Assembly (NCBI GenBank): GCA_016234735.1
Contig: JACRAN010000338.1
Coordinates: 11,441 to 75,440, forward strand
Length of the DNA stretch: 64,000 nt
DNA from: Bacteroidota bacterium
GTDB taxonomy: Bacteria > Bacteroidota > Bacteroidia > Chitinophagales > Saprospiraceae
Direction: 5' to 3'
Part shown: piece after piece, positions 1 to 64,000 of the stretch
Numbering within the stretch: the first letter of the stretch is position 1
Layout of the letters: each line of letters starts with the position of its first letter
Program-made: the position numbers and the translations under genes
The notes under the pieces: model-generated
What the model was told of the DNA's origin: nothing
Database searches by the model: none
What the model saw: the letters and a program-made list of their open reading frames with translations, nothing else

Positions 1-12
1 TTGGTTTTCTAC

Positions 13-50
13 AAAAAATTTGACCGGAAACCTGAATGCCCTCCGGTCAA
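13..50 (-). terminator. intrinsic terminator downstream of ppdK
   Basis: 9-bp stem TTGACCGGA/TCCGGTCAA (20-28 with 42-50). On the minus strand it is followed by a T-run (A13-A18 on plus), about 60 nt past the ppdK stop. Confidence 0.55.
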
Positions 51-107
51 TTTCACCCTTGAAAACCAACTGCAAGAGTACGCCAAATTTGAAAAACTTA
101 CAGCAGG

Positions 108-2930
<2,823 letters not shown>

Positions 2931-3119
2931 GATATAAAATTTTCGGTAAAGTTTGGACAACCTGCCTGGTTTGGGAATGATAAAAATCACCGGCCTGGCT
3001 GTGGAAAATCAGTAAAATTGGGCTGTTGCGGACTACCTAACTCAAGTTGCGGATGATGTTCCGTATCCCGATAGCTATCGGGAAAAATCTTTGTAGTAAA
3101 TTGCCAGAAACGTGAATTT

Positions 3120-3171
3120 CCGTTCCATCGGAACGGCATCTTTTGAAAAAAATACCGTTCCGATGGAACGG
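3120..3171. terminator. pair of mirrored 17-nt mini-hairpins (likely bidirectional terminator pair)
   Basis: CCGTTCCatcGGAACGG (3120-3136) and its exact reverse complement CCGTTCCgatGGAACGG (3155-3171), separated by an A/T-rich 18-nt spacer. T-runs follow on both strands. It lies between the galE end and the ppdK upstream region. Confidence 0.5.
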
Positions 3172-3193
3172 ACACAAGCATTTAACACCGCAT

Positions 3194-3226
3194 CCTACAA
3201 AGATAACGTCCCGCTGGGACGTTATC
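3194..3226 (-). terminator. hairpin directly downstream of galE
   Basis: 11-bp stem GATAACGTCCC/GGGACGTTATC (3202-3226) with loop GCT, 12 nt after the galE stop. The following U-run on the minus strand is short (TTTG). Confidence 0.5.
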
Positions 3227-3237
3227 CGCAACTTGGG

Positions 3238-4257
3238 TTATCTGCTCCGCCGCTGCTCCCACTCCCACGCCGACCGCATGATTTCTTCGATGCCCCGCTG
3301 CGGTGCCCAGCCGATGAGCCGGGCGGCTTTTTCGGCATTGGCGTAGATCGCCACCACGTCGCCTGCCCGACGGGGCCCGATTTGGTAGTTGAGCCGCTGG
3401 CCGGTCACTTTTTCAAAGGCGTGGATGGCTTCAAGCACCGTCACCCCGCTGCCGATGCCCGCGTTCAGGACTTCGCAAGGCACGGCCTGTGGGTTTGCCA
3501 TCAGGAATTGCAGGCACTTCGTGTGGGCGTTCGCCAAATCCATCACGTGGATGAAATCACGTACGCAACTGCCGTCACGGGTGTCGTAGTCGCTGCCGAA
3601 GACGGTCATGCTCGCCCGCTTGCCGATGGCCGTCTCCGTGATGACGGGCACAAGGTTGCTCGCCTTCGTGCGGGGCGACTCGCCGATGAGGGCGCTGGGA
3701 TGCGCCCCGGCGGGGTTGAAGTAGCGGAGCAGCATGGCCTTCACCGTCGGGGCAGCTTTGGTGAAATCCCCGATGATTTTTTCGCCCATCTGCTTCGTGC
3801 GGGCGTAGGGGCTTTCGGCTTCCCGGAAGGGCGTGTTCTCGGTCACGGGCAGTTCGGTGGCGTTGCCGTACACCGAGCAGCTCGACGAAAAAATGAAGTC
3901 CGGCACCCCGAACTCCTGCGCACAGGCCAGCACGTTCAGCAGGCTTTCGTTGTTGTTGTGGAAATAGCGCAGCGGCTCGAAGACCGATTCCTCCACGCTT
4001 TTCAGCGCCGCAAAATGGATGATGCCGCTGATGCCGGGATTTTTTTCAAAAACCTGCCGTGTTTTTTTCAGGTCGCAAAGGTTAACCTTGTAGTTTCGCA
4101 CCCGCTGGCCAGTGATTTTTCGGATGCCTGCCAGCGCCGACCCATCGGCGTTGGAGAGGTTGTCGATGGAGAGGACTTCAAAACCGTTGTCCATCAAATC
4201 GACCATCGTGTGGCTGCCGATGTAGCCGCAGCCGCCTGTGACAAGGACTTTTTTCAT
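3238..4257 (-). CDS. galE: UDP-glucose 4-epimerase
   Basis: 339 aa. N-terminal Rossmann motif MKKVLVTGGCGYIGSH and SDR catalytic YxxxK (SPYARTKQM). Length and overall pattern are typical of GalE. Confidence 0.92.
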   Translation of the reverse strand: MKKVLVTGGCGYIGSHTMVDLMDNGFEVLSIDNLSNADGSALAGIRKITGQRVRNYKVNLCDLKKTRQVFEKNPGISGIIHFAALKSVEESVFEPLRYFHNNNESLLNVLACAQEFGVPDFIFSSSCSVYGNATELPVTENTPFREAESPYARTKQMGEKIIGDFTKAAPTVKAMLLRYFNPAGAHPSALIGESPRTKASNLVPVITETAIGKRASMTVFGSDYDTRDGSCVRDFIHVMDLANAHTKCLQFLMANPQAVPCEVLNAGIGSGVTVLEAIHAFEKVTGQRLNYQIGPRRAGDVVAIYANAEKAARLIGWAPQRGIEEIMRSAWEWEQRRSR

Positions 4258-4273
4258 TGGATGTTGGACAGGT

Positions 4274-4311
4274 TTCAGATTTTAGACCTAAGATATTAGA
4301 CTTTAGATGGG
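4274..4311 (-). promoter_or_regulatory. conserved pre-start leader element, family 1 (copy upstream of galE)
   Basis: The minus strand reads TCCCATCTAAAGTCTAATATCTTAGGTCTAAAATCTG, ending about 17 nt before the galE ATG. It is roughly 80 percent identical to 15941-15978 upstream of rsmE. Confidence 0.5.
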
Positions 4312-4462
4312 AATGGAGAACGGATGAAACGGATTTTGCGGATTGAAACGGATATTCTTTTTATTTGACCCAGGAAATTACATGGAATAAACTTTCGTGT
4401 AAAACAAAAAAAATCCGTTCACATCAGTTGTATCCGTTTCATCCGTTCTCCAATCCTATCTA
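4304..4462. repeat. ~155-bp palindromic (MITE-like) intergenic element, copy 1
   Basis: ~30-bp terminal inverted repeats: TAGATGGGAATGGAGAACGGATGAAACGGAT, and at the other end ATCCGTTTCATCCGTTCTCCAATCCTATCTA. The arms are tandem (G)AAACGGAT words. A second copy lies at 9652-9804. Confidence 0.75.
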
Positions 4463-4502
4463 ACTCACACTTTCAACTGACCCGCCACAAAAATAGCTGC
4501 AT

Positions 4503-5324
4503 TTGTTATCCATCAAAACGCAATTCTCTGTGCGACACCTCGACCTGATTCCCCAACTGCTGAAAATCGCCCGCTCGGCTGGCGATGCCATCCTCGACAT
4601 TTACCACAGTGGTGCGGATTTCGGCGTGGGGGCCAAAGCCGACCACTCGCCGCTCACCCGTGCTGACCGGGCGGCCAACGACATCATCTGCCGGGGGCTG
4701 GAGGGGCTGCCGGTGGCCTTCCCCATCATTTCCGAAGAAAACAAACTGTTGCCCTGGGAGGTGCGCCGCCAGTGGCGGCTCTGCTGGCTGGTGGACCCGC
4801 TCGACGGCACGAAGGAGTTCATCCAACGCAACGGCGACTTCACCGTGAACATCGCCCTGGTGGAAAACGGCAGGGCGGTGCTGGGCATCGTACTCACCCC
4901 GGCACACGGTGAACTCTGCTGGGCGGTGGCCGGTCATGGCGCTTTTTTGATAAAAAACGGCGTGGAAACACGCCTCCGTGCCGCCACCTTCCGGGAGAGC
5001 GACCCCGGCCTGAACCTCGTCTGCTCCCGCTCGCACCTCACCCCCGAAACGGAGGTCTTCATCGCCCGCTACGACTGCCCGAACCTCGTCTCCCGTGGCA
5101 GCGCCCTCAAGTTTTTGCTGCTGGCCAAAGGCGAGGCCCACGTCTATCCCCGCATCGCCCCGACGATGGAGTGGGACACCGCCGCCGCCCAAATCGTGCT
5201 GGAAGAAGCCGGTGGCCGGGTGCTGGTGTTTGAAACAGGCGAGCCGCTGCGCTACAACCGGGAAGATTTGCTCAACCCGGCGTTTGTGGCTTTTGGAAAA
5301 AAAGAAGTGAGAGGTGTGAAGTGA
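4503..5324 (+). CDS. cysQ: 3'(2'),5'-bisphosphate nucleotidase
   Basis: Inositol-monophosphatase-fold motifs PIISEEN and WLVDPLDGTKEFI. 273 aa. The track start is TTG, so the exact start is uncertain. Confidence 0.85.
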   Translation: MLSIKTQFSVRHLDLIPQLLKIARSAGDAILDIYHSGADFGVGAKADHSPLTRADRAANDIICRGLEGLPVAFPIISEENKLLPWEVRRQWRLCWLVDPLDGTKEFIQRNGDFTVNIALVENGRAVLGIVLTPAHGELCWAVAGHGAFLIKNGVETRLRAATFRESDPGLNLVCSRSHLTPETEVFIARYDCPNLVSRGSALKFLLLAKGEAHVYPRIAPTMEWDTAAAQIVLEEAGGRVLVFETGEPLRYNREDLLNPAFVAFGKKEVRGVK

Positions 5325-5386
5325 GGGCATTGGATTTGAATTTTTCTATTTTAGTGCCCGAAAGACTCGGAACAAGAAAAACAATC

Positions 5387-5800
5387 ATGACAAAAGAACT
5401 TTGGATTAACCTGCCGGTGAAAAATGCCCAACAATCAAAAGCGTTTTTCACCCAACTTGGATTTTCATTCAGCGCCCAGCATGGCAGCGACGACTCGGCC
5501 TGCCTGCTCGTCGGCAGTAAAAATGCGGTGGTGATGCTTTTTGAGGAACCCATTTTCAAAAATTTCACGAGGCATGAACTGGCTGACGCCAAGCAGGCGA
5601 CCGAGGTATTGATTTCCATCGATGCGGAGAGCCGGGAGGAAGTGGATGAAATGGCAAGGAAGGCGGTAGCGGCAGGCGGCACCCTCTTTGCCCAGCCAGC
5701 GGAAATCCAGGGCTGGATGTACGGCTGCGGTTTTGCCGACCTGGATGGGCACCGGTGGAATGTGCTGTACATGGATTTGAGTCAGATGCCGAGGGGGTGA
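5387..5800 (+). CDS. VOC (glyoxalase/bleomycin-resistance fold) family protein
   Basis: 137 aa from the ATG at 5387 (MTKELWINLPVKNAQQSKAFFTQLGF...). The C-terminal GFADLDGHRWNVLY is typical of small VOC proteins. Confidence 0.75.
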   Translation: MTKELWINLPVKNAQQSKAFFTQLGFSFSAQHGSDDSACLLVGSKNAVVMLFEEPIFKNFTRHELADAKQATEVLISIDAESREEVDEMARKAVAAGGTLFAQPAEIQGWMYGCGFADLDGHRWNVLYMDLSQMPRG

Positions 5801-5855
5801 GGGTTGGCGGAAAATGGGTTTAATCTTACTTTCATCGTTACAAAATCAAAACGAT

Positions 5856-6512
5856 ATGCGCTTACATTTCATCTTTTGGGCATTAATTCCAACTTGTGTT
5901 GCTTTTTCACAAAATTTGGCAATTGGAATAAAACCAGGCCTTTCATTTTCAAAGTTATCAGTGGAATATGATTACCCTGTTGGAAACAAATCCCGAAACT
6001 CAGACCTGACGCCAGTTCAGAGTTTATTTGTTGAATGGAAAGCGAGTAAGTTTTTTTTCATCGAGGCCGATTTAGGGTACAAGAAAAAACAAGCGCATCT
6101 TGATTTAACATGGAAGAGGCCTACCGACCCTTTTCAGCCTGACCTGTTAAGAGAAGTTTTTGGCGAATTGCAGATAAACCAATTCTTTATCAGCGTTTTA
6201 CCTCAATTAAGAACAAGTTTAGGCAAGCATTATTTCGGCTTTGTTCATGCCGGTATTATTTGGAACCGCATCGTTTATGAAGCGTATCCATGCTGCATAG
6301 ATAATAGGTCAAATATCGGAGAAAATCTTTCTTCCTTCGAAACATCAATTGGAGGGGGAGTTGGTTTAAATATTCATGATTCTTTCACCTTTTCACTGGA
6401 TTTTCAATCGTTAAAGTCCATTCCAAAATCTGATTCCTATCAATATGAACCTAGGGTAAATTTTGATAAAGATTTACTGGTTTCAGCAAAGATTGGCTTG
6501 TTTATCAAATAA
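5856..6512 (+). CDS. hypothetical outer-membrane beta-barrel-like protein
   Basis: The start at 5856 gives a signal peptide (MRLHFIFWALIPTCVAFSQ). The sequence has alternating aromatic/hydrophobic beta-strand character and ends in an aromatic-rich terminus. It is noticeably AT-richer than its neighbours. Confidence 0.55.
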   Translation: MRLHFIFWALIPTCVAFSQNLAIGIKPGLSFSKLSVEYDYPVGNKSRNSDLTPVQSLFVEWKASKFFFIEADLGYKKKQAHLDLTWKRPTDPFQPDLLREVFGELQINQFFISVLPQLRTSLGKHYFGFVHAGIIWNRIVYEAYPCCIDNRSNIGENLSSFETSIGGGVGLNIHDSFTFSLDFQSLKSIPKSDSYQYEPRVNFDKDLLVSAKIGLFIK

Positions 6513-6881
6513 TGAGTCCCTTCGAAAACGCTGTTTTACTTTGAGGGAATGGGTTCCCCCGTTGGCAAAAGTTCGAGCAAGTGTTGAGCGAAGCGGCACC
6601 CGCCACCCCATCCCTGATTCCTCATCCCTCGTCCCTAAACCTCTGCACAGGCGTGTTCAGGAAGGGAGACCTCCATCCCCGGATGGCTTTTTTTGCAGGA
6701 AAAAAGAAAGCAACGCCGCAATGCCGGCCAGAAATTCTAAATTTGCCATATCACAAAGGCAAAATACATGGAAACCAACGACCTGACTTTCCTCAACCAA
6801 TTGAAAATCTCCCTGTCGGAAAACGAGACGGACACCGTCATCGATCAGTTGACCACGTACTAGGAGAACGATGAAACCGAG

Positions 6882-8534
6882 TTGCTCGACGAACTCATCA
6901 GCCATAAAAGCCGCTGGTTGGACATCAACAAGCAACAACGGTTGGGGGTGCTCGCCATGGATGATTTCAATGTGGCCCGCAACCAGATTACGTTTGCGCT
7001 CATCGGGTTCATTTCGGCACTTCAGAAGAAAATCAGGAAGCGCACCCTGTCGCCGTTCCAGTACGGGGAGGTAGCGACCGATTCGCACAGTGTTCAGCCT
7101 TCGGCTTCCACAACGGTTACGCCGAAGGTTACGGAACTCGTGGACGAGGGCAACCGAAAATTCAACGAAAAAGACTTCCAGGGTGCGCTTGAGTTGTTCG
7201 AGGAAGCCATCAAGGCCGATGGCTCCGTTGCCTTGCTTTACTCCAACCGGGGCCTCACGTTGTACAACCTCGGCCATGTGGACAAGGCCATGCAGGATTT
7301 CGACCGGGCCATCAAGCTCGACCCTGCTTTTGCGATGGCCTACATGAACCGTGGATTAGTAAAATACGAACAGCTCAACAAGTTGCAGGAAGCCCTTCGG
7401 GATTACACGCATGCCATCAACCTCGAACCGCAGAACAGCCTGGCCTATTTCAACCGGGGCATGGCGTTCATCACGCTGAACGACTACGACCGGGCCATCG
7501 ACGACTTCAACACGGTGCTGAACATCGACCCTGCCAATGCCGAAGCCTACATCAACCGGGGGCTTTGCAAACTGAATTCGCAGCGCTACAATGAGTCGGT
7601 AGAAGATTTTTCCAAAGCCATCCGCCTGAAAGGCGAAACGGAACTCGGCTACCTGAACCGGGGCCTGGCCTACTACTACCTCAATGACTACCAGTCGGCG
7701 CTGGCCGACTACCAGCAGACGCTGAAAATGAACCCGTACTCCGGGGAGGCGTACCGGCTCATCGGACTGATTCATTCCATGTCGGGCGAGTACGGCGAGT
7801 CCATCCCGTTTTACGACCATGCCATCAAGCTGGGCAACGACGACCAGTGGAGCTACCTCAACCGTGCCTTGGCCAAAACGCAAATCGAACAGTATGCCGA
7901 AGCCGTGGCCGATTACCAAAAAACGATAGAACTCGACCCTTTCAACCTGGACGGATGGTCGAGCCGGGGGCTAAATTTTTACCACCTGGGCGAGTACACC
8001 GTAGCGGAGGAATGCCTGATAAAAGCGACGAAAATCAACGCCAACCACCGCCCGACGCACAGCAATCTTGGTGTGCTTTACTACCAAACCGGGAAGTACA
8101 ACGATGCCATCAAGCACTTCCTGACAGCCATGAAGATTTCAAACCCGGACGATGAAACGCTGCTCCAACTGACCGGCACCTGCTGGTACCACCTCGGCAT
8201 CATCGACCAGTCAGTGGCATATTTTAAAAAATCCATCGAAGCTGACCCCAACCGCTCGATGGCCTGGTACTGGTACGGCGTGGCCCTGGAGGAAACGGGC
8301 GATAAACAAACCGCCATGGAATGCTACACTCATTCCATCCAACTTGACCCGCAGGGCAGTTACCTTTCTTACAACAACCGGGGCGTGTTGAAATACAACG
8401 CCGGTGACAACAAGGGCGCTATCGCCGATTATCAGGCGACGCTGGCTATCGTACCTACTTTTGAAACGACCTTGAAAAATTTGAAATTGGCAAAAGATGC
8501 CGAAGGTGGCGGAATTTTCAATTGGCTGAAATAG
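6882..8534 (+). CDS. tetratricopeptide-repeat protein (N-terminal region interrupted by in-frame TAG at 6861-6863)
   Basis: At least 10 canonical 34-aa TPR units (e.g. AYMNRGLVKYEQLNKLQEALRDYTHAINLEPQN). The same reading frame is open from the ATG at 6768 apart from one TAG. Confidence 0.8.
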   Translation: MLDELISHKSRWLDINKQQRLGVLAMDDFNVARNQITFALIGFISALQKKIRKRTLSPFQYGEVATDSHSVQPSASTTVTPKVTELVDEGNRKFNEKDFQGALELFEEAIKADGSVALLYSNRGLTLYNLGHVDKAMQDFDRAIKLDPAFAMAYMNRGLVKYEQLNKLQEALRDYTHAINLEPQNSLAYFNRGMAFITLNDYDRAIDDFNTVLNIDPANAEAYINRGLCKLNSQRYNESVEDFSKAIRLKGETELGYLNRGLAYYYLNDYQSALADYQQTLKMNPYSGEAYRLIGLIHSMSGEYGESIPFYDHAIKLGNDDQWSYLNRALAKTQIEQYAEAVADYQKTIELDPFNLDGWSSRGLNFYHLGEYTVAEECLIKATKINANHRPTHSNLGVLYYQTGKYNDAIKHFLTAMKISNPDDETLLQLTGTCWYHLGIIDQSVAYFKKSIEADPNRSMAWYWYGVALEETGDKQTAMECYTHSIQLDPQGSYLSYNNRGVLKYNAGDNKGAIADYQATLAIVPTFETTLKNLKLAKDAEGGGIFNWLK

Positions 8535-8553
8535 TTGCATGGTTGCATGGTTC

Positions 8554-8613
8554 CATTGCTGCATGGTTTCATTGTCCCGGAAAGCAATTGAACAATGAAA
8601 CTATGCAGCAATG
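8554..8613. terminator. long tandem-word hairpin between convergent genes
   Basis: 21-bp stem with 20/21 paired: CATTGCTGCATGGTTTCATTG (8554-8574) against CAATGAAACTATGCAGCAATG (8593-8613). The loop is 18 nt. The arms are made of 8-nt words (TTGCATGG-like). Confidence 0.65.
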
Positions 8614-8620
8614 AAACAAT

Positions 8621-9550
8621 TCACCCCTTCCCGTACAACTCCCTGAGTTTTTTAAGCAAACGCAACAGCTTGATGTTCAGCGTTTTATTGGCATTGAAGA
8701 AAATGCCGTTGACGGTAATCCAGTCTTCCTGCCGTTTGATGTCCTCTAAGTTTTTATAGTACACCCGCTGTTTTTTTTCAAACGGCATTTTCCAGTAGAT
8801 ACAATCACGGGTCATGGCAAAGCCGTCCTTGCAGGTACCGAAGGCGGAGAGGTCGCAGATGAAGTAAATGGATTCGCCCTTTTGCGGGGAGAGGAAGTTT
8901 TGGGCAGCGTTTTTCAGCTTGTTGGCGGGCATGGTCACGAAGTCGGTGTAAACGGTTTCCTGTTCGTTGTCGAAGTCGAGATAGGTCAGGATGAGTTCAC
9001 CCGGGCTGATTTTTTCAACAGTCATGCCCTGGTATTTCAGGATGGCTTCCGGGAAAACCGCCTCGTTGAGGTCTTCGCAATACCGGACCATGAAATAATC
9101 GAGCAGCTCCTCGAAAGCAGGGGTGGTGAGTTTGGTGCGGGCCTGGTCGTCCGGCAGGTGCTGTACCTGTTCGCCCAATTGTTTGATGCGGAAATCGACG
9201 CTCGACCTGAAATCGCTCTTGTAGAATCGGTCGATGTACGCACTGTGCAAAGCCGGGTTGTGCTCCTCTTTCAGCCGCCGCTCGAAAGCCAGGCTGAAAC
9301 GGTCGGCCATTTCCTGCTCGGCGTTATCGGTGTGGGTGGTGTCGAAAAGGTCGTTCAGTTTGGTTTTTGGCGGTTCTTTTTTTGGAGTTGGGAAAAGCAG
9401 TCCGCAATTCGAGCAGGCAGGGGCATGCAGGTCGTTTTCGGTGCCGCAGTTGGGGCAGTCAAACGTCTCCTCGATGGCGGGCGTGGCGCAAAACGGGCAG
9501 AACCTCGCATCGTCCGGGATGGGTTTTTGACAGGCTCGACAGTTTTTCAT
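8621..9550 (-). CDS. zinc-ribbon domain-containing hypothetical protein
   Basis: The N-terminus carries two CxxC...CxxC ribbons (CRACQKPIPDDARFCPFC and CPNCGTENDLHAPACSNC). The remaining ~250 aa have no motif I recognise. Confidence 0.7.
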   Translation of the reverse strand: MKNCRACQKPIPDDARFCPFCATPAIEETFDCPNCGTENDLHAPACSNCGLLFPTPKKEPPKTKLNDLFDTTHTDNAEQEMADRFSLAFERRLKEEHNPALHSAYIDRFYKSDFRSSVDFRIKQLGEQVQHLPDDQARTKLTTPAFEELLDYFMVRYCEDLNEAVFPEAILKYQGMTVEKISPGELILTYLDFDNEQETVYTDFVTMPANKLKNAAQNFLSPQKGESIYFICDLSAFGTCKDGFAMTRDCIYWKMPFEKKQRVYYKNLEDIKRQEDWITVNGIFFNANKTLNIKLLRLLKKLRELYGKG

Positions 9551-9651
9551 CGCTCTTTTTCTTGTTTTAATGCCCGGCGAAGTTAAAGAAAAGCCGCCCC
9601 AAATTTTAAAAACCTTGCGTCGGTTGGCCTGTTGTTTTTACCTTCACTTTC

Positions 9652-9804
9652 AGATAGGATGGGAGAACGGATGAAACGGATGAAACAGATTTGAACGGAT
9701 TTTTTTAAAATAAACCCACAGTAAATTGACTGAGGAATTTGCTCAAAAAAAAATCCGTTTCAATCCGCAAAATCCGTTTCATCCGTTGTCCAATCCCGTC
9801 CTAT
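9652..9804. repeat. ~155-bp palindromic (MITE-like) intergenic element, copy 2
   Basis: AGATAGGATGGGAGAACGGATGAAACGGATGAAACAGAT at one end and ATCCGTTTCAATCCGCAAAATCCGTTTCATCCGTTGTCCAATCCC at the other. Same architecture and termini as 4304-4462. Confidence 0.75.
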
Positions 9805-10435
9805 GCTTTCGCTCATGGAAAAACCTGGTGCCAAAAAAACGCCCGGCGAGTACGACAATTTCACCTTCCATCCGTACAACGTGATGCTGATGTTGACGCT
9901 AATGGCCATCACGGCATTGTTCCTGGCGCTGTCCATTTCGTTTGTGTATTCGAGGGTGCAGAGCGGCATCGGGGCTATCAGCATCCCCCGGCTGTTCATG
10001 TTCAACACATCCCTGCTCTTGGCCAGCAGCGTGGCGATGGTGCGGGCCAAAAAAGCCTACTTGGACGACCAGACACAGACCTATCAAAACTGTCTGCAAG
10101 CTACCATCGGGCTGACGCTGTTGTTTTTGGTGCTGCAAATCGTGGCATGGAGGCAACTCTTCCAGCAGAACATTTTCCCGGAGACGGACAACTCGGCAGG
10201 ATACCTCTACGTGTTGTCCATGCTGCATTTTGCGCACGTGGTAGCGGGGCTGCCCTTCCTTTTCCGTTTCTTGTCCACTGCCAAAAAACACATGAAAGAA
10301 CCCGTGACGGTGCTGGTTTATTTCTCCGACCCGGAGAAGCGCCTGCGCCTGCACCTGCTGTCCATCTACTGGCACTTCCTCGACGGGCTTTGGGTTTTCC
10401 TGGTGCTTTTTCTGTTGGCCAACCAATTGATTTAA
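9803..10435 (+). CDS. cytochrome c oxidase subunit III family protein
   Basis: 210 aa with multiple TM helices. Conserved subunit-III-like C-terminus HFAHVVAGL ... YWHFLDGLWVFL. No other cox genes are adjacent. Confidence 0.75.
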   Translation: MLSLMEKPGAKKTPGEYDNFTFHPYNVMLMLTLMAITALFLALSISFVYSRVQSGIGAISIPRLFMFNTSLLLASSVAMVRAKKAYLDDQTQTYQNCLQATIGLTLLFLVLQIVAWRQLFQQNIFPETDNSAGYLYVLSMLHFAHVVAGLPFLFRFLSTAKKHMKEPVTVLVYFSDPEKRLRLHLLSIYWHFLDGLWVFLVLFLLANQLI

Positions 10436-10497
10436 TTGTTGATGGTTGATGGTTAATTGTTTGAAGCCTCAATCAACAATCAACCATCAACAATTAA
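10432..10497. terminator. long tandem-word hairpin between convergent genes
   Basis: 19-bp perfect stem: TTAATTGTTGATGGTTGAT (10432-10450) against ATCAACCATCAACAATTAA (10479-10497). The arms are 7-nt words (TTGATGG/TTAATTG). The upstream gene's stop codon lies inside the left arm. Confidence 0.65.
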
Positions 10498-10500
10498 CAA

Positions 10501-11508
10501 TCACCAAATATTCACCTCCGGCGACAAGCCGATGCCGAACTTTTCGGCCACCGAATCTTGAATCTTTTTGGCCAAGGCCAGGATTTCTGCGCCGGTGGCG
10601 TTCCCGTAGTTCACCAGCACGAGCGCCTGACGTGCGTGGCAACCGGCGTCGCCGAAGCGCTTGCCCTTCCAGCCCGCCTGCTCGATGAGCCAGCCTGCCG
10701 GAACCTTCACCCGGCCAGTGGGCAGCGGGTAGCTGACGATGCCGGGGAATTGCTGCTCAAGTTGCTGAAAATGAGCAACTTCAATCTCCGGGTTTTTGAA
10801 AAAACTGCCTGCGTTGCCGATTTCCGCCGGGTCGGGCAGCTTGCTCTGCCGGATGTGGACGACGGCACGTCCCACATCGGCGATGGTCGGCTCCGCAATG
10901 CCCCACTCCGCCAGCGTCCGCTGGATGTCGCCATAGCCGGTGCGGGTTTGAGGCGATTTTGAGAGTCTCAAAAAAACTTTGGTGATGAAAAATTTACCGC
11001 TGAGTTCCTGTTTGAAAATGCTGTCCCGGTAGCCGAACCGACAGTCGGCATGGTTGAAAACCTTCACTTCGCCCGTCGCCAGTTCCACCGCTTCCAACCG
11101 CTCGAACACGTCCTTCAACTCCACGCCGTAAGCCCCGATGTTCTGGATCGGGGCTGCCCCGACCGTACCTGGGATAAGCGAGAGGTTCTCGATGCCGCCC
11201 AGCCCCCGCCCGATGCACCACTGCACCCACTCGTGCCAGACGACCCCACCGCCTGCCGCCACAAGCACCGTCGCAACGTTCTCCTCCACGATGCCGATGC
11301 CGCCTACTTCGTTTTTAATGACCAGGCCGGGGAGGTCTCTGGTCAGCAGCAGGTTGCTGCCGCCGCCGAGGATGTGGAGTGGGCGTTCGTTTTCCGCCAG
11401 CACTTGCTGCAACTCCGCCACAGTTTTCACCGCCACCAACGACTCGGCCCTCGCCTCCAGGCCGAAGGTGTTGAGTTTTTTCAGTGAAAAATGCCGCCTG
11501 AATTGCAT
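10501..11508 (-). CDS. murB: UDP-N-acetylenolpyruvoylglucosamine reductase
   Basis: 335 aa. FAD-binding N-terminus (LNTFGLEARAE...ILGGGSNLL) and C-terminal MurB motif (AGSFFKNP ... PAGWLIEQAGWKG). Confidence 0.92.
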   Translation of the reverse strand: MQFRRHFSLKKLNTFGLEARAESLVAVKTVAELQQVLAENERPLHILGGGSNLLLTRDLPGLVIKNEVGGIGIVEENVATVLVAAGGGVVWHEWVQWCIGRGLGGIENLSLIPGTVGAAPIQNIGAYGVELKDVFERLEAVELATGEVKVFNHADCRFGYRDSIFKQELSGKFFITKVFLRLSKSPQTRTGYGDIQRTLAEWGIAEPTIADVGRAVVHIRQSKLPDPAEIGNAGSFFKNPEIEVAHFQQLEQQFPGIVSYPLPTGRVKVPAGWLIEQAGWKGKRFGDAGCHARQALVLVNYGNATGAEILALAKKIQDSVAEKFGIGLSPEVNIW

Positions 11509-11648
11509 GTCGTGCGAATTGCGTTAGTTGGTCGCAAAGGTATTTTTGCTTTTAAAAAAAACGGCGATAAACTTACCCGCTTTGCAGTTTTCTCTGCGGT
11601 GCCGTTTACTTTTGCGCCGCAATCCGTCACCAATCACTACTCGCAAAA

Positions 11649-12128
11649 ATGACCTTCAACCAGTTTTTGAAAATTTTCCCGGAAGTCACCCTGCCCGTTT
11701 CCATCACCGAAGAGAGCGCCTCGGCCTTCAGTCTCGACAACGACCCGTTTACAGGCCAGATGATTGAGGAGTTCCTGCTGCCGCTGGAACCGGACATGGA
11801 CGACCTGACGGAATTCGTGCCTGGCTTCCGCATCGCCGGGCTGAACGACATCCACGCCGTGTTGTACTGGAAAGCTGGGCTTTTGAGCTACCAGTACGTG
11901 CTGGTAACGTTTGAAAAAAGCGGAAAACCCATCGACCGAAAAGTGATTGCAGGCACAGTCTCCGATGGGAAAATCATCGTCCGCTCCGTGGCCAGGATCG
12001 ATGAATATTTGACCATCTACATCGTCAGCGGCGTAGCCAGCGGCTCCGACGACCTCTTCGATGCGAACGAAAGCACCGCCCGTGAACTGGAACTGCTGCC
12101 CGATGGCCGGATGGTGGAACTGGCGTGA
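11649..12128 (+). CDS. hypothetical protein
   Basis: 159-aa ORF with an ATG start and coding-like composition. Its stop overlaps the next ORF's GTG start (GTGA). No motif recognised. Confidence 0.55.
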   Translation: MTFNQFLKIFPEVTLPVSITEESASAFSLDNDPFTGQMIEEFLLPLEPDMDDLTEFVPGFRIAGLNDIHAVLYWKAGLLSYQYVLVTFEKSGKPIDRKVIAGTVSDGKIIVRSVARIDEYLTIYIVSGVASGSDDLFDANESTARELELLPDGRMVELA

Positions 12129-12742
12129 GTCTGAAAATTTGCAAATCCAATTTTCACATGCAGAGTTTTGAACAGGAAATCAAAGCCTTCCTCAAGGCGC
12201 AAAATCTGGAGTTCAAGGACAATTCCGATTCCTTCAAACGGCTTGATTTTTCGGTGAAATTGGATGAGCAGTGGAGCTTCCGCTTCGATGCCAAAGAAAA
12301 ACGCCAGCGCTACAACCTTCAAAATTGGCAACTCACCTCCGAACAGGAACCGTTCGCTTTCATCATCGACGACCTGGCGGCCCGGAAAATACTGGCGTAT
12401 GCGCCCTACTCCGGCATGGTCATCCGGGACAACCTGCTGGGTGGCTACTACTTTTACAGTGTGCTCGACCTCTTCCTCATGCCCAAAACCCGCGTGAACC
12501 GTCCCATCGAAAAGAACCTGAAAGCGATGAAAGGCAAGTGGGTCATTGACTTCCGCAACGGCCAGAAATGCGGTTCGATGGCCGCCGTGCTTTCCTTGTT
12601 CCGGCAGTACATCACCAAACGGGAAGATTTTTTCATCAACATCCTCGAATGTTTCGGCGACTACCACGGAGAGGACATCGGCGAGCGGGGCGAGGTGCGC
12701 CGAGCGGAATATTGGGACACCGATGTGAAGGCTACTCGTTGA
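12125..12742 (+). CDS. hypothetical protein (possible PD-(D/E)xK-like motif)
   Basis: 205-aa ORF. The start is GTG 12125 (overlapping the upstream stop) or ATG 12158. The segment RLDFSV...FRFDAKEK resembles a D...(D/E)xK nuclease core, but that is only a weak guess. Confidence 0.5.
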   Translation: MSLKICKSNFHMQSFEQEIKAFLKAQNLEFKDNSDSFKRLDFSVKLDEQWSFRFDAKEKRQRYNLQNWQLTSEQEPFAFIIDDLAARKILAYAPYSGMVIRDNLLGGYYFYSVLDLFLMPKTRVNRPIEKNLKAMKGKWVIDFRNGQKCGSMAAVLSLFRQYITKREDFFINILECFGDYHGEDIGERGEVRRAEYWDTDVKATR

Positions 12743-12759
12743 ATTTACGATTTACGAAT

Positions 12760-12796
12760 GACGATTTACGATTCTGAAATTCAATCGTAAATCGTC
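12760..12796. terminator. tandem-word hairpin between convergent genes
   Basis: 13-bp perfect stem GACGATTTACGAT/ATCGTAAATCGTC with an 11-nt loop. It is flanked by more copies of the 7-nt word GATTTAC and its complement. Confidence 0.6.
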
Positions 12797-12808
12797 AATC
12801 CAAAATCG

Positions 12809-13282
12809 TCAATAGTTTATTCCCACTTTTTTGAAGATGAAATGCAACAGCCACGCCGGGCCGATGAGCAGGAACTGGAGGTCTTCGAGGAACGACGGCT
12901 TTTTCCCTTCGATTTTATGGCCGATGAACTGGCCAATCCATGCCATCACAAAGATGAAAATGGAGATGAGTGCCAGCATTTTGGCATCGCCGAAAGTGGC
13001 CTCGTAGATGGCGTTGTTGCCGTACAGCATGGCACTGCCAATCAGCACGAACCCCAGAAACATGGTCAGCGACAGCCGAAAGTAGTACACCAGCGCAGCC
13101 GCCAGCGCTACTGTCGCCCAGTTCGTGAACAGCCCACGCTCTGTGAAAAAAGGGATGGAAAACAGCAGCCCGAACAGGCTGAACATGATGGAAGGGACGC
13201 AAATCCAGTGGATGAATTTGTTGATGCCGTTCTGGTGGCTTTCGCCGTACTTGGCGAGCAGGAGGTCGATTGTTTTGGCCAT
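12809..13282 (-). CDS. DUF962 / Mpo1-like membrane protein
   Basis: 157 aa from the ATG at 13282. It has the HQNGINKFIHWICVPSIMF motif and four hydrophobic helices. The longer track ORF merely reads through the tRNA-Leu gene. Confidence 0.75.
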   Translation of the reverse strand: MAKTIDLLLAKYGESHQNGINKFIHWICVPSIMFSLFGLLFSIPFFTERGLFTNWATVALAAALVYYFRLSLTMFLGFVLIGSAMLYGNNAIYEATFGDAKMLALISIFIFVMAWIGQFIGHKIEGKKPSFLEDLQFLLIGPAWLLHFIFKKVGINY

Positions 13283-13387
13283 GATGCAAGTTTTTGAATG
13301 CCCGGTAAATGTAGCAAAACCATGACTTTTTTCATCAATCAGCCACAAAAACAAAAAGCCCACAGCCTGAACTGCGAGCCTTTTTCG

Positions 13388-13471
13388 TGCCGAAAGAGGG
13401 ACTCGAACCCTCACGCCCGTGAAGACACACGCCCCTGAAACGTGCGCGTCTACCAATTCCGCCATTTCGGC
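13388..13471 (-). tRNA. tRNA-Leu (anticodon CAG)
   Basis: The minus strand reads GCCGAAATGGCGGAATTGGTAGACGCGCACGTTTCAGGGGCGTG...GGTTCGAGTCCCTCTTTCGGCA. It has a 7-bp acceptor stem, a long variable arm, anticodon loop TTCAGGG and a T-loop GGTTCGAGTCC. CCA is not encoded. Confidence 0.9.
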
Positions 13472-13492
13472 TGGGGATAGTTTTGAGTTATG

Positions 13493-13549
13493 AGTTATGA
13501 GTTATGAGTTAGTGAGTTGATGTAACTCACTAACTCATAACTCATAACT
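13493..13549. repeat. 26-bp-stem tandem-word hairpin between the two tRNA-Leu genes
   Basis: (GAGTTAT)x3-GAGTTAGTGAGTT, loop gatgt, then AACTCACTAACTCATAACTCATAAC. The stem is perfect over 25-26 bp. Confidence 0.8.
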
Positions 13550-13563
13550 TCTAACCCCCAACG

Positions 13564-13646
13564 TACCGAAGGTGGGACTCGAACCCACACGTAGTTGCCT
13601 ACACTGGATTTTGAATCCAGCGCGTCTACCATTCCGCCACTTCGGC
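13564..13646 (-). tRNA. tRNA-Leu (anticodon CAA)
   Basis: The minus strand reads GCCGAAGTGGCGGAATGGTAGACGCGCTGGATTCAAAATCCAG...GGTTCGAGTCCCACCTTCGGTA. Anticodon loop is TTCAAAA, with a long variable arm. CCA is not encoded. Confidence 0.9.
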
Positions 13647-13728
13647 ATTTTTCCTTCAAAAAAAACTTGCTAACCACCTGATTCAGAGTATTTTACATGA
13701 ACAAAAACAGGGATAGTGGGTACTCCAA

Positions 13729-14268
13729 TCAGTGTGCTTCCGTCGAAGCGGGTGCAAATCTATCCAAATTTTCTTTTATTCTCAAAAGGTACCTTCTTTT
13801 AAAAAAAAATTCCCGCACGGGTTCCAAAACCCCAGGTTGGGCGGTTTCGTTCCGGTAGTTTTCCAGCGTGGGTTTCACTTCCTCGTAGAGCGAGGCTTCC
13901 AATTCCACCACTTGATTTGTCGCCGTGTCAAAAATGTTTTGGTCAAAACCGAACTCCAATTCCATGATGGCTTCGTTGATGTCCATCATTTCGAGGAGGA
14001 ATTCCTGCGGGATTTCGTTTTTGCCTTCTTCTTTCAGGATGCCATGGAGGTCGAGGATGTATTTGGTCCGCCGGTCGAAGTCGGCCAGCGTCTGGTAGGC
14101 TTCGTTGTTGAACGTGGAAAGTTCCAGCGCATGGCCTTGTTTTTCATCCGATTCCAAGGTGAAATAGTCGGGATGAAACCGTTTACTGTTTTGCAAAAAC
14201 CGCCGTTTCAAATCCGCTTCGTCCGGGAAGAACGACACCGGGATTTCAAAAAACTCGAAGTAATTCAT
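13729..14268 (-). CDS. hscB: Fe-S cluster co-chaperone HscB-like J-domain protein
   Basis: 179 aa. The N-terminal J-domain carries an HPD motif (LKRRFLQNSKRFHPDYF), and the C-terminal region is helical, typical of HscB. Confidence 0.8.
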   Translation of the reverse strand: MNYFEFFEIPVSFFPDEADLKRRFLQNSKRFHPDYFTLESDEKQGHALELSTFNNEAYQTLADFDRRTKYILDLHGILKEEGKNEIPQEFLLEMMDINEAIMELEFGFDQNIFDTATNQVVELEASLYEEVKPTLENYRNETAQPGVLEPVREFFFKRRYLLRIKENLDRFAPASTEAH

Positions 14269-14278
14269 TCACTTGGTG

Positions 14279-14325
14279 ATTTGTTGATTTGGTTATTTGT
14301 TTATCCGAAAACCAAATCAACAAAT
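14279..14325. terminator. tandem-word hairpin after rseP
   Basis: 14-bp stem ATTTGTTGATTTGG/CCAAATCAACAAAT with a 19-nt loop. The arms are 8-nt words (GTTGATTT-like). It lies between the rseP stop and the hscB start. Confidence 0.55.
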
Positions 14326-14341
14326 AATCAAATCAACATGG

Positions 14342-15733
14342 TCAGAACAGCCTTGAAATGTCAAGCCCCAGCGCAAAAACCATCAAAGAAATCAGGATGA
14401 CGAAGCCCACCATCGTTGAGATTTCCATGAATTTGTCGCTGGGTTTCTTGCCGGTGAGCACCTCGAACAGCAGGAACATCACGTGGCCGCCATCGAGCGC
14501 AGGGATGGGCAGCAGGTTGATGAGCGCCAGCACCAGCGAGAGCATCGCCGTCATTTGCCAAAAGGTTTCCCAGTCCCATGTGGAAGGGAACATTGAGCCG
14601 ATGGTGATGAAGCTGCCGAGGCTGTCCGTTACTTTGAGATGTCCGGTGAACATCCTGCCGTAGGCTTTCAGTTGCGACCCCAAAAAGTTCATGCCCCTGT
14701 GGAACCCGGCGGGAATAGCCGCCAAAAAGTTGTATTCCTGGGTCTCCGTTTTGAAAGAATCGCTCAGTTTACCGGAAATGCTGGCCCCAATCCTGCCATT
14801 TTCATCTGTTCGCAAAGCCAGGTCGAGCGTATCCACCATACTGGGCGTTAGCCTTCGCAATACCCGCACCTGGATGGTGGTATCTTTTTGTGGATTTTTG
14901 GAAACGAGGTCATAAAAATCCTCAAAATACGAGGTCGGAGTTCCGTTCAGGCCAATGATTTGGTCGCCTTTTTGGATACCGGCTTTCTCGGCAGGCGATG
15001 GCTCGCACTTTTTCCAAAAAAGGAAGCCCTTGCAATATTTGCCGTACCCTTCAACGATGAATGGCCGCCGCAGGCCGTAGAGCGTCACGCCTTTGTTGCC
15101 ATATTTGGAGAGGCCACTGGCGATTTCCTCGCTGATGGGGAGCTTGATTTTCTCGCCGTTGCGCTCCACCGTGATGCTCCGGGCACCGTTGATGACGATT
15201 TGGCCCTTGACGAAATTGGGATTGAATTTTTTCAAATCCATCGTGTCCACGGCCACCACCTGGTCGCCGGGGCGGATGCCGACGACGAGGCCGAGCGAGT
15301 CGGGCTGCACACCGTAGGTCACGTTTTTGGTGGGCAGGTACTCCTCGCCCCATGCCCAAAACATCATGGCGTAAATCAGGAAGCCGAGGATGAAGTTGAC
15401 GGTGACACCACCGAGCATGATGACGAGGCGCTGCCACGCCGGTTTGGAGCGGAACTCCCAGGGCTGTGGCGGTTCCTTCATCTGTTCCGTGTCGAAGCTC
15501 TCGTCCACCATGCCGGAAATTTTCACGTAGCCGCCCAACGGCAGCCAGCCGATGCCGTATTCCGTTTCACCGATTTTCTTTTTGAACAACTCAAACCAGG
15601 GGTCGAAGAACAGGTAGAATTTTTCCACTCTGGTTTTGAACCACTTGGCGGGCAGGAAGTGCCCCATTTCGTGCAGCACGATGAGAATGGAGAGGCTCAA
15701 CACCAATTGCCCGACCTTGACGAGAATATCCAT
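14342..15733 (-). CDS. rseP: RIP (site-2) zinc metalloprotease RseP
   Basis: 463 aa from the ATG at 15733. The HEMGHF zinc motif sits in the first TM helix. There are PDZ-like central segments and a C-terminal NLLPIPALDGG motif. Confidence 0.9.
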   Translation of the reverse strand: MDILVKVGQLVLSLSILIVLHEMGHFLPAKWFKTRVEKFYLFFDPWFELFKKKIGETEYGIGWLPLGGYVKISGMVDESFDTEQMKEPPQPWEFRSKPAWQRLVIMLGGVTVNFILGFLIYAMMFWAWGEEYLPTKNVTYGVQPDSLGLVVGIRPGDQVVAVDTMDLKKFNPNFVKGQIVINGARSITVERNGEKIKLPISEEIASGLSKYGNKGVTLYGLRRPFIVEGYGKYCKGFLFWKKCEPSPAEKAGIQKGDQIIGLNGTPTSYFEDFYDLVSKNPQKDTTIQVRVLRRLTPSMVDTLDLALRTDENGRIGASISGKLSDSFKTETQEYNFLAAIPAGFHRGMNFLGSQLKAYGRMFTGHLKVTDSLGSFITIGSMFPSTWDWETFWQMTAMLSLVLALINLLPIPALDGGHVMFLLFEVLTGKKPSDKFMEISTMVGFVILISLMVFALGLDISRLF

Positions 15734-15740
15734 ATTGTTT

Positions 15741-15820
15741 ATAGATGTGAGGGGTGAGAGGCGAGAAAGTGAGGTTTTAAATTGCACCCACTTTCTAAAA
15801 ACAACCCACGACTCAATAAT
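15741..15820 (-). promoter_or_regulatory. conserved pre-start element, family 2 (copy upstream of rseP)
   Basis: Plus strand: ATAGATGTGAGGGGTGAGAGGCGAGAAAGTGAGGTTTTAAATTGCACCCACTTTCTAAAAACAACCCACGACTCAATAA. It begins 8 nt from the rseP ATG and is homologous to 26031-26148. It contains the hairpin AGAAAGTG/CACTTTCT. Confidence 0.55.
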
Positions 15821-15940
15821 TTGCTTTGGAAAAATGCAGGAAGATGGCCTACCCGCTGGCTCGTCCAAATTTTTTGAAGCCGCAAAAGTAATGAGAGTTT
15901 GGACTTTTGACAACTGACATTGCTGCCGGGTGCCCCATTC

Positions 15941-15978
15941 TAAAGTCTAAAGTCTCTGGTCTGAAATCTCCTCTTATT
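15941..15978 (+). promoter_or_regulatory. conserved pre-start leader element, family 1 (copy upstream of rsmE)
   Basis: CCCCATTCTAAAGTCTAAAGTCTCTGGTCTGAAATCTC is made of 7-nt words (TCTAAAG). It ends shortly before the rsmE ATG and is homologous to 4274-4311 upstream of galE. Confidence 0.5.
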
Positions 15979-15986
15979 TTTGCCCC

Positions 15987-16697
15987 ATGATTTTGTTTTA
16001 CACGACCGACATCCGGGGCGGTTCCGCCTGGTTTTCCGAGGAGGAAGCCCGCCATTGCTCGCAGGTGTTGCGGAGGAAAACAGGCGATGTCGTTCAGTTT
16101 CTGGATGGGCTGGGCGGCTGGTACGAGGGCGTGATTTCGGAGGTGAACAAGCGGCAGGTGGTGGTGGAAGTCACCGACCGGAGAGCGGGCACCGACCTCC
16201 GCAATTTCCGGCTGCACCTCGCCATCGCCCCCACTAAAAACATCGACCGCTTCGAGTGGTTCCTCGAAAAAGCGACGGAAATCGGCATCCATGAAATCAC
16301 GCCGCTGCAAACCGGGCACTCCGAACGGACGAAACTCCGCTACGACCGTTTGGAAAAAATCCTGCTCGCCGCCATGAAACAATCCATGCGAACCTGGCTG
16401 CCCAAGCTGAACGAACTCACTGATTTTGAGCATTTTATAAAAAAAACTGAAACCCCGGACGGCCACGCCCGTTTCATTGCCCATTGCCGGGAAGAAAATT
16501 TGCCGCACCTGAAAAACAACTGTCCGGCAGCTACGGACGTTACTTTGCTCATCGGACCGGAGGGCGATTTTTCACCGGCTGAAATCTCGCTGGCCAACGA
16601 GGCTGGTTTCAAAAACATAAGCCTGGGCACTGCCCGGCTGCGCACCGAAACGGCGGGCATCGTGGCCTGCCACATCATCAATTTGCTAAACGACTGA
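15987..16697 (+). CDS. rsmE: 16S rRNA (uracil1498-N3)-methyltransferase
   Basis: 236 aa. It has the RsmE pattern: an N-terminal PUA-like domain, then the C-terminal SPOUT knot LLIGPEGDFSPAEI ... LGTARLRTETA. Confidence 0.88.
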   Translation: MILFYTTDIRGGSAWFSEEEARHCSQVLRRKTGDVVQFLDGLGGWYEGVISEVNKRQVVVEVTDRRAGTDLRNFRLHLAIAPTKNIDRFEWFLEKATEIGIHEITPLQTGHSERTKLRYDRLEKILLAAMKQSMRTWLPKLNELTDFEHFIKKTETPDGHARFIAHCREENLPHLKNNCPAATDVTLLIGPEGDFSPAEISLANEAGFKNISLGTARLRTETAGIVACHIINLLND

Positions 16698-16703
16698 CGA
16701 AAC

Positions 16704-17354
16704 ATGAAGCTGTTTTCCCTGCTTATTTTGCTGTTCCCTGCTTTTTTTCAACAGGAAAATGCGCCGCTCAAACTTGCCCTGATGAAGTACAACGGCGGCG
16801 GCGACTGGTACGCCAACCCTACTTCGCTGACCAACCTCGCCCGGTTTTGCAACGACAACCTCGGCACCAACTTCGACACCGACTACGCAACCGTGGAGGT
16901 GGGCAGCGCCGAGCTTTTCAATTTTCCTTTCGTCCACATGACGGGCCATGGCAACGTGGTTTTTTCGGATGCCGAGGCCGAAAACCTGCGGATTTACCTC
17001 ATCGGCGGCGGTTTTTTGCACATCGACGACAACTACGGCCTCGACCCGTTCGTGCGGCCTGCGATGAAAAAGGTGTTCCCTGAATTGCAGTTCGTGGAGT
17101 TGCCCTACCAACACCCGGTTTACCATCAAAAATTTGACTTCAAAAACGGCTTGCCCAAAATCCACAAGCACGACGACAAGCCCTCGCAGGGCTTCGGGCT
17201 GTTTTGGGAGGGGCGGTTGGTGTGTTTTTACAGCTACCAATGCGACCTCGGCGACGGTTGGGAAGACCAGCCGGTACACAACGACCCGGAGGAAAAACGC
17301 CAACAGGCTCTGAAAATGGGAGCGAACCTGGTGCAGTTTGTTTTTCAGCAGTGA
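16704..17354 (+). CDS. DUF4159 domain-containing protein
   Basis: Signal peptide followed by the motif KYNGGGDWYANPTSLTNL, characteristic of DUF4159. 216 aa. Confidence 0.75.
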   Translation: MKLFSLLILLFPAFFQQENAPLKLALMKYNGGGDWYANPTSLTNLARFCNDNLGTNFDTDYATVEVGSAELFNFPFVHMTGHGNVVFSDAEAENLRIYLIGGGFLHIDDNYGLDPFVRPAMKKVFPELQFVELPYQHPVYHQKFDFKNGLPKIHKHDDKPSQGFGLFWEGRLVCFYSYQCDLGDGWEDQPVHNDPEEKRQQALKMGANLVQFVFQQ

Positions 17355-17414
17355 TTCCTTGGTTGATGAAGGTCGATTTAGGTTGATAATCAACCTTCTG
17401 CCACTAACCTGATT

Positions 17415-17648
17415 TCATTTTTGCCGCTTCGGCACAGGGTCATCGCCACCAGGGGACCAAGGGTGGCAACTCAAAAAGCGCTTGGTACCCAGCCACAATC
17501 CTTTCGCAACGCCCCACTCCTGAATGGCCTCCACCATGTAGTGCGAGCAAGTCGGCTGATAGCGGCACGAGGGTGGAATAACCGGCGAGATGAAGCGTTG
17601 GTAAAAACGGATGGGGAGGATAAAAATGGCTTGGAATACTTGTCTCAT
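17415..17648 (-). CDS. yidD: membrane protein insertion efficiency factor YidD
   Basis: 77 aa with the signature [24 protein letters not shown]. Confidence 0.9.
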
Positions 17649-17774
17649 TAAAAACCTGTTGATGTCTGTGCTCCAAAATTACGGGTACGTTTTTGATTCC
17701 CGCACAAACTTTCTAATTTAGCCCAACACCTGTAAGCCCTTTGAGTTTTTCCTGACACTATAAATTTCTTTGCA

Positions 17775-19589
17775 ATGAAATCCATTACCAGTTCGCTGCT
17801 TTCGGGTGCATTTCTCCTTTTTTTTCAGTTAAAAATTGGCGCTACGACCATCGTGCCCTTCCCCAACCTGGGCGAAATGGCCAAAGGTTCCGGCATGGTC
17901 GTACTCGCCAGGGTGCAGGGAACTTACGAAGTGCAAACCGGCACGGAAACCCGCCTGCACACTTCGCTGACCGTGGAAGCCTCCGTGAAGGTCAACCTGC
18001 CCGAAGGGGCAAATTTTGAAATCCAGCACTTGTCGGCGAAGGGCGATGGCTGGGTCAGGGTCATTCCCGACGACGTTTTCCTGTCGGAAGGAAGCAGCTA
18101 CCTGCTGTTTTTGTCGCAAAATGCGGCGGGCCTTTGGGAACCAATACTCATGTCCTACGGCATTTTTGAGTCGGTGGAGGTAGCCGGGGAGAAGTACCTC
18201 GTGCCACTGCCAGAGTGGGCAGACTTGAACATCCTGACCCGCCCGGACGGGCTACCCGTCGAGCCGCTCGGCGTTTACCACCAGCAGGAGTTGCTTGATA
18301 TTTTGAGGGCGTTTGTTTCCACTCCTGAAAAATGGCACGGCAACGATGCGCTTTTGACGACGGATGTGGGTGGTTTCCTGGGTCAACTGAGCGCCCGGAC
18401 ACCGCCGTCACATTGCACTTTCCTGAATTCCGGTGGCACAGGTTTCCGTTGGCTGAGTTTCCCAGGTACGCTCGTCGAGGTACATGCGCCAACTGCGGGG
18501 GATTCCGATTGTTCGCCTGCAACACAGGCAAATACCAACGTATCCAATGCCGTAACCGACATGGAAAACAGCTACGACGGCATTTTCTTGTTGTATGGCC
18601 CCACGTACAGTGGTTTCACGCCTGATTGCACGGATATGACCGCCGTTGGTAACGATTTTCTGGATTGGGTAGATGCCAACCTCGGAGGGCAAAGAAATAT
18701 CGTCATCCAATATCAGGACCCCTGCAATGAAATCACCGACCTCGTAAGCTGCGCAGGAACACTTGCTATCGGAGGGTTGTATGGATTTGAGCCACTCCAA
18801 TCCTACGATGGGATGAACTGGTATCAGGGTGCTTACGGCTACGTCATCGTCAACAATGGGGTATGCACCTGCCTGACTTCCACGCAGTACAAAATCATGA
18901 TGACCCACGAAATGACCCACTCGTTGGGGCTTGGACATATTGCTTCGGGCAGCGGCACGGCCAACATGAACCCCAGTTGTTGCAACAACATCACCACCCT
19001 CGACGAACAATGCGTCGATTACCTCTACGCCCCGCTGCTGCCGGTTGAATTGATTTCCTTTGACGGCAACGTCGCCGGGGCATCGATTGAACTCCACTGG
19101 CAAACAGCCTCGGAGGTGAACAACCGTTCCTTTTCGATTGAGCACTCTGCCGATGGCAGTCACTTTCAAACCATCGGAGAGGTCAGCGGTGCCAACAACA
19201 GCAACGTCGAAATCAACTACACTTTCGTTGACAAACAACCACAACCCGGCACGAACTACTATCGGCTGAAACAGACGGATTTTGATGGCCAATTTGAACA
19301 CAGCCCTGTCATCGTGGTCGGTTTCGGGCGGCAGGGCAGTCTTTTTGAAGTCAGTAGTCAACCGGCTGCCGACGGTAATTTGCAATTGGTGTTCGATGCA
19401 GAAAACGCTGCCAACGCCCGTATTGAGGTGTATGATTTGAAAGGTAGTTTGTTGAAAATCAGCAAGTTGGAAGCAGTTTCCGGCCTCAATTCACCGGAAA
19501 TACAACTGCCAGATATAGCACCGGGTATTTACCTCGCCCGGTTGGTCATGGGCCAGGAGGTCAGGTTTGCCAGATTTTATAAAAACTGA
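17775..19589 (+). CDS. secreted metzincin-like zinc metalloprotease with T9SS C-terminal sorting domain
   Basis: Signal peptide, then an extended zinc motif HEMTHSLGLGH (HExxHxxGxxH). The ~80-aa C-terminal beta-sandwich tail (…GIYLARLVMGQEVRFARFYKN) is typical of T9SS cargo. Confidence 0.8.
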   Translation: MKSITSSLLSGAFLLFFQLKIGATTIVPFPNLGEMAKGSGMVVLARVQGTYEVQTGTETRLHTSLTVEASVKVNLPEGANFEIQHLSAKGDGWVRVIPDDVFLSEGSSYLLFLSQNAAGLWEPILMSYGIFESVEVAGEKYLVPLPEWADLNILTRPDGLPVEPLGVYHQQELLDILRAFVSTPEKWHGNDALLTTDVGGFLGQLSARTPPSHCTFLNSGGTGFRWLSFPGTLVEVHAPTAGDSDCSPATQANTNVSNAVTDMENSYDGIFLLYGPTYSGFTPDCTDMTAVGNDFLDWVDANLGGQRNIVIQYQDPCNEITDLVSCAGTLAIGGLYGFEPLQSYDGMNWYQGAYGYVIVNNGVCTCLTSTQYKIMMTHEMTHSLGLGHIASGSGTANMNPSCCNNITTLDEQCVDYLYAPLLPVELISFDGNVAGASIELHWQTASEVNNRSFSIEHSADGSHFQTIGEVSGANNSNVEINYTFVDKQPQPGTNYYRLKQTDFDGQFEHSPVIVVGFGRQGSLFEVSSQPAADGNLQLVFDAENAANARIEVYDLKGSLLKISKLEAVSGLNSPEIQLPDIAPGIYLARLVMGQEVRFARFYKN

Positions 19590-19754
19590 AATCCTGCGTT
19601 AACAGCCGTTTAACATCCTTCCAAAATAGTTAACAACGTCCGGTAGCCGTATCCGGTAAATTTGTGCGCCAAAACCGGCAACCGTTCCTCGGTTTTTACC
19701 GTTCAAAGGATAGAAATAAGAAAATCGGGCTACTTTTGGCGAAAATACTGTCGA

Positions 19755-20294
19755 GTGGAAAAGACGCTGGCGCAATACGATGCCGTGGTGAAACGGTGCA
19801 AAGATGTTTTCCTGAAAAAAACCGAAGACTACGGCACGGCCTGGCGCATCCTGCGGCCCACTTCCCTCACCGACCAGCTTTTCATCAAAGCCAAACGCAT
19901 CCGCAGCATCGAGGAAAAATCGGTGCAGATGGTGGAAGATTCCATCGAGGGCGACTTCATCGGACTGGTGAACTACGCATACATGGCTCTCATCCAGTTG
20001 AGCCTTGGCGACGACGAAACATTGGAGCTGACCCAAAAAAAAACAGAAAAACTGTACGACCGGCAGGTGGTGGCCGTTCGCAGTTTGATGAAGGCCAAAA
20101 ACCACGATTACGGCGAAGCGTGGCGTGACCTGCGCACCAGTTCCATCACCGATTTGATTCTGATGAAGCTCCTGCGCATCCGCCAAATCGAAGACAACCA
20201 GGGCAAAACGCTGATTTCGGAGGGCCTCGACGCCAACTACGCCGACATTGCGAACTATGCTATTTTCGCCCTGATTTTATTGAGTGAAAATTAA
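19755..20294 (+). CDS. DUF1599 domain-containing protein
   Basis: The motif is duplicated: DYGTAWRILRPTSLTDQLFIKAKRIRSIEE and DYGEAWRDLRTSSITDLILMKLLRIRQIED. The GTG start at 19755 (VEKTLAQYD) is preferred over the longer TTG-started track ORF at 19662. Confidence 0.75.
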   Translation: MEKTLAQYDAVVKRCKDVFLKKTEDYGTAWRILRPTSLTDQLFIKAKRIRSIEEKSVQMVEDSIEGDFIGLVNYAYMALIQLSLGDDETLELTQKKTEKLYDRQVVAVRSLMKAKNHDYGEAWRDLRTSSITDLILMKLLRIRQIEDNQGKTLISEGLDANYADIANYAIFALILLSEN

Positions 20295-20305
20295 AACCTG
20301 AAGAT

Positions 20306-21802
20306 ATGACGATTTACACCCTGCTACTCTACATCGCCATCGCTGCCGCCGTTCTCACGGCGCTGACGGGCTTCGTTTTTAAGGCCCAGAAAAGCTGGTT
20401 GATGACGTACCTGCAACATTTTTGCGGCTCGCTTTTCATCTTTTCCGGCTTCGTCAAGGCGGTGGACCCGCTCGGCACGGCCTTCAAAATGGAGCAGTAT
20501 TTCGCAGAGTTTTTTTACACGTTCAAAGAAACGGCGCTGTCGGGCATCGCCCCCGTATTCCCCTGGTTTTCAGGGCATTCCGTCCTGTTTTCCATCGGGA
20601 TGATTGTGTTTGAAATAGCCCTCGGCATCATGCTGCTGCTGGCCTACCGGCCAAAACTGACAAGCTGGCTTTTCCTGCTGTTGGTGGTGTTTTTCACGGC
20701 GCTCACCGGCTTCACCTTCCTCACCGGCTACGTGCCTTCGGGGGCCAATTTCTTCGAGTTTGGTCAGTGGGGCGAGTACGTGAAAACTAACATGCGGGTG
20801 ACGGACTGCGGTTGTTTCGGCGATTTTTTGAAGTTGAAACCGAAAACCAGTTTCTTCAAGGATGTGTTCCTGATGCTGCCTGCGCTTTATTTTGTTTTCC
20901 GGCACAGGGACATGCACGAGCTTTTCACGCCAAAAGTCAACCGGCTGATTGTGTGGGGGTTAATCATTGCTTCTTTCGTTTTTTGCTGGCGCAACACATA
21001 CTGGAACGAGCCGGTTTTCGACTTCCGCCCGTTCAGGGCCGGGGTGGATGTGCGTGGCCAGAAGGAAAAAGAAGCCACAGAGGAAGCAGACGCCTTTCAA
21101 GTAACGGCTTATAAAATGAAGAACAAGGCCACCGGCCAGGTCGTCACCCTGCCCATTGCGCAGTACACGAAAGAATACGAGAAATACCCGGCAGAACAGT
21201 GGGAACTGGAGCAGATTAAAAATAACCCCGACTACGAGCACAGCAAAATCAGCGAGTTTGATATCAGCGCTGCCGACGGCACCAACATGACCGATGCCCT
21301 GCTGCTTGACTCAGGATATTTCCTCATGGTGGTGGCTTATAAAATCAAAGCCTTGGATGGTAAACAAACCGAATCCAGCACGGTGAACGACACCACTTTC
21401 GTGGTCGATACGGTGCGGGCAGCAGGCACCGATTCCTTCACTTTGGTGAAAAAAGTGCAATCCGTAACCCCAAAACAAGTGGAAGTAGAAGTGACCGCCT
21501 TCGACCCTGAGTACGAGCGGCGTTTCACTGACATCATCAATCCGGTGATGAAGGCGGCAGAAGGCACGGGGGTCAAACTCTTTGCCGTGACGGCACCGAA
21601 CAACCCGGCGGTCATCGAAGACTTCCGACATGCCACGCAGAGTGCCTACCCGTTTTTCACGGCGGATGATTTGCTGCTCAAAACGATTCAGCGTTCCAAC
21701 CCCGGCATCGTGCTTTGGAAAGACGGCAAAATCTTGCAGAAATGGCATTTCAAGGACATGGCGACTTTTGAGGAAATGAAAGCCAAGTACATCAAGCTGT
21801 AA
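20306..21802 (+). CDS. DoxX-like membrane protein with C-terminal soluble domain (BT_3928-like)
   Basis: 498 aa. The N-terminal ~230 aa form multiple TM helices with DoxX-like character, followed by a hydrophilic C-terminal half. Its position right after the DUF1599 gene is, from memory, conserved in Bacteroidota. Confidence 0.65.
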   Translation: MTIYTLLLYIAIAAAVLTALTGFVFKAQKSWLMTYLQHFCGSLFIFSGFVKAVDPLGTAFKMEQYFAEFFYTFKETALSGIAPVFPWFSGHSVLFSIGMIVFEIALGIMLLLAYRPKLTSWLFLLLVVFFTALTGFTFLTGYVPSGANFFEFGQWGEYVKTNMRVTDCGCFGDFLKLKPKTSFFKDVFLMLPALYFVFRHRDMHELFTPKVNRLIVWGLIIASFVFCWRNTYWNEPVFDFRPFRAGVDVRGQKEKEATEEADAFQVTAYKMKNKATGQVVTLPIAQYTKEYEKYPAEQWELEQIKNNPDYEHSKISEFDISAADGTNMTDALLLDSGYFLMVVAYKIKALDGKQTESSTVNDTTFVVDTVRAAGTDSFTLVKKVQSVTPKQVEVEVTAFDPEYERRFTDIINPVMKAAEGTGVKLFAVTAPNNPAVIEDFRHATQSAYPFFTADDLLLKTIQRSNPGIVLWKDGKILQKWHFKDMATFEEMKAKYIKL

Positions 21803-21977
21803 CAACTCAACTCAGTCGCCCCGATTGTTTGCGGAAAAATCGAAAGAAAAGGTGTCGTCTGGATTATTTCCAGAACAATCAGGGTGACCGAACGTTAAAA
21901 ACAGGCATCCAAGAAGTTTTAAAAATGTGTTTTTGAAAAAAACCATTTCTTTGCAACCAGAATGTAAAACCAGAAAC

Positions 21978-22062
21978 TACCACGCTCGCTATGGTTTGAC
22001 ACCGCAAACCTGAATTCATGGGGCAAAAGATGCCCCCGAAAAAGCCACAGCGAGCGGGGTTT
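21978..22062 (+). promoter_or_regulatory. candidate structured 5' leader of nusB
   Basis: The closing helix CCACGCTCGCT/AGCGAGCGGGG encloses two hairpins (GGTTTGacaccgCAAACC and GGGGCAaaagaTGCCCC). It ends in GGTTTTG about 12 nt before the nusB ATG. Confidence 0.35.
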
Positions 22063-22074
22063 TGAAAGAAAAAT

Positions 22075-23013
22075 ATGTTGAGCAGAAGAAACATCCGCAT
22101 CAAAGTAATGCAGGTGCTTTACGCCATGAGCCGGGACAAAGAATTGACGTACAGCGAGGCGAAGCTTCTTTACAATACGAGTATCCGACATTCCTTTGAA
22201 CTGTATTTGTTCAACCTCCTCCAGCTTTTGCGGGTAGCGGAATACGCCAAAACAGACCACGTCACCAAGGTCGCCAAGTTGCGCCCAAGCGATGAGGACA
22301 AAGCCTTCCGCCCGAAGCTCTGCGACAACGAAATGGTCAAGTCCTTCCAGGAAAACAAAGGTTTCAACAGCCTCTTGAAAACCCATAAAATCCTGGAAAA
22401 ATTGTCGGAAGACGACACCCGGTTCCTCTACAACGAATTCGCCAAAACCGAAGAATACGCAGCCTACCTGAAATCTGCCGACAACAAGCCCGAAACCCAC
22501 CGCCAGGCATTGCTCGATATTTACAAAGCCTTTAACAACAGTGAGCATTTCAACGAGTTGGTGGACGACCGCTTCCTGTCGTGGCAGGACGACAAATCAC
22601 TCGTCGTCGGAGCCATCAAAAAAACGTTGAAAGCACTGCCAGTCACCGGCGGATTTTATCAGGAGTACGAACCTACGGACGAAACGGTGCGGGAGTTCGG
22701 TGAGATTTTGCTGCGAAAAGTACACGAAGACGACGCAGAGATGCTCCTAATCATTGAACCGGCGCTTAAAAATTGGGATGCAGATCGGGTAGCCATCATC
22801 GATATGATTTTGCTTAAAATGGCCCTCTGCGAGTTGATGACTTTCGAGACGATACCCACCAAAGTGACCCTGAACGAGTACGTTGAAATCTCGAAATTGT
22901 ACAGCACCGAGAAAAGCAAGGATTTCATCAACGGCATCCTCGACCGGCTAATGAAAAAATTGGAAAAGGAAGGCAAAATTGTGAAGGAAGGCAGGGGATT
23001 GATTGAAGAATGA
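22075..23013 (+). CDS. nusB: transcription antitermination factor NusB (long Bacteroidota form)
   Basis: N-terminus RRNIRIKVMQVLYA, and a C-terminal NusB core (DRVAIIDMILLKMALCEL ... INEYVEISKLYSTEKSKDFINGILDRL). Confidence 0.85.
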   Translation: MLSRRNIRIKVMQVLYAMSRDKELTYSEAKLLYNTSIRHSFELYLFNLLQLLRVAEYAKTDHVTKVAKLRPSDEDKAFRPKLCDNEMVKSFQENKGFNSLLKTHKILEKLSEDDTRFLYNEFAKTEEYAAYLKSADNKPETHRQALLDIYKAFNNSEHFNELVDDRFLSWQDDKSLVVGAIKKTLKALPVTGGFYQEYEPTDETVREFGEILLRKVHEDDAEMLLIIEPALKNWDADRVAIIDMILLKMALCELMTFETIPTKVTLNEYVEISKLYSTEKSKDFINGILDRLMKKLEKEGKIVKEGRGLIEE

Positions 23014-23172
23014 CCCGACGGTTTACAGCTATTTCCCGTGCCAACAAGTGTGCCCTGACACTTTCTTTTTCGTCAAAGAAACAGGGTACTTTCACAACGT
23101 GAACAGGATTTTACGTTTTCCCGAAGTGAACGACCCGCCTGATTTTTTCACCAAACCTAAAACAAACACGGC

Positions 23173-24522
23173 ATGAAGAAGGCAATTCTCCCCCTCATCG
23201 TTTTTCTATTCATCTCATTTTCAAGCATTTACGCCCAGTACGAAGGCTCACCAAACGGGCTGGCGTTCCGCTGGACCTGGACCAACTTCCAGTATCCAAT
23301 TACGCAGAAGTTGGACAGGTTCGAGTACACCAGCGGCGCTGAACTGACCTACATCCGGCACCTCGCCAAGAACCTGAACCTTGCAATCCCGTTGAAAATC
23401 GGCAAGGCCAACCTACCGCTCGACGACGTGGGAACGGTGCGGGATGCAGAGTTGGTTGGCAGCCTCGATGCCCTGCTCAACCTGAAATTGATGAACCCGG
23501 AGAAGCGGCTGTACCCGTACCTGTTGGGCGGAGCGGGCCTGATGACCGAGACCGAAAATGGCTGGGAAATGAACCCGGAGTTCCCGGTCGGGTTGGGCCT
23601 GAACGTGAAAGTGGCCCCACATTTTTACCTGAGCGCCGAAACGCAGTACCGCTTCGACCTGAACGACAACCGCAACCAATTGCAACATGCGCTGGGCATT
23701 TGGATGATTCTCGGCGATGTCAAAGAGGAAGAAAAAGTGACAGATTCCGACAAAGACGGCATCCCGGACAGCGAAGATAATTGCCCGAACGAACCCGGCC
23801 CTGCCAACCTGTTCGGCTGCCCGGACGGCGACGGCGACGGCATTGCCGACAAGTTCGACCTGTGCCCCGGCGAGGCAGGCAAGCCCTCCCTCTCCGGCTG
23901 CCCCGACCGGGACGATGACGGCATCGCCGATGCCCAGGACCGCTGCCCGGACGAAGCGGGCAAGCCCGAATTGCAAGGATGTCCGCAGACCGACGACGAC
24001 GGCGACGGCGTTGCCAATGTCGACGACAAATGCCCGACAGTAGCCGGTTTGCCTCGTTTTGAAGGCTGCCCCGATACCGACAACGACGGCATCCCGAACC
24101 CGGACGACAAGTGCCCGAATTCCCCCGGCCCGGCCTCCAACAACGGCTGCCCGGAACTGAAACCGGAAGAAAAAGCGGTGCTGGAATTTGCCATGAAGGC
24201 CGTGCAGTTTGAAACCGGAAGTGCCAAATTGCTGCCGGAATCGAGCAAGGTGTTGGATGAAATTGCCGGAATCCTGCGCAACTACCCCGACCACAAACTG
24301 CGCATCGGAGGCCACACGGACAGCATTGGCGAAGCAGACGAAAACCTGAAATTGTCGGAAAAAAGGGCCAAAGCCTGCTTCGACTACATCGTTTCAAAAG
24401 GCATTGCCCCCAAAAGAATTGAACCCAAAGGTTTCGGCGAGTCGAAACCGATTGGCGACAACCGATTCGCACCGGGCCGGGAGAAAAACCGCCGGGTGGA
24501 GTTTGAAATCCATGTGGATTGA
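23173..24522 (+). CDS. OmpA family protein with thrombospondin type-3 repeats
   Basis: Signal peptide and an N-terminal beta-barrel segment. About 8 calcium-binding TSP3 repeats follow (DxDxDGIxDxxDxCP). The C-terminal OmpA-like domain has GHTDSIG...N..LS..RA. Confidence 0.9.
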   Translation: MKKAILPLIVFLFISFSSIYAQYEGSPNGLAFRWTWTNFQYPITQKLDRFEYTSGAELTYIRHLAKNLNLAIPLKIGKANLPLDDVGTVRDAELVGSLDALLNLKLMNPEKRLYPYLLGGAGLMTETENGWEMNPEFPVGLGLNVKVAPHFYLSAETQYRFDLNDNRNQLQHALGIWMILGDVKEEEKVTDSDKDGIPDSEDNCPNEPGPANLFGCPDGDGDGIADKFDLCPGEAGKPSLSGCPDRDDDGIADAQDRCPDEAGKPELQGCPQTDDDGDGVANVDDKCPTVAGLPRFEGCPDTDNDGIPNPDDKCPNSPGPASNNGCPELKPEEKAVLEFAMKAVQFETGSAKLLPESSKVLDEIAGILRNYPDHKLRIGGHTDSIGEADENLKLSEKRAKACFDYIVSKGIAPKRIEPKGFGESKPIGDNRFAPGREKNRRVEFEIHVD

Positions 24523-24525
24523 AAA

Positions 24526-24564
24526 AAATCCGTGTCCCATCCTGACTTGATGGGACACGGATTT
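24526..24564. terminator. bidirectional intrinsic terminator
   Basis: 16-bp perfect stem AAATCCGTGTCCCATC/GATGGGACACGGATTT with a 7-nt loop. An A-run precedes it on the plus strand. It lies between the convergent ompA-like gene and xseB. Confidence 0.75.
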
Positions 24565-24598
24565 GACGGGATTGGGTAAAAAACTGAGAATCAGCGGG

Positions 24599-24793
24599 TT
24601 ATCCTAAAAATCCGGCGACTTCCTCCTCAGTGGTTCGCAGTTTTTCCCGGCAAAATTTTATCAGTTCGGCCGCCCGGTTGACTTTCTCCGAGAGGTCGTC
24701 CATGCCGACGGCTTCTTCCTGCAATTGGGCGACGATAGCCTGCAACTCCTGCAAGGCCGATTCGTAGGTGGGTTTTGATTTTGGCTTTGTCAT
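24599..24793 (-). CDS. xseB: exodeoxyribonuclease VII small subunit
   Basis: 64 aa with the YESALQELQAIVAQLQ pattern. Its start overlaps the xseA stop (ATGA). Confidence 0.88.
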   Translation of the reverse strand: MTKPKSKPTYESALQELQAIVAQLQEEAVGMDDLSEKVNRAAELIKFCREKLRTTEEEVAGFLG

Positions 24794-26025
24794 TTTTGTA
24801 AAATTTTCACGGTGCCGATGAAGGCTCCCCGATGCAGGCGCACCTCCACTTCCTCCCCGACGGCAAGTTCGGAAGCATCGGTCACTTGTTTTCCATTTTT
24901 CAACACGATGCTGAACCCTCGCCGCATGGCCGTCTCAGGACTCAGCAGCCGCACGATTTTTTCAAGGCTTTCAAGTTGGATTTTTTGCTTGGAAAAATGG
25001 GAAGCCAACTGCACCGGGATTTCTTTTTCGATGAAATCGAGCATCAGTTTTTGCTGTCGAAAATTGTTTTTCAACTGAAAATCAAGGAGTTGTGAGAGGT
25101 GGCGAAGCTGCCCGTCTTTTTCTTTCAACGCCTGTTGGCCAATGTTTTTCACCACCTGTCCCAGGTTCACCACGCCCGATTCGAAGGCAAAGTTGTGGTG
25201 CAGGATGAAATCGGCCACCGCCGTCGGGGTTTTCAGCGAGGTGTGGGCCACCAGGTCGAGCACCGTTTCGTCCACATCGTGGCCGATGCCGGTGAGGACG
25301 GGGAGCGGCAGGTTGGCCACCGTTTTTCCCAGTTCCAAGCTGTCGAAAGCGGCGAGGTCGAGGCGGGCACCCCCGCCCCGGATGATGGCGACGGCATCGA
25401 AGTCGGCAGCCCGCCGGGCGAGTTTTTGCAACTGGTCGGCCATTTCTTTTTCAACCTGAATGCCCTGCACGGCGGCCTGAAAAAATTCAATCTGGAATTG
25501 GTAGCCAAACGAATTTTCGGTGAGGTGCTTCAAAAAATCCTGGAACCCGGCAGCCCGCTCCGAACTCAGCACCGCCACCCGCTGCACCACTGGCGGCAGG
25601 GGCAGCCGTCGGTTTTTTTCCAGCAGGTTTTGGGCCTGGAGTTGCCGGATGATTTCACGGCGCTTCAACTCCAGTTTGCCCATCGTGTAGGTCGGGTCAA
25701 TGTCCTCCACCATGAGCTTGAGGCCGTACCGTTCATGGAATTCGGGCTTCGCCAGCAGCAAAATTTCCATGCCCGGTTGCAGCAGCAGCGCCATGTCCAG
25801 CCCCAGTTTTTTTTGCAGCGCCCGGTAGTTTTTTTGCCAGATGACGGCCTGCCCCTGGGCAATGATTTCGTCGCCGTCTTCTTTTTTTTGAACCAAATCG
25901 AGGTAAAAATGCCCCCTCGAATCCTTCACGTCGGCCAGTTCGCACCGCACCCAAAGCGCCTCCGGCAGGTTGAGCGCAATCACCCGGCGGATGAATTCGT
26001 GGACTTCAAAAAGGGAGTGGGACAC
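24790..26025 (-). CDS. xseA: exodeoxyribonuclease VII large subunit
   Basis: 411 aa with a GTG start. N-terminal OB-fold (WVRCELADVKDSRGHFYLDL) and a catalytic core (IIRGGGARLDLAAFD). Confidence 0.9.
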   Translation of the reverse strand: MSHSLFEVHEFIRRVIALNLPEALWVRCELADVKDSRGHFYLDLVQKKEDGDEIIAQGQAVIWQKNYRALQKKLGLDMALLLQPGMEILLLAKPEFHERYGLKLMVEDIDPTYTMGKLELKRREIIRQLQAQNLLEKNRRLPLPPVVQRVAVLSSERAAGFQDFLKHLTENSFGYQFQIEFFQAAVQGIQVEKEMADQLQKLARRAADFDAVAIIRGGGARLDLAAFDSLELGKTVANLPLPVLTGIGHDVDETVLDLVAHTSLKTPTAVADFILHHNFAFESGVVNLGQVVKNIGQQALKEKDGQLRHLSQLLDFQLKNNFRQQKLMLDFIEKEIPVQLASHFSKQKIQLESLEKIVRLLSPETAMRRGFSIVLKNGKQVTDASELAVGEEVEVRLHRGAFIGTVKILQK

Positions 26026-26030
26026 GGTGG

Positions 26031-26148
26031 TTTAGATGTGAGAAGTGAGAGGATGAGAAGGTGAGAAGGTGAGAATTGAGTGCTGAAGTGCTGGATTTCA
26101 GCGTTTTAAATTCTAACCACTTTCTCAAAACAACTCACGGCTCAATGG
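26031..26148 (-). promoter_or_regulatory. conserved pre-start element, family 2 (copy upstream of xseA)
   Basis: Plus strand: TTAGATGTGAGAAGTGAGAGGATGAGAAGGTGAGAAGGTGAGAA...TTTTAAATTCTAACCACTTTCTCAAAACAACTCACGGCTCAATGG. It begins 6 nt from the xseA GTG. It aligns with 15741-15820 apart from a ~35-nt insertion. Confidence 0.55.
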
Positions 26149-26184
26149 TCGCTGGATTTTGATTACAGTATGGGCGAAGTTAAA

Positions 26185-26221
26185 ACGGCCCGGCGGTAAT
26201 GCACCGTCGGGCCGTTTTTTT
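26185..26221 (+). terminator. strong intrinsic terminator (better on plus strand)
   Basis: 12-bp stem ACGGCCCGGCGG/CCGTCGGGCCGT with a 7-nt loop, followed by 7 T on the plus strand. One pair is G-T on plus, which would be C-A on minus. It is also 13 nt downstream of the minus-strand thioredoxin-like gene. Confidence 0.65.
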
Positions 26222-26233
26222 ATTTGAAAGGAA

Positions 26234-26794
26234 TCAATCCCTATCCATTGGTTTGTACGCTTTCTGGTAGCTCTCCCATGGGGTTCGGAGGTGTTCGTTT
26301 TTGCCAAAGTAGGTGGCGATGGTCTCGAATTCCAGCGCGTCCCGGTAGCCGGGGATGGACTGTATCACCTCGATTTTTTCATCCAAAAAAACGATGGTCG
26401 GGTAGCTGAGGCGGCCCCGGGTAATTTCGGCGGCCAGTTCGTGGTAGCCCCTCATGCCATTTTTCACAAATTTGTACGTCTTGTCTTTGTAAACGATGTC
26501 GCCTTTTTGCTCGGCATCGAACTTCACGGCATAGAAATTTTGGTTGACGTATTTCGCAATTTGAGGTTGGCAGAACGTGTTGGCGTCCATCCGTTTGCAC
26601 CAACCGCACCATTCCGTGTACACATCGACCACCACTTTCCGGGGTTGCTTCTTTTGTTTCTCGGCCATTTCCTGCCACGTCATCCAGTGGATAGCTTCTT
26701 CGGAACGGGCCGCAACTTCCGTCTCCGAATTTTTGAAAGAATACACGCCGATGCTCAAAACCAACACGGCGAAGGCAATTACCACATTTCTCAT
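26234..26794 (-). CDS. thioredoxin-fold protein (secreted)
   Basis: Signal peptide, a CxxC active site in YTEWCGWCKRM, and DUF255/thioredoxin-like length (186 aa). Confidence 0.8.
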   Translation of the reverse strand: MRNVVIAFAVLVLSIGVYSFKNSETEVAARSEEAIHWMTWQEMAEKQKKQPRKVVVDVYTEWCGWCKRMDANTFCQPQIAKYVNQNFYAVKFDAEQKGDIVYKDKTYKFVKNGMRGYHELAAEITRGRLSYPTIVFLDEKIEVIQSIPGYRDALEFETIATYFGKNEHLRTPWESYQKAYKPMDRD

Positions 26795-26878
26795 TGCTTG
26801 GAACTTTCCTGATTGAACGCTAAAATTAGCAACTGGGAAACACTTCCAGCATCCCTGCTATGGTTTCGGCACCTCACT

Positions 26879-27928
26879 TTAAACAAAGTTTAACGGCCAG
26901 CCGTGGCTGTTCCGAAGAATTGTTAAAGAATCGGTGCCCAATCGGTACGAAACGACTTCCTGCCCCAGCGGTTTCGGTGCCGGGATGCCACTGCCGAGCC
27001 GGACGAGCGTGGTGAAAATCGCAGCCTCGTCCCACCAGTCTTTTTCGATGAACCGTTGGAGGGTGGCTGCCCCGCCCTCCACGATGAGCGAACTGACCCG
27101 CTGCTCGAACAAGTGCCGGAGCAGGTCTTCGAGCAGGTGGAGTTCGATGAACTTTAAATTGTCGGACGGCACGTCGCCGGGTCGCATTTTTTCTGTGATG
27201 ACCCAGGTGTTGGATAGCCCATCGAACAGGTGGAAGCTGGAGGGAACCAACCGCCGCCGGTCAAGCACGATGCGCAGTGGCGACTTCCCAAACCACAGGC
27301 GGTTGGTCAGGGAGGGGTCGTCGGTCAGGGCCGTGCGGGTGCCGACGAGAATGGCATCGAATTCCGACCGGCCCTTGTGGGCGAGCCGTTGCGAAAACGC
27401 ATTGCTCAACCAAACCTGCCTGCCGGGCGTGCCCATGAAGCCGTCCGCCGATTGCGCAAATTTCAACTGGATGTAGGGCCGTTTTTGTGAAACGAACGTG
27501 TTGCGGATGGCACTGAGCGCAGCGCCTTTTTCTTCCAAAATGCCGGTCGTCACCTCCACCCCGGCGCTCCGCAAAATTTCGACTCCCCTACCCTTCACTT
27601 CCGGTGTTTGGTCGAGGCAGGAGATGGCCACCCTCGGAATCCGGTGGCGCAAAACCAGGTCGGTGCATGGCGGCGTGTTGCCGTGAATGCAGCAGGGTTC
27701 GAGCGAGATGTACAGCGTCGATTTCTCCACCAAACCCGCATCCTCCGGGCGGACGGAGGCGAGGCAGTTGACCTCGGCATGTGCCTTGCCGTACTGCCGG
27801 TGCCAGCCTTCGCCGATGATGCGCCCCTCATGCACCAGCACAGCGCCCACCAACGGGTTGGGGGAAACGCTCCCGGCACCCAGCCGGGAGAGGTCGAAGC
27901 AACGTTGCATGAAAATATCGTGGGTCAT
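26879..27928 (-). CDS. ribD: bifunctional riboflavin biosynthesis deaminase/reductase
   Basis: Cytidine-deaminase zinc motifs HAEVNC and PCxxxGxxPPC (LEPCCIHGNTPPC). The C-terminal RibD reductase domain includes ILVGTRTALTDDPSLT. Confidence 0.92.
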   Translation of the reverse strand: MTHDIFMQRCFDLSRLGAGSVSPNPLVGAVLVHEGRIIGEGWHRQYGKAHAEVNCLASVRPEDAGLVEKSTLYISLEPCCIHGNTPPCTDLVLRHRIPRVAISCLDQTPEVKGRGVEILRSAGVEVTTGILEEKGAALSAIRNTFVSQKRPYIQLKFAQSADGFMGTPGRQVWLSNAFSQRLAHKGRSEFDAILVGTRTALTDDPSLTNRLWFGKSPLRIVLDRRRLVPSSFHLFDGLSNTWVITEKMRPGDVPSDNLKFIELHLLEDLLRHLFEQRVSSLIVEGGAATLQRFIEKDWWDEAAIFTTLVRLGSGIPAPKPLGQEVVSYRLGTDSLTILRNSHGWPLNFV

Positions 27929-28079
27929 GGCTTGTCAATTTGTCAGCGCCCTTGCGAATCTATGGAAACTTTTGAAATTTAACACAGGTCAGCCAATGCC
28001 GTCTTCCCAAGCACTCTGAACCGCCGTAACTTGACAACCGACACCGTTCTTCATTGATTAACCAACAAAAAAATGCCGT

Positions 28080-30227
28080 ATGAAAAAGCTGACTTTACTT
28101 CTCACCGTCCTGCTTTGCTCCTTTTTCGAAGTCCTTGCCTACAATTCCCTGAAAATAATCAACCCCGAATGGGGGTCATGGGAGGTGGGCACGGGCACCA
28201 TCGATGAAGCGTTCTTCACCATCGAGCCGCAAGGAATCTATACCGAAATCGGAATGTTCCTGACCATTTCCGCTGCGGATTTGGGGTACAATGTGTACGA
28301 TACTTTTGAAATCGTACTTGATTTCGACCTGCCCGAAGGCTCCATCATCCACGATTCCTGGCTGTGGGTGGACGACGTGGTGGTGAAGGCCGAAGTGATG
28401 GATGTCTGGACGGCATCGGCCATTTACGAAGAGATTGTTGACCGTCGTACGGACCCCTCCGTGCTGTACAGAAAACCCGGAGGTGGCTACCAACTGAGGG
28501 TTTTTCCGTTGTCAGGCACTGGGAGCCGCAAGGTAAAAATCAGCTTCCTGGCACCCACCGTCTGGACTTCCGAGACCGTCACGACCTGGCTGCCGACAGA
28601 ATTGTTGCAGACTTCCGAACCAGCTATCAGCAGCTTCCAGGTGATTTTTATTCCCGACAGCACTTGGGCAGAGCCAACTTTGACGGGCTACGACGGATTG
28701 AATTTTGAACCGCTCGCCCACCCGGTGCTGGGGGATGTGCTTGCTGCGAACGTGACCAACCAGGCACTCGGTACCCCATTGGCTTTTTCCGTCAAAGCAC
28801 CGCTGAACGACGGCATTTTTCTAAATCGCTACGAGGACGGGGCTGATAATTTTTACCAGTTGGCCTACCTGCCACCACAAGTCGCCGTGCCGGTCAGTCC
28901 GAAAAGAATCATGTTCCTGTTCGACCATGAATCAGCCAACACGAATATCAATTCCACCAGGCTGTTCAATTATTTCAAAAAACTGCTCGTGGAAAACCTG
29001 AACGAGGAAGACCATTTCAACATGGGATTTTCCGACCAGTCGGGCACCGATTTTTTGGCATCCAATTGGGTGCCAGCAGACCCGGTGATAGTATCCTGGG
29101 TGCTGGATACGCCAAATCCAATAGTGAATTATTCCAATCTTCTGACGCTGCTGAAAAATGGTATCGACTACATCAAAAACCACGGTGAAGATGCCACGAT
29201 TGTGCTCTTCACGAGTTCGAATAACCTGAACACTTGGAACGCACAGCAAAACGTGACGACCATTCTCAACCAGATCGGCACTCACGACATTCCGGTCCAC
29301 ATCATCAATTTCCAAACGGAAAACTACTACTTCGACTGGCAGGACGAGACGGTTATTGAGTACCAAAATCAGGAATTTTACAAAAAACTAACCCAAGCAA
29401 CTGCCTCCACGTTGTACAGTTCATTGGACGGCGGCGGCTCCGTGTGGGAAGGGATTCGGGCATTTTTCTCTTCTTTGTACGGCGTGCCCGCATCATTCGA
29501 CCTCCACACCAGCCTGGCGGATGGTTTTGCGTTTCAACGCTACAATTTGAATTACGCCGGGCAATCTTTTTACCAGAACCAGCCCGTGCTGCAAACCGGG
29601 AAGTACGTCGGCGACTTTCCGATGGAAATTGAATTCAGTGTGCTGACGGACACCGGGGTTGTTTTCGAGGGAAAAATCATCGAACCAGGTGAGATTGCGC
29701 TTGCCGACACGCTTGGCCGTGAAATTTGGGTGGGGCACCACATCCGCTCGTTGGAAGGTGGAAACCCGAATAATTCCACCATCCAAAACATCATCGACAT
29801 CAGCATCGCAGAGCGGGTGCTTTCCAATTACACGGCATTCCTCGCCCTCGAACCTAACCTCGGTGGCGAACCCTGCTGGGGTTGCTGGAACAATGATGTG
29901 CCAGTCGTGATAGGTACAACAGAAGTGGATACACCTGAAAATGGGATGAGTGTTGCCGCATCGCCGAACCCGTTCGTCCGGAATTTGAATATTCGAATCC
30001 AATTTGGCGCTGATTTCAAAACCGAAAACCTGCAAGTCCGCATCGTGGATTCGTTCGGCAGGCCGGTGGTGGATCTGTCGCCAGTCACCAAAATCTTTCA
30101 GTCCCAATTTGAATTGCAGTGGGACGGGAAAAATGCCAGCGGAAGCGAAGTGCCATCGGGAATTTACTACCTCGTGGTCACAACCGACCACGAAACTAAG
30201 GCCGTCAAACTGGTGCTTCACCGTTGA
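28080..30227 (+). CDS. T9SS C-terminal sorting-domain protein with VIT-like N-terminus
   Basis: Signal peptide. The N-terminal ~150 aa resemble a VIT domain (…VVKAEVMDVWTASAIYEEIV…YQLRVFPL…). The C-terminal tail (NASGSEVPSGIYYLVVTTDHETKAVKLVLHR) is typical of T9SS cargo. Confidence 0.7.
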   Translation: MKKLTLLLTVLLCSFFEVLAYNSLKIINPEWGSWEVGTGTIDEAFFTIEPQGIYTEIGMFLTISAADLGYNVYDTFEIVLDFDLPEGSIIHDSWLWVDDVVVKAEVMDVWTASAIYEEIVDRRTDPSVLYRKPGGGYQLRVFPLSGTGSRKVKISFLAPTVWTSETVTTWLPTELLQTSEPAISSFQVIFIPDSTWAEPTLTGYDGLNFEPLAHPVLGDVLAANVTNQALGTPLAFSVKAPLNDGIFLNRYEDGADNFYQLAYLPPQVAVPVSPKRIMFLFDHESANTNINSTRLFNYFKKLLVENLNEEDHFNMGFSDQSGTDFLASNWVPADPVIVSWVLDTPNPIVNYSNLLTLLKNGIDYIKNHGEDATIVLFTSSNNLNTWNAQQNVTTILNQIGTHDIPVHIINFQTENYYFDWQDETVIEYQNQEFYKKLTQATASTLYSSLDGGGSVWEGIRAFFSSLYGVPASFDLHTSLADGFAFQRYNLNYAGQSFYQNQPVLQTGKYVGDFPMEIEFSVLTDTGVVFEGKIIEPGEIALADTLGREIWVGHHIRSLEGGNPNNSTIQNIIDISIAERVLSNYTAFLALEPNLGGEPCWGCWNNDVPVVIGTTEVDTPENGMSVAASPNPFVRNLNIRIQFGADFKTENLQVRIVDSFGRPVVDLSPVTKIFQSQFELQWDGKNASGSEVPSGIYYLVVTTDHETKAVKLVLHR

Positions 30228-30253
30228 TTCACTAAAAAATTACGCTCATTTTC

Positions 30254-30288
30254 AAAAAAAGCCGTCTGGTCTGCCGGACGGCTTTTTT
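30254..30288 (+). terminator. intrinsic terminator
   Basis: AAAAAAGCCGTCTGGtctgCCGGACGGCTTTTTT: a GC-rich stem followed by 6 T, about 30 nt after the stop at 30227. Confidence 0.75.
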
Positions 30289-30413
30289 GTTTGCCACTAC
30301 CTGCTTTTGATTTTGTCTATGAAAAAGCACACTTTCATCCAAGTGCTGGTGGCATTGGCTGATTTTTTCGTCAATTTTGCCCTTTCATTTTAAAAAAAGA
30401 CATCATCTCGATT

Positions 30414-31736
30414 ATGAAAAAAAGATTCCTGACCATTGCCTGGGCGCTCCTGCTGGCCGTTGGCCTGCAAGCCCAGATGAACAAAATCAACTTCGTGGAA
30501 TACGACTTGCCGAACGGCCTGCACGTCATTCTGCACGAGGACCATTCCACGCCCATTGCGGTGGTTTCGGTTTTGTACCACGTCGGCTCGAAAAACGAGA
30601 AGCCCGACCGCACCGGGTTTGCCCATTTTTTTGAACACCTGCTATTTGAAGGTTCCGAAAACATTGCACGCGGCAAGTTCGACGACTACGTGCAGGAGGC
30701 GGGCGGTTTCAACAATGCCAACACCACCTATGACCGCACTTTTTACTACGAATTGCTACCATCCAACCAGATGGAACTGGGGCTTTGGCTGGAATCGGAG
30801 CGCATGTTGCAGGCCAAAGTGGAGGAAGTTGGCATCGAAACGCAGCGCCAGGTGGTGAAGGAGGAGCGTCGCCAGCGCATCGACAACCAGCCCTACGGCA
30901 CCGTTTTGGAGGAGTCAATGAAGCGGGCCTACCGCTCGCACCCGTACAAGTGGCCCGTGATCGGCTACATGGAACACTTGGACGCAGCGCAGGAACAGGA
31001 CTACAAGCAGTTCTACGCCGACTTTTACGTGCCCAACAATGCCACCCTCTCCATCGCCGGTGACATCAACCTCGAACAAGCTAAATCGTTGATTAGCAAG
31101 TATTTCGGCTCTATTCCGAAGAAAAAAGAACCCTACCGGCCTACAGTGAAAGAGCCAGAATTGGGCGGCGAGGTCAGGGACACCATCTTCGACAATGTGC
31201 AGCTTCCGGCGGTCATCCAAACCTACCGGATACCGGCGCAGGGCACCGAAGATTTTTATGCAGTGAGCATGTTGGCGCAGTTGCTGTCGCAAGGCGAAAG
31301 TTCCAGGCTCTACAAAGCACTGGTGGATGAGCAGCAGAAGGCGCTGTTCGTCGGCAACTTCCCACTGTCGATGGAAGACCCCGGGGTGTCGGTTGCGTTC
31401 GGCATCTGCAACGGCGGCGTTGACCCGAAAGACCTCGAAGCGGGCATGGATGCAGAAATCGAGCGGACGCAAAAGGAATTGATTTCCGAGGAGGAGTTTC
31501 AAAAGCTGCGGAACCAGGTGGAAAACGATTTCGTAAGTACCAACTCGACCGTGGCAGGCATTGCGGAGAGCCTCGCCAACTACCACACGTATTTTGGCTC
31601 CGCCAACCTCATCAACACCGAAATCGACCGCTACCTGAAGGTGACGAAGGAGGACATCCAACGGGTGGCCAAACATTATTTCAACAAAAACAACCGGGTG
31701 GTGCTGTACTACCTGCCGAAAACTGCCAATCCGTAG
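30414..31736 (+). CDS. M16 family (pitrilysin-like) zinc peptidase
   Basis: Signal peptide and the inverted zinc motif HFFEHLLFEG (HxxEH), with a downstream E in EERRQR. 440 aa. Confidence 0.88.
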   Translation: MKKRFLTIAWALLLAVGLQAQMNKINFVEYDLPNGLHVILHEDHSTPIAVVSVLYHVGSKNEKPDRTGFAHFFEHLLFEGSENIARGKFDDYVQEAGGFNNANTTYDRTFYYELLPSNQMELGLWLESERMLQAKVEEVGIETQRQVVKEERRQRIDNQPYGTVLEESMKRAYRSHPYKWPVIGYMEHLDAAQEQDYKQFYADFYVPNNATLSIAGDINLEQAKSLISKYFGSIPKKKEPYRPTVKEPELGGEVRDTIFDNVQLPAVIQTYRIPAQGTEDFYAVSMLAQLLSQGESSRLYKALVDEQQKALFVGNFPLSMEDPGVSVAFGICNGGVDPKDLEAGMDAEIERTQKELISEEEFQKLRNQVENDFVSTNSTVAGIAESLANYHTYFGSANLINTEIDRYLKVTKEDIQRVAKHYFNKNNRVVLYYLPKTANP

Positions 31737-31788
31737 CGGCAGTCGTTTCTCTCATTTTTTCACATAAAATCAACTCAATCAATAGTTT

Positions 31789-33861
31789 ATGAAAAAGATA
31801 TTTTTCCTGAAAATAATGGCGCTGCTGCTTTTCGCCCAGGTGGTGAACGGGCAGGAGGACTTCCGCAAAGCAGCACCGAAGCCTGGCCCGGCCCCCAAAA
31901 TCGAGTTGGGGAAGGCCGAGCAGTTCACGTTGAAGAACGGCCTGAAAGTCATCCTGGTGGAAAACCACAAGCTGCCGAGGGTGTCGTTCCAGGTTTTTGT
32001 TGATGTGCCGCCAATGCTGGAAGGGGAAATGGTGGGTTATCGGGATTTGGCCGGCCAATTGTTGAGCAAGGGCACGACCACCCGCTCCAAGTCGCAAATC
32101 GACCAGGCCATTGACTTCATGGGCGCTTCGTTGACCAGCAATGCCAATGGCGTGACCGGCAGTTGCCTGACCAAGCACAAAGGCAAATTGCTCGACGTGA
32201 TGACCGACGTTTTGCTCAACCCGACGTTTCCGGCAGAGGAGTTTGAAAAAGCAAAAAAGCAAACTTTGTCGGGGCTGGCGCAGGCCAAAGACGACCCAAA
32301 CCAAATCGCAGAAAATGTCAGTGCTGTGCTCCGAAACGGAAAATTGCACCCCTATGGCGAGGTGGCTTCGGAGAAATCCATCGATAAGATTTCGGTCGAT
32401 AATTGCCGGGATTACTACCAGCAATATTTCAAGCCGAACATTTCCTACCTGATTGTGACAGGTGACATCACGGTGAAGGAAGTGAAAACCATTGCCCCGA
32501 ATTATTTTGACAAATGGGCAAAAGCAGAGGTGGCAAAATCGCCTTTTGACCTGCCGAAAAAACCGGCGGCAACTCAGGTTGATTTTGTACACAAGACTGG
32601 TGCCGTGCAGTCGGTCATCAACGTTACCTACCCGGTCGAATTAAAACCGGGCACCGACGATGTCATCAAGGTTAGTGTGATGAACACGCTTTTGGGCGGT
32701 TATTTTGGCAGCCGGTTGAACGAAAACCTTCGGGAGGGCAAGGCATACACCTACGGGGCACGTTCTGTTTTGAACACCGACCCGGTGGTGGGCTATTTCA
32801 ACGCCTATGCAAGTGTCAGAAACGAAGTGACAGATAGCTCAGTGGTTGAGTTTCTGCACGAACTGAACAAGTTGCGGGATGAGGTTGTCGCCGAGGAGGA
32901 GTTGAGCATGGTGAAAAATGTGATGACGGGCAGTTTCGCCCGTTCGCTGGAAAGCCCCGAGACCGTTGCCCGTTTTGCGTTGAACACTGCCCGCTACAAC
33001 CTGCCTTCCGATTATTACGCTACCTACCTTCAAAAACTGAGTCAGGTGGGTGCTGCCGACATCAAAATGATGGCCGGGAAATACCTCACCCCTGCCAATG
33101 CGCACATCCTCGTGGTGGGCAACAAGGAAGATGTGGCGGAGAAACTTGCCCGGTTTTCTTCTGAAAATAAAGTGGATTACTGGGATGTTTACGGCAACCC
33201 GATTGAACAAGCGGGCCTTGCCATTCCCGGAGGGGTCACGGCAGGCAGCGTACTCGCAGATTACCTCACTGCCATCGGGGGTAAAAACCTGAACGATATA
33301 AAATCCGTGAACATTCAGATGACGACCAACCTGCAAGGCATGGAAATGGCGACGGAACTCAACCACATGGCTCCCAACAAATTGGAAATGCTGAACAGCA
33401 TGATGGGGAATGTGTTGATGGAATCAGTATTTGACGGTGAAAAAGGAGTGAACATCCAGATGGGCCAAAAGCGGATGATGGAAGGCGCTGCGCTGTCGGA
33501 TATGAACATTGATGGCCATCTGTTCCCTGAGCGATTTTACGAAAAACTGGGTGTGAAGGTGGAATTGAAAGGCATGGAACTCATCGATGGCAAAAAAGCC
33601 TACCAGATTGCCATCGAATACCCGTCAGGTTCCAAAAAAACGCACTATTTCGATGTTGAAACGAGCCTGAAAGTCAAAGAAATTGAAGACAAGGAAGGCA
33701 CGACCGTGACAAACGACATTTCAGATTACAAAGAGGTGAACGGTATTAAATTTCCGCATACGGTCACTATCACCGGCCTTGCCCCGATGCCGTTGACCAT
33801 GACCACGAAAAGCGTGACCGTCAACGGTGAAATGGATACCAGCTTGTTCATCATCGAGTAA
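31789..33861 (+). CDS. M16 family peptidase, non-catalytic partner-like subunit with C-terminal extension
   Basis: Signal peptide and M16 fold similarity (…GASLTSNANGVTGSCL…). It lacks HxxEH. Its position directly downstream of the catalytic M16 gene matches the usual paired arrangement. Confidence 0.75.
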   Translation: MKKIFFLKIMALLLFAQVVNGQEDFRKAAPKPGPAPKIELGKAEQFTLKNGLKVILVENHKLPRVSFQVFVDVPPMLEGEMVGYRDLAGQLLSKGTTTRSKSQIDQAIDFMGASLTSNANGVTGSCLTKHKGKLLDVMTDVLLNPTFPAEEFEKAKKQTLSGLAQAKDDPNQIAENVSAVLRNGKLHPYGEVASEKSIDKISVDNCRDYYQQYFKPNISYLIVTGDITVKEVKTIAPNYFDKWAKAEVAKSPFDLPKKPAATQVDFVHKTGAVQSVINVTYPVELKPGTDDVIKVSVMNTLLGGYFGSRLNENLREGKAYTYGARSVLNTDPVVGYFNAYASVRNEVTDSSVVEFLHELNKLRDEVVAEEELSMVKNVMTGSFARSLESPETVARFALNTARYNLPSDYYATYLQKLSQVGAADIKMMAGKYLTPANAHILVVGNKEDVAEKLARFSSENKVDYWDVYGNPIEQAGLAIPGGVTAGSVLADYLTAIGGKNLNDIKSVNIQMTTNLQGMEMATELNHMAPNKLEMLNSMMGNVLMESVFDGEKGVNIQMGQKRMMEGAALSDMNIDGHLFPERFYEKLGVKVELKGMELIDGKKAYQIAIEYPSGSKKTHYFDVETSLKVKEIEDKEGTTVTNDISDYKEVNGIKFPHTVTITGLAPMPLTMTTKSVTVNGEMDTSLFIIE

Positions 33862-33868
33862 ATACGAG

Positions 33869-33939
33869 TTTTTCTTTCGCAAACAAAAAAGCCTGCTCCA
33901 CAAATCGTGGAGCAGGCTTTTTTGTTTGCGAAAGAAAAA
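33869..33939. terminator. bidirectional terminator with 33-bp perfect stem
   Basis: TTTTTCTTTCGCAAACAAAAAAGCCTGCTCCAC, loop aaatc, then GTGGAGCAGGCTTTTTTGTTTGCGAAAGAAAAA. It lies between convergent genes ending at 33861 and 33948. Confidence 0.8.
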
Positions 33940-33947
33940 ACTGAAAC

Positions 33948-35558
33948 TTATTGAGGAGAAAGTTTGAACTCCACCCTGCGGTTTAGTCTCCTGCCAGACG
34001 CAGTGTTGTTGTCAGCTATCGGATTGCTTTCACCATGACCATTGAAAGTCATCGTCGCCTTAGCGATGCCCTTCGTTGCAAGGTAATCGTAGCAGGATTT
34101 TGCACGGCCTTCCGACAATTGCTGGTTGGCGAAGTCGTTGCCAACGTTATCGGTGTAGCCGTCGATGGCCATTTTGAAGCCGGGGTAACGGCTCAGGATT
34201 TCAGCGATTTGGTCCAGGATTTTTTTGGAGGATGGCAACAACTTGTCACTGTTGGTCTCGAACTGCACATTCTTCATTGCCAGGTCAAGCACGGCCTGGT
34301 CTTCAGCCTTGATTTCCGGGCAACCTGCGTTGGCCGCCAACCCAGCGAGGGTCGGGCACCTGTCACCGGGGTCGGCGATACCGTCGTTGTCCGTGTCAGC
34401 GCACCCGTTGAACTTCCTCACACCGGGGTCATTCGGGCAGTCATCCTCGTTATCGGCGATGCCGTCGTTATCTGTATCGGGGCATCCTTCATGCTCCCCG
34501 GTGCCAGCTTCATTCGGGCATTTGTCTTGCGCATCCGTGATGCCATCCCTATCGGAATCGGGACATCCGTTCATCGCTGGGATACCTGCCGCGGTCGGAC
34601 AGTTGTCTTCTTTGTCGATGATGTTGTCACCATCCGTGTCAGGGCAGCCGGAGAAACGGCGCAACCCCGCCTGGTCGGGGCAATCATCGGTGTTGTCGGC
34701 AACACCATCGCCATCCCTGTCCGGGCAACCGTTCATGCGGACCTCACCGGCTTCGTTTGGGCAGGTGTCTTCACGGTCAGCCAACCCATCGCCATCTGAG
34801 TCAGGACAGCCTTCAAGGCTGGCGGGGCCTGGCAATGTCGGACATTTATCCTTTTCATCGGCAACACCGTCATCGTCAGAATCTTTATCGCCAAAACGGA
34901 AACCTAAGACGAGGCCGCCAAAATTGTAAATATCATTATTATCAGGATCGCCAGTGGCTTTGATGCCATCCATGAAATCCGTAAAAGTAAACCTTGTGCC
35001 ATATTCCAGGCCAAGGCTGACCTTTCTGCTTAGGTCAAATTTTATCCCCAGCCCGAGAGGCAAGGCGAAACGGGTGTTGCCAAAATCTTCAATGTCGCCA
35101 TTGGCCACATCAGGATTGCCGAAAGTTACCCCGGCACCACCGAAAATGTAGGGGGAAACAACTTTCCTGAATGCACCATCGGCGGTGTACCGCTTGTGGC
35201 CCAAAAATTCATATTCGCCCATCAGGGAAAGTTCTACAAGGGTCGATTCAAATTTCGCCCCTCTGTCCCGGTTCCTGTCGTAATTGGCATCATCACCCTC
35301 AATTTTCCCATAAAAAAGATTGGCTCTGATACCAAAATTATCACTCAAGTGATTTCTCAGCAAAATGCCAAATGCCGGATTGGACTGTTTCAAAGTAAAA
35401 GTTGGCTCAACAAGGTCTCCCAAATAATTGGAAATACCGAGGAACAAACCACCCTCCCATTTTCCTTTGGAGGAACCCCCATCAGATGCGGCATCATCCT
35501 GAGCAGAAACGAAAAATGGCAGAATTAAAAAAAGTGTAATCAGTCTAAAATGCTTCAT
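33948..35558 (-). CDS. OmpA family protein with thrombospondin type-3 repeats (paralog of 23173-24522)
   Basis: 536 aa from the ATG at 35558 (MKHFRLITLFLILPFFVSAQ). Same architecture as the other gene: beta-barrel, multiple DxDxDG TSP3 repeats, and a C-terminal OmpA domain. Confidence 0.9.
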   Translation of the reverse strand: MKHFRLITLFLILPFFVSAQDDAASDGGSSKGKWEGGLFLGISNYLGDLVEPTFTLKQSNPAFGILLRNHLSDNFGIRANLFYGKIEGDDANYDRNRDRGAKFESTLVELSLMGEYEFLGHKRYTADGAFRKVVSPYIFGGAGVTFGNPDVANGDIEDFGNTRFALPLGLGIKFDLSRKVSLGLEYGTRFTFTDFMDGIKATGDPDNNDIYNFGGLVLGFRFGDKDSDDDGVADEKDKCPTLPGPASLEGCPDSDGDGLADREDTCPNEAGEVRMNGCPDRDGDGVADNTDDCPDQAGLRRFSGCPDTDGDNIIDKEDNCPTAAGIPAMNGCPDSDRDGITDAQDKCPNEAGTGEHEGCPDTDNDGIADNEDDCPNDPGVRKFNGCADTDNDGIADPGDRCPTLAGLAANAGCPEIKAEDQAVLDLAMKNVQFETNSDKLLPSSKKILDQIAEILSRYPGFKMAIDGYTDNVGNDFANQQLSEGRAKSCYDYLATKGIAKATMTFNGHGESNPIADNNTASGRRLNRRVEFKLSPQ

Positions 35559-35942
35559 AACGATTTTTTTAGGTGAAACCATGGAGCAAAATCTCAGAAA
35601 AGGTTTTAAAAAGACTTTTCCTGACAGACTCGAACCATCTATGAAATAATTATTATTAGTTTGATCACTAAGCAGAAGTCCTAAGCAAATAAGACAATAA
35701 CAAGGTTGGTCAACATGGAAAGATTATTCTTACGGGTAACTAAGCATTTACTCGCAAAGGTAATTTTTTACATTTAAATAGCAAGTCTGTTGAGTTCTAA
35801 ATTATTAGAATTCTATGAAAAAGACACTAAGTGAACGAACCCTCTTCACAGGTGTTTATTTGCTTAAATTTGCCGGATTTGAGCGTTTTGACTTCGGTCA
35901 ATTCGATAAGTCAAAAGCCCGGAGCAAAATCCTATCGTTAGA

Positions 35943-37796
35943 ATGGCCCGTATTTCCATCGACCTCAAAGCAGGTAAAATCGCAAAACCGCATACAGACA
36001 CCATCATTGGAATCGATCTGGGAACCACCAATAGCCTGGTTGCCTACGTTGCGGAGGGCAAGCCTGTGGCGGTGAAGGACAAAAAAAACAAACACACACT
36101 GGTGCCTTCGATTGTCCATTTCACTCAGTCAGGCGAGGTAATCGTTGGAGATGAAGCGAGGGAAAGGCTCGTGACCGACCCTGAGCACACGGTTTATTCT
36201 GTGAAACGCCTGATGGGCAAATCCTACAACGACCTCCGGGATTTGCGGCAATTTTTCGGCTACCAGATTATCGACGACGATGCGGACAGCCTCGTGAAAA
36301 TCAGGGTGGGAGATAAATTTTTCACACCCATTGAACTCTCAGCCGAAATCCTGAGAGCATTGAAAACGAGGGTCGAGGAGGCGTTGGGCAATCCGGTTTC
36401 AAAGGCCGTCATCACCGTACCTGCCTACTTCAACGATGCCCAGCGGCAGGCCACCCGTGATGCGGGCAGGCTGGCAGGCCTCGATGTTCTGCGCATCATC
36501 AACGAACCGACCGCTGCCAGCCTCGCCTACGGCCTGGGGTTGGCAGATGCCCAAACCATCGCCGTGTACGACCTCGGCGGCGGCACTTTCGACATTTCGG
36601 TGCTCCAAATCCAGGACGGGATTTTTGAGGTGCTGTCCACCAACGGCGACACCTTCCTCGGCGGCGATGATTTCGACCGAGCCATCATCAATTTTTGGAT
36701 GGGAAACAACCGCCTCGACCCGCAAACCCTGCAAACGGACAAACCGCTCCACCAGCAACTTCGCCTTTTGGCCGAAAAAGCGAAGAAAGCGCTGACCATC
36801 AACGAGTTGTTTTCAGAAAAAATCAATGGTTTGGATTGCGGCATTTCACGAAACGACTTCGAGGCGCTCATCGCACCGCTCGTTGAGAAAACAATCACCT
36901 GCTGCCAAACTGCCCTGAAAGATGCGAAACTTGGCATCTCGGACATCTTGCACGTCGTCATGGTGGGCGGCTCCACTCGGGTACCGCTCGTGAAAAAATT
37001 GGTCGCCGGTTTTTTCAAAAAAGAAGTGTACGACAGCCTCGACCCCGATGAGGTGGTGGCATTGGGTGCCGCCATCCAGGCCGATGTGCTGGCCGGAAAC
37101 CAACAAGACGTGCTGCTGCTCGACATCACGCCGCTTTCGCTCGGCATCGAGACGATGGGCGGGCTGATGGATGTCATCATCCCCCGCAACAGCAAGGTAC
37201 CGATGAAAGCAGGCCGCCAGTACACCACCTCTATCGACGGGCAAAAAAACTTGAAAATCGCTGTGTTTCAGGGCGAACGTGACCTCGTGGAACACAACCG
37301 GAAGTTGGGCGAGTTCATCCTGCAAGGCATACCGCCCATGCCCGCCGGGCTGCCGAAAATCGAAGTGCATTTCATCATCAACGCCGATGGGATTTTGAAA
37401 GTCAAGGCCAAAGAACTGCGCTCCGGCACGGAGCAGGCCATCGACATCCGCCCCACTTACGGCATCAGCGGGGAGGACATGGCCCGGATGCTGCTCGACT
37501 CCATCCAAAATGCCCAAACCGACATGAAAACACGTGCCCTGTTGGATGCAAGGAACGAGGCCCGTCACATCATCCTTTCCGCTGAAAAATTCGTGGCCCA
37601 AAACCGTAAATTCTTCTCCGAAACGGAGATCGCCACCACTGTTTCGTTGACAAATTCTTTGAAAAAAGTGGCGGAAGTATCAGATAAAGATTTGATCAAC
37701 AAGGCAATACAAGAACTCAACGAGTTTACCAACCCCCTCGCCCACCGGGCGATGGACAAGACCATCCTCGAAGCCATGAAAGGAAAAAAAGTGTAA
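35943..37796 (+). CDS. hscA: Hsp70-family Fe-S assembly chaperone HscA-like
   Basis: 617 aa. Hsp70 ATPase motifs [18 protein letters not shown] and VGGSTRVP. The short C-terminal lid is typical of HscA rather than DnaK. Confidence 0.85.
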
Positions 37797-37834
37797 CGAA
37801 ACCCAACTGGATACACCACCCGACTGCATTTTTT

Positions 37835-39424
37835 ATGAAAATTATCAAACTACCCTACCCGCAAATCCCACAGTTAACGAGCAGCGACCTGGCGTACATC
37901 GAAGAAGTGACGGCGCTGAGGCCATTTTACAAATACCCGGTTTCCATCGAGTCGTTCCGGCAAGTCATCAAGGACAAAAAACAGGAGCCGACCGACCGTA
38001 AAACGCTGGTGCAGGTGCTCAAAAGCCAGTACGCCAACCTCTCCCCCGGCGTTTTGACGCTGGAAAACATCGACAAACTGGCAGATGAAAAAACCTTCAC
38101 GCTCGTCACCGCACACCAGCCATCGCTCTTCACCGGGCCGTTGTACTACATTTTCAAAATCGTCTCCGTCATCAACCTGGCGAAGCAACTCCGGGCGGCT
38201 TGCCCCGATTTTCATTTTGTCCCCGTTTTCCTGACCAGCGGCGAAGACCACGACTTCGCCGAGGTGAACCACGTACATCTTTTTGGCAAAACGCTGACTT
38301 GGGAAAGCGGTGAATCCGGCCCCGTCGGGCAGATGAAAACCGCCTCGCTGAAACCCGTTTTGGAGGAACTGAAAACCATGCTCGGCACCTCCGAGGAAGC
38401 GGCCAAGTTGTACGGCCTGCTCGAAAAAACGCACACCCGGCACAGCCGATACGCCGATGCCGCTTTCGAGCTTGCCCACGAACTTTTCAGGGAGGATGGG
38501 CTGGTGGCCCTCAACACCAACGATGCCCGGTTGAAGCGGATTTTTGTGCCCATCATCAAAGGGGAAGTCCTGCAACAACCTTCGCATTCGGTTGTAAACC
38601 AGACGATTGCACAGTTGGGAGCGGCGGGTTTCCCCTCGCAGGCCAGCCCCCGTGACATCAACTTTTTTTACATCGGCGAGCAGATGCGGGAACGGATTGT
38701 GCAGGAGGACGGGCAGTTCAAAGTGCTGAACACTTCGCTATCTTTTTCGCCCGCCGAAATGGAGGCCGAAATCGAAAGCCACCCGGAGCGGTTCAGCCCC
38801 AACGTCATCATGCGGCCCATTTTTCAGGAAAAAATATTGCCCAACCTGGCCTACATCGGCGGGGGCGGTGAACTGGCCTACTGGCTGGAACGCAAGGCGC
38901 TGTTCGAGCATTTCGGCATCAATTTCCCGATGCTTGTCCGCCGGAATTCGGCCTTGTGGATTGACCCGGCCAGTGCCAAAAAAATGGAAAAACTTGGCCT
39001 GAGCGTCGAAGATTTGTGGGCCGATTCGGAAGGATTGGTCAAAATTTACCTGAAAAAAAATGCGGAAACCGAGTTTGCGCTCACACAGGAAAAACAAGAC
39101 TTGGAAGCCGTTTTTTCAGCGATAGTTCAAAAAACCAGTAGTGTTGACCAAACGCTGGTCGGCACGGTGTGGGCAGAGCACTCCAAAGCGCTGAAAAGCC
39201 TGGAACAATTGGAAACGAAACTGATGCGGGCCGAAAAACAAAAGCACGAAACGGCCATCCAGCAGGTACGGGCATTGAAGGAAAAACTGTTTCCGGGAGG
39301 CGGTTTGCAGGAACGCTACGAGAATTTCATCCCGTTTTACCTGAAACATGGGGAGGCGTTTTTTCAGGTTTTAAAGGACAGTTTTGACCCGTTGGAAAAG
39401 AAATTTGTGGTGCTAATCAGTTGA
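37835..39424 (+). CDS. bshC: bacillithiol biosynthesis cysteine-adding enzyme BshC
   Basis: 529 aa. The core motif AHQPSLFTGPLYYIFKIVSVINLAKQL, the mid-protein YIGGGGELAYW, and the length all match my recollection of the BshC (DUF2317) family. Confidence 0.75.
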   Translation: MKIIKLPYPQIPQLTSSDLAYIEEVTALRPFYKYPVSIESFRQVIKDKKQEPTDRKTLVQVLKSQYANLSPGVLTLENIDKLADEKTFTLVTAHQPSLFTGPLYYIFKIVSVINLAKQLRAACPDFHFVPVFLTSGEDHDFAEVNHVHLFGKTLTWESGESGPVGQMKTASLKPVLEELKTMLGTSEEAAKLYGLLEKTHTRHSRYADAAFELAHELFREDGLVALNTNDARLKRIFVPIIKGEVLQQPSHSVVNQTIAQLGAAGFPSQASPRDINFFYIGEQMRERIVQEDGQFKVLNTSLSFSPAEMEAEIESHPERFSPNVIMRPIFQEKILPNLAYIGGGGELAYWLERKALFEHFGINFPMLVRRNSALWIDPASAKKMEKLGLSVEDLWADSEGLVKIYLKKNAETEFALTQEKQDLEAVFSAIVQKTSSVDQTLVGTVWAEHSKALKSLEQLETKLMRAEKQKHETAIQQVRALKEKLFPGGGLQERYENFIPFYLKHGEAFFQVLKDSFDPLEKKFVVLIS

Positions 39425-39435
39425 AAATAAGCCGG

Positions 39436-39942
39436 TTAAATTTCTTCCACTTCGTTTTTTTCAGCGGGCACGATGATGGTGCCGGATTCATCAAGGAATC
39501 CCTGCTTGAAGGCCCGCATCAATTTTATCGCTTTTTCCTTCCTCGATTCCGGCAGGCTGGGTTCCCGGAAAATAAGGATGGGCACTTCCCGAATTACATC
39601 GATTTCTTTGATTTTTTCGATGGGATTTTCCATCAGGTGGTGCAGTTCTTCCTGAATCCGCAGGTTTTCCAAGCGTAGTGTTTTTAGCATCTCATCTTTT
39701 TCAAAACATTGGTTTTCAAGGTCTTGCAGCATTTTTTGCAAATTTTCGAGCGCCAGTTGGCGGGTTTCTATTTCGGATTTCAATTGGAAATTGGCTGTTT
39801 CCTGCGCTTTCAGGCTTGCCTCCAACCGCTCGTTTTCTGCCGCCAGGCTGGCCGACTTCAGCCTGGCCAGCGACCATGCGAAGATGTGGCCCAGCACCGC
39901 AGCACCGGACAACGCAATGAAAAAGAGTAACGGCTGGTTCAT
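39436..39942 (-). CDS. hypothetical membrane-anchored coiled-coil protein
   Basis: 168 aa with an N-terminal TM helix (LLFFIALSGAAVLGHIFAW) followed by heptad-rich E/L/K/Q sequence. Confidence 0.6.
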   Translation of the reverse strand: MNQPLLFFIALSGAAVLGHIFAWSLARLKSASLAAENERLEASLKAQETANFQLKSEIETRQLALENLQKMLQDLENQCFEKDEMLKTLRLENLRIQEELHHLMENPIEKIKEIDVIREVPILIFREPSLPESRKEKAIKLMRAFKQGFLDESGTIIVPAEKNEVEEI

Positions 39943-39977
39943 CCCTGCAAAGTGGTTTTGTCTGAAAAAAACGGATT

Positions 39978-40823
39978 CTAACGCTCGATAATCTGAATGG
40001 AAACGATTCGTTGCTCACTGTTTTGCGCCATCGACGGCTTGGCTTTCACTTCGATTTGCACTCGTCGTACCCCATGGTCAACGAGGTAGCGACGCACGGA
40101 GAGCGCACGGATTTCCGCCAACCGGACGGTCGAGGCCGCCTCCTCGTCAGGTGTCGAGTACCCGGTCAACAGCACTTTGTTTTCGGGGTTGTTGCGCAGC
40201 AATTTCCGCAGGCTGTCCAAGTAGGCAATGTTCTTTTTTTCGACTTTGAAATCCCCGTATTTATAGAAAAAAGTATGAGCGGGCGTTGGCTCTTCTGCCT
40301 CGACGGCATCTTGTTTTCCTTCATTAACTATTTGATTTTCAACAACTTGACTTGAATAAGAAAAATAGATGACCCCCACCAATTTACCATCGATTTTGAA
40401 AAAATTGCTGGCTTCCAAACTTTTCACCTGAATTTTTTCAGGGGGTGCCCCGCTGGTAGTGAGCATCGTTTTCACTGCTTCGGCCCTTGCAAGTCCGAGG
40501 TTGGGCCAAGGCGTTTCGTTGTATTCGTGCGGGCTGTAAATGCCGGTGATGGTCAGCATGACGCTGGCACTTTTTTGCAGGTTTCGGGCGACCGACTTGA
40601 TGGCAGGCAGGAGGTTTTCGGCGACGATGGGCGTGGCCCCTGAAAATTCAAAAGCAAAGGGATGCTGTACATCGTACCGCACACTGTCAATAAAAATACT
40701 GATGGGAGGAGGTTGGCCGGAGGCAGCGGCTGCCGTGTTTTTCCCTTCTGAAAAAATCCAGGTCCAACCTGACACCCAGAGGAAACAGGCTACCCCGGAC
40801 AAGTGTGGGAGTAGTTTGCTCAT
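39978..40823 (-). CDS. OmpA-like domain protein
   Basis: 281 aa. The C-terminal peptidoglycan-binding OmpA-like motif reads LLTGYSTPDEEAAS...LAEIRALSVRRYLVDHGV. Confidence 0.65.
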   Translation of the reverse strand: MSKLLPHLSGVACFLWVSGWTWIFSEGKNTAAAASGQPPPISIFIDSVRYDVQHPFAFEFSGATPIVAENLLPAIKSVARNLQKSASVMLTITGIYSPHEYNETPWPNLGLARAEAVKTMLTTSGAPPEKIQVKSLEASNFFKIDGKLVGVIYFSYSSQVVENQIVNEGKQDAVEAEEPTPAHTFFYKYGDFKVEKKNIAYLDSLRKLLRNNPENKVLLTGYSTPDEEAASTVRLAEIRALSVRRYLVDHGVRRVQIEVKAKPSMAQNSEQRIVSIQIIER

Positions 40824-40940
40824 AGTCAGGAAATTGTGTAGTTCAAATAGTAATCTCGGGTTAAAAGTAAAGTTTACAATTCAACCCGCCAAGAACGGTT
40901 TCCGGGAACGCCTGTATTTAAAAAAAGCAGTTATTTTAAA

Positions 40941-42572
40941 TTACTCCTCGTTCAGAAATGAATACCGGAAGTCCGTCGGAGTCAGGAAGTTTTCCTTGAG
41001 CGCCCTCGGCGACACCCAGCGGAGCAGGTTCCAGATGGAACCGGCCTTGTCGTTGGTGCCGGATGCCCTCGCCCCGCCGAACGGCTGCTGCCCCACCACC
41101 GCCCCTGTCGGTTTGTCGTTGATATAAAAATTGCCTGCGGCATGGCGCAGTTTCTCCTCCGCCAGCTTCACGGCGTAGCGGTCTTGCGAAAAAATGGCCC
41201 CGGTCAGGGCGTAGGGCGAAGAAGTATCCACCAAATCGAGCGTCTTTTCGTACTGCTTCCCGTCGTACACATATATAGTTAGGACGGGGCCAAAAATTTC
41301 CTCGCACATGGTTGTGTATTTCGGGTCTTCCGTCACAATGACCGTCGGCTCGATGAAGTAGCCCACTTCCTTGCTGAAATGGCCGCCCGCAATGATTTCC
41401 ACGTTTTTGTCCTTTTTCGCATGGGCAATGTAGCTCGAAATTTTATCGAACGCCTTTTCGTCAATCACGGCGTTGATGAAATTGGTGAAGTCTTCCGGCG
41501 ACCCCATTTTCATGCTCCGCAAATCGTCGAGCAGGTATTTTTTCACATCCTTCCAGAGATTTTTGGGAATGTAGGCCCTGGAAGCGGCGGAACATTTTTG
41601 CCCCTGAAACTCGAACGCCCCTCGGCTGAGTGCCACCGCTACCTGCTTCGCATGGGCCGACGGGTGTGCCACCACGAAGTCCTTGCCGCCTGTTTCGCCC
41701 ACGATGCGAGGGTAAGATTTGTACCCGGCGATGTTGTTCCCGATGGTTTTCCAAAGCATTTGGAACACGCCCGTGCTGCCCGTGAAATGCAGCCCGGCAA
41801 AGTCGGGGTGGCTGAAAATCACATCGCCCGCCGTTTTCCCGTCCACGAAAACAAGGTTGATGACCCCCGGTGGCAGCCCTGCCTCCTCCAAGATTTCCAT
41901 GATGACCGCAGCGCTGTAAACCTGCGAATCGGCGGGCTTCCACACCACCGTGTTGCCCATGAGGGCGGGTGCGCCCGGCAGGTTCCCGGCGATGGACGTG
42001 AAGTTGAACGGCGTGAGCGCAAAAACAAAGCCTTCGAGCGCACGGTATTCCATGCGGTTCCAAGTGCCGTGCGGGCTTTGAGGTTGCTGGGCGTAAATTT
42101 CCGTCATGAACCGGACGTTGAAACGCCAGAAATCGCAGAGTTCCGCCACTGCGTCAATCTCGGCCTGGTAGGCATTTTTCGATTGTGCCAGCATGGTGGC
42201 GGCGTTCATTTTGGCCCGGTAGGGGCCGGAGAGCAAGTCGGCGGCTTTGAGGAAAATGGCGGCCCGGTCTTGCCACGGCATGTTTTCCCAGTCTTTTTTG
42301 GAGGCCAGCGCAGCGTCGATGGCCTGCCGCATGAGCTTCGCATCGGCCTTGCCGTGCCAGCCGAGCGTGTGCTTCAACTCATGTGGCGGGCGGATGGCTG
42401 CCCTGCCTTCGCCCATGATTTTTTGGCCGCCGATGGTCATCGGCACGTCTAATTCTCTGGATTTCAGGGTTTTCAAAGCCGCTTTCAGCGTCGCTTTTTC
42501 CGGGGAACCGGGTGCGTAGGAAAGTACCGGCTCGTTGTAGGCGACGGGTACTTCAAAAAATGCGTTTGCCAT
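40941..42572 (-). CDS. pruA: L-glutamate gamma-semialdehyde (1-pyrroline-5-carboxylate) dehydrogenase
   Basis: 543 aa. Aldehyde dehydrogenase motifs ETGGKD and FEFQGQKCSAASR (catalytic Cys). The N-terminus is typical of PruA. Confidence 0.88.
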   Translation of the reverse strand: MANAFFEVPVAYNEPVLSYAPGSPEKATLKAALKTLKSRELDVPMTIGGQKIMGEGRAAIRPPHELKHTLGWHGKADAKLMRQAIDAALASKKDWENMPWQDRAAIFLKAADLLSGPYRAKMNAATMLAQSKNAYQAEIDAVAELCDFWRFNVRFMTEIYAQQPQSPHGTWNRMEYRALEGFVFALTPFNFTSIAGNLPGAPALMGNTVVWKPADSQVYSAAVIMEILEEAGLPPGVINLVFVDGKTAGDVIFSHPDFAGLHFTGSTGVFQMLWKTIGNNIAGYKSYPRIVGETGGKDFVVAHPSAHAKQVAVALSRGAFEFQGQKCSAASRAYIPKNLWKDVKKYLLDDLRSMKMGSPEDFTNFINAVIDEKAFDKISSYIAHAKKDKNVEIIAGGHFSKEVGYFIEPTVIVTEDPKYTTMCEEIFGPVLTIYVYDGKQYEKTLDLVDTSSPYALTGAIFSQDRYAVKLAEEKLRHAAGNFYINDKPTGAVVGQQPFGGARASGTNDKAGSIWNLLRWVSPRALKENFLTPTDFRYSFLNEE

Positions 42573-42696
42573 AAATTTTGATTTGGATTTTATCTGGATG
42601 TTGAAGGGCCGCTTTCAACGGGCGGCGATTGCGGGGGCAAAATTAGAAAAAATGGCGGGAGGGGGCTGCGACATTTGGCACCGAACACGACGGAGG

Positions 42697-43380
42697 TCAG
42701 AGAATTTTTTTCAAATCCGACAGTTTCTCCACCTCAAAAGTTGGCCGGTGTTCCGTCAGGTTGGCCGCTTGCTTCGGGTTGAACCAGCAGGTGTCCACCC
42801 CGAACTGGTTGCCGCCCTGGATGTCCGAGTTTAGGCTGTCGCCCACAACGAGCACTTCGGATTTTTTAGGGGCGCCCATCAATTGATGGGCATGTTCAAA
42901 AAACCCGGCGTGCGGTTTTGAGACCCCGATTTCATCGGACACCACGATGACCTCGAAGTATTTTTCCATGCCGGCACGAGCTACACGGGGGCGCTGTACT
43001 TCCCGCAAACCATTGGTTATCAGGCCCATGCGATATTTTTTCAGGTGCAATTCACCGACCAACTCCACCGCCCCGTCCAGCATGAATTTCGTTTCAGACA
43101 GCAGGTTCAGATAGTGGGCGTTGACTTCCAGCGGCTCCCGGTACTCACCGATGACCTCCAAAAACCGCTCGAAGCGGATGCGGCGAAGCTGCACCGCCGT
43201 GATTTCACCTCGCTCAAAAGCCAGCCAGACTTCGTGGTTGATGGTTTCGTACACTTGGAAATGCGCTTCCTCGACCGCAATTTCAAAATCCGCCAGCGTG
43301 CGGGCAAGGGCATGGCGGGCAGAGCGTTTGAAGTCGAACAGCGTGTCGTCGGCATCGAAAAGAACCCAGGGATAGCGCAT
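42697..43380 (-). CDS. HAD-IA family hydrolase (YjjG-like nucleotidase)
   Basis: 227 aa from the ATG at 43380. HAD motif I FDADDTLFD, motif II LITNG, and motif IV VGDSLNSDIQGG. Confidence 0.82.
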   Translation of the reverse strand: MRYPWVLFDADDTLFDFKRSARHALARTLADFEIAVEEAHFQVYETINHEVWLAFERGEITAVQLRRIRFERFLEVIGEYREPLEVNAHYLNLLSETKFMLDGAVELVGELHLKKYRMGLITNGLREVQRPRVARAGMEKYFEVIVVSDEIGVSKPHAGFFEHAHQLMGAPKKSEVLVVGDSLNSDIQGGNQFGVDTCWFNPKQAANLTEHRPTFEVEKLSDLKKIL

Positions 43381-43385
43381 GAAAT

Positions 43386-43841
43386 TTAGATTTTTACCTC
43401 CTTCGGAACAAACGGCGTGACGTCCGCCCTGCCTTTGATGAGTTCCCGGACGATGGTGGAACTGATGTGCGAATACTCCGGCCCACTGATCAAAAAAACG
43501 GTTTCGAGGTCCTGACCGACGATGTGGTTGAGCTGCGAAATGGTTTTTTCGTAGTCGAAATCGGAAGCGTTGCGGAGGCCACGCAGGAGGTATTTCGCCC
43601 CGATTTTGGTGCAAAAATGCGCCGTAAGTCCCTCAAAATGAGCGATTTCCACTTTCGGGTCTTCCCTGAAAACAGCTTCCAGCCACTCCAGTCTTTTTTC
43701 GAGGGAAAACAGCGTCTGCTTCTGTGAGTTGGTGCCGACAGCCACGATGATTTTGTCAAACAGCGGCAATGCCCGCCTGACTATTTTTTCGTGGCCGGTG
43801 GTGATAGGGTCGAACGAACCTGGGAAAACGGCTATTTTCAT
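43386..43841 (-). CDS. coaD: pantetheine-phosphate adenylyltransferase
   Basis: 151 aa with the FPGSFDPITTGH nucleotidyltransferase motif and ISSTIVRE. Confidence 0.92.
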   Translation of the reverse strand: MKIAVFPGSFDPITTGHEKIVRRALPLFDKIIVAVGTNSQKQTLFSLEKRLEWLEAVFREDPKVEIAHFEGLTAHFCTKIGAKYLLRGLRNASDFDYEKTISQLNHIVGQDLETVFLISGPEYSHISSTIVRELIKGRADVTPFVPKEVKI

Positions 43842-43923
43842 GTGAGATGGTCAGGTTGAGTGTCGGTCAGTTTTGTTAGTTTGGCAGCGAAAAATAAACA
43901 GACTTTGGCAGAAGCAAAATTTT

Positions 43924-45024
43924 ATGAAAAAAATACTCGTAGCTACCGGCGGTGGTGATTGTCCCGGCCTCAACGCCGTCATCCGGGCCATTGTGAAATC
44001 GGCGGACATGCACGGCGGCTGGGAGGTGTACGGCAGCATCGAAGCGTTCAACGGCGTGTTGAGCGAACCGACGGAAATTGTCAGGTTGACCGAGAGCAAT
44101 ACGGCGGGGATCCACGTCCGGGGCGGCACCATCATCAGAACTACCAACAAGGGCAATCCCCTCGCCTACCCCGTCCAATTGCCTGACAGCACATGGACGA
44201 CGAAGGACATCAGCGGCGAACTGGTTCAAAAAATACGGGACTTCGGCTTTGATGCGGTCGTCAACATCGGCGGTGATGGGAGCCAGAAGATTTCGCAGGC
44301 GCTGTTCGAGCAGGGCCTGAACATCATCGGGGTGCCGAAAACCATCGACAACGACCTCTCGGCCACCGACCTGACCTTCGGTTTCAGCACCGCCGTTCAG
44401 ATTGCCACGGACAGTTTCGACAAATTGGTGACCACCGCCGAAAGCCACCACCGGGTGATGATTATGGAGGTGATGGGGCGTGATGCAGGCTGGATTGCCC
44501 TGCACACGGCCATTGCCGGGGGTGCCGAAATTTGCCTGATTCCAGAAATCCCCTACGACATTGAAAAGGTCACTTGGAAAATCAACAAGCGGTACAACGA
44601 TGGCAGAGGGTTCGTCAACATCGTGGTGGCCGAAGGGGCCAGGCCGCTGGAAGGAAACGTGATGGCCCAACAGGCCAAAGATGTGGGCGACGAACACCTG
44701 AAGCTGGGTGGCATTGCCAACTACCTGCGATGCCAGATTGAAAAAATTGGTTGTGAAGCACAGGTTCGCACCACCATTTTAGGCCATGTGCAGCGTGGCG
44801 GCTCTCCGATTGCCTTCGACCGGATTTTGGCGACCGCCATGGGTGTGAAAGCGTTTGAGTTGATGGACAGTGGCGATTTTGGTAAAATGGTGACCTACAA
44901 AAACAATGAAATCGGCAGCGTAGCCATCACGGAAGCCATCAGCAGGTACAATTTTTTGTCACCGGCTCACTACCTCGTCCGCACGGCGAGGTCGTTGGGC
45001 GTTTCCTTTGGGGATTGGATGTAA
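43924..45024 (+). CDS. pfkA: 6-phosphofructokinase
   Basis: 366 aa from the ATG at 43924. Motifs GGGDCPGLNAVIRA, IGGDGS, PKTIDND and MGRDAGWIAL. Confidence 0.9.
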   Translation: MKKILVATGGGDCPGLNAVIRAIVKSADMHGGWEVYGSIEAFNGVLSEPTEIVRLTESNTAGIHVRGGTIIRTTNKGNPLAYPVQLPDSTWTTKDISGELVQKIRDFGFDAVVNIGGDGSQKISQALFEQGLNIIGVPKTIDNDLSATDLTFGFSTAVQIATDSFDKLVTTAESHHRVMIMEVMGRDAGWIALHTAIAGGAEICLIPEIPYDIEKVTWKINKRYNDGRGFVNIVVAEGARPLEGNVMAQQAKDVGDEHLKLGGIANYLRCQIEKIGCEAQVRTTILGHVQRGGSPIAFDRILATAMGVKAFELMDSGDFGKMVTYKNNEIGSVAITEAISRYNFLSPAHYLVRTARSLGVSFGDWM

Positions 45025-45053
45025 TTCATTGATAACGAACAATTTGCACAGCC

Positions 45054-47471
45054 TTGAAATTCAAAGAATCCTTCCGTCAGGCGAAGATTTTTGTTAAAAA
45101 ACACAAGGTCAAATTCATCATCGGCTTTGGTTTGCTGTTGGCAGCGTATTGGTTTTGCCTGCCCTCCCCGTTGTTCAAAGACCCGACTTGCATGGTGCTG
45201 GAAGCCAAAGACGGCAGCTTGCTGGGGGCAAGGATTGCCGCCGACGGGCAGTGGCGCTTCCCCTACGAAGCAGTGGTGCCGGAAAAATTTGGGAAAGCCA
45301 TCATTGAATTTGAAGACCGGCGCTTCTACTCCCATCCCGGTTTCGACCCGTTGGCTTTTGGCAGGGCGATGCGCCAAAACCTGAAAAGCCGCAGTGTGGT
45401 GAGCGGCGGCAGCACCCTCACCATGCAGGTCATCCGGTTGGCGAGGAAGGGAAAATCGAGGACTGTTTTTGAAAAAATCATCGAAATTATTTTAGCCACC
45501 CGGCTCGAAATCAGTTACTCGAAGCAGGAAATACTGGCGCTGTACGCCTCCAACGCACCCTTCGGCGGCAATGTGGTCGGGCTGGATGCCGCCTCTTGGC
45601 GCTACTTCGGCAAGGGAGCCGAAAATCTCTCATGGGGCGAAGCGGCTACCTTTGCCGTACTGCCAAACAGCCCCGCCCTCATCCACCCTGGGCGCAACCG
45701 CACCGCCCTGTTTGAAAAACGCAACCGATTGCTGAAGCGGCTTTTCGAGCAAGGCATCATTGACCAACCCACTTACGAACTGGCAGTGGAGGAAGTCCTG
45801 CCAGAAAAGCCGCATCCCTTGCCACGGTTGGCCCCGCACTTGCTGGAGCGGGCTTTCGCTGAAAATTTCAAGTCGAAAACGGGCGAAATCACGCGGTTGA
45901 GAACTACCCTCGACCCTTCGTTGCAAGCCCGGTTGAACGAGTTGGCGCTGCGAAAAAGCATCCAGTTGAAGGGCAATGAAATCAACAACCTCGCTATCCT
46001 CGTCCTCGATGTGGAAACCGGAAATGTGCTGGCCTACATCGCCAATGCCCCGAACACAGGAGCCGAACACGGCGAAGATGTGGACATCATCAAGGCTCCC
46101 CGCAGCACCGGCAGCATCATGAAGCCGCTGCTCTACGCCATGATGCTGAACGAAGGGAAAATCCTGCCGCAAAGCTTAATCTCCGACATCCCGACACAAA
46201 TCAACGGTTACAAACCGGAAAATTTCATGGAGACCTACGACGGCGTGGTGCCTGCCCACCTTGCCCTCTCACGGTCGCTGAATGTGCCGTTCATCAAGAT
46301 GCTGCAGGATTACAGCGTCGAAAAATTCCATTTCAACTTAAAAAAGCTCGGCCTGACCACTATTAACAAACCCCCATCGTACTACGGCTTGACTTTGACT
46401 TTGGGCGGAGCGGAAGGTTCGCTCTGGGAGTTGACCAATGCCTACACCTGCATGGCCCGGACGCTCGCCAATTTTTACGAACGCAATGGATACTACTCGC
46501 CATTGGATTTCAGACCTGCCACTTATTTTGTTAACGATAAAAACAGCGGGAAAGCACCGGAAAAGCAACTGACAAAGGAACCGAAAATGCTTTCCGCCGA
46601 TGCCATCTGGTTCACGCTGGAGGCGATGGAGGAATTAGAGCGCCCAACCACACAGGGCGAATGGGAGCGGTTTGAATCGAGCAGGCGGATTGCCTGGAAA
46701 ACAGGCACCAGCTTTGGTTTCCGCGATGCCTGGGCCATCGGCGTTTCAAAAAAATACGTGGTGGGCGTTTGGGCAGGCAATGCGGATGGCGAGGGGCGGC
46801 CCGGCCTGGTCGGCGTGTACGCCGCTGCCCCCATTTTGTTTGATGTGTTCAGCATGTTGCCCGCCTCCAGGTGGTTCGACCCACCCTACGATGCCATGAA
46901 AAAAATGGCTGTGTGTAAGTTGAGTGGCTATCCTGCGCTTGACTTTTGCGAAAAAGACACGCTGCAAGTCAACGAAAAGGGTATCAATGCGCCTTCCTGC
47001 CCCTTCCATAATATTGTCAATCTCGACAAAACCAGGCGCTGGCAGGTAAACAGCAGTTGCGAACCGCCGATGGCGATGGAGAAAGTTCCGTGGTTCGTGC
47101 TACCCCCCGTGGAAGAATTTTACTACAAAACCAAAAATCCGGGGTACACCCCGCTGCCGCCTTTTCGAAGCGATTGTGAAATTGCAGGGGAGAAGCAGGG
47201 AAGCACCATGCAGTTGATTTATCCAAAAAAAGCCTCGAAAATCTACGTGCCGGTCGAGTTGGACGGCACCGTCAGCCGGACTGTGTTCAAAGTAGCGCAC
47301 CGGAACCCAGAGTTGCTGGTTTATTGGCACATGGACAATGAGTTCATCGGAACGACCAAAACTTTTCACGAGATGGAGATGAATCCGGCGGCAGGGAAGC
47401 ACATCTTAACTTTGGTGGATGAAAAAGGAAACAGGCTGGTGCAGGAATTTGAAATAGTCGTTAAAAAGTAG
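45054..47471 (+). CDS. pbpC: penicillin-binding protein 1C
   Basis: 805 aa. Glycosyltransferase-51 motifs (EDRRFYSHPGFD, GGSTLTMQ), the transpeptidase STGSIMKP (SxxK), and a C-terminal PBP1C-specific domain. The start is TTG in the track. Confidence 0.88.
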   Translation: MKFKESFRQAKIFVKKHKVKFIIGFGLLLAAYWFCLPSPLFKDPTCMVLEAKDGSLLGARIAADGQWRFPYEAVVPEKFGKAIIEFEDRRFYSHPGFDPLAFGRAMRQNLKSRSVVSGGSTLTMQVIRLARKGKSRTVFEKIIEIILATRLEISYSKQEILALYASNAPFGGNVVGLDAASWRYFGKGAENLSWGEAATFAVLPNSPALIHPGRNRTALFEKRNRLLKRLFEQGIIDQPTYELAVEEVLPEKPHPLPRLAPHLLERAFAENFKSKTGEITRLRTTLDPSLQARLNELALRKSIQLKGNEINNLAILVLDVETGNVLAYIANAPNTGAEHGEDVDIIKAPRSTGSIMKPLLYAMMLNEGKILPQSLISDIPTQINGYKPENFMETYDGVVPAHLALSRSLNVPFIKMLQDYSVEKFHFNLKKLGLTTINKPPSYYGLTLTLGGAEGSLWELTNAYTCMARTLANFYERNGYYSPLDFRPATYFVNDKNSGKAPEKQLTKEPKMLSADAIWFTLEAMEELERPTTQGEWERFESSRRIAWKTGTSFGFRDAWAIGVSKKYVVGVWAGNADGEGRPGLVGVYAAAPILFDVFSMLPASRWFDPPYDAMKKMAVCKLSGYPALDFCEKDTLQVNEKGINAPSCPFHNIVNLDKTRRWQVNSSCEPPMAMEKVPWFVLPPVEEFYYKTKNPGYTPLPPFRSDCEIAGEKQGSTMQLIYPKKASKIYVPVELDGTVSRTVFKVAHRNPELLVYWHMDNEFIGTTKTFHEMEMNPAAGKHILTLVDEKGNRLVQEFEIVVKK

Positions 47472-47473
47472 GC

Positions 47474-47548
47474 AAAAAAAAACTCCTACATCAAGGGAGG
47501 CAAAAGGCTGATGTAGGAGCACTAAACATACTATGAGAAAACTACACA
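47474..47548 (-). ncRNA. candidate small RNA, paralog 1 (conserved 20-mer + terminator hairpin)
   Basis: Minus strand: a TACTTTG -7-like box, then AGTTTTCTCATAGTATGTTTAGTG. An 11-bp stem follows (CTCCTACATCA/TGATGTAGGAG) whose loop contains CCTCCC, and then 9 T. Confidence 0.45.
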
Positions 47549-47591
47549 GCGCAAAGTAGCGTAATTCTGAACCTACAAAAAAGCTGCTTTT

Positions 47592-47644
47592 AGGAAACGG
47601 TCGCTTTGGTAAGGAAACGGTCGGTATGGTTTAGTAAATGGTAA
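47592..47644 (-). promoter_or_regulatory. phased direct repeats (candidate LytTR operator) upstream of paralog 1
   Basis: AGGAAACGGTCG occurs perfectly twice (47592-47603 and 47612-47623), with a degenerate third copy AGTAAATGGTAA (47633-47644). Start-to-start spacing is 20 and 21 bp. Confidence 0.5.
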
Positions 47645-47934
47645 TTTCAAATATCGACAGGTAAGATTTTCGGGCAGCGGAATGGATAGAATTCAGACTT
47701 CGTTCATTTTCAAGACAGAAGAAATATTATTTTTTATAATTTTTAACCTTCCGGCACAGAATTGGAAAAGTGGATAATCGTCTTACAAACTGAAAAAAAC
47801 AGGCTCAGGTTTCCAGTTCTGCAAATCACAATTCTTCCTTTAAACTTCACACCGAAGTCCGTTTTCAGGACTTGCAAACAATTCAATTTGGTCATCAATT
47901 TTGGTTGAAGCCATCACATCATTCAGGCCCTGAG

Positions 47935-48004
47935 AAAAAAATTCCTACACCCCAGAAGGGAAACAAAGGTGTAGGAGAATTAAACATACTATGAGAAAAC
48001 TAGA
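47935..48004 (-). ncRNA. candidate small RNA, paralog 2
   Basis: Minus strand: an exact TATCTTTG (TAnnTTTG) box, then AGTTTTCTCATAGTATGTTTAAT. A 9-bp stem follows (TCCTACACC/GGTGTAGGA) whose loop contains TCCCTTC, and then 7 T. Confidence 0.45.
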
Positions 48005-48066
48005 ATCAAAGATAAGACCAACAGTTTTCGGATAAAAGCTATATTTACGCACTGGAAGTTTTTTTA

Positions 48067-48120
48067 AGAAAACGGTAGGGTTCTTTGAGGAAACGGTAGT
48101 TCTTTTTCGATAAACGGAAT
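48067..48120 (-). promoter_or_regulatory. phased direct repeats (candidate LytTR operator) upstream of paralog 2
   Basis: Three copies: AGAAAACGGTAG (48067-48078), AGGAAACGGTAG (48088-48099) and a degenerate GATAAACGGAAT (48109-48120). Start-to-start spacing is exactly 21 bp. Confidence 0.5.
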
Positions 48121-48230
48121 TAATAATCTTAATAATCCTATCCTAAGTCAAAGACAATTTTACTTTTGCAAGGCTGATTAAAGCACTAAATTACTTTTGG
48201 CAACTACACACACATTTTGACCGGCAGGGC

Positions 48231-48303
48231 AAAAAAAATTCCCGCACCCCAGGAGGGACTAAAGGTGCAGGAAGATTAAACAAACATACTATGAGAAAAC
48301 TGT
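48231..48303 (-). ncRNA. candidate small RNA, paralog 3 (also the terminator of the kinase operon)
   Basis: Minus strand: an exact TATATTTG box 4 nt before AGTTTTCTCATAGTATGTTTGTTTAAT. A 10-bp stem follows (TTCCTGCACC/GGTGCGGGAA on minus, with one G-U) whose loop contains CCCTCC, and then 8 T. It begins about 55 nt after the HK stop. Confidence 0.45.
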
Positions 48304-48366
48304 GGCAAATATATTTTATTATTTTTAAATGATAAAATATTTTCACAGAAAAGGTCTTGAATTTCA

Positions 48367-50280
48367 TCACTTTATCTGAATATCCATGATGGGTATCAAG
48401 ACTTCGACTTTCGTTCCAAGTGCCTTGCCGGTTATTTCATCTTCCAAGTCAATGATTTGCACCGCTGTCAATTCAAGATTCCTTGATTGCAACAAGATTT
48501 GAAGCCTGTCCTGGGTAATCCTTGTGCCCATCGACTTGTGATCCTTGAAACCCGGATTTTTTTCCTGAAGCTCCCTGGCTTTCTTGCGGCCAATCCCGTC
48601 ATCTTCGACAATGCACAGAATGGTATTTTCGTCGTGGAAGGTAAATTCTACTTTGATAAGGCCTTTTTTCTTTGAACGGATACCGTGTTCGATTGCATTC
48701 TCCACATAAGGTTGGATAATCATGGTTGGAACACCGTAGATGTCCTCCTCTATTTCCTCATCGATAATTATTTGATACTCAAGTTGGTCCTCAAACCGCA
48801 AATTCATGTTGATTTCGAGGTAATTCCGAAGGAATTCGATTTCTTTTTCCAATGAAATGACTTCCAATTCCGAATATTCCAGGCTTTGCCGCATGAGGTG
48901 GGCAAACTGTGCGAGATACTTAGCTGCCTGCGCAGTGTCGTTGGAAGTGATGCAATTTTGAACAGAGTTCAAGGCATTGAAAACAAAGTGCGGGTTCATC
49001 TGTGCCCGCAAAGCCTTGAGTTGGAGGCCCGCAGCCTGGAGTTTGAACATCTCGGCTTCTTTTTCCTTTCGTTCGGCCGTGAATTTTATTTCAAGTTCCC
49101 TTATTTCCGTATTTTTTTCTTCAAACAGAAAACGTTCAACCGCCTGATTGTACAAAATCTGGTAGTCGTAGGCATTTTTAAAGTCAAGTTCCTTGGCATA
49201 CAAATCGGCAATGTTCTTCAAAATCCCGGTGGCTTGGCGGTAATCTTGTCCCTTCTTGGCAAATTCCAGGGCTTTGAAGTAGTGTTTGAGCGCCTTTTTT
49301 GCTTTCTCTTCTTCAAATATCTTAGCCCGCCACCACTCGATGTTAGCGAGATTTTTATCCCTTTTCTCTTTAAACAACGGGTAGGCCGTTGAAAAAAGCT
49401 CCAAAGCTTCCTTGTACTGCCGTTTGTTCAGGTAACAATATCCCAGATTTGCGTAGGCAATTGCCCGTGCCTGCTGGTTTACATCATCCACTACTTTGAT
49501 GGCTTTTCTAAAATACAGGCCGGCGTTGTCAAAATCCTGTATCGTCATGTAGCCATTGCCCACATTGAGGTAATGCCAGGATAGACGGGACCGCATGCCA
49601 TTTTTTTCACAAAAATCGACTACGTTCAGGTAGGCCTGAATACTCCGCTGTGGTTCATTAAGCAATCCGTAAATGGTACCTAAACCACTTTGAATCAGGG
49701 TGAAAAAATGAAAATCTTTCAAGTCAGGTGTACCTGCCAAATTCTGTATTTCAACTTCACAATCAAGAAATGCCTTGAGTGCTTTGGGGTAGTTTGCAAA
49801 CTTCAGATGGAAAAAGCCTTCCCTGCATATCAATCGAACCCGGAGCCGGTCATCGGGGAATGATTCGAGGTATTTGGAAGCCTGATTCAGGTAAAATCGT
49901 GCCCTGTCGGTTTGGTCGAGATTCAGCAAAGTGCCAGCGTAGTCAATGTAGGTTTCGGCCAATTGGTTGACATCCCCCCGCTCACCGAGAATTTCGAGGG
50001 CTAAACGAAAATGGATTTCGGATAGGTTATAATTGTACAGTTGGTTTTCTACCAGTGCCGTGTTCAGGTGGTAATTGAGGCGGATGTCAGGATGGTCGTA
50101 CTCCGCAAAGATTTCAAGGATTTCGGCCAGGTATTTCTGGGCTTTGGTAATGTCTGAAAAAACTAATTGTGAGGAGAGTTTGTCCAGCGTAGTGAGCCTT
50201 TGAAGGCGTTCGTCAATGAGATGCAGGTTAGATTCCAATTTGATAAGATTCTCGTTGGTATCTGGATAGGTGTGTATCAT
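48367..50280 (-). CDS. TPR-repeat sensor histidine kinase, LytS/YehU-type, no TM segment
   Basis: 637 aa from the ATG at 50280. About 400 aa of TPR-like repeats (e.g. YANLGYCYLNKRQYKEALELF) precede a coiled coil. The His_kinase motif is MNPHFVFNALNSV, and the HATPase has QPYVENAIEHGI ... VEDDGIG. I see no hydrophobic TM stretch or signal peptide. Confidence 0.85.
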   Translation of the reverse strand: MIHTYPDTNENLIKLESNLHLIDERLQRLTTLDKLSSQLVFSDITKAQKYLAEILEIFAEYDHPDIRLNYHLNTALVENQLYNYNLSEIHFRLALEILGERGDVNQLAETYIDYAGTLLNLDQTDRARFYLNQASKYLESFPDDRLRVRLICREGFFHLKFANYPKALKAFLDCEVEIQNLAGTPDLKDFHFFTLIQSGLGTIYGLLNEPQRSIQAYLNVVDFCEKNGMRSRLSWHYLNVGNGYMTIQDFDNAGLYFRKAIKVVDDVNQQARAIAYANLGYCYLNKRQYKEALELFSTAYPLFKEKRDKNLANIEWWRAKIFEEEKAKKALKHYFKALEFAKKGQDYRQATGILKNIADLYAKELDFKNAYDYQILYNQAVERFLFEEKNTEIRELEIKFTAERKEKEAEMFKLQAAGLQLKALRAQMNPHFVFNALNSVQNCITSNDTAQAAKYLAQFAHLMRQSLEYSELEVISLEKEIEFLRNYLEINMNLRFEDQLEYQIIIDEEIEEDIYGVPTMIIQPYVENAIEHGIRSKKKGLIKVEFTFHDENTILCIVEDDGIGRKKARELQEKNPGFKDHKSMGTRITQDRLQILLQSRNLELTAVQIIDLEDEITGKALGTKVEVLIPIMDIQIK

Positions 50281-50417
50281 TAGGTGCAGTGTTTCAAATT
50301 TGAATGAGAAATCCAGAATGTTCGAATAAAAACACCTTGGCATTAAACATAAAAGAGGCAACACACACGTTGGTGCAGCCTCTTCCGAACAAACCTGACA
50401 AACTTACTTCCCGGAAA

Positions 50418-50594
50418 TTATTGTGGCAACTCACCTTGGCAGGGAGCCGGACTGAAAAGCCCGGAAAAAAAGCCTTTTTTCCTAATTTCGCTGGCATTTT
50501 CATTGCCTCCCAGGAATTCGCCCATCTCAAATTTTTTCAATTGATTTAGGTCGTCGAGTTCACCGAGGTTCTTTTTTTTGGTAGTCCTCCCCAT
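50418..50594 (-). CDS. small precursor peptide with double-glycine (GG) leader
   Basis: MGRTTKKKNLGELDDLNQLKKFEMGEFLGG then NENASEIRKKGFFSGLFSPAPCQGELPQ. The leader has hydrophobic residues at -4, -7, -12 and -15, E at -8, and GG at -2/-1. An alternative in-frame ATG at 50630 would add 12 aa. The gene sits between the RR and HK genes. Confidence 0.6.
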   Translation of the reverse strand: MGRTTKKKNLGELDDLNQLKKFEMGEFLGGNENASEIRKKGFFSGLFSPAPCQGELPQ

Positions 50595-50844
50595 AGCATC
50601 TAAGTTTTGAGTGAAAAATCTGAAGTTCATAGTGTTCTCGTTTATTCTGACGAGTTAAAAGTATGTGCGTTCTCCGGTTCCAAAGATAGGGACTTTTCAG
50701 AGTATCCAAAGTCTCCCGACAAAAATTGTCTGTGTAGCCAAAGCCGGGCTGGATGTAGTTCGCCTCTCAAAAAATCCTACTTGGTTGCGGGTTGCCTCCC
50801 ACCAACACTTTTACTCTATCGGTTAAAAAATGTGTAAGTTACAT

Positions 50845-51654
50845 TTAAAGTGCCTCTTCCAACCTCCTCATTTGCTCCATGAAAGCCGGACGCCTCCTGC
50901 GCGAAACTTCGATTTTTTTGCCATCGTCCATCACAAGGTAGCCTCCATCACCTTTGATAAACTTCCGAATATAATTCAAATTGATCACGTGACGCTTGTG
51001 GACCCTGTAAAAATTCAAGACTTGTAGCATGTCCTCGTAGGCTTTGATGGTCTTGGATGCGGTAATCCGGTCACCGTTCGTCAGAAAAATATGGGTGTAA
51101 TTATCCTCGGCTTCAAACCGGACAATGTCTTTGATACTCACAAAGTAGATCCCATCCACTGCCGAAATACTCATTTTTTCAAAGGAATTCGGGTTGCTGA
51201 GTGCCTTGTTGAACAACTCTAGCCGCTCCTCAATCTTCTCGGAACGGTGCGCACGAATCCGGCTCACTGCCTGAACCAACTCATCGGGGTTGATGGGTTT
51301 CATGATGTAGCCGATGGAACTGTACTGGCAGGCTCGGATGGCGAATTCATTAAACGCAGTAATGAAAATGACCTCGAAATCAATGGGTTTCAATTCGTCA
51401 AGCATCTGGAAAATCAGACCATCGGGCAGGTTGATGTCAAGGAAGGCGACATCCGGCTTGAAATCAGGCTCCTCAAATAGTTCTAGCGCTTCCTCAATGT
51501 TCAGGGCATCGGCTACGACCTGAACCTCCGGGCAGTGATTGGCCAGGAGGTTTTTGAGGTTGTTCATGCTTTTGATTTCGTCTTCGACGATTAGCGCTTT
51601 GATCACGGGTATCGATTTACTGAGTTCCAAGGGCTGTGTTGGCATTTTTATCAT
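50845..51654 (-). CDS. LytTR-family response regulator
   Basis: 269 aa. The receiver domain has ALIVEDE and FLDINLPDG. The C-terminal LytTR DNA-binding domain has IVRFEAEDNYTHIF and FYRVHKRHVINLNYI. Confidence 0.9.
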   Translation of the reverse strand: MIKMPTQPLELSKSIPVIKALIVEDEIKSMNNLKNLLANHCPEVQVVADALNIEEALELFEEPDFKPDVAFLDINLPDGLIFQMLDELKPIDFEVIFITAFNEFAIRACQYSSIGYIMKPINPDELVQAVSRIRAHRSEKIEERLELFNKALSNPNSFEKMSISAVDGIYFVSIKDIVRFEAEDNYTHIFLTNGDRITASKTIKAYEDMLQVLNFYRVHKRHVINLNYIRKFIKGDGGYLVMDDGKKIEVSRRRRPAFMEQMRRLEEAL

Positions 51655-51857
51655 CTGCGTGTAAGTGTTTGATGGTCACAAAAATACATTTCCCCGTTTA
51701 GAATATAAAACCGAATGACTATAAAATTTTCCTGCAAATCATGGTTTTACACTTTATCAAAAATAACGTTTCCAAAGAGGCTGTGGCTAACCCATTACGG
51801 AATGTTTTTTTACTAATAAAAATGAAAAAAATTAACACCGCCCGATAATTCAGCACT

Positions 51858-52658
51858 TTACTTTGGTATTGCAATGCGTAATGCCTCATCAAAACTGACT
51901 TTTGGAAACACTTCCAGCTTCCCGCCCGCCGTCGCATCGAGTATTTGACGGCCATCTTTCTGGTAAAAATAGTTGGCTAAGTGGTACGACACCTCCGAAC
52001 CGTACACGTCCGCCAATTGCCACTGCTGCCCCTTGAAGTAGTCTGGGTGAAAGTGGTTTTCGTCATCGCCTTTGTAGGTCTGCACCTCGTGCGATTGCCC
52101 GGCCTGCTTGAAACTGTGGTCAACCCCAATTAAAAACACCCGCCGGAAGCCCATGTAGAAGGCAATTTGCAGGGAAACGAAAGTGACCGTGTTGCCTTCG
52201 CAAATGGGCTGGGCGATGTCCTCGTAAAAGCTCCAGAGGTTCAGCGTGTGCAGCCGGTGAATGTGGGGAGCCTCGGCGACGACACCTTTGGCTGCGGTGT
52301 ACGACAGAAAAACCGGGCACTTCATCGCCTCAAACTCCCTGGCGCTCTGCTCGATGACCAACTGGTTAACCGACACGAGGTAGCTGAGGTGGAGGTCAAC
52401 TTTTTCAAAAATCAAAAATATCTTGTTCTGGCCGAAGGTGTGGTAATTACGAAGTGGAGCCAGGTCCATGTTTTTCAAGGAGGGGCCGTTCCCGATGATG
52501 AAACAATCTTCACCTTTGTGTTTGTCCTTGAATTGGAGCAGGCGTTTGGCGTACTTCCTGCGCCAGGTAAGGTAGTCCCTGGCCTCTTCCCATTTTTTGC
52601 CGAAGCCGTTTTTTTCCAGCAAATTCAGTCCAAAAAGTGCGCCTTGTGGTCTTGCCAT
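51858..52658 (-). CDS. DUF115 / MptE-like (sialyltransferase-like) protein
   Basis: 266 aa. The CFIIGNGPSLKNMDL motif is characteristic of the DUF115/GT42-like fold, with a later LIGVDH segment. Confidence 0.65.
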   Translation of the reverse strand: MARPQGALFGLNLLEKNGFGKKWEEARDYLTWRRKYAKRLLQFKDKHKGEDCFIIGNGPSLKNMDLAPLRNYHTFGQNKIFLIFEKVDLHLSYLVSVNQLVIEQSAREFEAMKCPVFLSYTAAKGVVAEAPHIHRLHTLNLWSFYEDIAQPICEGNTVTFVSLQIAFYMGFRRVFLIGVDHSFKQAGQSHEVQTYKGDDENHFHPDYFKGQQWQLADVYGSEVSYHLANYFYQKDGRQILDATAGGKLEVFPKVSFDEALRIAIPK

Positions 52659-52661
52659 TTT

Positions 52662-53393
52662 TTACAAATCTTTTAAAACAGAACTGATGCCCCCGTCCAG
52701 CAGGAAGTTGGCCCCGTGAATGAACCCGTCGTTTTCCGAAGCGAGGAACAGCGCCAGCTTGGCCACGTCCGCCGGGTAGCCGATGCGCTGCACCGGATGG
52801 ATTTTGCGTAGCTCGTCCAGGGCTGATTCGTCGTTTTCAAAACCGGCCCGCAACATGTCCGTCTCGATGGCAGCCGGGCTGATGGCATTCACCCGCACCC
52901 TGCCCTCCAGGTCTACGGCCATGGACTTTGTCAGCCCCACGAGGGCGCTTTTGGAAGTGGCGTAACTGATGAAACCAGGCTTCGTCAGTTGCTGGTGGAT
53001 GCTGGCGATGTTGATAATGCTTCCCCTGCTTGTTTCCAAACGCCCCAAAAAAAGTTTGCTCAACAGCATCGGGCCGGTCAGGTTCACGTTCAGGGTTTCC
53101 TGCCAGTCTTCGAGCTTGATATTTTCCAATTTATCGAGCCGCTGCACGGCGGCGTTGTTGATCAACACATCGAGCTTGGGCATCACTTCATCGAAAATCT
53201 GCGAAAAACGGATGCGGTAGGCCGCATCCCTGACGAATTGATGTATGTCAAAATGGAGGAAACGGTCGCAATTCCCGTGAAAATCCTCCCGCATGTCCAC
53301 GCCATAAACGTAGAAGCCCTTCTCCCGAAAAGCCTTGGCGAGGGCCGACCCAATGCCGCCGAGTACCCCCGTAATGAATACATTTTTGCTCAT
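52662..53393 (-). CDS. SDR family oxidoreductase
   Basis: 243 aa. TGVLGGIGSALA (TGxxxGxG), NNAA, and catalytic YATSK (YxxxK). Confidence 0.88.
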   Translation of the reverse strand: MSKNVFITGVLGGIGSALAKAFREKGFYVYGVDMREDFHGNCDRFLHFDIHQFVRDAAYRIRFSQIFDEVMPKLDVLINNAAVQRLDKLENIKLEDWQETLNVNLTGPMLLSKLFLGRLETSRGSIINIASIHQQLTKPGFISYATSKSALVGLTKSMAVDLEGRVRVNAISPAAIETDMLRAGFENDESALDELRKIHPVQRIGYPADVAKLALFLASENDGFIHGANFLLDGGISSVLKDL

Positions 53394-53394
53394 T

Positions 53395-54330
53395 TCAAGC
53401 GATTTCTAAAAAACCGAACATCAATTTTATGGCCTGCTTGCTGGCCCGTCGCACGGCATCCACCGTGTTGGAGCCGTTGTGCGTACCGAAAATGCAGCGC
53501 TCAAAACCCCGCAAACCCGAATCGGAAGGCAACGGCTCGTTTTCAAAAACATCCAGTGCCGCCGAGTGTACCTTGCCCGACCGCAAGCCTTCCAACAAAG
53601 CCGCCTCGTCGATTATGCCCCCCCTCGACACGTTCACGATGCGCACCCCGTCCTTCATTTTTCCGATGGAACCGGCGTTGACCAGATGCCTCGTCTCTGG
53701 CGTGAGCGAGCAAGTAATGACCACGAAGTCGGCTTCCGCCAATTTTTCAGGAAAACTGAAAAAGCGGTACTTCATTTCATCCTCGTCCGTTCGGGCGGCG
53801 AAGGGGTCGTACACATTAGTATATAAGCCAAAAGCGTCGAGCATCCGGGCCGTCGATTTTCCAATATCCCCGAACCCGATGACCGCTGCCGTCTTGTCCA
53901 TCAACGAAATGCCCGCCGGTTTGGGCCATTGGCCTTCCCTCACTCCCCGGTCAATGAGGAAAGTCTGCCGGGCCAAACCGATGAGGTAGTGAACTGCGAG
54001 GCTGCCAACTTCTTCGCCGAACATCATCGGGGTGTTGGACACCGGGATGCCGAGTTTTTTGCAGGCTTCAAAATCAACGTTGTCCACGCCGACTCCCCAC
54101 TTCACAGCCGCCCGGAGCCGCCCGTTTTTTCCGGCCCGAAAAACCCGTTCGGTCGCCGGGTCGTCGCCGATTATCCAGCCATCCACCTGGGGCACGAGGG
54201 CGGTCAACTCATCCTCCGTGAGGGTTTGAACGACGTTGGGCGTGATTAATTCAATACCTTTCGCCTCGAATTCCGGGCGGAATTCGTCGATGAGGCGCAG
54301 CATGGGTGGACACGTGACAAGAACTTTCAT
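53395..54330 (-). CDS. D-isomer-specific 2-hydroxyacid dehydrogenase family protein
   Basis: 311 aa from the ATG at 54330. NAD-binding IGFGDIGKSTARML, and a catalytic-domain pattern (NVSRGGIIDE ... FGTHNGS). Confidence 0.82.
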   Translation of the reverse strand: MKVLVTCPPMLRLIDEFRPEFEAKGIELITPNVVQTLTEDELTALVPQVDGWIIGDDPATERVFRAGKNGRLRAAVKWGVGVDNVDFEACKKLGIPVSNTPMMFGEEVGSLAVHYLIGLARQTFLIDRGVREGQWPKPAGISLMDKTAAVIGFGDIGKSTARMLDAFGLYTNVYDPFAARTDEDEMKYRFFSFPEKLAEADFVVITCSLTPETRHLVNAGSIGKMKDGVRIVNVSRGGIIDEAALLEGLRSGKVHSAALDVFENEPLPSDSGLRGFERCIFGTHNGSNTVDAVRRASKQAIKLMFGFLEIA

Positions 54331-54547
54331 CAGATTTTTGAACAAAATAGTGCTTGAATGGCGGCTGATGGGCAGCCCTGACACAAAACCAGGGTTAAGT
54401 GCCGGGTTGCAAAGGTGATTGATAATTTCGACTTTTAAAAATGACCGGCGATTGTTGAAAACCATCCCCGATGTTCGGGAATCATTGGCCAACAATTATT
54501 TACATTGCCTTCCGATATTCGACTTTTTTCAAACTCATTTTTTTGAA

Positions 54548-56128
54548 ATGACTCAAAAAATAGCGGCCTGCCTTGTTTTTCTTGCTCTTTCAGGATTAGT
54601 TTTCGGTCAAAACTCCTGGAACGTTGACCTGCTCGGCCAGGTCAACCGGGGCGACACACGCTACTCCGGGAGTTGGGCCTACGTGGCACCCGACAGCAGC
54701 GAGTACGCCCTCATCGGAGCCAAAACAGGCATGGCTGCTTACTCCATCGACGATACCAGCAGCTTCACAGAGTTGGGTTTCGTGGCGGGGCCAGTGACCA
54801 ACTGGCGGGAAATCACCGTCATCGGCCAACACGCCTTCGTAGTCACCGATGTGCAGGGACCCAGCCACGGGATGCAGGTCATCGACCTCGGCTACCTCCC
54901 CGACAGCCTCCATCTCGACACGACTTACACGGAAACCTTCACCACCGGCCACATCATCCAGAAGGCGATTGACAGCGACGAACCCTACGTGTACGTGATG
55001 GGCACTTCCACCACGCAGGGCGTTCACATCCTCAACGTATCAGACCCCGCCGTGCCGGTGGAAGTGGGCAAATATGTGCCCGGCTACTACATCCACGATG
55101 CCCATATCCGGGGGAACCTGCTCTACGCTGCGGCATTTTACGAAACGCAAATCGACATCGTGGATATTTCGGACAAAACGAACCCCGTGCAAATCGGCAC
55201 CATCACCTACGACGGCAAAAACACGCACAGCGCCTCGACCACTGAAGATGGCCACTTCCTCATTGTTACTGACGAGCAGGACGGGTATCCGGCACGGGTT
55301 TTCAATGTGGAAGACCCCGAAAATGGGTACGAAGTGGCCCGGTACACCGCCAACGAACTGAGCCTCGTCCACAATCCCTACGTCAGGGGCGATTTCTGTT
55401 TCGTTTCCCACAACACGGAGGGCCTGCGGGTGCTGGACCTCGCCGACCCCAGTGTGCCGGTGGAAGTCGGCTTTTTCGATACCTGGCCTGGGGCAAGCGG
55501 CGGGTTCAGTGGGCTGTGGTCTGCCTGCCCGTACTTTCCGTCGGGCAAAATCATCGGCGGCAACCGCAATGACGGCTTGTACGTCTGGTCGTTCAACGAA
55601 ACCAGGGCCGCACGGGTGTACGGCCTCGTGACGGACAGCCTCAGCGGTGCACCGATTTACGGGGCGGCCATCGAAATACCCGAACTGGCCGACACGCTGG
55701 CCACCGGTTTCACCGGGCAATTCAAAAAAGGCATGCTCGAAGGCAGCTACACGTTGGCGGTCACAGCATCGGGCTACCTTCCCAAAACGTTGGAAATCAA
55801 TCTTTTACAAGGCGACAGCCTTTTCGTGGAAATGCCGCTGGTGCCTGAAAATTTTAGCGCCGCAAGCGAAAAAGCAGCGCTGCTGCCCTCGCCCACCTTG
55901 TACCCAAACCCATCGGGTGGAAGTTTTTCGGTCGATTTGAGCAGACTTCCAAACGCTACCCAAATGAAGGTTTTTGATGAAAAAGGCGGTTTGGTAAAAA
56001 AACAATCGATCGCAGGTGGGCGTCTGTTGGGGTTGGATTTTTCGGAAAATCCGGTCGGCCACTATCGGCTGGCAATTTTTGACGAGGCAGGTTCGTTGAT
56101 TGCAACTGCCAGAATTTCAATGTTTTAG
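54548..56128 (+). CDS. LVIVD-repeat (choice-of-anchor-B-like) protein with T9SS C-terminal sorting domain
   Basis: 526 aa from the ATG at 54548, with a signal peptide. It has repeated beta-propeller LVIVD-like segments (QVIDLG, HILNVSDP, IDIVDISD, LRVLDLADP), a carboxypeptidase-regulatory-like segment, and a tail LYPNPSGGSFSVDL. Confidence 0.75.
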   Translation: MTQKIAACLVFLALSGLVFGQNSWNVDLLGQVNRGDTRYSGSWAYVAPDSSEYALIGAKTGMAAYSIDDTSSFTELGFVAGPVTNWREITVIGQHAFVVTDVQGPSHGMQVIDLGYLPDSLHLDTTYTETFTTGHIIQKAIDSDEPYVYVMGTSTTQGVHILNVSDPAVPVEVGKYVPGYYIHDAHIRGNLLYAAAFYETQIDIVDISDKTNPVQIGTITYDGKNTHSASTTEDGHFLIVTDEQDGYPARVFNVEDPENGYEVARYTANELSLVHNPYVRGDFCFVSHNTEGLRVLDLADPSVPVEVGFFDTWPGASGGFSGLWSACPYFPSGKIIGGNRNDGLYVWSFNETRAARVYGLVTDSLSGAPIYGAAIEIPELADTLATGFTGQFKKGMLEGSYTLAVTASGYLPKTLEINLLQGDSLFVEMPLVPENFSAASEKAALLPSPTLYPNPSGGSFSVDLSRLPNATQMKVFDEKGGLVKKQSIAGGRLLGLDFSENPVGHYRLAIFDEAGSLIATARISMF

Positions 56129-56164
56129 CCTTAGTTTTGCTGTGAGAAAAACACGTGAACAAAA

Positions 56165-59100
56165 ATGATGAGGACTGCGCTGATAGCCCTGTTTTTACTG
56201 ACAATATCCCACCTGCTGCCCGGCCAGGACAAGGAACTGGCCCTGGCCAAACATTACGACGCTGTCGCCGACAGCCTCAGCAAAATCCCCGACCACACCA
56301 AAGCGATTCTTTTCCGCAAAAAAGCCCTCAATATTTACCAGAACCAGCGGCCCGTGCCGTTTGAAAAAATCGCCGCCGAGTTTCGGAGCATCGGCATCTA
56401 CTATCGCCGGGAAGGCAAATTTGCCGAGTGCGAATACTACCTGAGACGGGCTGTCGAGGTGGCCGAAGCCCGCCTCGGCCCATCGCACCCCGAACTGGCC
56501 AAAGCCTACAACAGCTACGGTATTTACCTCCTGACGAAAGGCGAAAACAAACAGGCACTCGCTTTTTTGAAAAAAAGCCTGGCCATCAATCAAAAACTGA
56601 AGTCGCCCGAAGTGGCCGACAACCTGAACAACATCGGCATCATCCACGAAAACCTCGGCGACTACGGGCAGGCGTTCGAGCATTACCGGCAGGCCCTGCG
56701 CTACAACCGGGCGAAAAACGGAACCTTCCACATCAACACCGCCAACAACTTCCTCAACCTCGGCACGTCGAGCCTGAAACTCGACCGCTACGACGAGGCA
56801 TTCGCTTTTTTTGATACCACGCTGCGGATTTACGACAGCATCCTGTCGCCCAATCACCCTGAATTTGCAGGGCTTTACAACAATCTGGGGGCCGTTTCCA
56901 ATGTACGGGGCGACTACCGCACGGCCATCGATTTTTTTGAAAAAGCGCTGCGCTGCACCGAGTTCAATCTCGGCGAAAACCACCCCGACGTGGCCAACGT
57001 GTACGCCAACACAGGCATCCTGCTGCTCAACCGGGGCGACCAGAACAAAGCACTGGCATTTTTCAGGAAGGCGTACAACATCCGGGTGAAGTTTTTCGGG
57101 CTGAACAACCACCTCGTGGCCCGCACCTGCAACTACCTCGGCGACTGCTACCTCCAGAAAAACGATTTCGACCAGGCGTACGACTGGTTCGGGGAGGCAC
57201 TGCGCATTTTTCAACGCCTGCCAGCCGGAGACCCTGCCGACCTGGCCGAATACAAAAACGACCTCGGTTATTATTTTGAAAAACTCGGCAACTACGGCGA
57301 GGCAGCCCGCCTGTACAACGAAGCGCTGAACGTGGTGCGCAAAAGCCCTGAAAAACAGGGCCTCGACATCGCCAACTCGCTCGCCCGGATTGGGAACGTC
57401 TATTTTTCGCAGGAAAACTTCGGGGAGGCCAACCGCCACTTCCAGCAGGCGCTCGCCATTTCCCGAAAATTACTGGGTTGGAGGCACCCCGACGTGGCCT
57501 CGATTTATTCGAAAATCGCCCTGGCCTGCGCCACCGACCGGGACTGTGCGCTCACCTATTGCGATTCGGCGATGGCCGCCGTGAATTTTACGAAGCGCGC
57601 CAATTTCGATTTTGAAAAAGTGACCTCGCCCATTGTTTTGCTGGATGTTTTTGAGAAAAAAGGCCAGTTGCTGCAACATTTTTTCAAAGAAACCGGCGAC
57701 AAAAAATGGCTCCAAGAGGCCGACCAGGTTTATACTTTCGGCACACAACTGATTGATTTTGTGAAAATTACGTTGGAGGAGCCGGGGTCGAGGCAGGCGC
57801 TGCTGGCCAACTATTTCCTCATTTACGAAAATGGAATCTCGGTAAAATGCCAGCTCAGGGAGGCCACCGGCGAGTCCCGTTTTTGGCACGAGGCTTTTGA
57901 AATTTCGGAACGGAGCAACGCCACGCTGCTGCTCGAAGCGCTGCAATCCGTGCAGGCCGGGCAGTTCGCAGGCATACCGGACAGCCTGCTCGAACAGGAG
58001 CGAAAGCTGAAAATCGACCTCGCTTTTTTTGAAAAACAAGTTTTCGAGGAACAACTCAACGGCCTGAACGCTGACCAAGGAAAACTCACCGGGCTGAACG
58101 ATAAAATTTTTACGCTGCAACAAAAAAGCACCCGCCTGACGGAGGCACTTCGCAGGGATTTTCCCAAGTATTTCGAGCTGAAATATGTGCCGGAAGTGGT
58201 CGGTGTCGATGAAATCCAGCGCAAACTGCTGCGCCCGGGGCAGGGTATGTTGGCCTACTTCGTGGGGGAGGAAAACATTTTCGCCTTCGTCATTTCGGAG
58301 AAAAAATTCGAGGTGGTGACGATTCCGAAGGAGTTTCCGCTTGAAGCCTGGGTCGAGGAGTTCCGCAACAGCATCTACCGCTACAACCCGGCGAGCAAGG
58401 ATGTCGAATACCTGAGCCAGAAATACGCCAACCTCGGCCACGAACTTTACGAGTTGATTTTCGAGCCGGTGCGAACGAAACTGACTGGTAATGAGCTGAT
58501 TATCGTTCCCGGCGGGGTGCTGGGCTACCTCCCGTTCGATGCGCTGCTGGCCACCGAACCCGACGAGTACGGCAGCTTCGACACGCACGATTACCTCGTA
58601 CGCAAGTACCAGTTCAGTTACAGCTATTCCGCCACGCTGCTCAAGGAAATGTCGGAGCGGCGGACGAAGTGGCGGAAGGGCGGCTTCGTGGCGTTCGCCC
58701 CCTCCTACTCCGGCGACTCCCTCAGCCTTCGCAGCAATGACCCCTGGCGGGCCATGCTCGGCAAACTGAAATTCAACAAAACAGAAGCCCTTGCTATCCA
58801 GGGAGTTATGGGTGGGAAGGTGTTCCTCGATTCCGCCGCTACGGAGCAGCGGTTTATGGAAATAGCGCCCAGAGCGGGCATCCTGCACCTGGCACTCCAT
58901 GCCAAATCGAACGATGAGCATGGCGAGTACTCCTACCTCGCTTTTTACCAGACGCTCGACTCCATCGAAAATGAGTTGATTTTCGTGAAAGACCTCTACT
59001 CCATGCGTATCCGGGCGGCGCTGGTGGTGCTGAGTGCCTGCGAGACGGGCATCGGCGAACTGCAACGGGGCGAGGGCATCGTCAGCCTGGCGAGGGGATT

Positions 59101-59416
59101 TTCTTACGCCGGTGCCGCCAGCATCGTCACCACGCTGTGGAGCATCGACGACTACGCCTCCTCCGAAATCATGACGGATTTTTACCAAAACCTGAAAGCC
59201 GGAGCCACGAAAGATGCCGCCCTCCGGCAGGCAAAACTGGCTTTTTTGAAAAAAAGGAAAGGCAACAATGCCGCCCACCCGCTGTACTGGGCTGCCTTCA
59301 TCCCGGTCGGCGACATGGAGCCGTTGGGCAACGGCGGCCTGCCCTGGTGGGGTTGGGCAGGGTTGGCGCTCGCCGGTTTCAGTGCTGGCTGGTATTTTTT
59401 TTCAAGGAAAAAATAG
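56165..59416 (+). CDS. TPR-repeat CHAT-domain protease-like protein, exported and C-terminally anchored
   Basis: 1083 aa. The N-terminal signal peptide (MMRTALIALFLLTISHLLPG) is followed by about 10 TPRs. The C-terminal CHAT domain has His (LHLALHAKS) and Cys (VVLSACETG). A terminal TM helix precedes RKK. Confidence 0.85.
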   Translation: MMRTALIALFLLTISHLLPGQDKELALAKHYDAVADSLSKIPDHTKAILFRKKALNIYQNQRPVPFEKIAAEFRSIGIYYRREGKFAECEYYLRRAVEVAEARLGPSHPELAKAYNSYGIYLLTKGENKQALAFLKKSLAINQKLKSPEVADNLNNIGIIHENLGDYGQAFEHYRQALRYNRAKNGTFHINTANNFLNLGTSSLKLDRYDEAFAFFDTTLRIYDSILSPNHPEFAGLYNNLGAVSNVRGDYRTAIDFFEKALRCTEFNLGENHPDVANVYANTGILLLNRGDQNKALAFFRKAYNIRVKFFGLNNHLVARTCNYLGDCYLQKNDFDQAYDWFGEALRIFQRLPAGDPADLAEYKNDLGYYFEKLGNYGEAARLYNEALNVVRKSPEKQGLDIANSLARIGNVYFSQENFGEANRHFQQALAISRKLLGWRHPDVASIYSKIALACATDRDCALTYCDSAMAAVNFTKRANFDFEKVTSPIVLLDVFEKKGQLLQHFFKETGDKKWLQEADQVYTFGTQLIDFVKITLEEPGSRQALLANYFLIYENGISVKCQLREATGESRFWHEAFEISERSNATLLLEALQSVQAGQFAGIPDSLLEQERKLKIDLAFFEKQVFEEQLNGLNADQGKLTGLNDKIFTLQQKSTRLTEALRRDFPKYFELKYVPEVVGVDEIQRKLLRPGQGMLAYFVGEENIFAFVISEKKFEVVTIPKEFPLEAWVEEFRNSIYRYNPASKDVEYLSQKYANLGHELYELIFEPVRTKLTGNELIIVPGGVLGYLPFDALLATEPDEYGSFDTHDYLVRKYQFSYSYSATLLKEMSERRTKWRKGGFVAFAPSYSGDSLSLRSNDPWRAMLGKLKFNKTEALAIQGVMGGKVFLDSAATEQRFMEIAPRAGILHLALHAKSNDEHGEYSYLAFYQTLDSIENELIFVKDLYSMRIRAALVVLSACETGIGELQRGEGIVSLARGFSYAGAASIVTTLWSIDDYASSEIMTDFYQNLKAGATKDAALRQAKLAFLKKRKGNNAAHPLYWAAFIPVGDMEPLGNGGLPWWGWAGLALAGFSAGWYFFSRKK

Positions 59417-59421
59417 CGGCT

Positions 59422-61989
59422 TCACTGCTTCGCAATTTTGATTCTTCTCCAACTTTTGCCATCCGACAACGCCAAAAAATAAAGCCCGGAGGGCAAACCG
59501 GAAACCTCGATTCGGGTCGTTTTTTCAAAAATTTCAAATTCCTGCAAAGTCCGTCCCTGCACGTCGAACAACCTGCCCCTGATTTTACCGGCAGGTATTT
59601 TTGACAAGCTGAACGTAAGTTCCCCTGATGCCGGATTTGGAAAAACCGTGATGCCGTCAACGACCGAAACCTCGCCCGCATCTGTCAAATCAATGAAAAT
59701 CTGGTACGAAACGGCACTGCCACAGTTGGGGTTTCCGGCGGTGAGCGTGACGGTGAACACGCCCTCCGTCGTGTACACGTGGACGGGGCCGGGCTCCTGA
59801 GAGGTGTTGCCGTCGCCAAAATCCCAATTGAAAAACGTGCCGCCGATGGTCAGGTTGGTGAACTGAACGGTGGCACCGTTCACCGAAAAAGAAAAATCGG
59901 CCACCGGCGGCTGGAACACGGCCACAAAGTCCTGTTGAACCGCCGTGTTTTCGCCAAAAACATTGGTAACTGTGAGCGTCACGTCGTACACACCAGGAAG
60001 ATTGTAAACCACCACCGGGTTTTCTTCGGTCGAAAAAGTCGGATTGCCGCCTTCAAAAATCCAGTTAAAATCAGTCAGGTTGCTGCCAATCGACTGGTTT
60101 TGAAAAAGCACCGTCAGTGGGGCGCATCCGCTCGAAATACCAGCGATGAACATAGCTTGGGGCAGCGAACCTGTCTGCACCGTCAACGAAAAAGTGGTCT
60201 CTCCACAGCCGTTGAACGCCGTGAGCGTGACCTGAAATTGGCCCGCTGCCGGGAACGTGTGCACCGGGTTTGCCTCGGTGGAGGTGGTCCCGTCACCGAA
60301 ATCCCACAGGTAGGATGTGGCATCGGTCGAGGCGTTTTCAAACTCGATGGTTTCGTTGCCGATGAGCGTAAAATCAAACCCGGCCTGAGGCAACGGGACG
60401 ATGTCCAACATGGCAGTTTCGGAGTATAAAAAACTGACACACGGCCCGGTCACGAGGCACCGGAATTGGTAGCCGTCAAACATTGAATTTGGGTTGGAAA
60501 CCGTCAAAGAATCAGTGGCCGTTCCGTCATAAACCGTTGAATTCGAGAGGTTTATCCAACCAGACCCATCGTTCGCCTGCCACTGGTATTGGAGGAAATT
60601 CCCCTGCAAGGCCCACCCGAAAACAGCTTGATGACCTTCACAGACAGTCGCTGAAACGGGCTGACCCAGCACTTCCTCCGCCACAATTTCGAGGGAAGAC
60701 TGCGGGAAATTGTCGTAATCACCCTGCACACCCGCTTCGCCCGCTGCTGCCCCGTTGGATGGCCCGTTGCATTGCCCGGAGGGCGAATTGTTGACTCCTG
60801 CCTGGCCACCGCCGACGTTCACACTGGAAAAATTCGGAAGATTGGTGAGCAATCGGCCACCACTTGCCCCTCCGCCTGCCCCGAAACAACGGTCGGAGGG
60901 GTTGCTGACGTTGCTGCCCCTGCCGCCGATGGCTTCCACGTTCAGCGTTCCGTTGAGCGAACCCGCCAAAAGCAAGACTGTGCCGCCCGCCCCGCCACCG
61001 CCCGCCCCGTCGCCGCCTGCGTTCGGAGGCGTTTTCCCGTTGGCAAAAATGGTTTGGCCGTTGCCCTGCACCGTGCCCGCCAGGATGATGGCGATGCCCC
61101 CACCGTTGGCACCGGAGCTGCCCGCCCCGGTGTCGTCCACATGCCCTGCGCCGCCGCCGCCGCCTAAAAAAATCCGGCCAACCTCGTTGGGGCACTGCTT
61201 GCCGCCCCTCCCTGCGAACTCGCCATCACAACCAAAGCCGGAGGAGTTTTGGTTGCCGCCGATGCCACCTGCGGAAACATTGCCGCCGCCGCCGCCGCCG
61301 CTGTTGTGGTCGTTGCCGCCGCCGCCGCCGTTGGCCTGGGCACCCCGTCCGTGTTCCTTGCCGGAGACGGGAGCTGCAATGCCTTCGCCCTTCGGGGAGC
61401 CTCGCCAGTTGTTGGTTGGGTAATAAAAATCGTCGGCAAAAGTGAGGAAGGTACAGTCGCTGGTCACAATCACCTTGCTGGCACCCCGGAATCCGGCACC
61501 GCTCACATCGATGGGTGCTTCAAGGCCCAGGGTGTCCGCTTGAAAAATGAGCACTCCACCCATTTCGCCGTTCCAGGGCAAGGCTTTCAGTGTGTCGGTG
61601 GCGACGGCATTTGGAAACAACGGAATGGAAACCAACTGAACGGAACCACTTGCGTCGTATGGATTCAGCAGGGTGTTTTTCAGGTAAACAACATTGCCCG
61701 CAATGAACAGGATTTCGTTTTTTTCATAAAAACCGGCGCTGCCTGTCGCTTCGATGTTGCCAAAACTGGCCGTGTTGGAGGTGTTGATGGTGGTGCCTTT
61801 CATCTGGATGAGCAGCACTTGGTCACCTTCGCTGAAATTGGCAGCGTTTGAAACGGTCAGCCTGCCCTCGCAGGCATCGATGGCAACGACCCTGGCGTAC
61901 TGGTTGACGATGCCCGAAATGGGCGTTTGAGAAAAAAGCCTGACTGAATAAACCAGGCACAGGAGGCAGAGGAAAAAATTTTGATTCAT
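59422..61989 (-). CDS. T9SS C-terminal sorting-domain protein with glycine-rich beta-helix-like region and PKD repeats
   Basis: 855 aa with a signal peptide. A long G-rich region (GGGGGNDHNSGGGGGGNVSAGGIGG...) is followed by at least 3 PKD-like repeats (WDFGDGTTS, WDFGDGNTS) and a T9SS tail (GLYFLALSDGKSWRRIKIAKQ). Confidence 0.8.
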   Translation of the reverse strand: MNQNFFLCLLCLVYSVRLFSQTPISGIVNQYARVVAIDACEGRLTVSNAANFSEGDQVLLIQMKGTTINTSNTASFGNIEATGSAGFYEKNEILFIAGNVVYLKNTLLNPYDASGSVQLVSIPLFPNAVATDTLKALPWNGEMGGVLIFQADTLGLEAPIDVSGAGFRGASKVIVTSDCTFLTFADDFYYPTNNWRGSPKGEGIAAPVSGKEHGRGAQANGGGGGNDHNSGGGGGGNVSAGGIGGNQNSSGFGCDGEFAGRGGKQCPNEVGRIFLGGGGGAGHVDDTGAGSSGANGGGIAIILAGTVQGNGQTIFANGKTPPNAGGDGAGGGGAGGTVLLLAGSLNGTLNVEAIGGRGSNVSNPSDRCFGAGGGASGGRLLTNLPNFSSVNVGGGQAGVNNSPSGQCNGPSNGAAAGEAGVQGDYDNFPQSSLEIVAEEVLGQPVSATVCEGHQAVFGWALQGNFLQYQWQANDGSGWINLSNSTVYDGTATDSLTVSNPNSMFDGYQFRCLVTGPCVSFLYSETAMLDIVPLPQAGFDFTLIGNETIEFENASTDATSYLWDFGDGTTSTEANPVHTFPAAGQFQVTLTAFNGCGETTFSLTVQTGSLPQAMFIAGISSGCAPLTVLFQNQSIGSNLTDFNWIFEGGNPTFSTEENPVVVYNLPGVYDVTLTVTNVFGENTAVQQDFVAVFQPPVADFSFSVNGATVQFTNLTIGGTFFNWDFGDGNTSQEPGPVHVYTTEGVFTVTLTAGNPNCGSAVSYQIFIDLTDAGEVSVVDGITVFPNPASGELTFSLSKIPAGKIRGRLFDVQGRTLQEFEIFEKTTRIEVSGLPSGLYFLALSDGKSWRRIKIAKQ

Positions 61990-62177
61990 TTTCAGTATTT
62001 GGGATGAAAAAATATACTTTTGCGCCCGCTTAAGCCCACCGCCTGCTCGTCAGGGTAAGTGGGAATGGTTGAACCGAGGCGTTTTTTCAGTTGGGAAATT
62101 CAGGAATGAACAGGACGTCAGGCTTTTTCATTTTAAAATCCTCAACAACAAAACCCTCAACATCAAACCTTTAAAAC

Positions 62178-62669
62178 ATGGCAGTTAAAATCAGATTGCA
62201 AAGAAAAGGAAAAAAGAAGAAACCTTTCTACCACATCGTCATCGCCGATGCGAGGGCACCCCGTGATGGCCGTTTCATCGAAAAAATCGGCTCCTACAAC
62301 CCGCTGACCTCCCCGGCCATCATCGAAATCGACCGCGACCGGGCCTACGAATGGCTGATGCAGGGCGCACAGCCCACCGATACGGTGCGGGCAATGCTCC
62401 GCTTAAAGGGTGTATTTTACCGCAAACACGTCATGCGAGGCGTGAAAAAAGGCGCTTTTTCGGAGGAAACAGCCATGCAAAAATACACCGAGTACGTGGA
62501 GGCAAAAGAAGCCAAAACCGCTGCACGGGCCGAAAAAACGAAATCCGAGATGGCCGCTTTCAGTGCAAAAGTGGCTGGCCTCGATGCCAAGGCATCTGCT
62601 CCGAAGAAGGAAATCCCGAAAGTGGAAGTGGCTGCCGCACCGGTTGTTGCCGCTCAGGAGGAAGAATAA
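62178..62669 (+). CDS. rpsP: 30S ribosomal protein S16 (with Ala/Lys/Glu-rich C-terminal extension)
   Basis: N-terminus [42 protein letters not shown]. 163 aa. Confidence 0.93.
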
Positions 62670-62692
62670 TCCATTGTTTTCAGATAAAAAAA

Positions 62693-62721
62693 GCCCGGAG
62701 GAATTTTCCTTCGGGCTTTTT
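62693..62721 (+). terminator. intrinsic terminator after rpsP
   Basis: GCCCGGAGGAatttTCCTTCGGGC followed by TTTTT. One pair is a G-U wobble only in the plus-strand RNA. An A-run upstream also makes it usable for the convergent minus-strand gene. Confidence 0.75.
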
Positions 62722-62745
62722 CATTTTCAGTCAGGAATGGTCAGG

Positions 62746-63117
62746 TCATTTCACTTTGAACAACTTGACGATGCGTTCCTTGCCATCTGCGTTCATTTTC
62801 AGGAAAAGCGAATCTTCCGTGAGGTTGATGATTTGTACGGCTTTTTCGGTGGAGGCTTCATTGATGGTGTCAAGGGTGTAGAGCAGTTCGCCTTTGACGG
62901 AGAACGTGCCCGCTTCCTTGTAGTTGAGGGTGCTGGTAAAATTATAGTAGCAGTTATCAAAGAACTGGAAATTTATGTCCGCCGGGGTGACCGGCAAGGG
63001 CATCCCATCTTCCAGCAGGGCAGAACACTGCCATTTCCCCAACAGTTTTTTAGACTGCCAATTGTTGCAAGCCACCAGCATCACGCATGTCAAAAACACC
63101 AGACTTGATTTTTTCAT
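62746..63117 (-). CDS. lipocalin-like lipoprotein (hypothetical)
   Basis: Lipoprotein signal MKKSSLVFLTCVMLVAC, followed by the LLGKWQ motif common in small lipocalin-like domains. An alternative ATG lies at 63123. Confidence 0.6.
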   Translation of the reverse strand: MKKSSLVFLTCVMLVACNNWQSKKLLGKWQCSALLEDGMPLPVTPADINFQFFDNCYYNFTSTLNYKEAGTFSVKGELLYTLDTINEASTEKAVQIINLTEDSLFLKMNADGKERIVKLFKVK

Positions 63118-63263
63118 ACTCATCTTTTCTCGTCAAAATACAGGCTGTTCTTTTCAATCAACGCTCGAACCCTGTAAAATTAGGCTACTCGCAGGTAATC
63201 AATTCTGTTTAAACAAATGATTACCAGATTCTTAACCTATCGCCCTGCCGCAGTTCTTCTTTT

Positions 63264-63633
63264 CTACTCAACGAAAACCCAATCAAGATAGAAAAAGCTT
63301 GAAATCAATAGAAAACTGAACACGCCCGCAAGGTATCCAGCCAAAAGCCAACCAGGGTTTTTTTTTTGAAATGCCAGATAAAATCAATCCGCTACATACC
63401 CATTGCAGCCACACCCGCTGCGGAACCAATAATCAAAATACTGCCCCCTGTGTCGGCAGGGTAAGCGATAAATTGCCAAAGCTTGGCATCCATCGGAAAC
63501 AAATCCACAAGATGCCCATCACAGCAGCCACCAACGGCAAACCCGCAGTTGCTTTGAAAATCGGCATAAAAATCAGCCCGCCCACTCCAAAAATCAGCAT
63601 GGTTTTGCTGCTGAGGAGTTGCTCCTTTTTCAA
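63264..63633 (-). pseudogene. decayed C-terminal remnant of an ion-transporter (NhaD/ArsB-like) gene
   Basis: Transporter-like segments are spread over three frames: MLIFGVGGLIFMPIF..LPLVAAVMG, then GSILIIGSAAGVAAMGM-stop, then IDFIWHFKKK, then GYLAGVFSFLLISSFF. There is an in-frame TAG and a T10 homopolymer (63359-63368). Confidence 0.35.
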
Positions 63634-63885
63634 TTTACTATCAAGTCCCTTTCCCTGAAAAGCAACGGCGAATTTAGTCTAAACTCCAATTCCAACAATT
63701 TCCAGGAAAGTTTTTTAGGTGACCGGCTTATTAAGTTTTGTTGCGCTTGAGACATTCATGGTAAACTTCGTTTTACCCCCAAAGGCTTTTCCTAACTTCG
63801 GCCTCCGGCCAAACGGATTGGCGGTAAATTTCACCAGTATCAACCTCGAGTCACCTTGTTTTCAACTGAAAAAAAAAAACTCGTT

Positions 63886-64000
63886 ATGACAAAAAAGACT
63901 ACTCTCGCAATCGTTGCAACTATCTGTCTTTCAATCAGTTTGCTCGTTTTTAAAAACAGTTTTTGGAAAAACGACCGGATGGAGGCGGGCAAATTTTCCG
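63886..64000 (+). CDS. partial ORF (5' end only), signal-anchor-like N-terminus
   Basis: The ATG at 63886 gives MTKKTTLAIVATICLSISLLVF... and the ORF runs off the window end. Confidence 0.35.
   Translation, partial: MTKKTTLAIVATICLSISLLVFKNSFWKNDRMEAGKFS

Follow-up and report, generated by a model that had tools for sequence, protein, structure and literature searches.

Several gene boundaries in a 64,000-nt stretch of a Saprospiraceae genome (hereafter the window) carry long hairpins whose arms are themselves runs of a 7–8-nt word, which raises the question of what these structures are and how they arise. The original prediction saw a different word at each site and proposed a lineage-specific mechanism, either slippage with palindromization or a protein or RNA that recognizes periodic stems. 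We found that all of the tandem-word hairpins that it named exist, the only weak case being the one at 17361–17398.

The hairpin at 8535–8620 (stem of ~26 bp, words TTGCATGG drifting to TTTCATTG, G-rich arm 5′) makes up the entire spacer between two convergent genes, a TPR gene with its stop codon at 8532–8534 and a zinc-ribbon gene with its stop codon at 8621–8623; the RNA folds with a dG of −38 to −41 and a z of about −8 against shuffles. The convergent spacer between a COX3-like gene and murB is occupied by the hairpin at 10432–10497 (28-bp stem with 26 pairs, z −9, words TTGATGG/TTAATTG), and the TAA at 10433–10435 lies in its 5′ arm, as had been noted. At 12743–12813, again with convergent genes on either side, a 31-bp stem is built of GATTTAC, and its third unit, GAATGAC, is a variant typical of the GATTTAC family. 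Two tRNA-Leu genes flank the GAGTTAT hairpin at 13479–13556 (26–28 bp, dG −44.6, z −14 to −16). The hairpin at 14271–14338 (23 bp, words TGATTTGT/TTATTTGT) lies between the rseP stop codon (complement of 14342–14344) and the hscB start codon (14268), with a gap of 3 nt to the latter; since the DnaJ domain of HscB starts at residue 3, the ATG at 14268 is the true start. The two genes likely form an operon with the hairpin inside it. In the spacer between a DUF4159 gene and yidD, the degenerate GGTTGAT array at 17361–17398 has a hairpin of only 7 bp (z −2.6 on the plus strand, −6.8 on the minus strand) and appears to be a weak or decayed member. Apart from this weaker site, the folding energies of the window hairpins are −25 to −45 kcal/mol, with z of about −7 to −15 against shuffles.

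These sites belong to a large genome-wide population. With a TRF score of at least 40, the genome contains 715 arrays of period 7 and 282 of period 8, compared with 0 and 2 after shuffling. Periodic arms were found in 307 of 1,170 hairpins with a stem of at least 14 bp (period 7 in 218, period 8 in 80), compared with 8.3 after arm shuffling, so that the periodicity is strongly enriched and not, as might have been the case, a property that shuffled hairpins share. An inverted partner lies within ~70 nt of 718 of the 1,257 arrays, compared with 6 in a control where the array was reversed but not complemented; the paired arrays form ~300–360 long hairpins. The typical element consists of about four tandem G/T-rich words of 7–8 nt, a short unique loop and about four complementary words, with a modal arm length of 28–34 nt (130 of 267). 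The G-rich words lie 5′ and their complement 3′ in 255 cases and the other way round in 12, and this G-first polarity holds in convergent (57:0), tandem (118:8) and divergent (11:2) spacers as well as inside ORFs (52:2). Truly non-periodic hairpins of the same genome show no polarity (176:171), whereas one-armed arrays obey the same rule as the hairpins. Non-ORF DNA, about 14% of the genome by our crude in-house ORF scorer, holds 713 of 1,149 period-7 arrays.

Contrary to the original prediction, the words are not private to their sites. Genome-wide, GATTTAC forms 99 arms, AGGGATG 61 and GAGTTAT 48, and the words at 10432 (TTGATGG) and 17361 (GGTTGAT) are rotations of one word. Only TTGCATGG and TGATTTGT lack other exact three-unit runs in the genome, although both are similar to arms of the gene-bearing cassettes described below. 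More than 80 words and dozens of families are present, a GGGAATT family among them. Arms are conserved within a family, while loops and flanks are unique, and an arm is scarcely more complementary to its partner at the same locus than to arms of the same family at other loci. At least 12 further species of the genus have arms of the same family, with up to 100% identity over ~30 nt next to flanks of only ~70% identity; all genomes compared are drafts in many contigs, apparently metagenome-assembled. Since most words fall into dispersed families conserved across species, the refuting case named with the prediction, that the sites are copies of a REP-like family, is partly borne out, except that there are dozens of families and not one.

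Nor are the elements confined to gene boundaries, where they had first been noticed: 35 hairpins lie in frame within genes, including pheT, gltB, a PKS/NRPS gene and an SNF2 helicase gene. Hairpins deep in ORFs account for 29 of 100 with stop-free words and 6 of 167 with stop-containing words. The elements occupy every kind of DNA able to tolerate them, from operon junctions of zero length to in-frame positions in essential genes, filtered by the stop codons in their words. Hairpins or arrays also occupy operon junctions that are 0–16 nt long in relatives, one of which corresponds to overlapping genes in other species. The hairpins are enriched downstream of stop codons, at a median distance of 1–3 nt, and were counted in 65 of 517 convergent, 140 of 1,838 tandem and 15 of 528 divergent spacers.

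Comparison of orthologous spacers, suggested at the outset as a way to see words drift while the structure is kept, revealed that words are indeed replaced, but also that the hairpin itself is missing from some relatives. The spacer orthologous to 12743–12813 carries different words or none, and in G022 is a hairpin-free 9 nt; in G017 the rseP–hscB spacer is only 16 nt, and the same tRNA spacer as at 13479–13556 has no hairpin. Two genomes that are ~94% identical over 36 kb differ by unit-sized indels and word replacement, arrays making up four of their seven strongly divergent regions, and the pheT hairpin has undergone in-frame losses of 21 nt (three units) among orthologues. The ratio of ATTTCGG to ATTGCGG is 116:13 in G000, 39:0 in G005, 8:44 in G021 and 13:40 in G024, and the orthologous pheT hairpin has the dominant variant of the species in six species and is mixed in G019 and G021. 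Within a species, word variants thus show concerted evolution between loci, and arrays turn over fast.

What distinguishes the word families further is their association with PF05635/TIGR02436 genes. These encode four-helix-bundle proteins of the '23S rRNA intervening-sequence protein' (S23p) family, a relative of Avd. The genome has 16 intact genes of this family, most of them in the loop of a tandem-word hairpin and each with its own word. A flanking inverted-repeat score of at least 18 was obtained for 11 of the 16, compared with 1.1% of 179 control genes, and tandem-word arrays visibly flank 14 of the 16, G-first regardless of gene strand. Words of the window hairpins match five PF05635 cassettes elsewhere in the genome. 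The arms at 8535–8620 are similar to those of C156:4136 (TTCATTGT/CAATGAAA), the word at 10432–10497 is related to the arms of C75:5629 (GATTGTT), and the right arm at 14271–14338, ACAAATAATCAAATCAACA, differs by one base from that of C25:62437, ACAAATAATCAAATCAGCA. The GATTTAC cassettes C146:24986 and C172:6958 are cognate to 12743–12813, and the GAGTTAT cassette C146:28865 to 13479–13556; no gene-bearing copy of the AGGGATG family was identified in this genome.

Protein type and word are correlated. Of all pairs of these proteins in the genome, the closest is formed by the products of the two GATTTAC cassettes (80% identity, against an all-pair median of 32%). Orthologues of a cassette protein at 64–92% identity in eight genomes, one of another genus, all have ATT[G/T]CGG arms, matches at 55–58% identity have GATTTAC arms, and more distant matches mostly have other words, with some GATTTAC-like arms. 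The pairing thus persists between species and extends to one other genus. Inheritance of gene and arms as one unit would alone yield such a correlation with no functional link between them. G066 (117 ATTTCGG hits), G019 and G021 have many arrays of this word, yet the search for a close orthologue of the protein found none in these genomes. The proposal that a protein recognizes the periodic stems gains real support from these genes lying in hairpins of the same word families and from the agreement of protein type with word.

In the gene-bearing cassettes, as distinct from the window hairpins, a PF05635/TIGR02436 gene lies within a long stem of inverted repeats. They resemble the ORF-bearing 23S rRNA intervening sequences (IVS) of Coxiella burnetii and Leptospira, which carry an S23p/PF05635 gene and are regarded as selfish (PMC4990558). 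In Coxiella, the IVS combines a stem of 28 bp with an S23p ORF and with tandem heptamers whose copy number depends on the strain, and RNase III cuts it (PMC4990558). Unlike these, cassette C279, which we read base by base, sits precisely between the stop codon of one protein-coding gene and the start codon of another, many hairpins lie inside such genes, most copies (~300) have no ORF, and the word families number in the dozens, with protein paralogues to match. The arrays also agree with the tandem, over-represented and mainly intergenic 7-nt units known as heptameric LSSR or STRR: GGGAATC in Xanthomonas and GGGGA(T/C)T in Nostoc (PMC4692102), and the cyanobacterial STRR and TAACTGA of Beggiatoaceae (PMC4679880). 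Shared features are units of 7 nt, most often four to an array, and a G-rich strand that is the coding strand directly after stop codons. Xanthomonas has 70–75 convergent pairs with one array per strand (PMC4692102), which we read as the G-first geometry of the hairpins here, and our genome likewise has stop-adjacent arrays of about four units in inverted pairs with converging G-rich strands, as the text of PMC4692102 describes them. Those reports, in contrast, concern one or a few words that are under-represented in coding DNA, are read as G-quadruplexes or translational signals and have no protein link, whereas most words here cannot form a G-quadruplex and some copies are in frame within genes. 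With the Xanthomonas, Nostoc and Coxiella cases sharing the architecture (PMC4692102, PMC4990558), the mechanism cannot be called lineage-specific. Rickettsia palindromic elements (RPEs), selfish repeats that lie in frame in unrelated housekeeping genes, whose proteins thereby gain additional translated segments (PMC10969869), are alike in this behaviour only; they are ~100–150 bp long and have neither tandem words nor an associated protein. In the papers searched, we did not find a description of the link between each word family and the PF05635 gene of its own small four-helix-bundle protein.

The window hairpins are probably gene-less members of dispersed, selfish, IVS-like palindromic repeats that have a cognate PF05635 protein. 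Lacking the gene, they are at most derivatives of S23p cassettes. Their flanks show no visible target-site duplication and there is no associated transposase; the loops of gene-less hairpins do not derive from the inside of the cassette (mean z 0.3–0.4), so a simple MITE-like origin by deletion is not supported.

How such repeats would spread can be outlined tentatively. S23p is reported to be a pentamer, homologous recombination needs roughly 28 nt of sequence, and stems of 23–31 bp are long enough for RNase III. A PF05635 protein may bind runs of its own word, one word per subunit, which would suit the 4–5 units per arm, and may promote the spread or homogenization of arrays in trans, while arms of ~28 nt would permit ectopic gene conversion. 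At the RNA level, stems of 25–30 bp might be cut by RNase III, by analogy with the 23S rRNA intervening sequences. It is possible, if some way from probable, that the pentamer reads four to five of its own words on the G-rich strand and directs the creation, homogenization or spread of inverted arrays in trans with no transposase. If so, protein and word would form a co-diversifying code, and 23S rRNA intervening sequences, cyanobacterial STRR, the Xanthomonas GGGAATC repeats and the bacterial heptamer excess would be one kind of mobile element.

Could the hairpins instead be a mutational by-product, in which polymerase slippage favours 7–8-nt units and lengthens arrays where the DNA is unconstrained, and intrastrand template switching (quasi-palindrome correction) then copies them into an inverted arm, with no protein or function involved? 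The heptamer excess is attributed to slippage (Mrazek 2007, as summarized in PMC4679880), and the unit-sized indels, the parallel word replacement between the ~94% identical genomes and the 21-nt losses in pheT all indicate that unit slippage, one half of the original suggestion, does occur. This process cannot, however, give a context-independent 255:12 polarity, and it leaves unexplained the identical ~30-nt arms shared by dozens of unrelated loci and by other species, the species-wide sweeps of variants and the association of PF05635 type with word; we consider it unlikely. Positions after stop codons, the lower frequency per divergent spacer and the very stable stems would suit functional RNA hairpins at gene ends, acting as U-tract-free bidirectional terminators or as barriers to 3′ exonucleases that stabilize mRNA. 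Against this stand the hairpin that ends 3 nt from the hscB start in the likely rseP–hscB operon, the arrays at a junction that in other species is a gene overlap, the hairpin-free orthologous spacer of 9 nt, the 35 copies within ORFs and the fast word turnover, which make the explanation quite improbable. As to intrinsic terminators proper, at least six T in the 8 nt downstream were found for only 3.4% of the hairpins, the stems average 26 bp with a GC content of 40% against 54% for the genome, and copies lie within operons and genes. Judged by sequence, the hairpins do not act as terminators, and the original prediction was correct in setting them apart from ordinary rho-independent ones.

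A role as host regulatory sites, either translational-coupling hairpins or arrays bound by cold-shock or S1 proteins, is suggested by the base of the 14271–14338 stem, which pairs the region after one stop codon with that preceding the next start codon, and by the published proposal that CspB and S1 bind heptamers (PMC4679880). The same elements, however, lie between convergent genes, between tRNA genes and within ORFs, and their presence differs among close relatives, so that such a role is very unlikely. REP/BIME and REPIN–RAYT systems (PMC3116915) are likewise dispersed families of extragenic palindromes with variable spacers, each having a cognate gene flanked by the same repeats, and the genome does encode a Y1_Tnp protein. 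Movement by a RAYT (Y1/HUH transposase) is nevertheless hardly credible: here the cognate protein is a four-helix bundle and the arms are internally periodic, there are two Y1 (PF01797) hits for more than 80 words, the conserved 5′ tetranucleotide is absent from the arms, and the REP that flanks the one clear RAYT gene, on C218, is its own, a different sequence without periodicity (GCAACGGGTnTAAAACCCGTTGC). A cognate Y1 gene flanked by the tandem words was thus not found, and this reading is largely refuted. Equally far-fetched are scars of double-strand breaks at which both 3′ ends were extended in a telomerase-like manner. The G-first polarity has exactly the head-to-head geometry of a telomere fusion, the words are G/T-rich and 7–8 nt long, and the loops are unique like junction filler, but neither an RVT_1 reverse transcriptase nor Ku was found in the 99%-complete genome, and a large number of templates would be required for more than 80 words.

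The window also contains one-armed arrays. The predicted CATCCCT ×4 tract at 6609–6640, detected by TRF, is present and represents the AGGGATG family read on the complementary strand, and a G-rich array of five GTGAGAAG units lies at 26038–26080. A relative in architecture with 9-nt words (AACGGATGA), a centre of ~60 nt and its G-rich arm 5′ occupies a divergent spacer at 9658–9793, and a second copy of this element is found at 4304–4462.

The window contains long inverted repeats with arms built of tandem 7-8-nt words, as seen by sequence reading, Tandem Repeats Finder (TRF) and our own hairpin scan, at 8535-8620, 10432-10497, 12743-12813 (word GATTTAC), 13479-13556 and 14271-14338. The site at 17361-17398 is a weak case, and a CATCCCT array at 6609-6640 has a single arm. 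A TAA stop codon (10433-10435) does lie within a hairpin arm, as originally noticed. Folding of the window hairpins as RNA gave -25 to -45 kcal/mol, with z between -7 and -15 relative to shuffles. Their neighbours are ordinary housekeeping genes (TPR, zinc-ribbon, COX3-like, MurB, Mpo1-like, two tRNA-Leu, HscB, RseP, DUF4159 and YidD). A search of Rfam returned only two tRNAs above threshold; the sub-threshold matches of the hairpins were to microRNA-precursor models and were dismissed as noise. Further one-armed arrays, at 26038-26080 (GTGAGAAG x5) and 15939-15955 (TCTAAAG x2.4), were located by TRF upstream of minus-strand and plus-strand genes, respectively, and are probably decayed members of the hairpin class. 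Two palindromes of ~150 bp (4304-4462 and 9652-9804), both in divergent spacers, have arms of tandem 9-nt words (AACGGATGA), G-rich arm first, around a ~60-nt centre that is not conserved. They may be members of this class built from a longer word, of which there is a single exact three-unit run genome-wide.

The elements are abundant throughout the genome that holds the window (G000; 4.88 Mb in 359 contigs, 99% complete), where the window corresponds to C278:11441-75440. The relatives of its MurB place the organism in the Saprospiraceae. At a TRF score of at least 40, it contains 715 period-7 and 282 period-8 arrays, versus 0 and 2 in the block-shuffled genome. The internal periodicity on which the original prediction was built is enriched over shuffled hairpins: periodic arms were found in 307 of 1170 non-overlapping hairpins (stem of at least 14 bp), versus 8.3 in the arm-shuffled control, and nearly all their periods are 7 (218) or 8 (80). 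An inverted partner lies within ~70 nt of 718 of the 1257 period-7/8 arrays, compared with 6 in a control where the array was reversed but not complemented. Sixty such arrays fall within 150 nt of contig ends, where ~28 are expected; the draft assembly was probably broken by these repeats.

The typical element is ~79 nt long. Arm length peaks at 28-34 nt, that is, four units (130 of 267 elements); paired arrays are a median of 13 nt apart, with 92% pairing on average. The 5′ arm is poor in C (G 32%, T 35%, A 25%, C 7.5%), the 3′ arm being complementary, and the G-rich arm comes first in 255 elements versus 12 with the opposite order (p ~1e-60). This polarity is seen in convergent spacers (57:0), tandem spacers (118:8), divergent spacers (11:2) and within ORFs (52:2), and the same geometric rule holds for one-armed arrays; truly non-periodic hairpins of the genome are without polarity (176:171). 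Since polarity ignores gene orientation, signals of gene expression are not its source, and the counts in convergent spacers and ORFs rule out selection on start regions. The source must be either the process by which the elements arise or a strand-symmetric recognition step. G-quadruplexes offer no explanation, because most words (for example, GATTTAC and GAGTTAT) cannot form them.

The periodic-hairpin scan yielded 83 distinct words among 298 elements, with large families of ATTTCGG, GATTTAC, AATTGGG, GAGTTAT and AGGGATG. The first reading therefore stands only in part: the hairpins are as described, but the claim of a different word at each site fails, because the GATTTAC, GAGTTAT and AGGGATG of the window are large families and TTGATGG is common to two window sites. 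Two other words, TTGCATGG and TGATTTGT, have no further exact three-unit run in G000, and both resemble the arms of cassettes, word-armed hairpins that hold a PF05635/TIGR02436 (S23p, four-helix-bundle) gene in the loop. Arms of the same family are nearly identical across loci, those of GATTTAC even carrying a common variant unit, and the complementarity of arms within a locus is barely above that to same-family arms elsewhere (for example, 0.86 versus 0.85). Comparison of same-family loops and flanks revealed nothing in common, and no target duplication was visible at these elements. At least 12 further species of the genus have GATTTAC arms with up to 100% identity over ~30 nt, and the DNA of the genes flanking them is only ~70% identical.

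These hairpins are not terminators. A T-tract accompanies only 3.4% of them, and the stems have a GC content of 40%, which bears out the earlier view that they are unlike ordinary rho-independent terminators. The spacer at 12743 holds GATTTAC in G000, (AGTTGGC)n in five species and (CAATCCT)n in one, and is array-free in two further relatives, where it measures 35 nt and just 9 nt (TAGCCTTCA). In G000 and in the compared genome G004, the genes at the 12125 junction overlap, and 57-68-nt arrays occupy this junction in three relatives. The hairpin at 14271-14338 stops 3 nt short of the true hscB start codon (taken as true because the DnaJ domain starts at residue 3), and the rseP-hscB spacer is 16 nt in one relative. 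That the elements directly adjoin stop and start codons simply reflects the tiny size of the spacers into which they inserted. A role of the arrays in supplying stops in three frames after genes was rejected, as ATTTCGG and AGTTGGC, the most frequent words, are stop-free.

Thirty-five paired hairpins lie in frame, deep within long high-scoring ORFs, including those for a PKS/NRPS (9.7 kb), PheT, GltB, an SNF2 helicase, FG-GAP proteins, an M4 peptidase, histidine kinases and a glycosyltransferase, and the Pfam domains on either side of the insertions are intact. Words that are stop-free on both arms account for most of them (29 of 100 such elements are in ORFs, versus 6 of 167 with stop-containing words). 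The stop content of the word thus decides which families survive within ORFs, and this bias marks indiscriminate insertion with subsequent purifying selection, the same pattern as that of Rickettsia palindromic elements (PMC10969869). Essential enzymes, PheT and GltB among them, thereby gain segments of 20-30 residues. In the PKS/NRPS ORF (C16:3-9698 of G000), translation of at least four in-frame hairpins gives segments such as ISDFGFRISD...IRNPKSEIRN. An NRPS A-domain site just before AYVIYTSGSTG has 12 different sequences in 12 species, mostly visible tandem arrays, and in most of these species a C-rich array adjoins the conserved AYVIYTSG segment. Between FEFGKTY and EPQHLALF of pheT, an element of the ATT[G/T]CGG family (ATTKCGG) is found in 8 of 14 species: five have both arms (~4+4 units), two have the right arm only, and one lacks exactly three left-arm units (21 nt). 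As one arm was lost there in some species, this site shows how one-armed arrays originate. Of the remaining six species, two have short linkers free of arrays and four have other sequences at this site. In pheT of one compared genome, G024 (locus L155), a non-heptamer hairpin, CCTCCCCCCAGCCCCCTCCCAAGGAGGGGGAGC, replaces the ATTKCGG element.

Words also turn over. Of the 7 regions that diverge strongly between two relatives ~94% identical over 36 shared kb, 4 are arrays, which show unit-sized indels as well as whole-word replacement. Exact (ATTTCGG)3 and (ATTGCGG)3 runs number 116:13 in G000 and 39:0, 8:44, 13:40 and 9:37 in the relatives G005, G021, G024 and G012, respectively. The pheT element matches the dominant variant of the species in six genomes (T in G000, G005 and G010; G in G012, G014 and G004) and is mixed in G019 and G021. 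Word variants therefore sweep species-wide, which is concerted evolution over dispersed loci.

G000 has 16 intact PF05635 genes, whose products match TIGR02436 (‘four helix bundle protein’) and PDB 2RLD (five chains). A flanking inverted-repeat score of at least 18 was obtained for 11 of the 16, versus 1.1% of 179 control small genes, and 14 are visibly bracketed by tandem-word arrays, G-rich arm first on either gene strand. Nearly every cassette has its own word, the exception being two with GATTTAC; the others include AGTTATG, TGATTTGT, TTCATTGT, GATTGTT and ATTKCGG, and all these except ATTKCGG are families, or near relatives, of window hairpins. The ATTKCGG cassette, on contig C279, fits exactly between a TGA stop and the following ATG start. 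ATTKCGG arms accompany every orthologue of the protein encoded there, both those from seven other species (74-92% identity) and that from another genus (64%), and G024 probably carries its ATTKCGG cassette at the same locus. Matches at 55-58% identity have GATTTAC arms, as does the nearest paralogue type in G000, and more distant ones mostly have other words (three, at 42-46%, with GATTTAC-like arms). Within G000 related proteins likewise tend to accompany related words, the two GATTTAC cassettes encoding the most similar protein pair (80%; median 32%).

Gene and arms inherited as a unit could produce such a correlation of protein and word without any functional link. The cassette arms carry the dominant genome-wide variant of the species in all seven other species with an orthologue of the C279 protein; those of G000 itself are a mixture. 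A close orthologue was not detected in three genomes rich in the word (G066, G019 and G021). Origin of the gene-less hairpins as MITEs, by internal deletion of cassettes, is not supported by their loops, which are unrelated to the cassette interior. A RAYT/REPIN system was rejected as no cognate RAYT was found in G000, and end-healing by reverse transcriptase or NHEJ as neither RVT_1 nor Ku was found there. A Y1/RAYT-type transposase gene of G000 (C218:400-1100) has its own classical REP palindromes (GCAACGGGTnTAAAACCCGTTGC) on both sides, unrelated to the tandem-word hairpins. The hairpins come with a protein-partner hypothesis that is now directly testable: an S23p/Avd-like protein may recognize and propagate its own heptamer array.

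To our knowledge, neither heptamer repeats (STRR, LSSR and Xanthomonas GGGAATC) nor the S23p ORFs found in rRNA intervening sequences have been explained, although both have been known for decades. G000 joins them, with hundreds of polar hairpins, 16 cognate genes and protein-word pairs maintained across genera. Among published systems, the nearest are the ORF-bearing 23S rRNA intervening sequences and the heptameric LSSR/STRR arrays, above all Xanthomonas GGGAATC, which occurs as four units, in ‘convergent’ pairs and near stop codons (PMC4692102); TAACTGA repeats belong among the same heptameric arrays (PMC4679880). The intervening sequence of Coxiella 23S rRNA has a 28-bp stem, an S23p ORF, RNase III cleavage and tandem GACAGAT heptamers that differ in number among strains, and Xanthomonas S23p is a homopentamer (PMC4990558). 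REPIN-RAYT (PMC3116915) and RPEs resemble the tandem-word elements in logic. In our literature search, no paper linked heptamer arrays and S23p-type genes as co-varying partners, and none described such hairpins lying in frame within essential genes. Software for gene finding and terminator prediction will misinterpret the elements.

Among 201 genomes of the order, ATTTCGG is abundant only in G000 and G066 and present in eight more. Around murB, a comparison of 80 Bacteroidota genomes showed periodic hairpins in only a few Saprospiraceae; their occurrence is therefore patchy. The control word GGCTTTA (ATTTCGG backwards) is abundant in tandem arrays of G163, from another family of the order, with a strong strand imbalance (18 versus 113 matches); other lineages have therefore amplified other heptamers, seemingly as one-armed arrays. 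A locus in a further genome (L119; G173:C22:15150-15700) is a higher-order tandem array, where a unit of ~60 nt, comprising 4-5 ATTKCGG heptamers and a small TTCGGA-gaaa-TCCGAA hairpin, is repeated at least seven times.

Follow-up and report, generated by a model that had tools for sequence, protein, structure and literature searches.

A conserved Saprospiraceae locus that resembles a peptide-signalling feedback circuit with a soluble TPR histidine kinase and sibling small RNAs

Staphylococcal Agr consists of the AgrD peptide, the AgrC kinase, the AgrA LytTR regulator, and RNAIII, a regulatory RNA that is its main output. AgrC, ComD, and BlpH, the receptors of Agr and of streptococcal ComCDE and BlpRH, are polytopic membrane proteins that detect an extracellular peptide. 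In Vibrio, the Qrr small RNAs are made from sigma-54- and LuxO-dependent promoters and need Hfq. The RRNPP receptors (Rap, NprR, PlcR, PrgX, Rgg, and AimR) act as one-component proteins whose output is DNA binding or phosphatase activity. Their known range is the Firmicutes and the mobile elements of that group (PMC10075063).

The window analysed here is a 64-kb stretch of DNA, in which an original prediction had described a peptide, TPR kinase, LytTR regulator, and small RNA circuit. As judged from its sequence, this locus looks like an undescribed peptide-signalling feedback circuit, and to our knowledge none is known in Bacteroidota. Rfam, NCBIfam, and the literature yielded no description of a system with these combined components, in agreement with what had been supposed.

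Gene content and inheritance of the locus

Examination of the window revealed every predicted element at its expected position, and all are kept in related genomes. Read on the minus strand, the locus encodes a LytTR response regulator, a peptide with a double-glycine leader, a histidine kinase with TPR repeats, and three RNA modules of ~70 nt (Table 1). Pfam searches and comparison of related loci supported each of these four components as genuine, conserved, and syntenic.

Table 1. Features of the locus, listed in the direction of transcription
Feature	Position	Strand	Basis or remark
Response regulator, receiver and LytTR DNA-binding domain, 269 aa	50845..51654	(-)	Pfam
-7 promoter box TATCTTTG, peptide gene, Bacteroidota-type	50681..50688	(-)	Read from sequence
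Peptide precursor gene, 58 aa (ATG 50594) or 70 aa (in-frame ATG 50630)	50418..50630	(-)	Conserved ORF; 58-aa form, 50418-50594
Predicted small RNA target site, 34-nt window, ...AGAUGCUAUGGGGAGGAC...	50582..50615	(-)	AUG of 58-aa form, 50594-50592
Terminator-like intrinsic hairpin GAAGAGGC...GCCUCUUUU, right after peptide ORF	50343..50385	(-)	Sequence
Soluble sensor histidine kinase, 637 aa	48367..50280	(-)	Pfam TPR and His_kinase PF06580 (E 7.8e-23)
-7 promoter box TATATTTG, small RNA 1	48306..48313	(-)	Sequence
Small RNA 1, subtype A	48231..48301	(-)	Covariance model match, 83 bits
Three direct repeats TCCGTTTAT, ACCGTTTCC, ACCGTTTTC, 21-bp period	48068..48118	(-)	Putative LytTR operator, small RNA 2
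-7 promoter box TATCTTTG, small RNA 2	48007..48014	(-)	Sequence; conserved in subtype B copies
Small RNA 2, subtype B	47934..48001	(-)	Covariance model match, 88.9 bits
Three direct repeats ACCATTTAC, ACCGTTTCC, ACCGTTTCC, spacing 21 and 20 bp	47593..47642	(-)	Putative LytTR operator, small RNA 3
Small RNA 3, subtype C	47475..47547	(-)	Covariance model match, 84.1 bits, at 47475-47543

The stretch from 47472 to 51857 is indeed AT-richer than its flanks, with a GC content of 42.1% against 52.9% in the remaining window (35.8% in the non-coding RNA stretch, 43.9% in the kinase gene, and 46.9% in the regulator gene). The GC content is low in every relative and follows that of the host from 0.35 to 0.54, so the locus was not recently acquired. 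Its order of regulator, peptide, kinase, RNAs, and convergent pbpC recurs across the Saprospiraceae, including the isolate genome of Phaeodactylibacter luteus, as kinase identity declines from 84% to ~52%, and pbpC and the MptE-like/SDR genes remain syntenic with the locus throughout the family. On these comparisons the locus is vertically inherited and not an acquired island, the term island having to be dropped, and it is a conserved regulatory module of the Saprospiraceae (order Saprospirales, Bacteroidota). Nor, contrary to the original prediction, is it self-contained, since no exporter with a C39 protease domain was found in the 64-kb window or in the flanks retrieved.

The small RNA family and its putative operators

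The first 20 nt at the 5' end are identical in all three modules, and a hairpin and then a T-run follow. In small RNA 1 these 20 nt are unpaired and the hairpin has a folding energy of -18.9 kcal/mol; the fold z-scores of small RNAs 2 and 3 are -3.5 and -4.0. The hairpin keeps 97.8% pairing across 103 distinct homologues, with changes on both sides in seven of its nine pairs. TAnnTTTG-type -7 boxes lie 4-8 nt before the conserved first A of the RNAs, and among subtype A copies TAnATTTG is conserved at an unchanged distance. All subtype C copies have GTGT before the conserved A, and the 5' end of small RNA 3 may take in this conserved GUGU before AGUUUUC. The ORFs within the modules are of inconsistent length (3, 22, and 12 codons). 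With their promoter boxes, free 5' segment, hairpin and U-run, and covariation, the modules look like transcribed small RNAs, of a family that had no match in Rfam.

The regulator gene, found 5' of the peptide gene at every orthologous locus, encodes a protein matching the Pfam models Response_reg (E 2.7e-15) and LytTR (E 2.1e-19); its best NCBIfam matches, BtsR and LytR, were each below their cut-offs. Direct repeats of ACCGTTYCC, 20-21 bp apart, precede two of the modules, as had been noticed before. These were the only strong paired repeat sites in the 64 kb, both at RNA promoters, compared with an average of 0.4 in shuffled sequence. The putative operator geometry (9 bp, a 12-bp spacer, and 9 bp, ~10 bp upstream of the promoter) is the same as that of known LytTR operators (PMC6193735). 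The three-repeat pattern of small RNA 2 also precedes subtype B copies at other loci, and that of small RNA 3, whose proximal repeat stops 10 nt short of a T-rich -33 element, is conserved in front of subtype C copies. Small RNA 1 has a single weak repeat-like site upstream, ACCTTTTCT, and repeat pairs stand there in more distant relatives. Altogether, a repeat pair was present at 84 of 190 distinct RNA copies versus 19 of 950 random windows.

A scan of the 64-kb window found no repeat pairs upstream of the peptide, regulator, or kinase genes, and the transcriptional autoinduction typical of Agr, ComCDE, and BlpRH is therefore absent. The RNA family is also dispersed: 38 metagenome contigs (including 3 chance matches) extend 2.5 kb or more beyond the RNA on its upstream side and have no kinase there, and about half of the RNA loci resolvable for linkage were unlinked to the kinase, so that another of the many LytTR regulators could drive them. 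Such unlinked copies still bear the same repeats.

Instead of RNAs acting in trans, the modules might be DNA repeats, or might serve as terminators or insulators that separate the kinase gene from pbpC, their complementarity to the peptide start being a relic of duplication. They do lie between convergent genes, the terminator hairpin of small RNA 3 adjoins the pbpC stop codon (47471), and an RNA adjoins pbpC in 30 of 120 contigs. However, every module has promoter-like boxes of its own, most have the regulator repeats, and copies also occur in unrelated contexts, such as prs-RNA-rhodanese. The most conserved part of the 103 distinct copies is, moreover, the 5' 17 nt outside the hairpin, with an almost invariant 5' end (AGUUUUCUCAUAGUAUG), which a terminator would not need, and each of the three subtypes retains its identity across genera, that of small RNA 1 in loci of 53-81% kinase identity. 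We regard the DNA element reading as very improbable.

The peptide, its predicted pairing with the RNAs, and the kinase

The peptide ORF was conserved in 13 of the 13 orthologous loci first examined, and homologues were found in Phaeodactylibacter and Haliscomenobacter. Its leader, which closes with GG, covers the first 30 residues of the 58-aa form and is followed by the core NENASEIRKKGFFSGLFSPAPCQGELPQ. All 28 distinct peptide sequences have GG at -1/-2 of the predicted cleavage site and hydrophobic residues at -4 and -12, accompanied by a hydrophobic residue at -15 (27/28), M or L at -7 (25/28), and D or E at -8 (21/28). Positions -1, -2, -4, -7, -8, and -12 agree with the transporter-protease recognition consensus (PMC6363468), and the peptide is a predicted export substrate with a canonical double-glycine leader. 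The C-terminal tail has the consensus C-x-G-x-[LVIM]-P-Q, with C at -7 in 26, G at -5 in 25, P at -2 in 27, and Q or H at -1 in all of the 28. The -7 box of the gene has TTTG ~18 nt on its 5' side, is also kept in the closest relatives, and has no LytTR repeat pair. In most of the loci compared, a hairpin and T-run lie 3' of the peptide stop codon, with stems that differ while their complementarity is kept.

The strongest clue to the wiring, and one that the original prediction lacked, is the antisense match of the RNAs' 5' end to the peptide start codon. Evaluated with RNAduplex, the 20-nt seed and the peptide start site gave -16.9 kcal/mol; when both strands of the 64 kb were scanned (127,932 windows; background mean -5.3, sd 2.3), no other non-self site scored better. 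Of 27 distinct peptide genes, 24 have an equivalent site with a score of -14.7 to -21.3, and the start-codon site was the best or near-best non-self site in 12 of 13 scanned loci. The codons following the AUG vary (GGG AGG, GAG AAA, AAG GAG, or GGA AAA) and are all purine-rich, pairing with the U-rich seed. Because the seed never varies, it provides no compensatory changes by which to probe the pairing, and conservation of the target site could partly reflect Met-Gly-Lys coding. In the window's clade there is an in-frame upstream ATG, and third-position changes are synonymous across relatives, which suggests that translation may start 36 nt before the pairing site; simple start-codon occlusion would then be weakened in this clade.

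Alternatively, the peptide might be an output and not a signal: a bacteriocin-like or other product that acts outside the cell after secretion and that the system restrains via the small RNAs. The TPR kinase would then sense something else in the cytoplasm, for example a partner protein, a metabolite, or a relay for envelope stress. The leader belongs to the bacteriocin/PCAT type, a homologue is annotated in one source as 'bacteriocin-like protein', and the mature core is unusually conserved across genera (NWNNGCGGIVPQ), whereas pheromones diverge fast. At the sequence level the only wiring runs from RNA to peptide and not from peptide to kinase, and the kinase can be unlinked from the regulator-peptide pair, as on a Haliscomenobacter-like contig where kinase and RNA were absent within 6 kb. 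An output role is nonetheless unlikely in our estimation, as no immunity gene, modification enzyme, or transporter lies beside the peptide gene in any locus compared, and the gene adjoins that of the regulator, and usually that of the kinase too, over a large evolutionary distance. The conserved C-terminal tail beside a TPR protein also fits a ligand-receptor pair, for which this arrangement is typical.

The kinase is composed of ~9 TPR repeats (residues 8-363), a long connecting helix (367-427), a His_kinase dimerisation/H-box domain, and an ATPase domain, and H431, N528, and the G-boxes are invariant across 60 orthologues. Its 19-residue Kyte-Doolittle hydropathy peaks at 1.01, so it has no transmembrane segment, as predicted; a hydrophobic segment is likewise absent in 119 of 120 orthologues, and by this measure the kinase is cytoplasmic. 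An AlphaFold2 model (mean pLDDT 83) was compared by Foldseek, which matched the kinase part to GanS and the TPR superhelix most closely to the peptide-groove binders LGN/Pins, Rap, and NprR. Since eukaryotic LGN/Pins was the best match, and RRNPP receptors matched no better than generic TPR proteins (target-normalised TM-score 0.50-0.61 for Rap and NprR), the likeness to RRNPP is only that of a generic TPR superhelix.

With a cytoplasmic kinase and no exporter nearby, the peptide might also act without export as an intracellular small-protein modulator of the kinase, its GG being a conserved binding element and the RNAs limiting its cytoplasmic level. Feedback on translation would tune that concentration directly, and the NCBIfam models of GG-leader peptides failed to match. 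On the other hand, the fit of six leader positions to the transporter-protease consensus in nearly all 28 sequences is hard to account for without cleavage and export, and the leader stays constant beside cores of 15 to 29 aa, as in exported peptides. This we consider improbable, more so than an output role.

Proposed circuit and its relation to known systems

The best reading, in which we have moderate confidence, is that regulator-driven sibling small RNAs block translation of the peptide, which in turn is probably what the cytoplasmic kinase binds as its ligand. The soluble TPR kinase would phosphorylate the neighboring LytTR regulator, which would bind the 9-bp repeats at 21-bp spacing just 5' of Bacteroidota-type promoters and activate sibling RNAs of ~65-72 nt, three here and more elsewhere in related genomes. 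Each RNA would consist of a single-stranded, near-invariant 5' end and an intrinsic terminator, and the 5' end would pair over the start codon of the separately transcribed peptide gene, blocking translation. Given the strong conservation of this end, the RNAs probably act on further mRNAs too. The peptide would most likely occupy the TPR groove of the kinase, whether exported, cleaved, and re-imported or as the cytoplasmic precursor, and the circuit may serve quorum sensing. Should the peptide activate the kinase, the result would be negative feedback of a homeostatic kind; should it instead turn the kinase off, the way Vibrio autoinducers act in the LuxO/Qrr pathway, a double-negative, autoinducing switch would result.

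Membrane-bound TPR or Y_Y_Y kinases paired with LytTR regulators are common in Bacteroidota and have the same PF06580 core and regulator family, and many of these paralogues likewise have TPR sensor domains. They differ in having a hydrophobic transmembrane segment ~50 aa before the H-box in 70 of 74, and often an N-terminal one too, which places their sensor domain outside the cytoplasm; unlike here, the RNA model had no match in 858 kb around them. With RRNPP systems the locus shares a cytoplasmic TPR-type receptor gene beside a small propeptide gene, but the receptor here is a kinase, and the peptide has a GG leader where RRNPP propeptides have Sec or PptAB-type signals.

As in Agr, ComCDE, and BlpRH, the gene for a small precursor peptide has those of a histidine kinase and a LytTR regulator next to it, and the direct repeats of the putative operators are 9 bp with a 12-bp spacer; the double-glycine leader is shared with ComC and BlpC, and the proposed output through regulatory RNA with Agr. 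Unlike AgrC, ComD, and BlpH, the kinase has no membrane domain, and it joins a LytS/His_kinase-type core to an N-terminal TPR array. The locus further differs from these systems in lacking AgrB and an adjacent ComAB-type exporter, in having as proposed output several short sibling RNAs predicted to pair with the peptide mRNA, and in its Gram-negative Bacteroidota host.

The circuit as proposed resembles Vibrio LuxO/Qrr in having several near-identical small RNAs with a common conserved pairing region and terminator hairpins, which stand below a phosphorelay linked to cell-cell signalling, feed back on components of their own pathway, and differ in gene copy number between species. The RNAs themselves have no similarity to Qrr in sequence or structure; here they would be driven by a LytTR regulator at Bacteroidota-type promoters, and their predicted target is the start codon of the signal precursor.

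Composition, gene order and inheritance of the locus

A sliding GC profile of the window dipped to 0.33-0.47 at approximately 47400-51900, compared to 0.52-0.60 in the flanks, and the interval 47472-51857 had 42.1% GC versus 52.9% for the remainder of the window, in agreement with the AT-rich composition claimed in the original prediction. The ORF list and Pfam searches revealed three coding features within the locus, all on the minus strand, and every element that had been named from the sequence was found in its place. Family assignments were obtained for the regulator (Response_reg and LytTR) and for the kinase (TPR and His_kinase), but the peptide encoded by the small ORF was without a family match. 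The best NCBIfam matches of the regulator were BtsR and LytR, both under the equivalog cut-offs. A GTG at 50364 was rejected as the kinase start, being an artefact of ORF extension; all orthologues begin at the position of the downstream ATG.

Features of the locus and other window genes discussed in the text
Feature	Position	Strand	Product or length	Remarks
LytTR regulator	50845-51654	-	269 aa	Response_reg E 2.7e-15, LytTR E 2.1e-19
Peptide precursor (small ORF)	50418-50630	-	58 aa from ATG 50594; 70 aa from in-frame ATG 50630	conserved in every orthologous locus
TPR-His_kinase	48367-50280	-	637 aa	start ATG 50280; Pfam TPR, PF06580, weak HATPase_c
Small RNA 1 (subtype A)	48231-48301	-
Small RNA 2 (subtype B)	47934-48001	-
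Small RNA 3 (subtype C)	47475-47547	-
pbpC	stop at 47471			convergent neighbor
TPR + CHAT protein	56165-59416	+	1,083 aa	CHAT, caspase-like protease
M16 (insulinase-type) peptidase	30414-31736	+
M16 (insulinase-type) peptidase	31789-33861	+
OmpA-family protein	39978-40823	-

A scan of one genome per species returned 80 loci, only 6 of which were truly orthologous, the other 74 being paralogues. Additional contexts were drawn from exact-protein look-ups, including contigs of 6.2 and 8.9 Mb, and from a metagenome pattern scan. Nearly all orthologous loci had the regulator first, then the small ORF, the kinase, between one and three RNA units and a convergent pbpC, and in the closer relatives the other side of the locus carried the same genes as the window, encoding an MptE-like protein, an SDR protein and a 2-hydroxyacid dehydrogenase. 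The small ORF, whose conservation had been a point of the original prediction, was found in every orthologous locus. A complete locus with two RNA copies is present in the isolate Phaeodactylibacter luteus. On one Haliscomenobacter-like contig (L211, 5016-6150) the regulator adjoins the peptide gene, the next gene encodes a convergent T9SS-sorted protein, and neither a kinase nor an RNA copy lies within 6 kb of the pair; the module can therefore be split.

The locus was 2-8 points lower in GC than its flanks in every relative, and its GC, ranging from 0.35 to 0.54, followed that of the host. The deficit stems from AT-rich intergenic stretches and from Lys/Glu/Asn-rich proteins, and GC3 was lower as well. 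Because synteny is family-wide and the deficit occurs in every relative and tracks the host, the low GC belongs to an ancient locus passed on by vertical descent, and the same two observations rule out horizontal transfer as its source. The description of the region as an island thus holds for its composition and not for a recent acquisition.

Several individual loci showed further variation. In one contig (L085:9052-12446), an inserted CBM20/GH77 gene separates the RNAs from the kinase; the RNAs still adjoin pbpC. In a metagenome-assembled genome whose flanks have 62% GC, the peptide gene and the kinase match are set apart by approximately 870 nt of additional sequence (L005:5130-6001), and the first RNA copy, at 8092, is decayed (GTTTTCTCATGGCATGTGACC...), with subtypes B and C intact. 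A few kb from the window locus lies a gene for a TPR + CHAT protein, a type of gene that also flanks the locus in two other contigs (L087 and L088). Its product possibly acts in conflict or signaling, and it has no evident place in the circuit.

The TPR kinase and the peptide precursor

Full-length relatives of the kinase ranged from 84% down to approximately 52% identity and came from sources named Saprospiraceae, Phaeodactylibacter and Bacteroidota. The protein has a LytS/YehU-type H-box domain (PF06580, E 7.8e-23) followed by HATPase_c, for which the Pfam match is weak; its profile nonetheless matched the GanS kinase domain 6swj (E 1.6e-17), and the NPHF and N-box residues were invariant in the orthologues. 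The highest 19-residue Kyte-Doolittle score of the window protein was 1.01, and 119 of 120 orthologues scored below 1.6, so hydropathy revealed neither a 5TM-LytS domain nor any other membrane-embedded input in these proteins. Paralogous Bacteroidota kinases with the same core differ: 70 of 74 exceeded 1.6 in a hydrophobic segment that precedes the H-box by approximately 50 residues, frequently with another such segment at the N-terminus. The kinase is accordingly lacking in transmembrane segments, as had been proposed, and is predicted from its sequence to be cytoplasmic.

An AlphaFold2 model of the kinase made from 60 orthologues (mean pLDDT 83) folds residues 8-363 into a TPR superhelix of 18 helices, followed by a single 60-residue helix and then by the dimerization/H-box helices and the ATPase domain. 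Fold searches matched the kinase part to GanS and the TPR part first to LGN/Pins and then to the Rap proteins and NprR, and a sequence-profile search of the PDB agreed for both parts. The best of these TPR matches are proteins that grip extended peptides in a concave groove. Rap and NprR matched at E 4e-8 to 6e-7 with target-normalized TM-scores of 0.50-0.61, and LGN/Pins and designed consensus TPRs scored higher, so that in the model the TPR likeness looks generic and does not make the kinase an RRNPP member. What stands of the proposed RRNPP-like receptor is its cytoplasmic location and fold class, with a histidine kinase as the output.

Protein searches with the peptide recovered homologues in Phaeodactylibacter luteus, Phaeodactylibacter sp. 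and Haliscomenobacter, all annotated as hypothetical save one labeled bacteriocin-like. Among 28 distinct peptide sequences, the predicted double-glycine leader was borne out by glycines at -1 and -2 in all 28, together with hydrophobic residues at -4 and -12 (28/28 each) and at -15 (27/28), Met or Leu at -7 (25/28) and Asp or Glu at -8 (21/28). C39-peptidase ABC exporters recognize Leu-12, Glu-8, Leu-7, Val-4 and Gly-Gly (PMC6363468), and the leader as read from these alignments has this recognition pattern. The predicted core comprises 15-29 residues, is Lys-rich at its start and ends in a conserved tail, with Cys at -7 (26/28), Gly at -5 (25/28), Pro at -2 (27/28) and Gln or His at -1 (28/28). 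No known peptide family was matched; three representative peptides gave no hit at E <= 1 to any NCBIfam or Pfam family, curated models of GG-leader or bacteriocin precursors included. A C39-domain exporter was found neither in the genes called for the fetched loci nor in the scanned large ORFs of the window, which encode a T9SS-sorted protein, two M16 peptidases, DnaK, BshC and others. The two M16 peptidase genes are adjacent, and no evidence links them to the GG peptide.

The peptide gene carries a promoter box of the Bacteroidota type (TATCTTTG) and a terminator hairpin of its own, the stems of which vary between loci with complementarity retained. In the clade of the window an in-frame ATG lies 36 nt upstream of the shorter start, and since most differences among relatives in the codons between the two starts fall at third positions, the 70-aa form is probably made as well. 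This N-terminal extension is missing in the Phaeodactylibacter/Haliscomenobacter clade. In the window's clade, translation may instead begin at the upstream AUG. There, too, a motif GAAACACU(A/G)U occurs just before the kinase start codon (50295-50330, minus strand) and again just before the first AUG of the peptide (50630-50645, minus strand), and ATTCTGGATTTCTCAT preceding the kinase gene looks like the RNA 5' region in sense orientation. These stretches may serve as an additional, weak site of pairing or reflect an initiation context common to both genes.

The small RNAs, their promoter-like boxes and their predicted targets

The original prediction described three paralogous hairpin-terminated modules of approximately 70 nt, and such units were indeed seen 3' of the kinase. 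The 5' stretch (AGTTTTCTCATAGTATGTTT) is identical in all three, and each also has a GC-rich hairpin with a T-run. These hairpins were more stable than those of shuffled sequence (z -2.4 to -4.0), and the 5' stretch was unpaired in the folds. A TAnnTTTG-like box lies 4-8 nt before the conserved first A of each unit, with a T-rich element approximately 19 nt further upstream, which we take to be the Bacteroidota -7/-33 promoter type known from Bacteroides. Internal-AUG ORFs of 3, 22 and 12 codons are unconserved, and the units were rejected as tiny protein genes. The terminator hairpin of the third RNA starts only a few bases away from the stop codon of pbpC on the opposite strand (47471-47520). 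No U-run follows this hairpin on the pbpC strand, and therefore read-through from pbpC could yield RNA antisense to the small RNAs.

Subtypes A, B and C are distinct and kept their identity where the kinase was only 53-65% identical. A covariance model built on 26 RNA copies gave 131 matches across 66 sources, and none in 858 kb surrounding the paralogous membrane-bound TPR kinases of Flavobacterium and others. In the hairpin 97.8% of cells were paired and 7 of 9 pairs were altered on both sides, far above shuffled and slid controls alike. The loop is mostly C-rich (CCCUUC or CCUCC), with exceptions. The first 17 nt were near-invariant in 103 distinct sequences, a set that takes in copies found by the model alone, outside the exact-match scan; a few third and fourth copies deviate. 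This conservation of the 5' end, among the strictest known to us in bacterial small RNAs, is a sign that the regulon is broad. Rfam 15 gave no match for these RNAs or for copies of various subtypes from 8 further loci; the only hit, Pseudomon-1, was sub-threshold (24 bits versus a 50-bit cut-off) and driven by the terminator.

Repeats of ACCGTTYCC, spaced 20-21 bp from start to start, lie upstream of the second and third RNA copies, consistent with the direct repeats noted earlier at two of the modules. Arrays of two or three 9-mers with a 21-bp period (consensus approximately [TG]ACCGTTYCC) are kept upstream of subtypes B and C, and at small RNA 3 the proximal repeat stops 10 nt before the -33 element. 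LytTR operators consist of 9-bp direct repeats with a 12-bp spacer, approximately 10 bp upstream of the promoter (PMC6193735), a geometry shared by these putative operators. In the window, strong 9-mer pairs occurred at the promoters of small RNAs 2 and 3 only (0.4 in shuffles), two weak further pairs lay within coding sequence at 33764 and 8956, and the pair search found none before the regulator, peptide or kinase genes. Over all loci a pair fell within -140 to -25 of 84 of 190 distinct RNA copies, compared to 19 of 950 random windows. In the window's clade, subtype A is preceded by no more than a single weak site; repeat pairs do precede it in more distant loci. These genomes encode many other LytTR regulators.

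Scanning metagenome contigs for exact matches to the first 19 nt of the RNA identified at least 120 contigs. Among the matches listed, the kinase was directly upstream of the RNA in 31 contigs, and another 38 had at least 2.5 kb upstream of the RNA without a kinase, of which 3 were chance or coding matches. A further subtype, D (AGUUUUCUCAUAGUAUGUUUUGAUUUUCCUACUGC...GCAGUAGGAUUUUUUUU), lies between genes for ribose-phosphate pyrophosphokinase (PRPP synthetase) and a rhodanese in approximately 20 contigs among the matches listed (L100, L114, L125, L128, L170, L174, L207 and some 14 more metagenome contigs); repeats of the CCGCCGTTCC type precede it, and it has no linkage to the kinase. Relatives of the neighboring rhodanese are named Saprospiraceae or Lewinellaceae, and the subtype D copies therefore belong to the same order. 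A B+C pair was found beside a protein of approximately 1,680 aa in 11 contigs among the matches listed, and one contig has four tandem copies of differing subtypes within 900 nt (L103:1974-2850). Because most kinase-unlinked copies carry the same repeats and promoter boxes, the regulon of the regulator is likely to be a set of RNA genes at several loci. Among environmental Saprospiraceae and Lewinellaceae, sampled from wastewater, freshwater and marine settings, the RNA family is abundant.

These RNAs have a 5' end that runs antisense to the start codon of the peptide gene, a link absent from the original prediction. When the seed (the 5' 20 nt of the RNA) was scanned over both strands of the window in 1-nt steps, the best duplex beyond three trivial self-antisense hits was at 50615-50582, centered on the AUG at 50594, with -16.9 kcal/mol against a background of -5.3 +/- 2.3. 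The peptide start was the best or near-best non-self site in 12 of 13 loci scanned, and the duplex had -14.7 to -21.3 kcal/mol in 24 of 27 distinct peptide genes. The codons following the AUG vary by clade (GGG AGG, GGU AAG, GAG AAA, AAG GAG, CAG GAG or GGA AAA) and stay purine-rich, allowing pairing with UUUUCUC via A-U and G-U, and ACU or GCU always precedes the AUG. Since the AUG itself would be paired, repression of initiation is expected.

Other candidate sites were also considered. The upstream in-frame AUG gave only -5 to -11.5 kcal/mol and was rejected as a second pairing site. A gene for a secreted protein of 148 aa, which lies upstream in the Phaeodactylibacter clade, was rejected as a second conserved target, with pairing in just 2 of 3 loci. 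The start region of the OmpA-family gene at 40823 (CUGACUAUGAGCAAACUA) was the third-best non-self match (-15.1 kcal/mol) and is a possible second target, without comparative support.

Proposed circuit and relation to known systems

The best-supported reading is a chain in which the soluble TPR kinase would phosphorylate the LytTR regulator, which would bind the repeat arrays and activate the sibling RNAs, whose 5' ends would in turn block the peptide start codon and probably the start codons of other mRNAs. For the ligand of the TPR groove the obvious candidate is the peptide, on three grounds: the adjacency of its gene persists, the C-terminal tail is conserved, and the peptide class shifts with the kinase clade. 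The peptide would reach the groove by export and re-import or act as a precursor. If the peptide turns the kinase on, a homeostatic loop results; if it turns the kinase off, the loop becomes double-negative and autoinducing, like that of Vibrio autoinducers and the Qrr RNAs. Several observations may weigh against this scheme: no exporter gene turned up in the window or the fetched loci, translation of the peptide may begin at the upstream AUG in the window's clade, the regulator-peptide pair stands apart from kinase and RNA on one Haliscomenobacter-like contig, and many other LytTR regulators are encoded in these genomes.

The latter case would extend to true peptide quorum sensing in a Gram-negative Bacteroidota lineage, in which the exported and cleaved GG peptide re-enters the cell and is read by the kinase-fused, RRNPP-like TPR groove, the kinase switches off, the dispersed sibling RNAs fall silent, and translation of the peptide and other mRNAs is released. 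We consider this rather unlikely as a whole. It would entail post-transcriptional autoinduction of the peptide, and the release of many other mRNAs with ACUAUGRRRAAA-like start regions. The Gram-positive quorum-sensing logic that had been proposed for the locus is upheld in its parts, namely peptide, kinase, LytTR regulator and repeats, but the defining features of Agr and ComCDE fail.

Under the kinase-to-RNA chain, the locus offers a complete testable wiring diagram of signal candidate, sensor, regulator, operator, RNA outputs and predicted target. Its parts are present in the cultured species Phaeodactylibacter luteus and Haliscomenobacter, and since the P. luteus isolate has the whole locus, the scheme is directly testable. 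Members of the Saprospiraceae, filamentous and predatory, are key degraders in activated sludge and algal blooms, and density- or contact-dependent control in them is therefore of ecological interest. To our knowledge, very few regulatory small RNAs are understood outside gut Bacteroides. Full-text searches turned up no account of a system like this one or of its RNAs, in line with the original remark that its author was aware of none, and the literature searched held no characterized peptide-based cell-cell signaling circuit in Bacteroidota. The small-RNA family of the locus is new, and the architecture of its kinase had gone undescribed.

Like Agr/RNAIII and ComCDE, the locus has a peptide, a kinase, a LytTR regulator and direct repeats. 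Unlike Agr, it has no AgrB-type peptidase, thiolactone-forming AgrD or polytopic AgrC; its kinase is soluble, and the peptide Cys lies 7 residues from the C-terminus and is absent from 2 of 28 peptides. The membrane receptor and transcriptional autoinduction of Agr and ComCDE likewise appear to have no counterpart here. As with Qrr, sibling RNAs are predicted to feed back on their own pathway, but the sigma-54/LuxO-dependent promoters of that system are not those of this locus. The receptor resembles RRNPP proteins in its cytoplasmic location and fold class. RRNPP receptors are one-component proteins with HTH/DNA-binding or phosphatase output, their propeptides having a Sec-type signal, whereas here the output is a histidine kinase, the leader is of the GG type and the host lies outside Firmicutes. 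A large RRNPP survey was limited to Firmicutes (PMC10075063). Gram-positive peptide sensing has two known designs, membrane kinases and cytoplasmic TPR one-component receptors, and a soluble kinase with TPR input would bridge both.

Follow-up and report, generated by a model that had tools for sequence, protein, structure and literature searches.

Candidate small RNAs beside a LytTR signalling operon of Saprospiraceae, with predicted pairing to the start of the operon's peptide gene

A LytTR-family regulator drives a regulatory RNA that acts as the main effector in the agr system of Staphylococcus aureus (P3-RNAIII) and in the VirR/VirS system of Clostridium perfringens (VR-RNA, VirT, and VirU). 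In enterobacteria, the Hfq-dependent OmrA and OmrB are tandem paralogues activated by the two-component system EnvZ-OmpR, and they feed back on the regulator mRNA, while Qrr1 to Qrr5 of Vibrio quorum sensing (Gammaproteobacteria), also Hfq dependent and transcribed from sigma-54/LuxO promoters, have an absolutely conserved stretch of about 32 nt and four stem-loops. We know of no sRNA layer in the ComCDE, BlpRHC, and PlnABCD peptide systems of Firmicutes.

Bacteroidota rarely use Shine-Dalgarno sequences and, to our knowledge, have neither Hfq nor ProQ and use other RNA-binding proteins. The few sRNAs that we know of in this phylum come nearly all from gut Bacteroides, none of them tied to a LytTR system, and we know of no conserved sRNA family described for the Saprospiraceae, an abundant family of activated sludge, lakes, and marine particles. 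A literature search on the motif described below and on LytTR, sRNA, or peptide systems of this phylum or family returned nothing relevant.

Here, we analyze a 64-kb stretch of DNA (the window) from an uncultured member of the Saprospiraceae (Bacteroidota). The reading that we favor, and that the sequence comparisons make moderately probable, is that it encodes members of a Saprospiraceae family of base-pairing sRNAs, which would be activated by a LytTR regulator and repress translation of a peptide encoded in the same operon as this regulator.

Anatomy and conservation of the modules

The first-pass annotation of this DNA had described three paralogous modules on the minus strand, each made up of a -7-like box, a 20-mer, a hairpin, and a U-run, and all of these elements were recovered. 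The 20-mer, AGTTTTCTCATAGTATGTTT, occurs exactly three times in the 64-kb window, always on the minus strand, against a chance expectation of 0; no further match with up to three mismatches was found in the 64 kb, and none was found in 100 shuffles. The modules and the neighboring kinase gene are as follows.

48367-50280, minus strand: sensor histidine kinase, 637 aa, with N-terminal TPR repeats and the His_kinase domain PF06580 (LytS/LytT type); 100% identical to P0001
48306-48313, minus strand: putative -7-type promoter box TATATTTG of copy A, 4 nt before the 20-mer, with AT-rich DNA upstream
48231-48301, minus strand: candidate sRNA copy A (type 1), with the 20-mer at 48301-48282, the hairpin CCUGCACC/GGUGCGGG, the loop core CCCUCC, and U8; 74.6 bits with covariance model R1
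48007-48014, minus strand: putative -7 box TATCTTTG of copy B, 5 nt before the 20-mer
47935-48001, minus strand: candidate sRNA copy B (type 2), with the 20-mer at 48001-47982, the hairpin CCUACACC/GGUGUAGG, a loop containing UUUCCCUUC (core CCCUUC), and U7; 81 bits with R1
47552-47558, minus strand: -7-like box TACTTTG of copy C, 8 nt before the 20-mer and one base shorter than TAnnTTTG
47474-47543, minus strand: candidate sRNA copy C (type 3), with the 20-mer at 47543-47524, the hairpin CUCCUACAUCA/UGAUGUAGGAG, the loop core GCCUCCC, and U9; 78.5 bits with R1

By consensus match, a TAnnTTTG-type box precedes the 20-mer by 4 to 8 nt, both in the three copies and in the consensus of the orthologues. 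The hairpins that follow the 20-mers have 11 to 13 bp, continue into 7 to 9 U, and fold at -17 to -18.9 kcal/mol (z-scores of -2.9 to -4.1 for the three copies), with the 5' 25 nt or so single stranded in all predicted folds and a predicted RNA length of 67 to 71 nt. The compensatory differences between the stems of the copies, also pointed out previously, are real, and the wobble noticed with them is a U.G pair in the copy A stem that forms only in the minus-strand RNA. Since a conserved GUGU directly precedes the 20-mer of copy C, the transcript of this copy probably starts 2 to 4 nt earlier. A separate observation is that the copy C terminator abuts the stop codon (47471) of a convergent PBP1C-like gene. 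Copy A had moreover been taken for the terminator of the kinase operon; its hairpin is indeed the sole terminator-like site between the kinase stop codon (48367) and the next module, which makes termination of the operon at this point plausible.

In 49 of 80 species-level genomes, the 20-mer, essentially invariant, was found just 3' of the kinase orthologue; together, these genomes hold 112 modules of the same anatomy, with one to three copies per genome and three recognizable types, always downstream of the kinase gene and on its strand. Culturable carriers include Phaeodactylibacter xiamenensis KD52 (locus L056), with two modules, and Haliscomenobacter hydrossis DSM 1100 (locus L076), with one. 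The position and order of the modules are fixed among genomes with 43 to 84% kinase identity, and the 20-mer is retained even at 43 to 55%. The stem covaries: 94% of the cells are paired, compared to 35 to 46% in slid controls, double changes occur in 9 of 10 pairs, and none of 500 shuffles scored as high. Furthermore, G.U pairs in the stem outnumber A.C mismatches by 62 to 17, which fits the minus strand as the RNA strand. The suggestion of a family of small sRNAs of about 65 to 75 nt thus finds support in the number of modules, in their covarying stem, and in the lack of a conserved ORF on either strand.

As for the last point, the minus-strand ORFs within the modules (MFV*, 12 aa, and 22 aa) are not conserved, and the plus-strand MRK.. 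ORFs, which the first-pass annotation had named as an alternative, are short (215 of 304 have fewer than 20 aa) and mutually unrelated; we therefore rejected small-ORF readings on both strands. An ATG does lie within the 20-mer on each strand, and the units are short repeated hairpins, as they would be if the modules encoded tiny peptides (minus strand, MFV..; plus strand, MRKL..) or were functionless repeated terminators or elements of REP or MITE type. We consider such an origin very improbable: only three copies occur in 64 kb, their position and order are fixed over the range of kinase identity given above, and they have their own putative promoter and positioned repeats. The copies keep to a small number of set positions, downstream of the kinase gene and, for one further type, next to prs, and do not look like a generic repeat scattered over the genome.

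About 30 orthologous kinase loci have no module within 5 kb. Covariance model R1, run on the window and 37 loci (including L059 and 29 of the 30 loci that lacked a core match), detected no diverged copies in module-less loci, and a k-mer search downstream of the module-less kinase genes gave no alternative common motif; judging from these searches, the sRNA genes are absent from these loci or more than 5 kb away. The metagenome 18-mer matches without a hairpin (L083, L084, L089, L126, L135, L155, L170, L183, L186, and L197) share neither an ORF nor a context and are probably chance matches or decayed copies. A scan against Rfam 15 at the gathering threshold found only two tRNAs in the window and no family for the modules, which lie outside the curated families; in a permissive search, the best match in the region was Pseudomon-1/ErsA, scoring 24.3 bits where 50 are required (E = 0.03).

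Direct repeats upstream of the modules and the LytTR regulator

Known LytTR sites are 9-bp direct repeats, e.g., ACCACTTAC or ACCGCTTAT, with a 12-bp spacer and located about 10 bp before the -35 element (PMC6193735), and the AlgR core is CCGTTCGTC (PMC4064291). Three to four direct repeats, tACCGTTtCCTAA, with a period of about 21 bp occur upstream of copies B and C and of most orthologues.

50845-51654, minus strand: response regulator, 269 aa, with the receiver domain PF00072 and the LytTR DNA-binding domain PF04397
48048-48118, minus strand: four direct repeats at the copy B promoter, starting at 48118, 48097, 48076, and 48056; predicted LytTR regulator sites
47593-47642, minus strand: three direct repeats at the copy C promoter, starting at 47642, 47621, and 47601; predicted LytTR regulator sites

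The copy B repeats read, in order, TCCGTTTAT, ACCGTTTCC, ACCGTTTTC, and TCCAGTGCG (periods of 21, 21, and 20 bp; 39 bits), and those of copy C read ACCATTTAC, ACCGTTTCC, and ACCGTTTCC (49.9 bits, the top site in the window). Repeats of about 9 bp at a period of 20 to 21 bp agree with the spacing of 11 to 13 bp that we looked for in a LytTR promoter, as does the placement of the last repeat about 10 bp upstream of the -35 equivalent in both copies: 10 bp before TTTTTTG (-33-like) in copy C and 10 bp before a T-rich -33-like element in copy B. A regulator with PF04397 and PF00072 is encoded nearby and conserved beside the kinase, the two genes adjoining each other in 62 of 80 genome loci, most of the others having too little upstream flank. 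We thus predict, from gene adjacency and site architecture, that the repeats are sites of the LytTR regulator of the adjacent operon. Neither these repeats of copies B and C nor the operon's peptide gene was mentioned in the first-pass account.

Across loci, the CC[AG][CT]T boxes are phased at -95/-74/-53 in types 1 and 2 and at -98/-77/-56 in type 3, with an occupancy of up to 48% per position compared to a background of 0.4% per nt (consensus tACCgtTtnCTAA). Triple boxes of at least 25 bits in 200 loci occur 94 times upstream of modules and once elsewhere, double boxes of at least 20 bits in 1.7 Mb occur 53 times upstream of modules and twice elsewhere, and promoters B and C of the window reach 39 to 50 bits, compared to at most 9.5 everywhere else in the window, a specificity that is partly circular because the matrix was trained on module promoters. 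In the metagenome loci, which lie outside the training set, 51 of 184 modules reach at least 25 bits. A fourth module type, which adjoins prs at a distance from the operon, also bears the repeats.

LytTR-like repeats were not found upstream of the peptide, regulator, or kinase genes in the window and related loci, and for this reason we rejected transcriptional auto-induction of the operon. They are also absent upstream of copy A in the clade of the window; in the window and its close relatives, this copy may be constitutive or made via read-through from the kinase gene.

The operon peptide and the predicted pairing with its start

A small gene lies between the regulator and kinase genes, and a peptide gene was found in this gap in 79 of 79 loci.

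50418-50594, minus strand: small peptide gene, 58 aa from the conserved MG(K/R) start
50582-50600, minus strand: predicted pairing site of the sRNA 5' end, GAUGCUAUGGGGAGGACUA, covering the AUG (50594-50592) of the peptide mRNA

An alternative in-frame ATG at 50630 would give a peptide of 70 aa. The sequence is MGRTTKKKNLGELDDLNQLKKFEMGEFLGG followed by NENASEIRKKGFFSGLFSPAPCQGELPQ, and its N-terminal part is like a double-glycine leader (L..L...EM....GG). GG-leader models stayed below their cut-offs (TIGR04149, 16 bits with a cut-off of 25; TIGR01847, 12.5 with 15.7; LcnG-beta, 16.5 with 29.4), and the peptide of the window itself matched none of the GG-leader families TIGR01847, TIGR04149, and ComC PF03047; by sequence, it resembles a double-glycine leader and is not a family member. 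A scan of 14 flanking ORFs in the window detected no C39-peptidase ABC exporter domain.

Target prediction, which the first-pass annotation had suggested for the C-rich loop and the 20-mer, gave a conserved partner for the 20-mer only. In the window, the duplex at the peptide start (-16.9 kcal/mol) is made up of 16 bp, 4 of them G.U, with one bulge, and this is the top non-self site in 128 kb of searched strand. The top seed duplex in each gap of about 600 nt covers the start codon of the peptide in 69 of 79 loci (mean of -15.9 kcal/mol), which are related by descent and do not represent 69 independent events, whereas with 40 shuffled seeds, the mean was -11.3 (best, -12.95) and on average 7.8 of the 79 loci, at most 17, had the start covered. 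An invariant seed that is unpaired in the folds is matched by a conserved complementary mRNA site, at 69 loci against about 8 for shuffled seeds. Positions 3 to 16 of the sRNA form the duplex with the consensus start region, AUACUAUG(G/A)GAAAA, and the pairing is weaker in the clade of the window (4 G.U pairs and the bulge) than elsewhere, where 14 contiguous pairs are found. Many module-less loci still keep the complementary peptide start; L060, L070, L075, and L080 have neither.

Because a double-stranded site reads alike in either orientation, the complementarity at the peptide start could also be a shared DNA site. The 20-bp element would then be an operator that occupies +1 to +20 in several promoters and has one further occurrence within the peptide gene, with the transcripts as by-products, and the palindrome CATA-N-TATG within the 20-mer would suit it. 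We regard this explanation as decidedly improbable, since substitutions at the core A positions of the peptide start are mostly A to G, by which RNA pairing is kept through G.U; moreover, the match runs asymmetrically past the palindrome, and each copy has behind it, at a short and constant spacing, a covarying terminator that an operator does not need.

The C-rich loop had been proposed as the seed of the sRNAs. It is kept in 83 of 97 distinct modules and lost in some, but we found no conserved partner for it, and the 5' 20-mer, the most constrained part of the RNA, is the likelier seed. The copy C loop, UUGCCUCCC, matches GGGAGGCAA at 50511-50503 in the window with perfect complementarity over 9 nt; as the codons for Gly-Gly are free to differ from locus to locus (GGAGGT, GGTGGT, GGGGGT, and others), this pairing is not conserved and was rejected.

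All 20 nt of the 20-mer are conserved and about 14 of them pair with the peptide mRNA, so that other partners or constraints must exist. It is possible to hypothesize that the sRNAs are real and LytTR controlled but act mainly on other mRNAs encoded elsewhere in the genome, using the 20-mer, the C-rich loops, or both, and that their match to the peptide start is secondary or a trace left by the origin of the genes. The retention of loops without a conserved partner and the fourth module type, with its repeats far from the operon, point in this direction, and in the window, start-region sites at -15 to -16 kcal/mol occur in an OmpA-family gene and a TPR-CHAT gene. However, these two sites are known from a single genome and the peptide start is the top site in most gaps, and we hold this possibility to be unlikely, although worth keeping in view. 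The conservation beyond the needs of a single mRNA site, the several paralogous copies per genome, and the use by Bacteroidota, as far as we know, of RNA-binding proteins other than Hfq and ProQ could also suggest that the 20-mer and the C-rich loop bind a protein, the RNAs serving as a sponge or decoy like CsrB/RsmZ. This is improbable in our view, because each RNA has one copy of the motif, different from known sponges, and protein binding would not account for their specific complementarity to the start codon of a gene in this operon.

For the repression of the operon's own peptide, which we prefer, the anatomy and conservation of the modules, the covariation of their stems, the positioned repeats and their restriction to sRNA promoters, and the complementarity at the peptide start are the observations from which we infer transcription, binding by this regulator, the sign of the regulation, and the role of the peptide. 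Each module would be transcribed into a trans-acting sRNA of about 67 to 74 nt from a promoter of the Bacteroidota sigma-A type (T-rich -33 element and -7 TAnnTTTG), with transcription beginning at or just before the invariant AGUUUUCUCAUAGUAUGUUU and stopping at the intrinsic terminator. The phosphorylated LytTR regulator would activate copies B and C, and in other clades also copy A, by binding the 21-bp-phased repeats ahead of them, from which it follows in this proposal that the sRNAs would be the main direct output of the two-component system. The single-stranded 5' end would then pair with the translation start region of the GG-leader-like peptide gene and occlude the AUG, so that less peptide is made and a negative feedback loop results; further mRNAs may also be targets.

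A broader scenario, which we put forward only tentatively and consider doubtful as a whole, is a four-part cassette of Saprospiraceae in which a LytTR regulator, a GG-leader-like peptide, a soluble TPR kinase that perhaps senses the peptide intracellularly, and one to four sRNAs act together, the sRNAs being the sole direct transcriptional output and masking the peptide start codon as feedback. If so, a Gram-negative phylum without Hfq and ProQ would possess a peptide-based circuit that resembles quorum sensing and has RNA at its core.

Comparison with described systems

Our analysis suggests that a peptide-signalling circuit of Bacteroidota contains a feedback loop through RNA that has not been described before. 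If true, LytTR systems outside Firmicutes also work through regulatory RNAs, and peptide signalling with an apparently cytoplasmic TPR kinase would be indicated in a phylum where it is not established. Twenty nucleotides that are invariant across a bacterial family, together with a predicted regulator site and target in one locus, make a complete and cheaply testable regulon prediction, and the covariance model and box matrix can be used to annotate such sRNA genes in metagenomes.

With the RsaE/RoxS-type sRNAs (UCCC loops), the modules share a C-rich motif exposed in a hairpin loop. However, there is no Rfam match, the motif is in the terminator loop and lost in some members, and the most constrained part is the 5' 20-mer.

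The ComCDE, BlpRHC, and PlnABCD systems of Firmicutes likewise combine a GG-leader peptide, a histidine kinase, and an adjacent LytTR regulator, with 9-bp repeats and 12-bp spacers. Different from these systems, whose kinases are polytopic membrane receptors, no membrane segment was predicted in the kinase considered here, and its peptide reaches only sub-threshold scores against GG-leader models. Moreover, the repeats are absent from the peptide and operon promoters, so that no transcriptional auto-induction is predicted.

Like Qrr1 to Qrr5, the modules are several paralogues with a conserved stretch, driven, as we predict, by a response regulator, with a gene beside the regulator gene and feedback within the circuit, but they have no sequence relation to them. 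The likeness to OmrA and OmrB lies in the identical 5' ends, the differing bodies, and the predicted feedback pairing near a start codon in their own signalling operon; the sequences are unrelated, the regulator is of the LytTR and not of the OmpR family, and the target would be the peptide gene instead of the regulator mRNA.

In agr and VirR/VirS, as predicted for our locus, the LytTR-family regulator binds direct repeats located shortly before the promoter of a regulatory RNA encoded in or beside the signalling locus (architecture as in PMC6193735). The modules are related to these RNAs neither in sequence nor in structure, as no Rfam family reaches its threshold, and they have about 70 nt and a single hairpin compared to the 514 nt of RNAIII. 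Furthermore, the arrangement described here belongs to Bacteroidota and features three to four paralogues, three to four repeats instead of two, a TPR kinase without a predicted membrane segment, and, as the predicted target, the peptide gene of the system itself.

Minus-strand modules and their conservation

The 20-mer AGTTTTCTCATAGTATGTTT occurs three times in the window, in each case as an exact match, and no further copy was found in the 64 kb with up to three mismatches allowed, nor any in 100 shuffles. The three copies are immediately downstream of a group of minus-strand genes made up of a regulator, a 565-bp gap and a kinase, in a contig that the best protein matches assign to an uncultured member of the Saprospiraceae:

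50845-51654, minus strand: LytTR response regulator (PF00072 and PF04397)
48367-50280, minus strand: sensor kinase of 637 aa, with TPR and His_kinase (PF06580) domain matches
48301-48282, minus strand: 20-mer of copy A
48001-47982, minus strand: 20-mer of copy B
47543-47524, minus strand: 20-mer of copy C

Bacteroidota-type -7 boxes (TATATTTG in A, TATCTTTG in B and TACTTTG in C) precede the 20-mers by 4-8 nt, and a hairpin of 11-13 bp followed by 7-9 U is located 3' of each, with energies of -17 to -18.9 kcal/mol and z-scores of -2.9 to -4.1. Folding leaves the 5' ~25 nt unpaired, and the predicted RNAs are 67-71 nt long. The first-pass annotation had reported compensatory stem differences between the copies and a U.G pair confined to the minus-strand RNA, and both are present as described. 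Copy A starts 66 nt past the kinase stop, where its hairpin is the sole terminator-like structure, and copy C has its terminator immediately next to the stop codon of a PBP1C-like gene in convergent orientation. No Rfam family matched the modules, the only Rfam matches in the window being two tRNA genes (13388-13646, minus strand). A weak match to the covariance model of the module at 33882-33942, minus strand (19 bits, E = 0.11), contains no 20-mer and probably represents no more than a terminator hairpin.

A species-level scan (one genome per species, with the kinase-orthologue alignment as query) yielded 80 kinase loci from the Saprospiraceae, Lewinellaceae and Haliscomenobacter group. The regulator gene adjoins the kinase in 62 of them, the upstream flank being too short to tell in most others. 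In 49 of the 80, the 20-mer, exact or with one to three terminal bases different, is found on the same strand within ~2.5 kb downstream of the kinase, even at a kinase protein identity of only 43-55%. Three copies are present in 22 of these loci, two in 16 and one in 11, and they belong to three orthologous types, recurring in constant order, to which copies A, B and C correspond:

Type 1: stem CCUGCACC, loop CCCUCC
Type 2: stem CCUACACC, loop CCCUUC
Type 3: GUGU before the 20-mer, stem CUCCUACAUC, loop GCCUCC

Across 97 aligned distinct modules, 16 positions among the first 17 of the sRNA show no variation or a conservation of at least 90%. Furthermore, 94% of the alignment cells in the stem are paired, with changes on both sides in nine of ten pairs, values that none of 500 shuffles reached (slid controls gave 35-46% pairing), and the excess of G.U pairs over A.C mismatches (62 versus 17) fits transcription of the minus strand. 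No -7 box could be recognised for two copies that begin TGTTTTCTC directly after the kinase stop (L015:6985 and L040:7080), and their hairpins are weak or of another kind; both resemble type 1 copies that are decaying or depend on read-through.

A metagenome scan with the 18-mer core added 120 stretches, many with the kinase and many others with complete modules but neither kinase nor regulator within several kb. The commonest kinase-less module, type 4 (stem CCUACUGC/GCAGUAGG, loop CCCUUC; L095:924-994, minus strand, and 23 other metagenome loci, e.g., L113, L124, L128 and L136), is preceded by two repeats, gCCGTTcCc-12 bp-gCCGTTcCgTAAA, and in 17 of 24 cases lies 90-310 bp from a prs gene; for one of these contigs, the best matches of the Prs protein are in the Saprospiraceae. 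With modules behind the kinase and type 4 near prs, the family therefore forms a small set of several copies that occupy a few fixed places in the genome, and is not the generic genome-wide repeat that the first-pass annotation had considered as a contrary outcome. A functionless repeat or tiny ORFs would be an alternative reading; synteny, copy number and promoters oppose both, and no conserved ORF was found. We consider it very probable that the modules are sRNA genes, forming a real, strongly conserved and apparently undescribed family.

Direct repeats at the sRNA promoters

Copies B and C are preceded by direct repeats with a 20-21-bp period (TCCGTTTAT, ACCGTTTCC, ACCGTTTTC and TCCAGTGCG for B; ACCATTTAC, ACCGTTTCC and ACCGTTTCC for C); in both, 10 bp separate the end of the last repeat from a T-rich -33-like element. 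In the window and in close relatives, copy A is without repeats, which are present at its counterparts in genomes that are more distant. Over all modules, CC[AG][CT]T boxes peak at -95, -74 and -53 in types 1 and 2 and at -98, -77 and -56 in type 3, with a per-position occupancy that reaches 48%, the background being 0.4% per nt (consensus, tACCgtTtnCTAA).

A matrix built from these repeats found triple boxes of at least 25 bits upstream of a module 94 times and elsewhere once in 200 loci, and double boxes of at least 20 bits 53 times and twice, respectively, in 1.7 Mb, a specificity that is partly circular because the matrix was trained on the genome-locus modules. Among the metagenome modules, which were outside the training set, 51 of 184 still reach at least 25 bits. 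In the window, triple boxes score 39-50 bits at the B and C promoters and at most 9.5 bits elsewhere. No such repeats were found upstream of the regulator, peptide or kinase genes. These counts show the predicted sites to be restricted to sRNA promoters.

LytTR-family sites consist of direct repeats of 9 bp, for example ACCACTTAC or ACCGCTTAT, with a spacing of 12 bp (11 or 13 in some cases), and are usually located 10 bp before the -35 element (PMC6193735), and the AlgR core is CCGTTCGTC (PMC4064291). Judged from sequence, the arrangement of the module repeats is that of LytTR-family sites, and the adjacent LytTR regulator is likely to drive the sRNA genes.

The peptide gene and its predicted pairing

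A small ORF occupies the regulator-kinase gap in all 79 loci with both genes. Its product, commonly MGKSKKNLDDLKKDLKTIKKGDMKKIVGG|KKGKNKNWNNGCGGIVPQ, has an N-terminal part that resembles a double-glycine leader, with sub-threshold scores only against curated GG-leader models, and a C terminus ending in (I/L/V)PQ; WNNGCGGIVPQ is common to most lineages, and the clade of the window has GFFSGLFSPAPCQGELPQ instead.

50594-50418, minus strand: peptide gene, MGRTTKKKNLGELDDLNQLKKFEMGEFLGG|NENASEIRKKGFFSGLFSPAPCQGELPQ (alternative start at 50630)
50600-50582, minus strand: predicted pairing site, masking the AUG

A TATCTTTG box at 50681-50688 (minus strand), 87 nt upstream of the MG start and with no LytTR-like repeats before it, may be the gene's own promoter, which would imply a leader of ~80 nt.

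Positions 3-16 of the sRNA are a complement of the peptide start region (consensus, AUACUAUG(G/A)GAAAA). In 69 of 79 loci, the best 20-mer duplex in the ~600-nt gap covers the start codon of the peptide gene (mean, -15.9 kcal/mol), compared with an average of 7.8 and a maximum of 17 loci for 40 shuffled seeds (mean, -11.3; best, -12.95), although such counts are not independent events because the loci are related. In the window, the duplex has 16 bp, four of them G.U pairs, with one bulge (-16.9 kcal/mol), and is the best site window-wide, the opposite strands of the sRNA genes themselves aside. A chance origin of a contiguous ~14-nt complement between two separately conserved elements of one locus is unlikely.

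The 20-mer could alternatively be a DNA operator that the peptide gene has in common with the sRNA genes. Where a core position calls for A to be perfectly complementary, the usual replacement is G, so that a G.U pair is retained (position -3 is A in 42 sequences, G in 23 and another base in 2); this pattern favours RNA-level pairing over a shared DNA site, but is confounded by coding and initiation preferences. The RNAs could also act by binding a protein, or their main targets could lie elsewhere. The latter is suggested by the conservation of the full 20 nt and of the C-rich loops beyond what the peptide site accounts for, and by two more start-region sites in the window, the next-best for the 20-mer: 40812-40830 (minus strand, -15.1 kcal/mol), covering the start codon of an OmpA-family gene, and 56137-56151 (plus strand, -16.2 kcal/mol), 14-28 nt upstream of where a gene for a TPR-CHAT protein starts. 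On balance, we lean towards the peptide start region as a physiological target of the sRNAs.

The loop of copy C (UUGCCUCCC, ~47495-47503) is also perfectly complementary over 9 nt to the peptide mRNA around its Gly-Gly codons (GGGAGGCAA, 50503-50511, minus strand), a pairing that is probably not conserved, since these codons vary among loci. In four loci of the Lewinella cohaerens group (L060, L070, L075 and L080), the peptide starts with MAKDK, the start region lacks complementarity with the 20-mer (-7.9 to -11.4 kcal/mol) and no sRNA module was found within 5 kb; sRNA and target site may have been lost jointly.

A putative feedback circuit and known systems

We propose that the TPR kinase phosphorylates the regulator, which would then bind the repeats and switch on sRNA transcription, and that the sRNA 5' end would pair over the AUG of the peptide mRNA and reduce its translation, with negative feedback as the outcome. 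Bacteroidota rarely use Shine-Dalgarno pairing, so masking of the start codon should suffice. The kinase has no hydrophobic segment (maximum 19-residue hydropathy of 1.0-1.45 in 14 orthologues, that of the window and 13 others), and its TPR domain is therefore probably cytoplasmic; a cytoplasmic sensor, as it probably is, would be unusual for a kinase encoded beside a leader-type peptide. The peptide might be either exported and then re-imported, or active inside the cell.

The sRNA family comes with a testable regulator and a testable target. None of the papers found in a literature search mentions the motif or such a system. AgrA-RNAIII and VirR with VR-RNA, VirT and VirU are functionally alike as LytTR-driven regulatory RNAs, OmrA/B and Qrr as tandem paralogous sRNAs that are activated by two-component systems and feed back on their own system, and the Gram-positive peptide-pheromone cassettes ComCDE, Blp and Pln have a similar gene neighbourhood; neither the modules nor the peptide belong to any of these families by sequence or structure. 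Different from these systems, the one described here occurs in another phylum, employs short single-hairpin RNAs and an apparently soluble TPR kinase, lacks repeats at the operon promoter, and features three to four repeats in place of two and a different predicted target.
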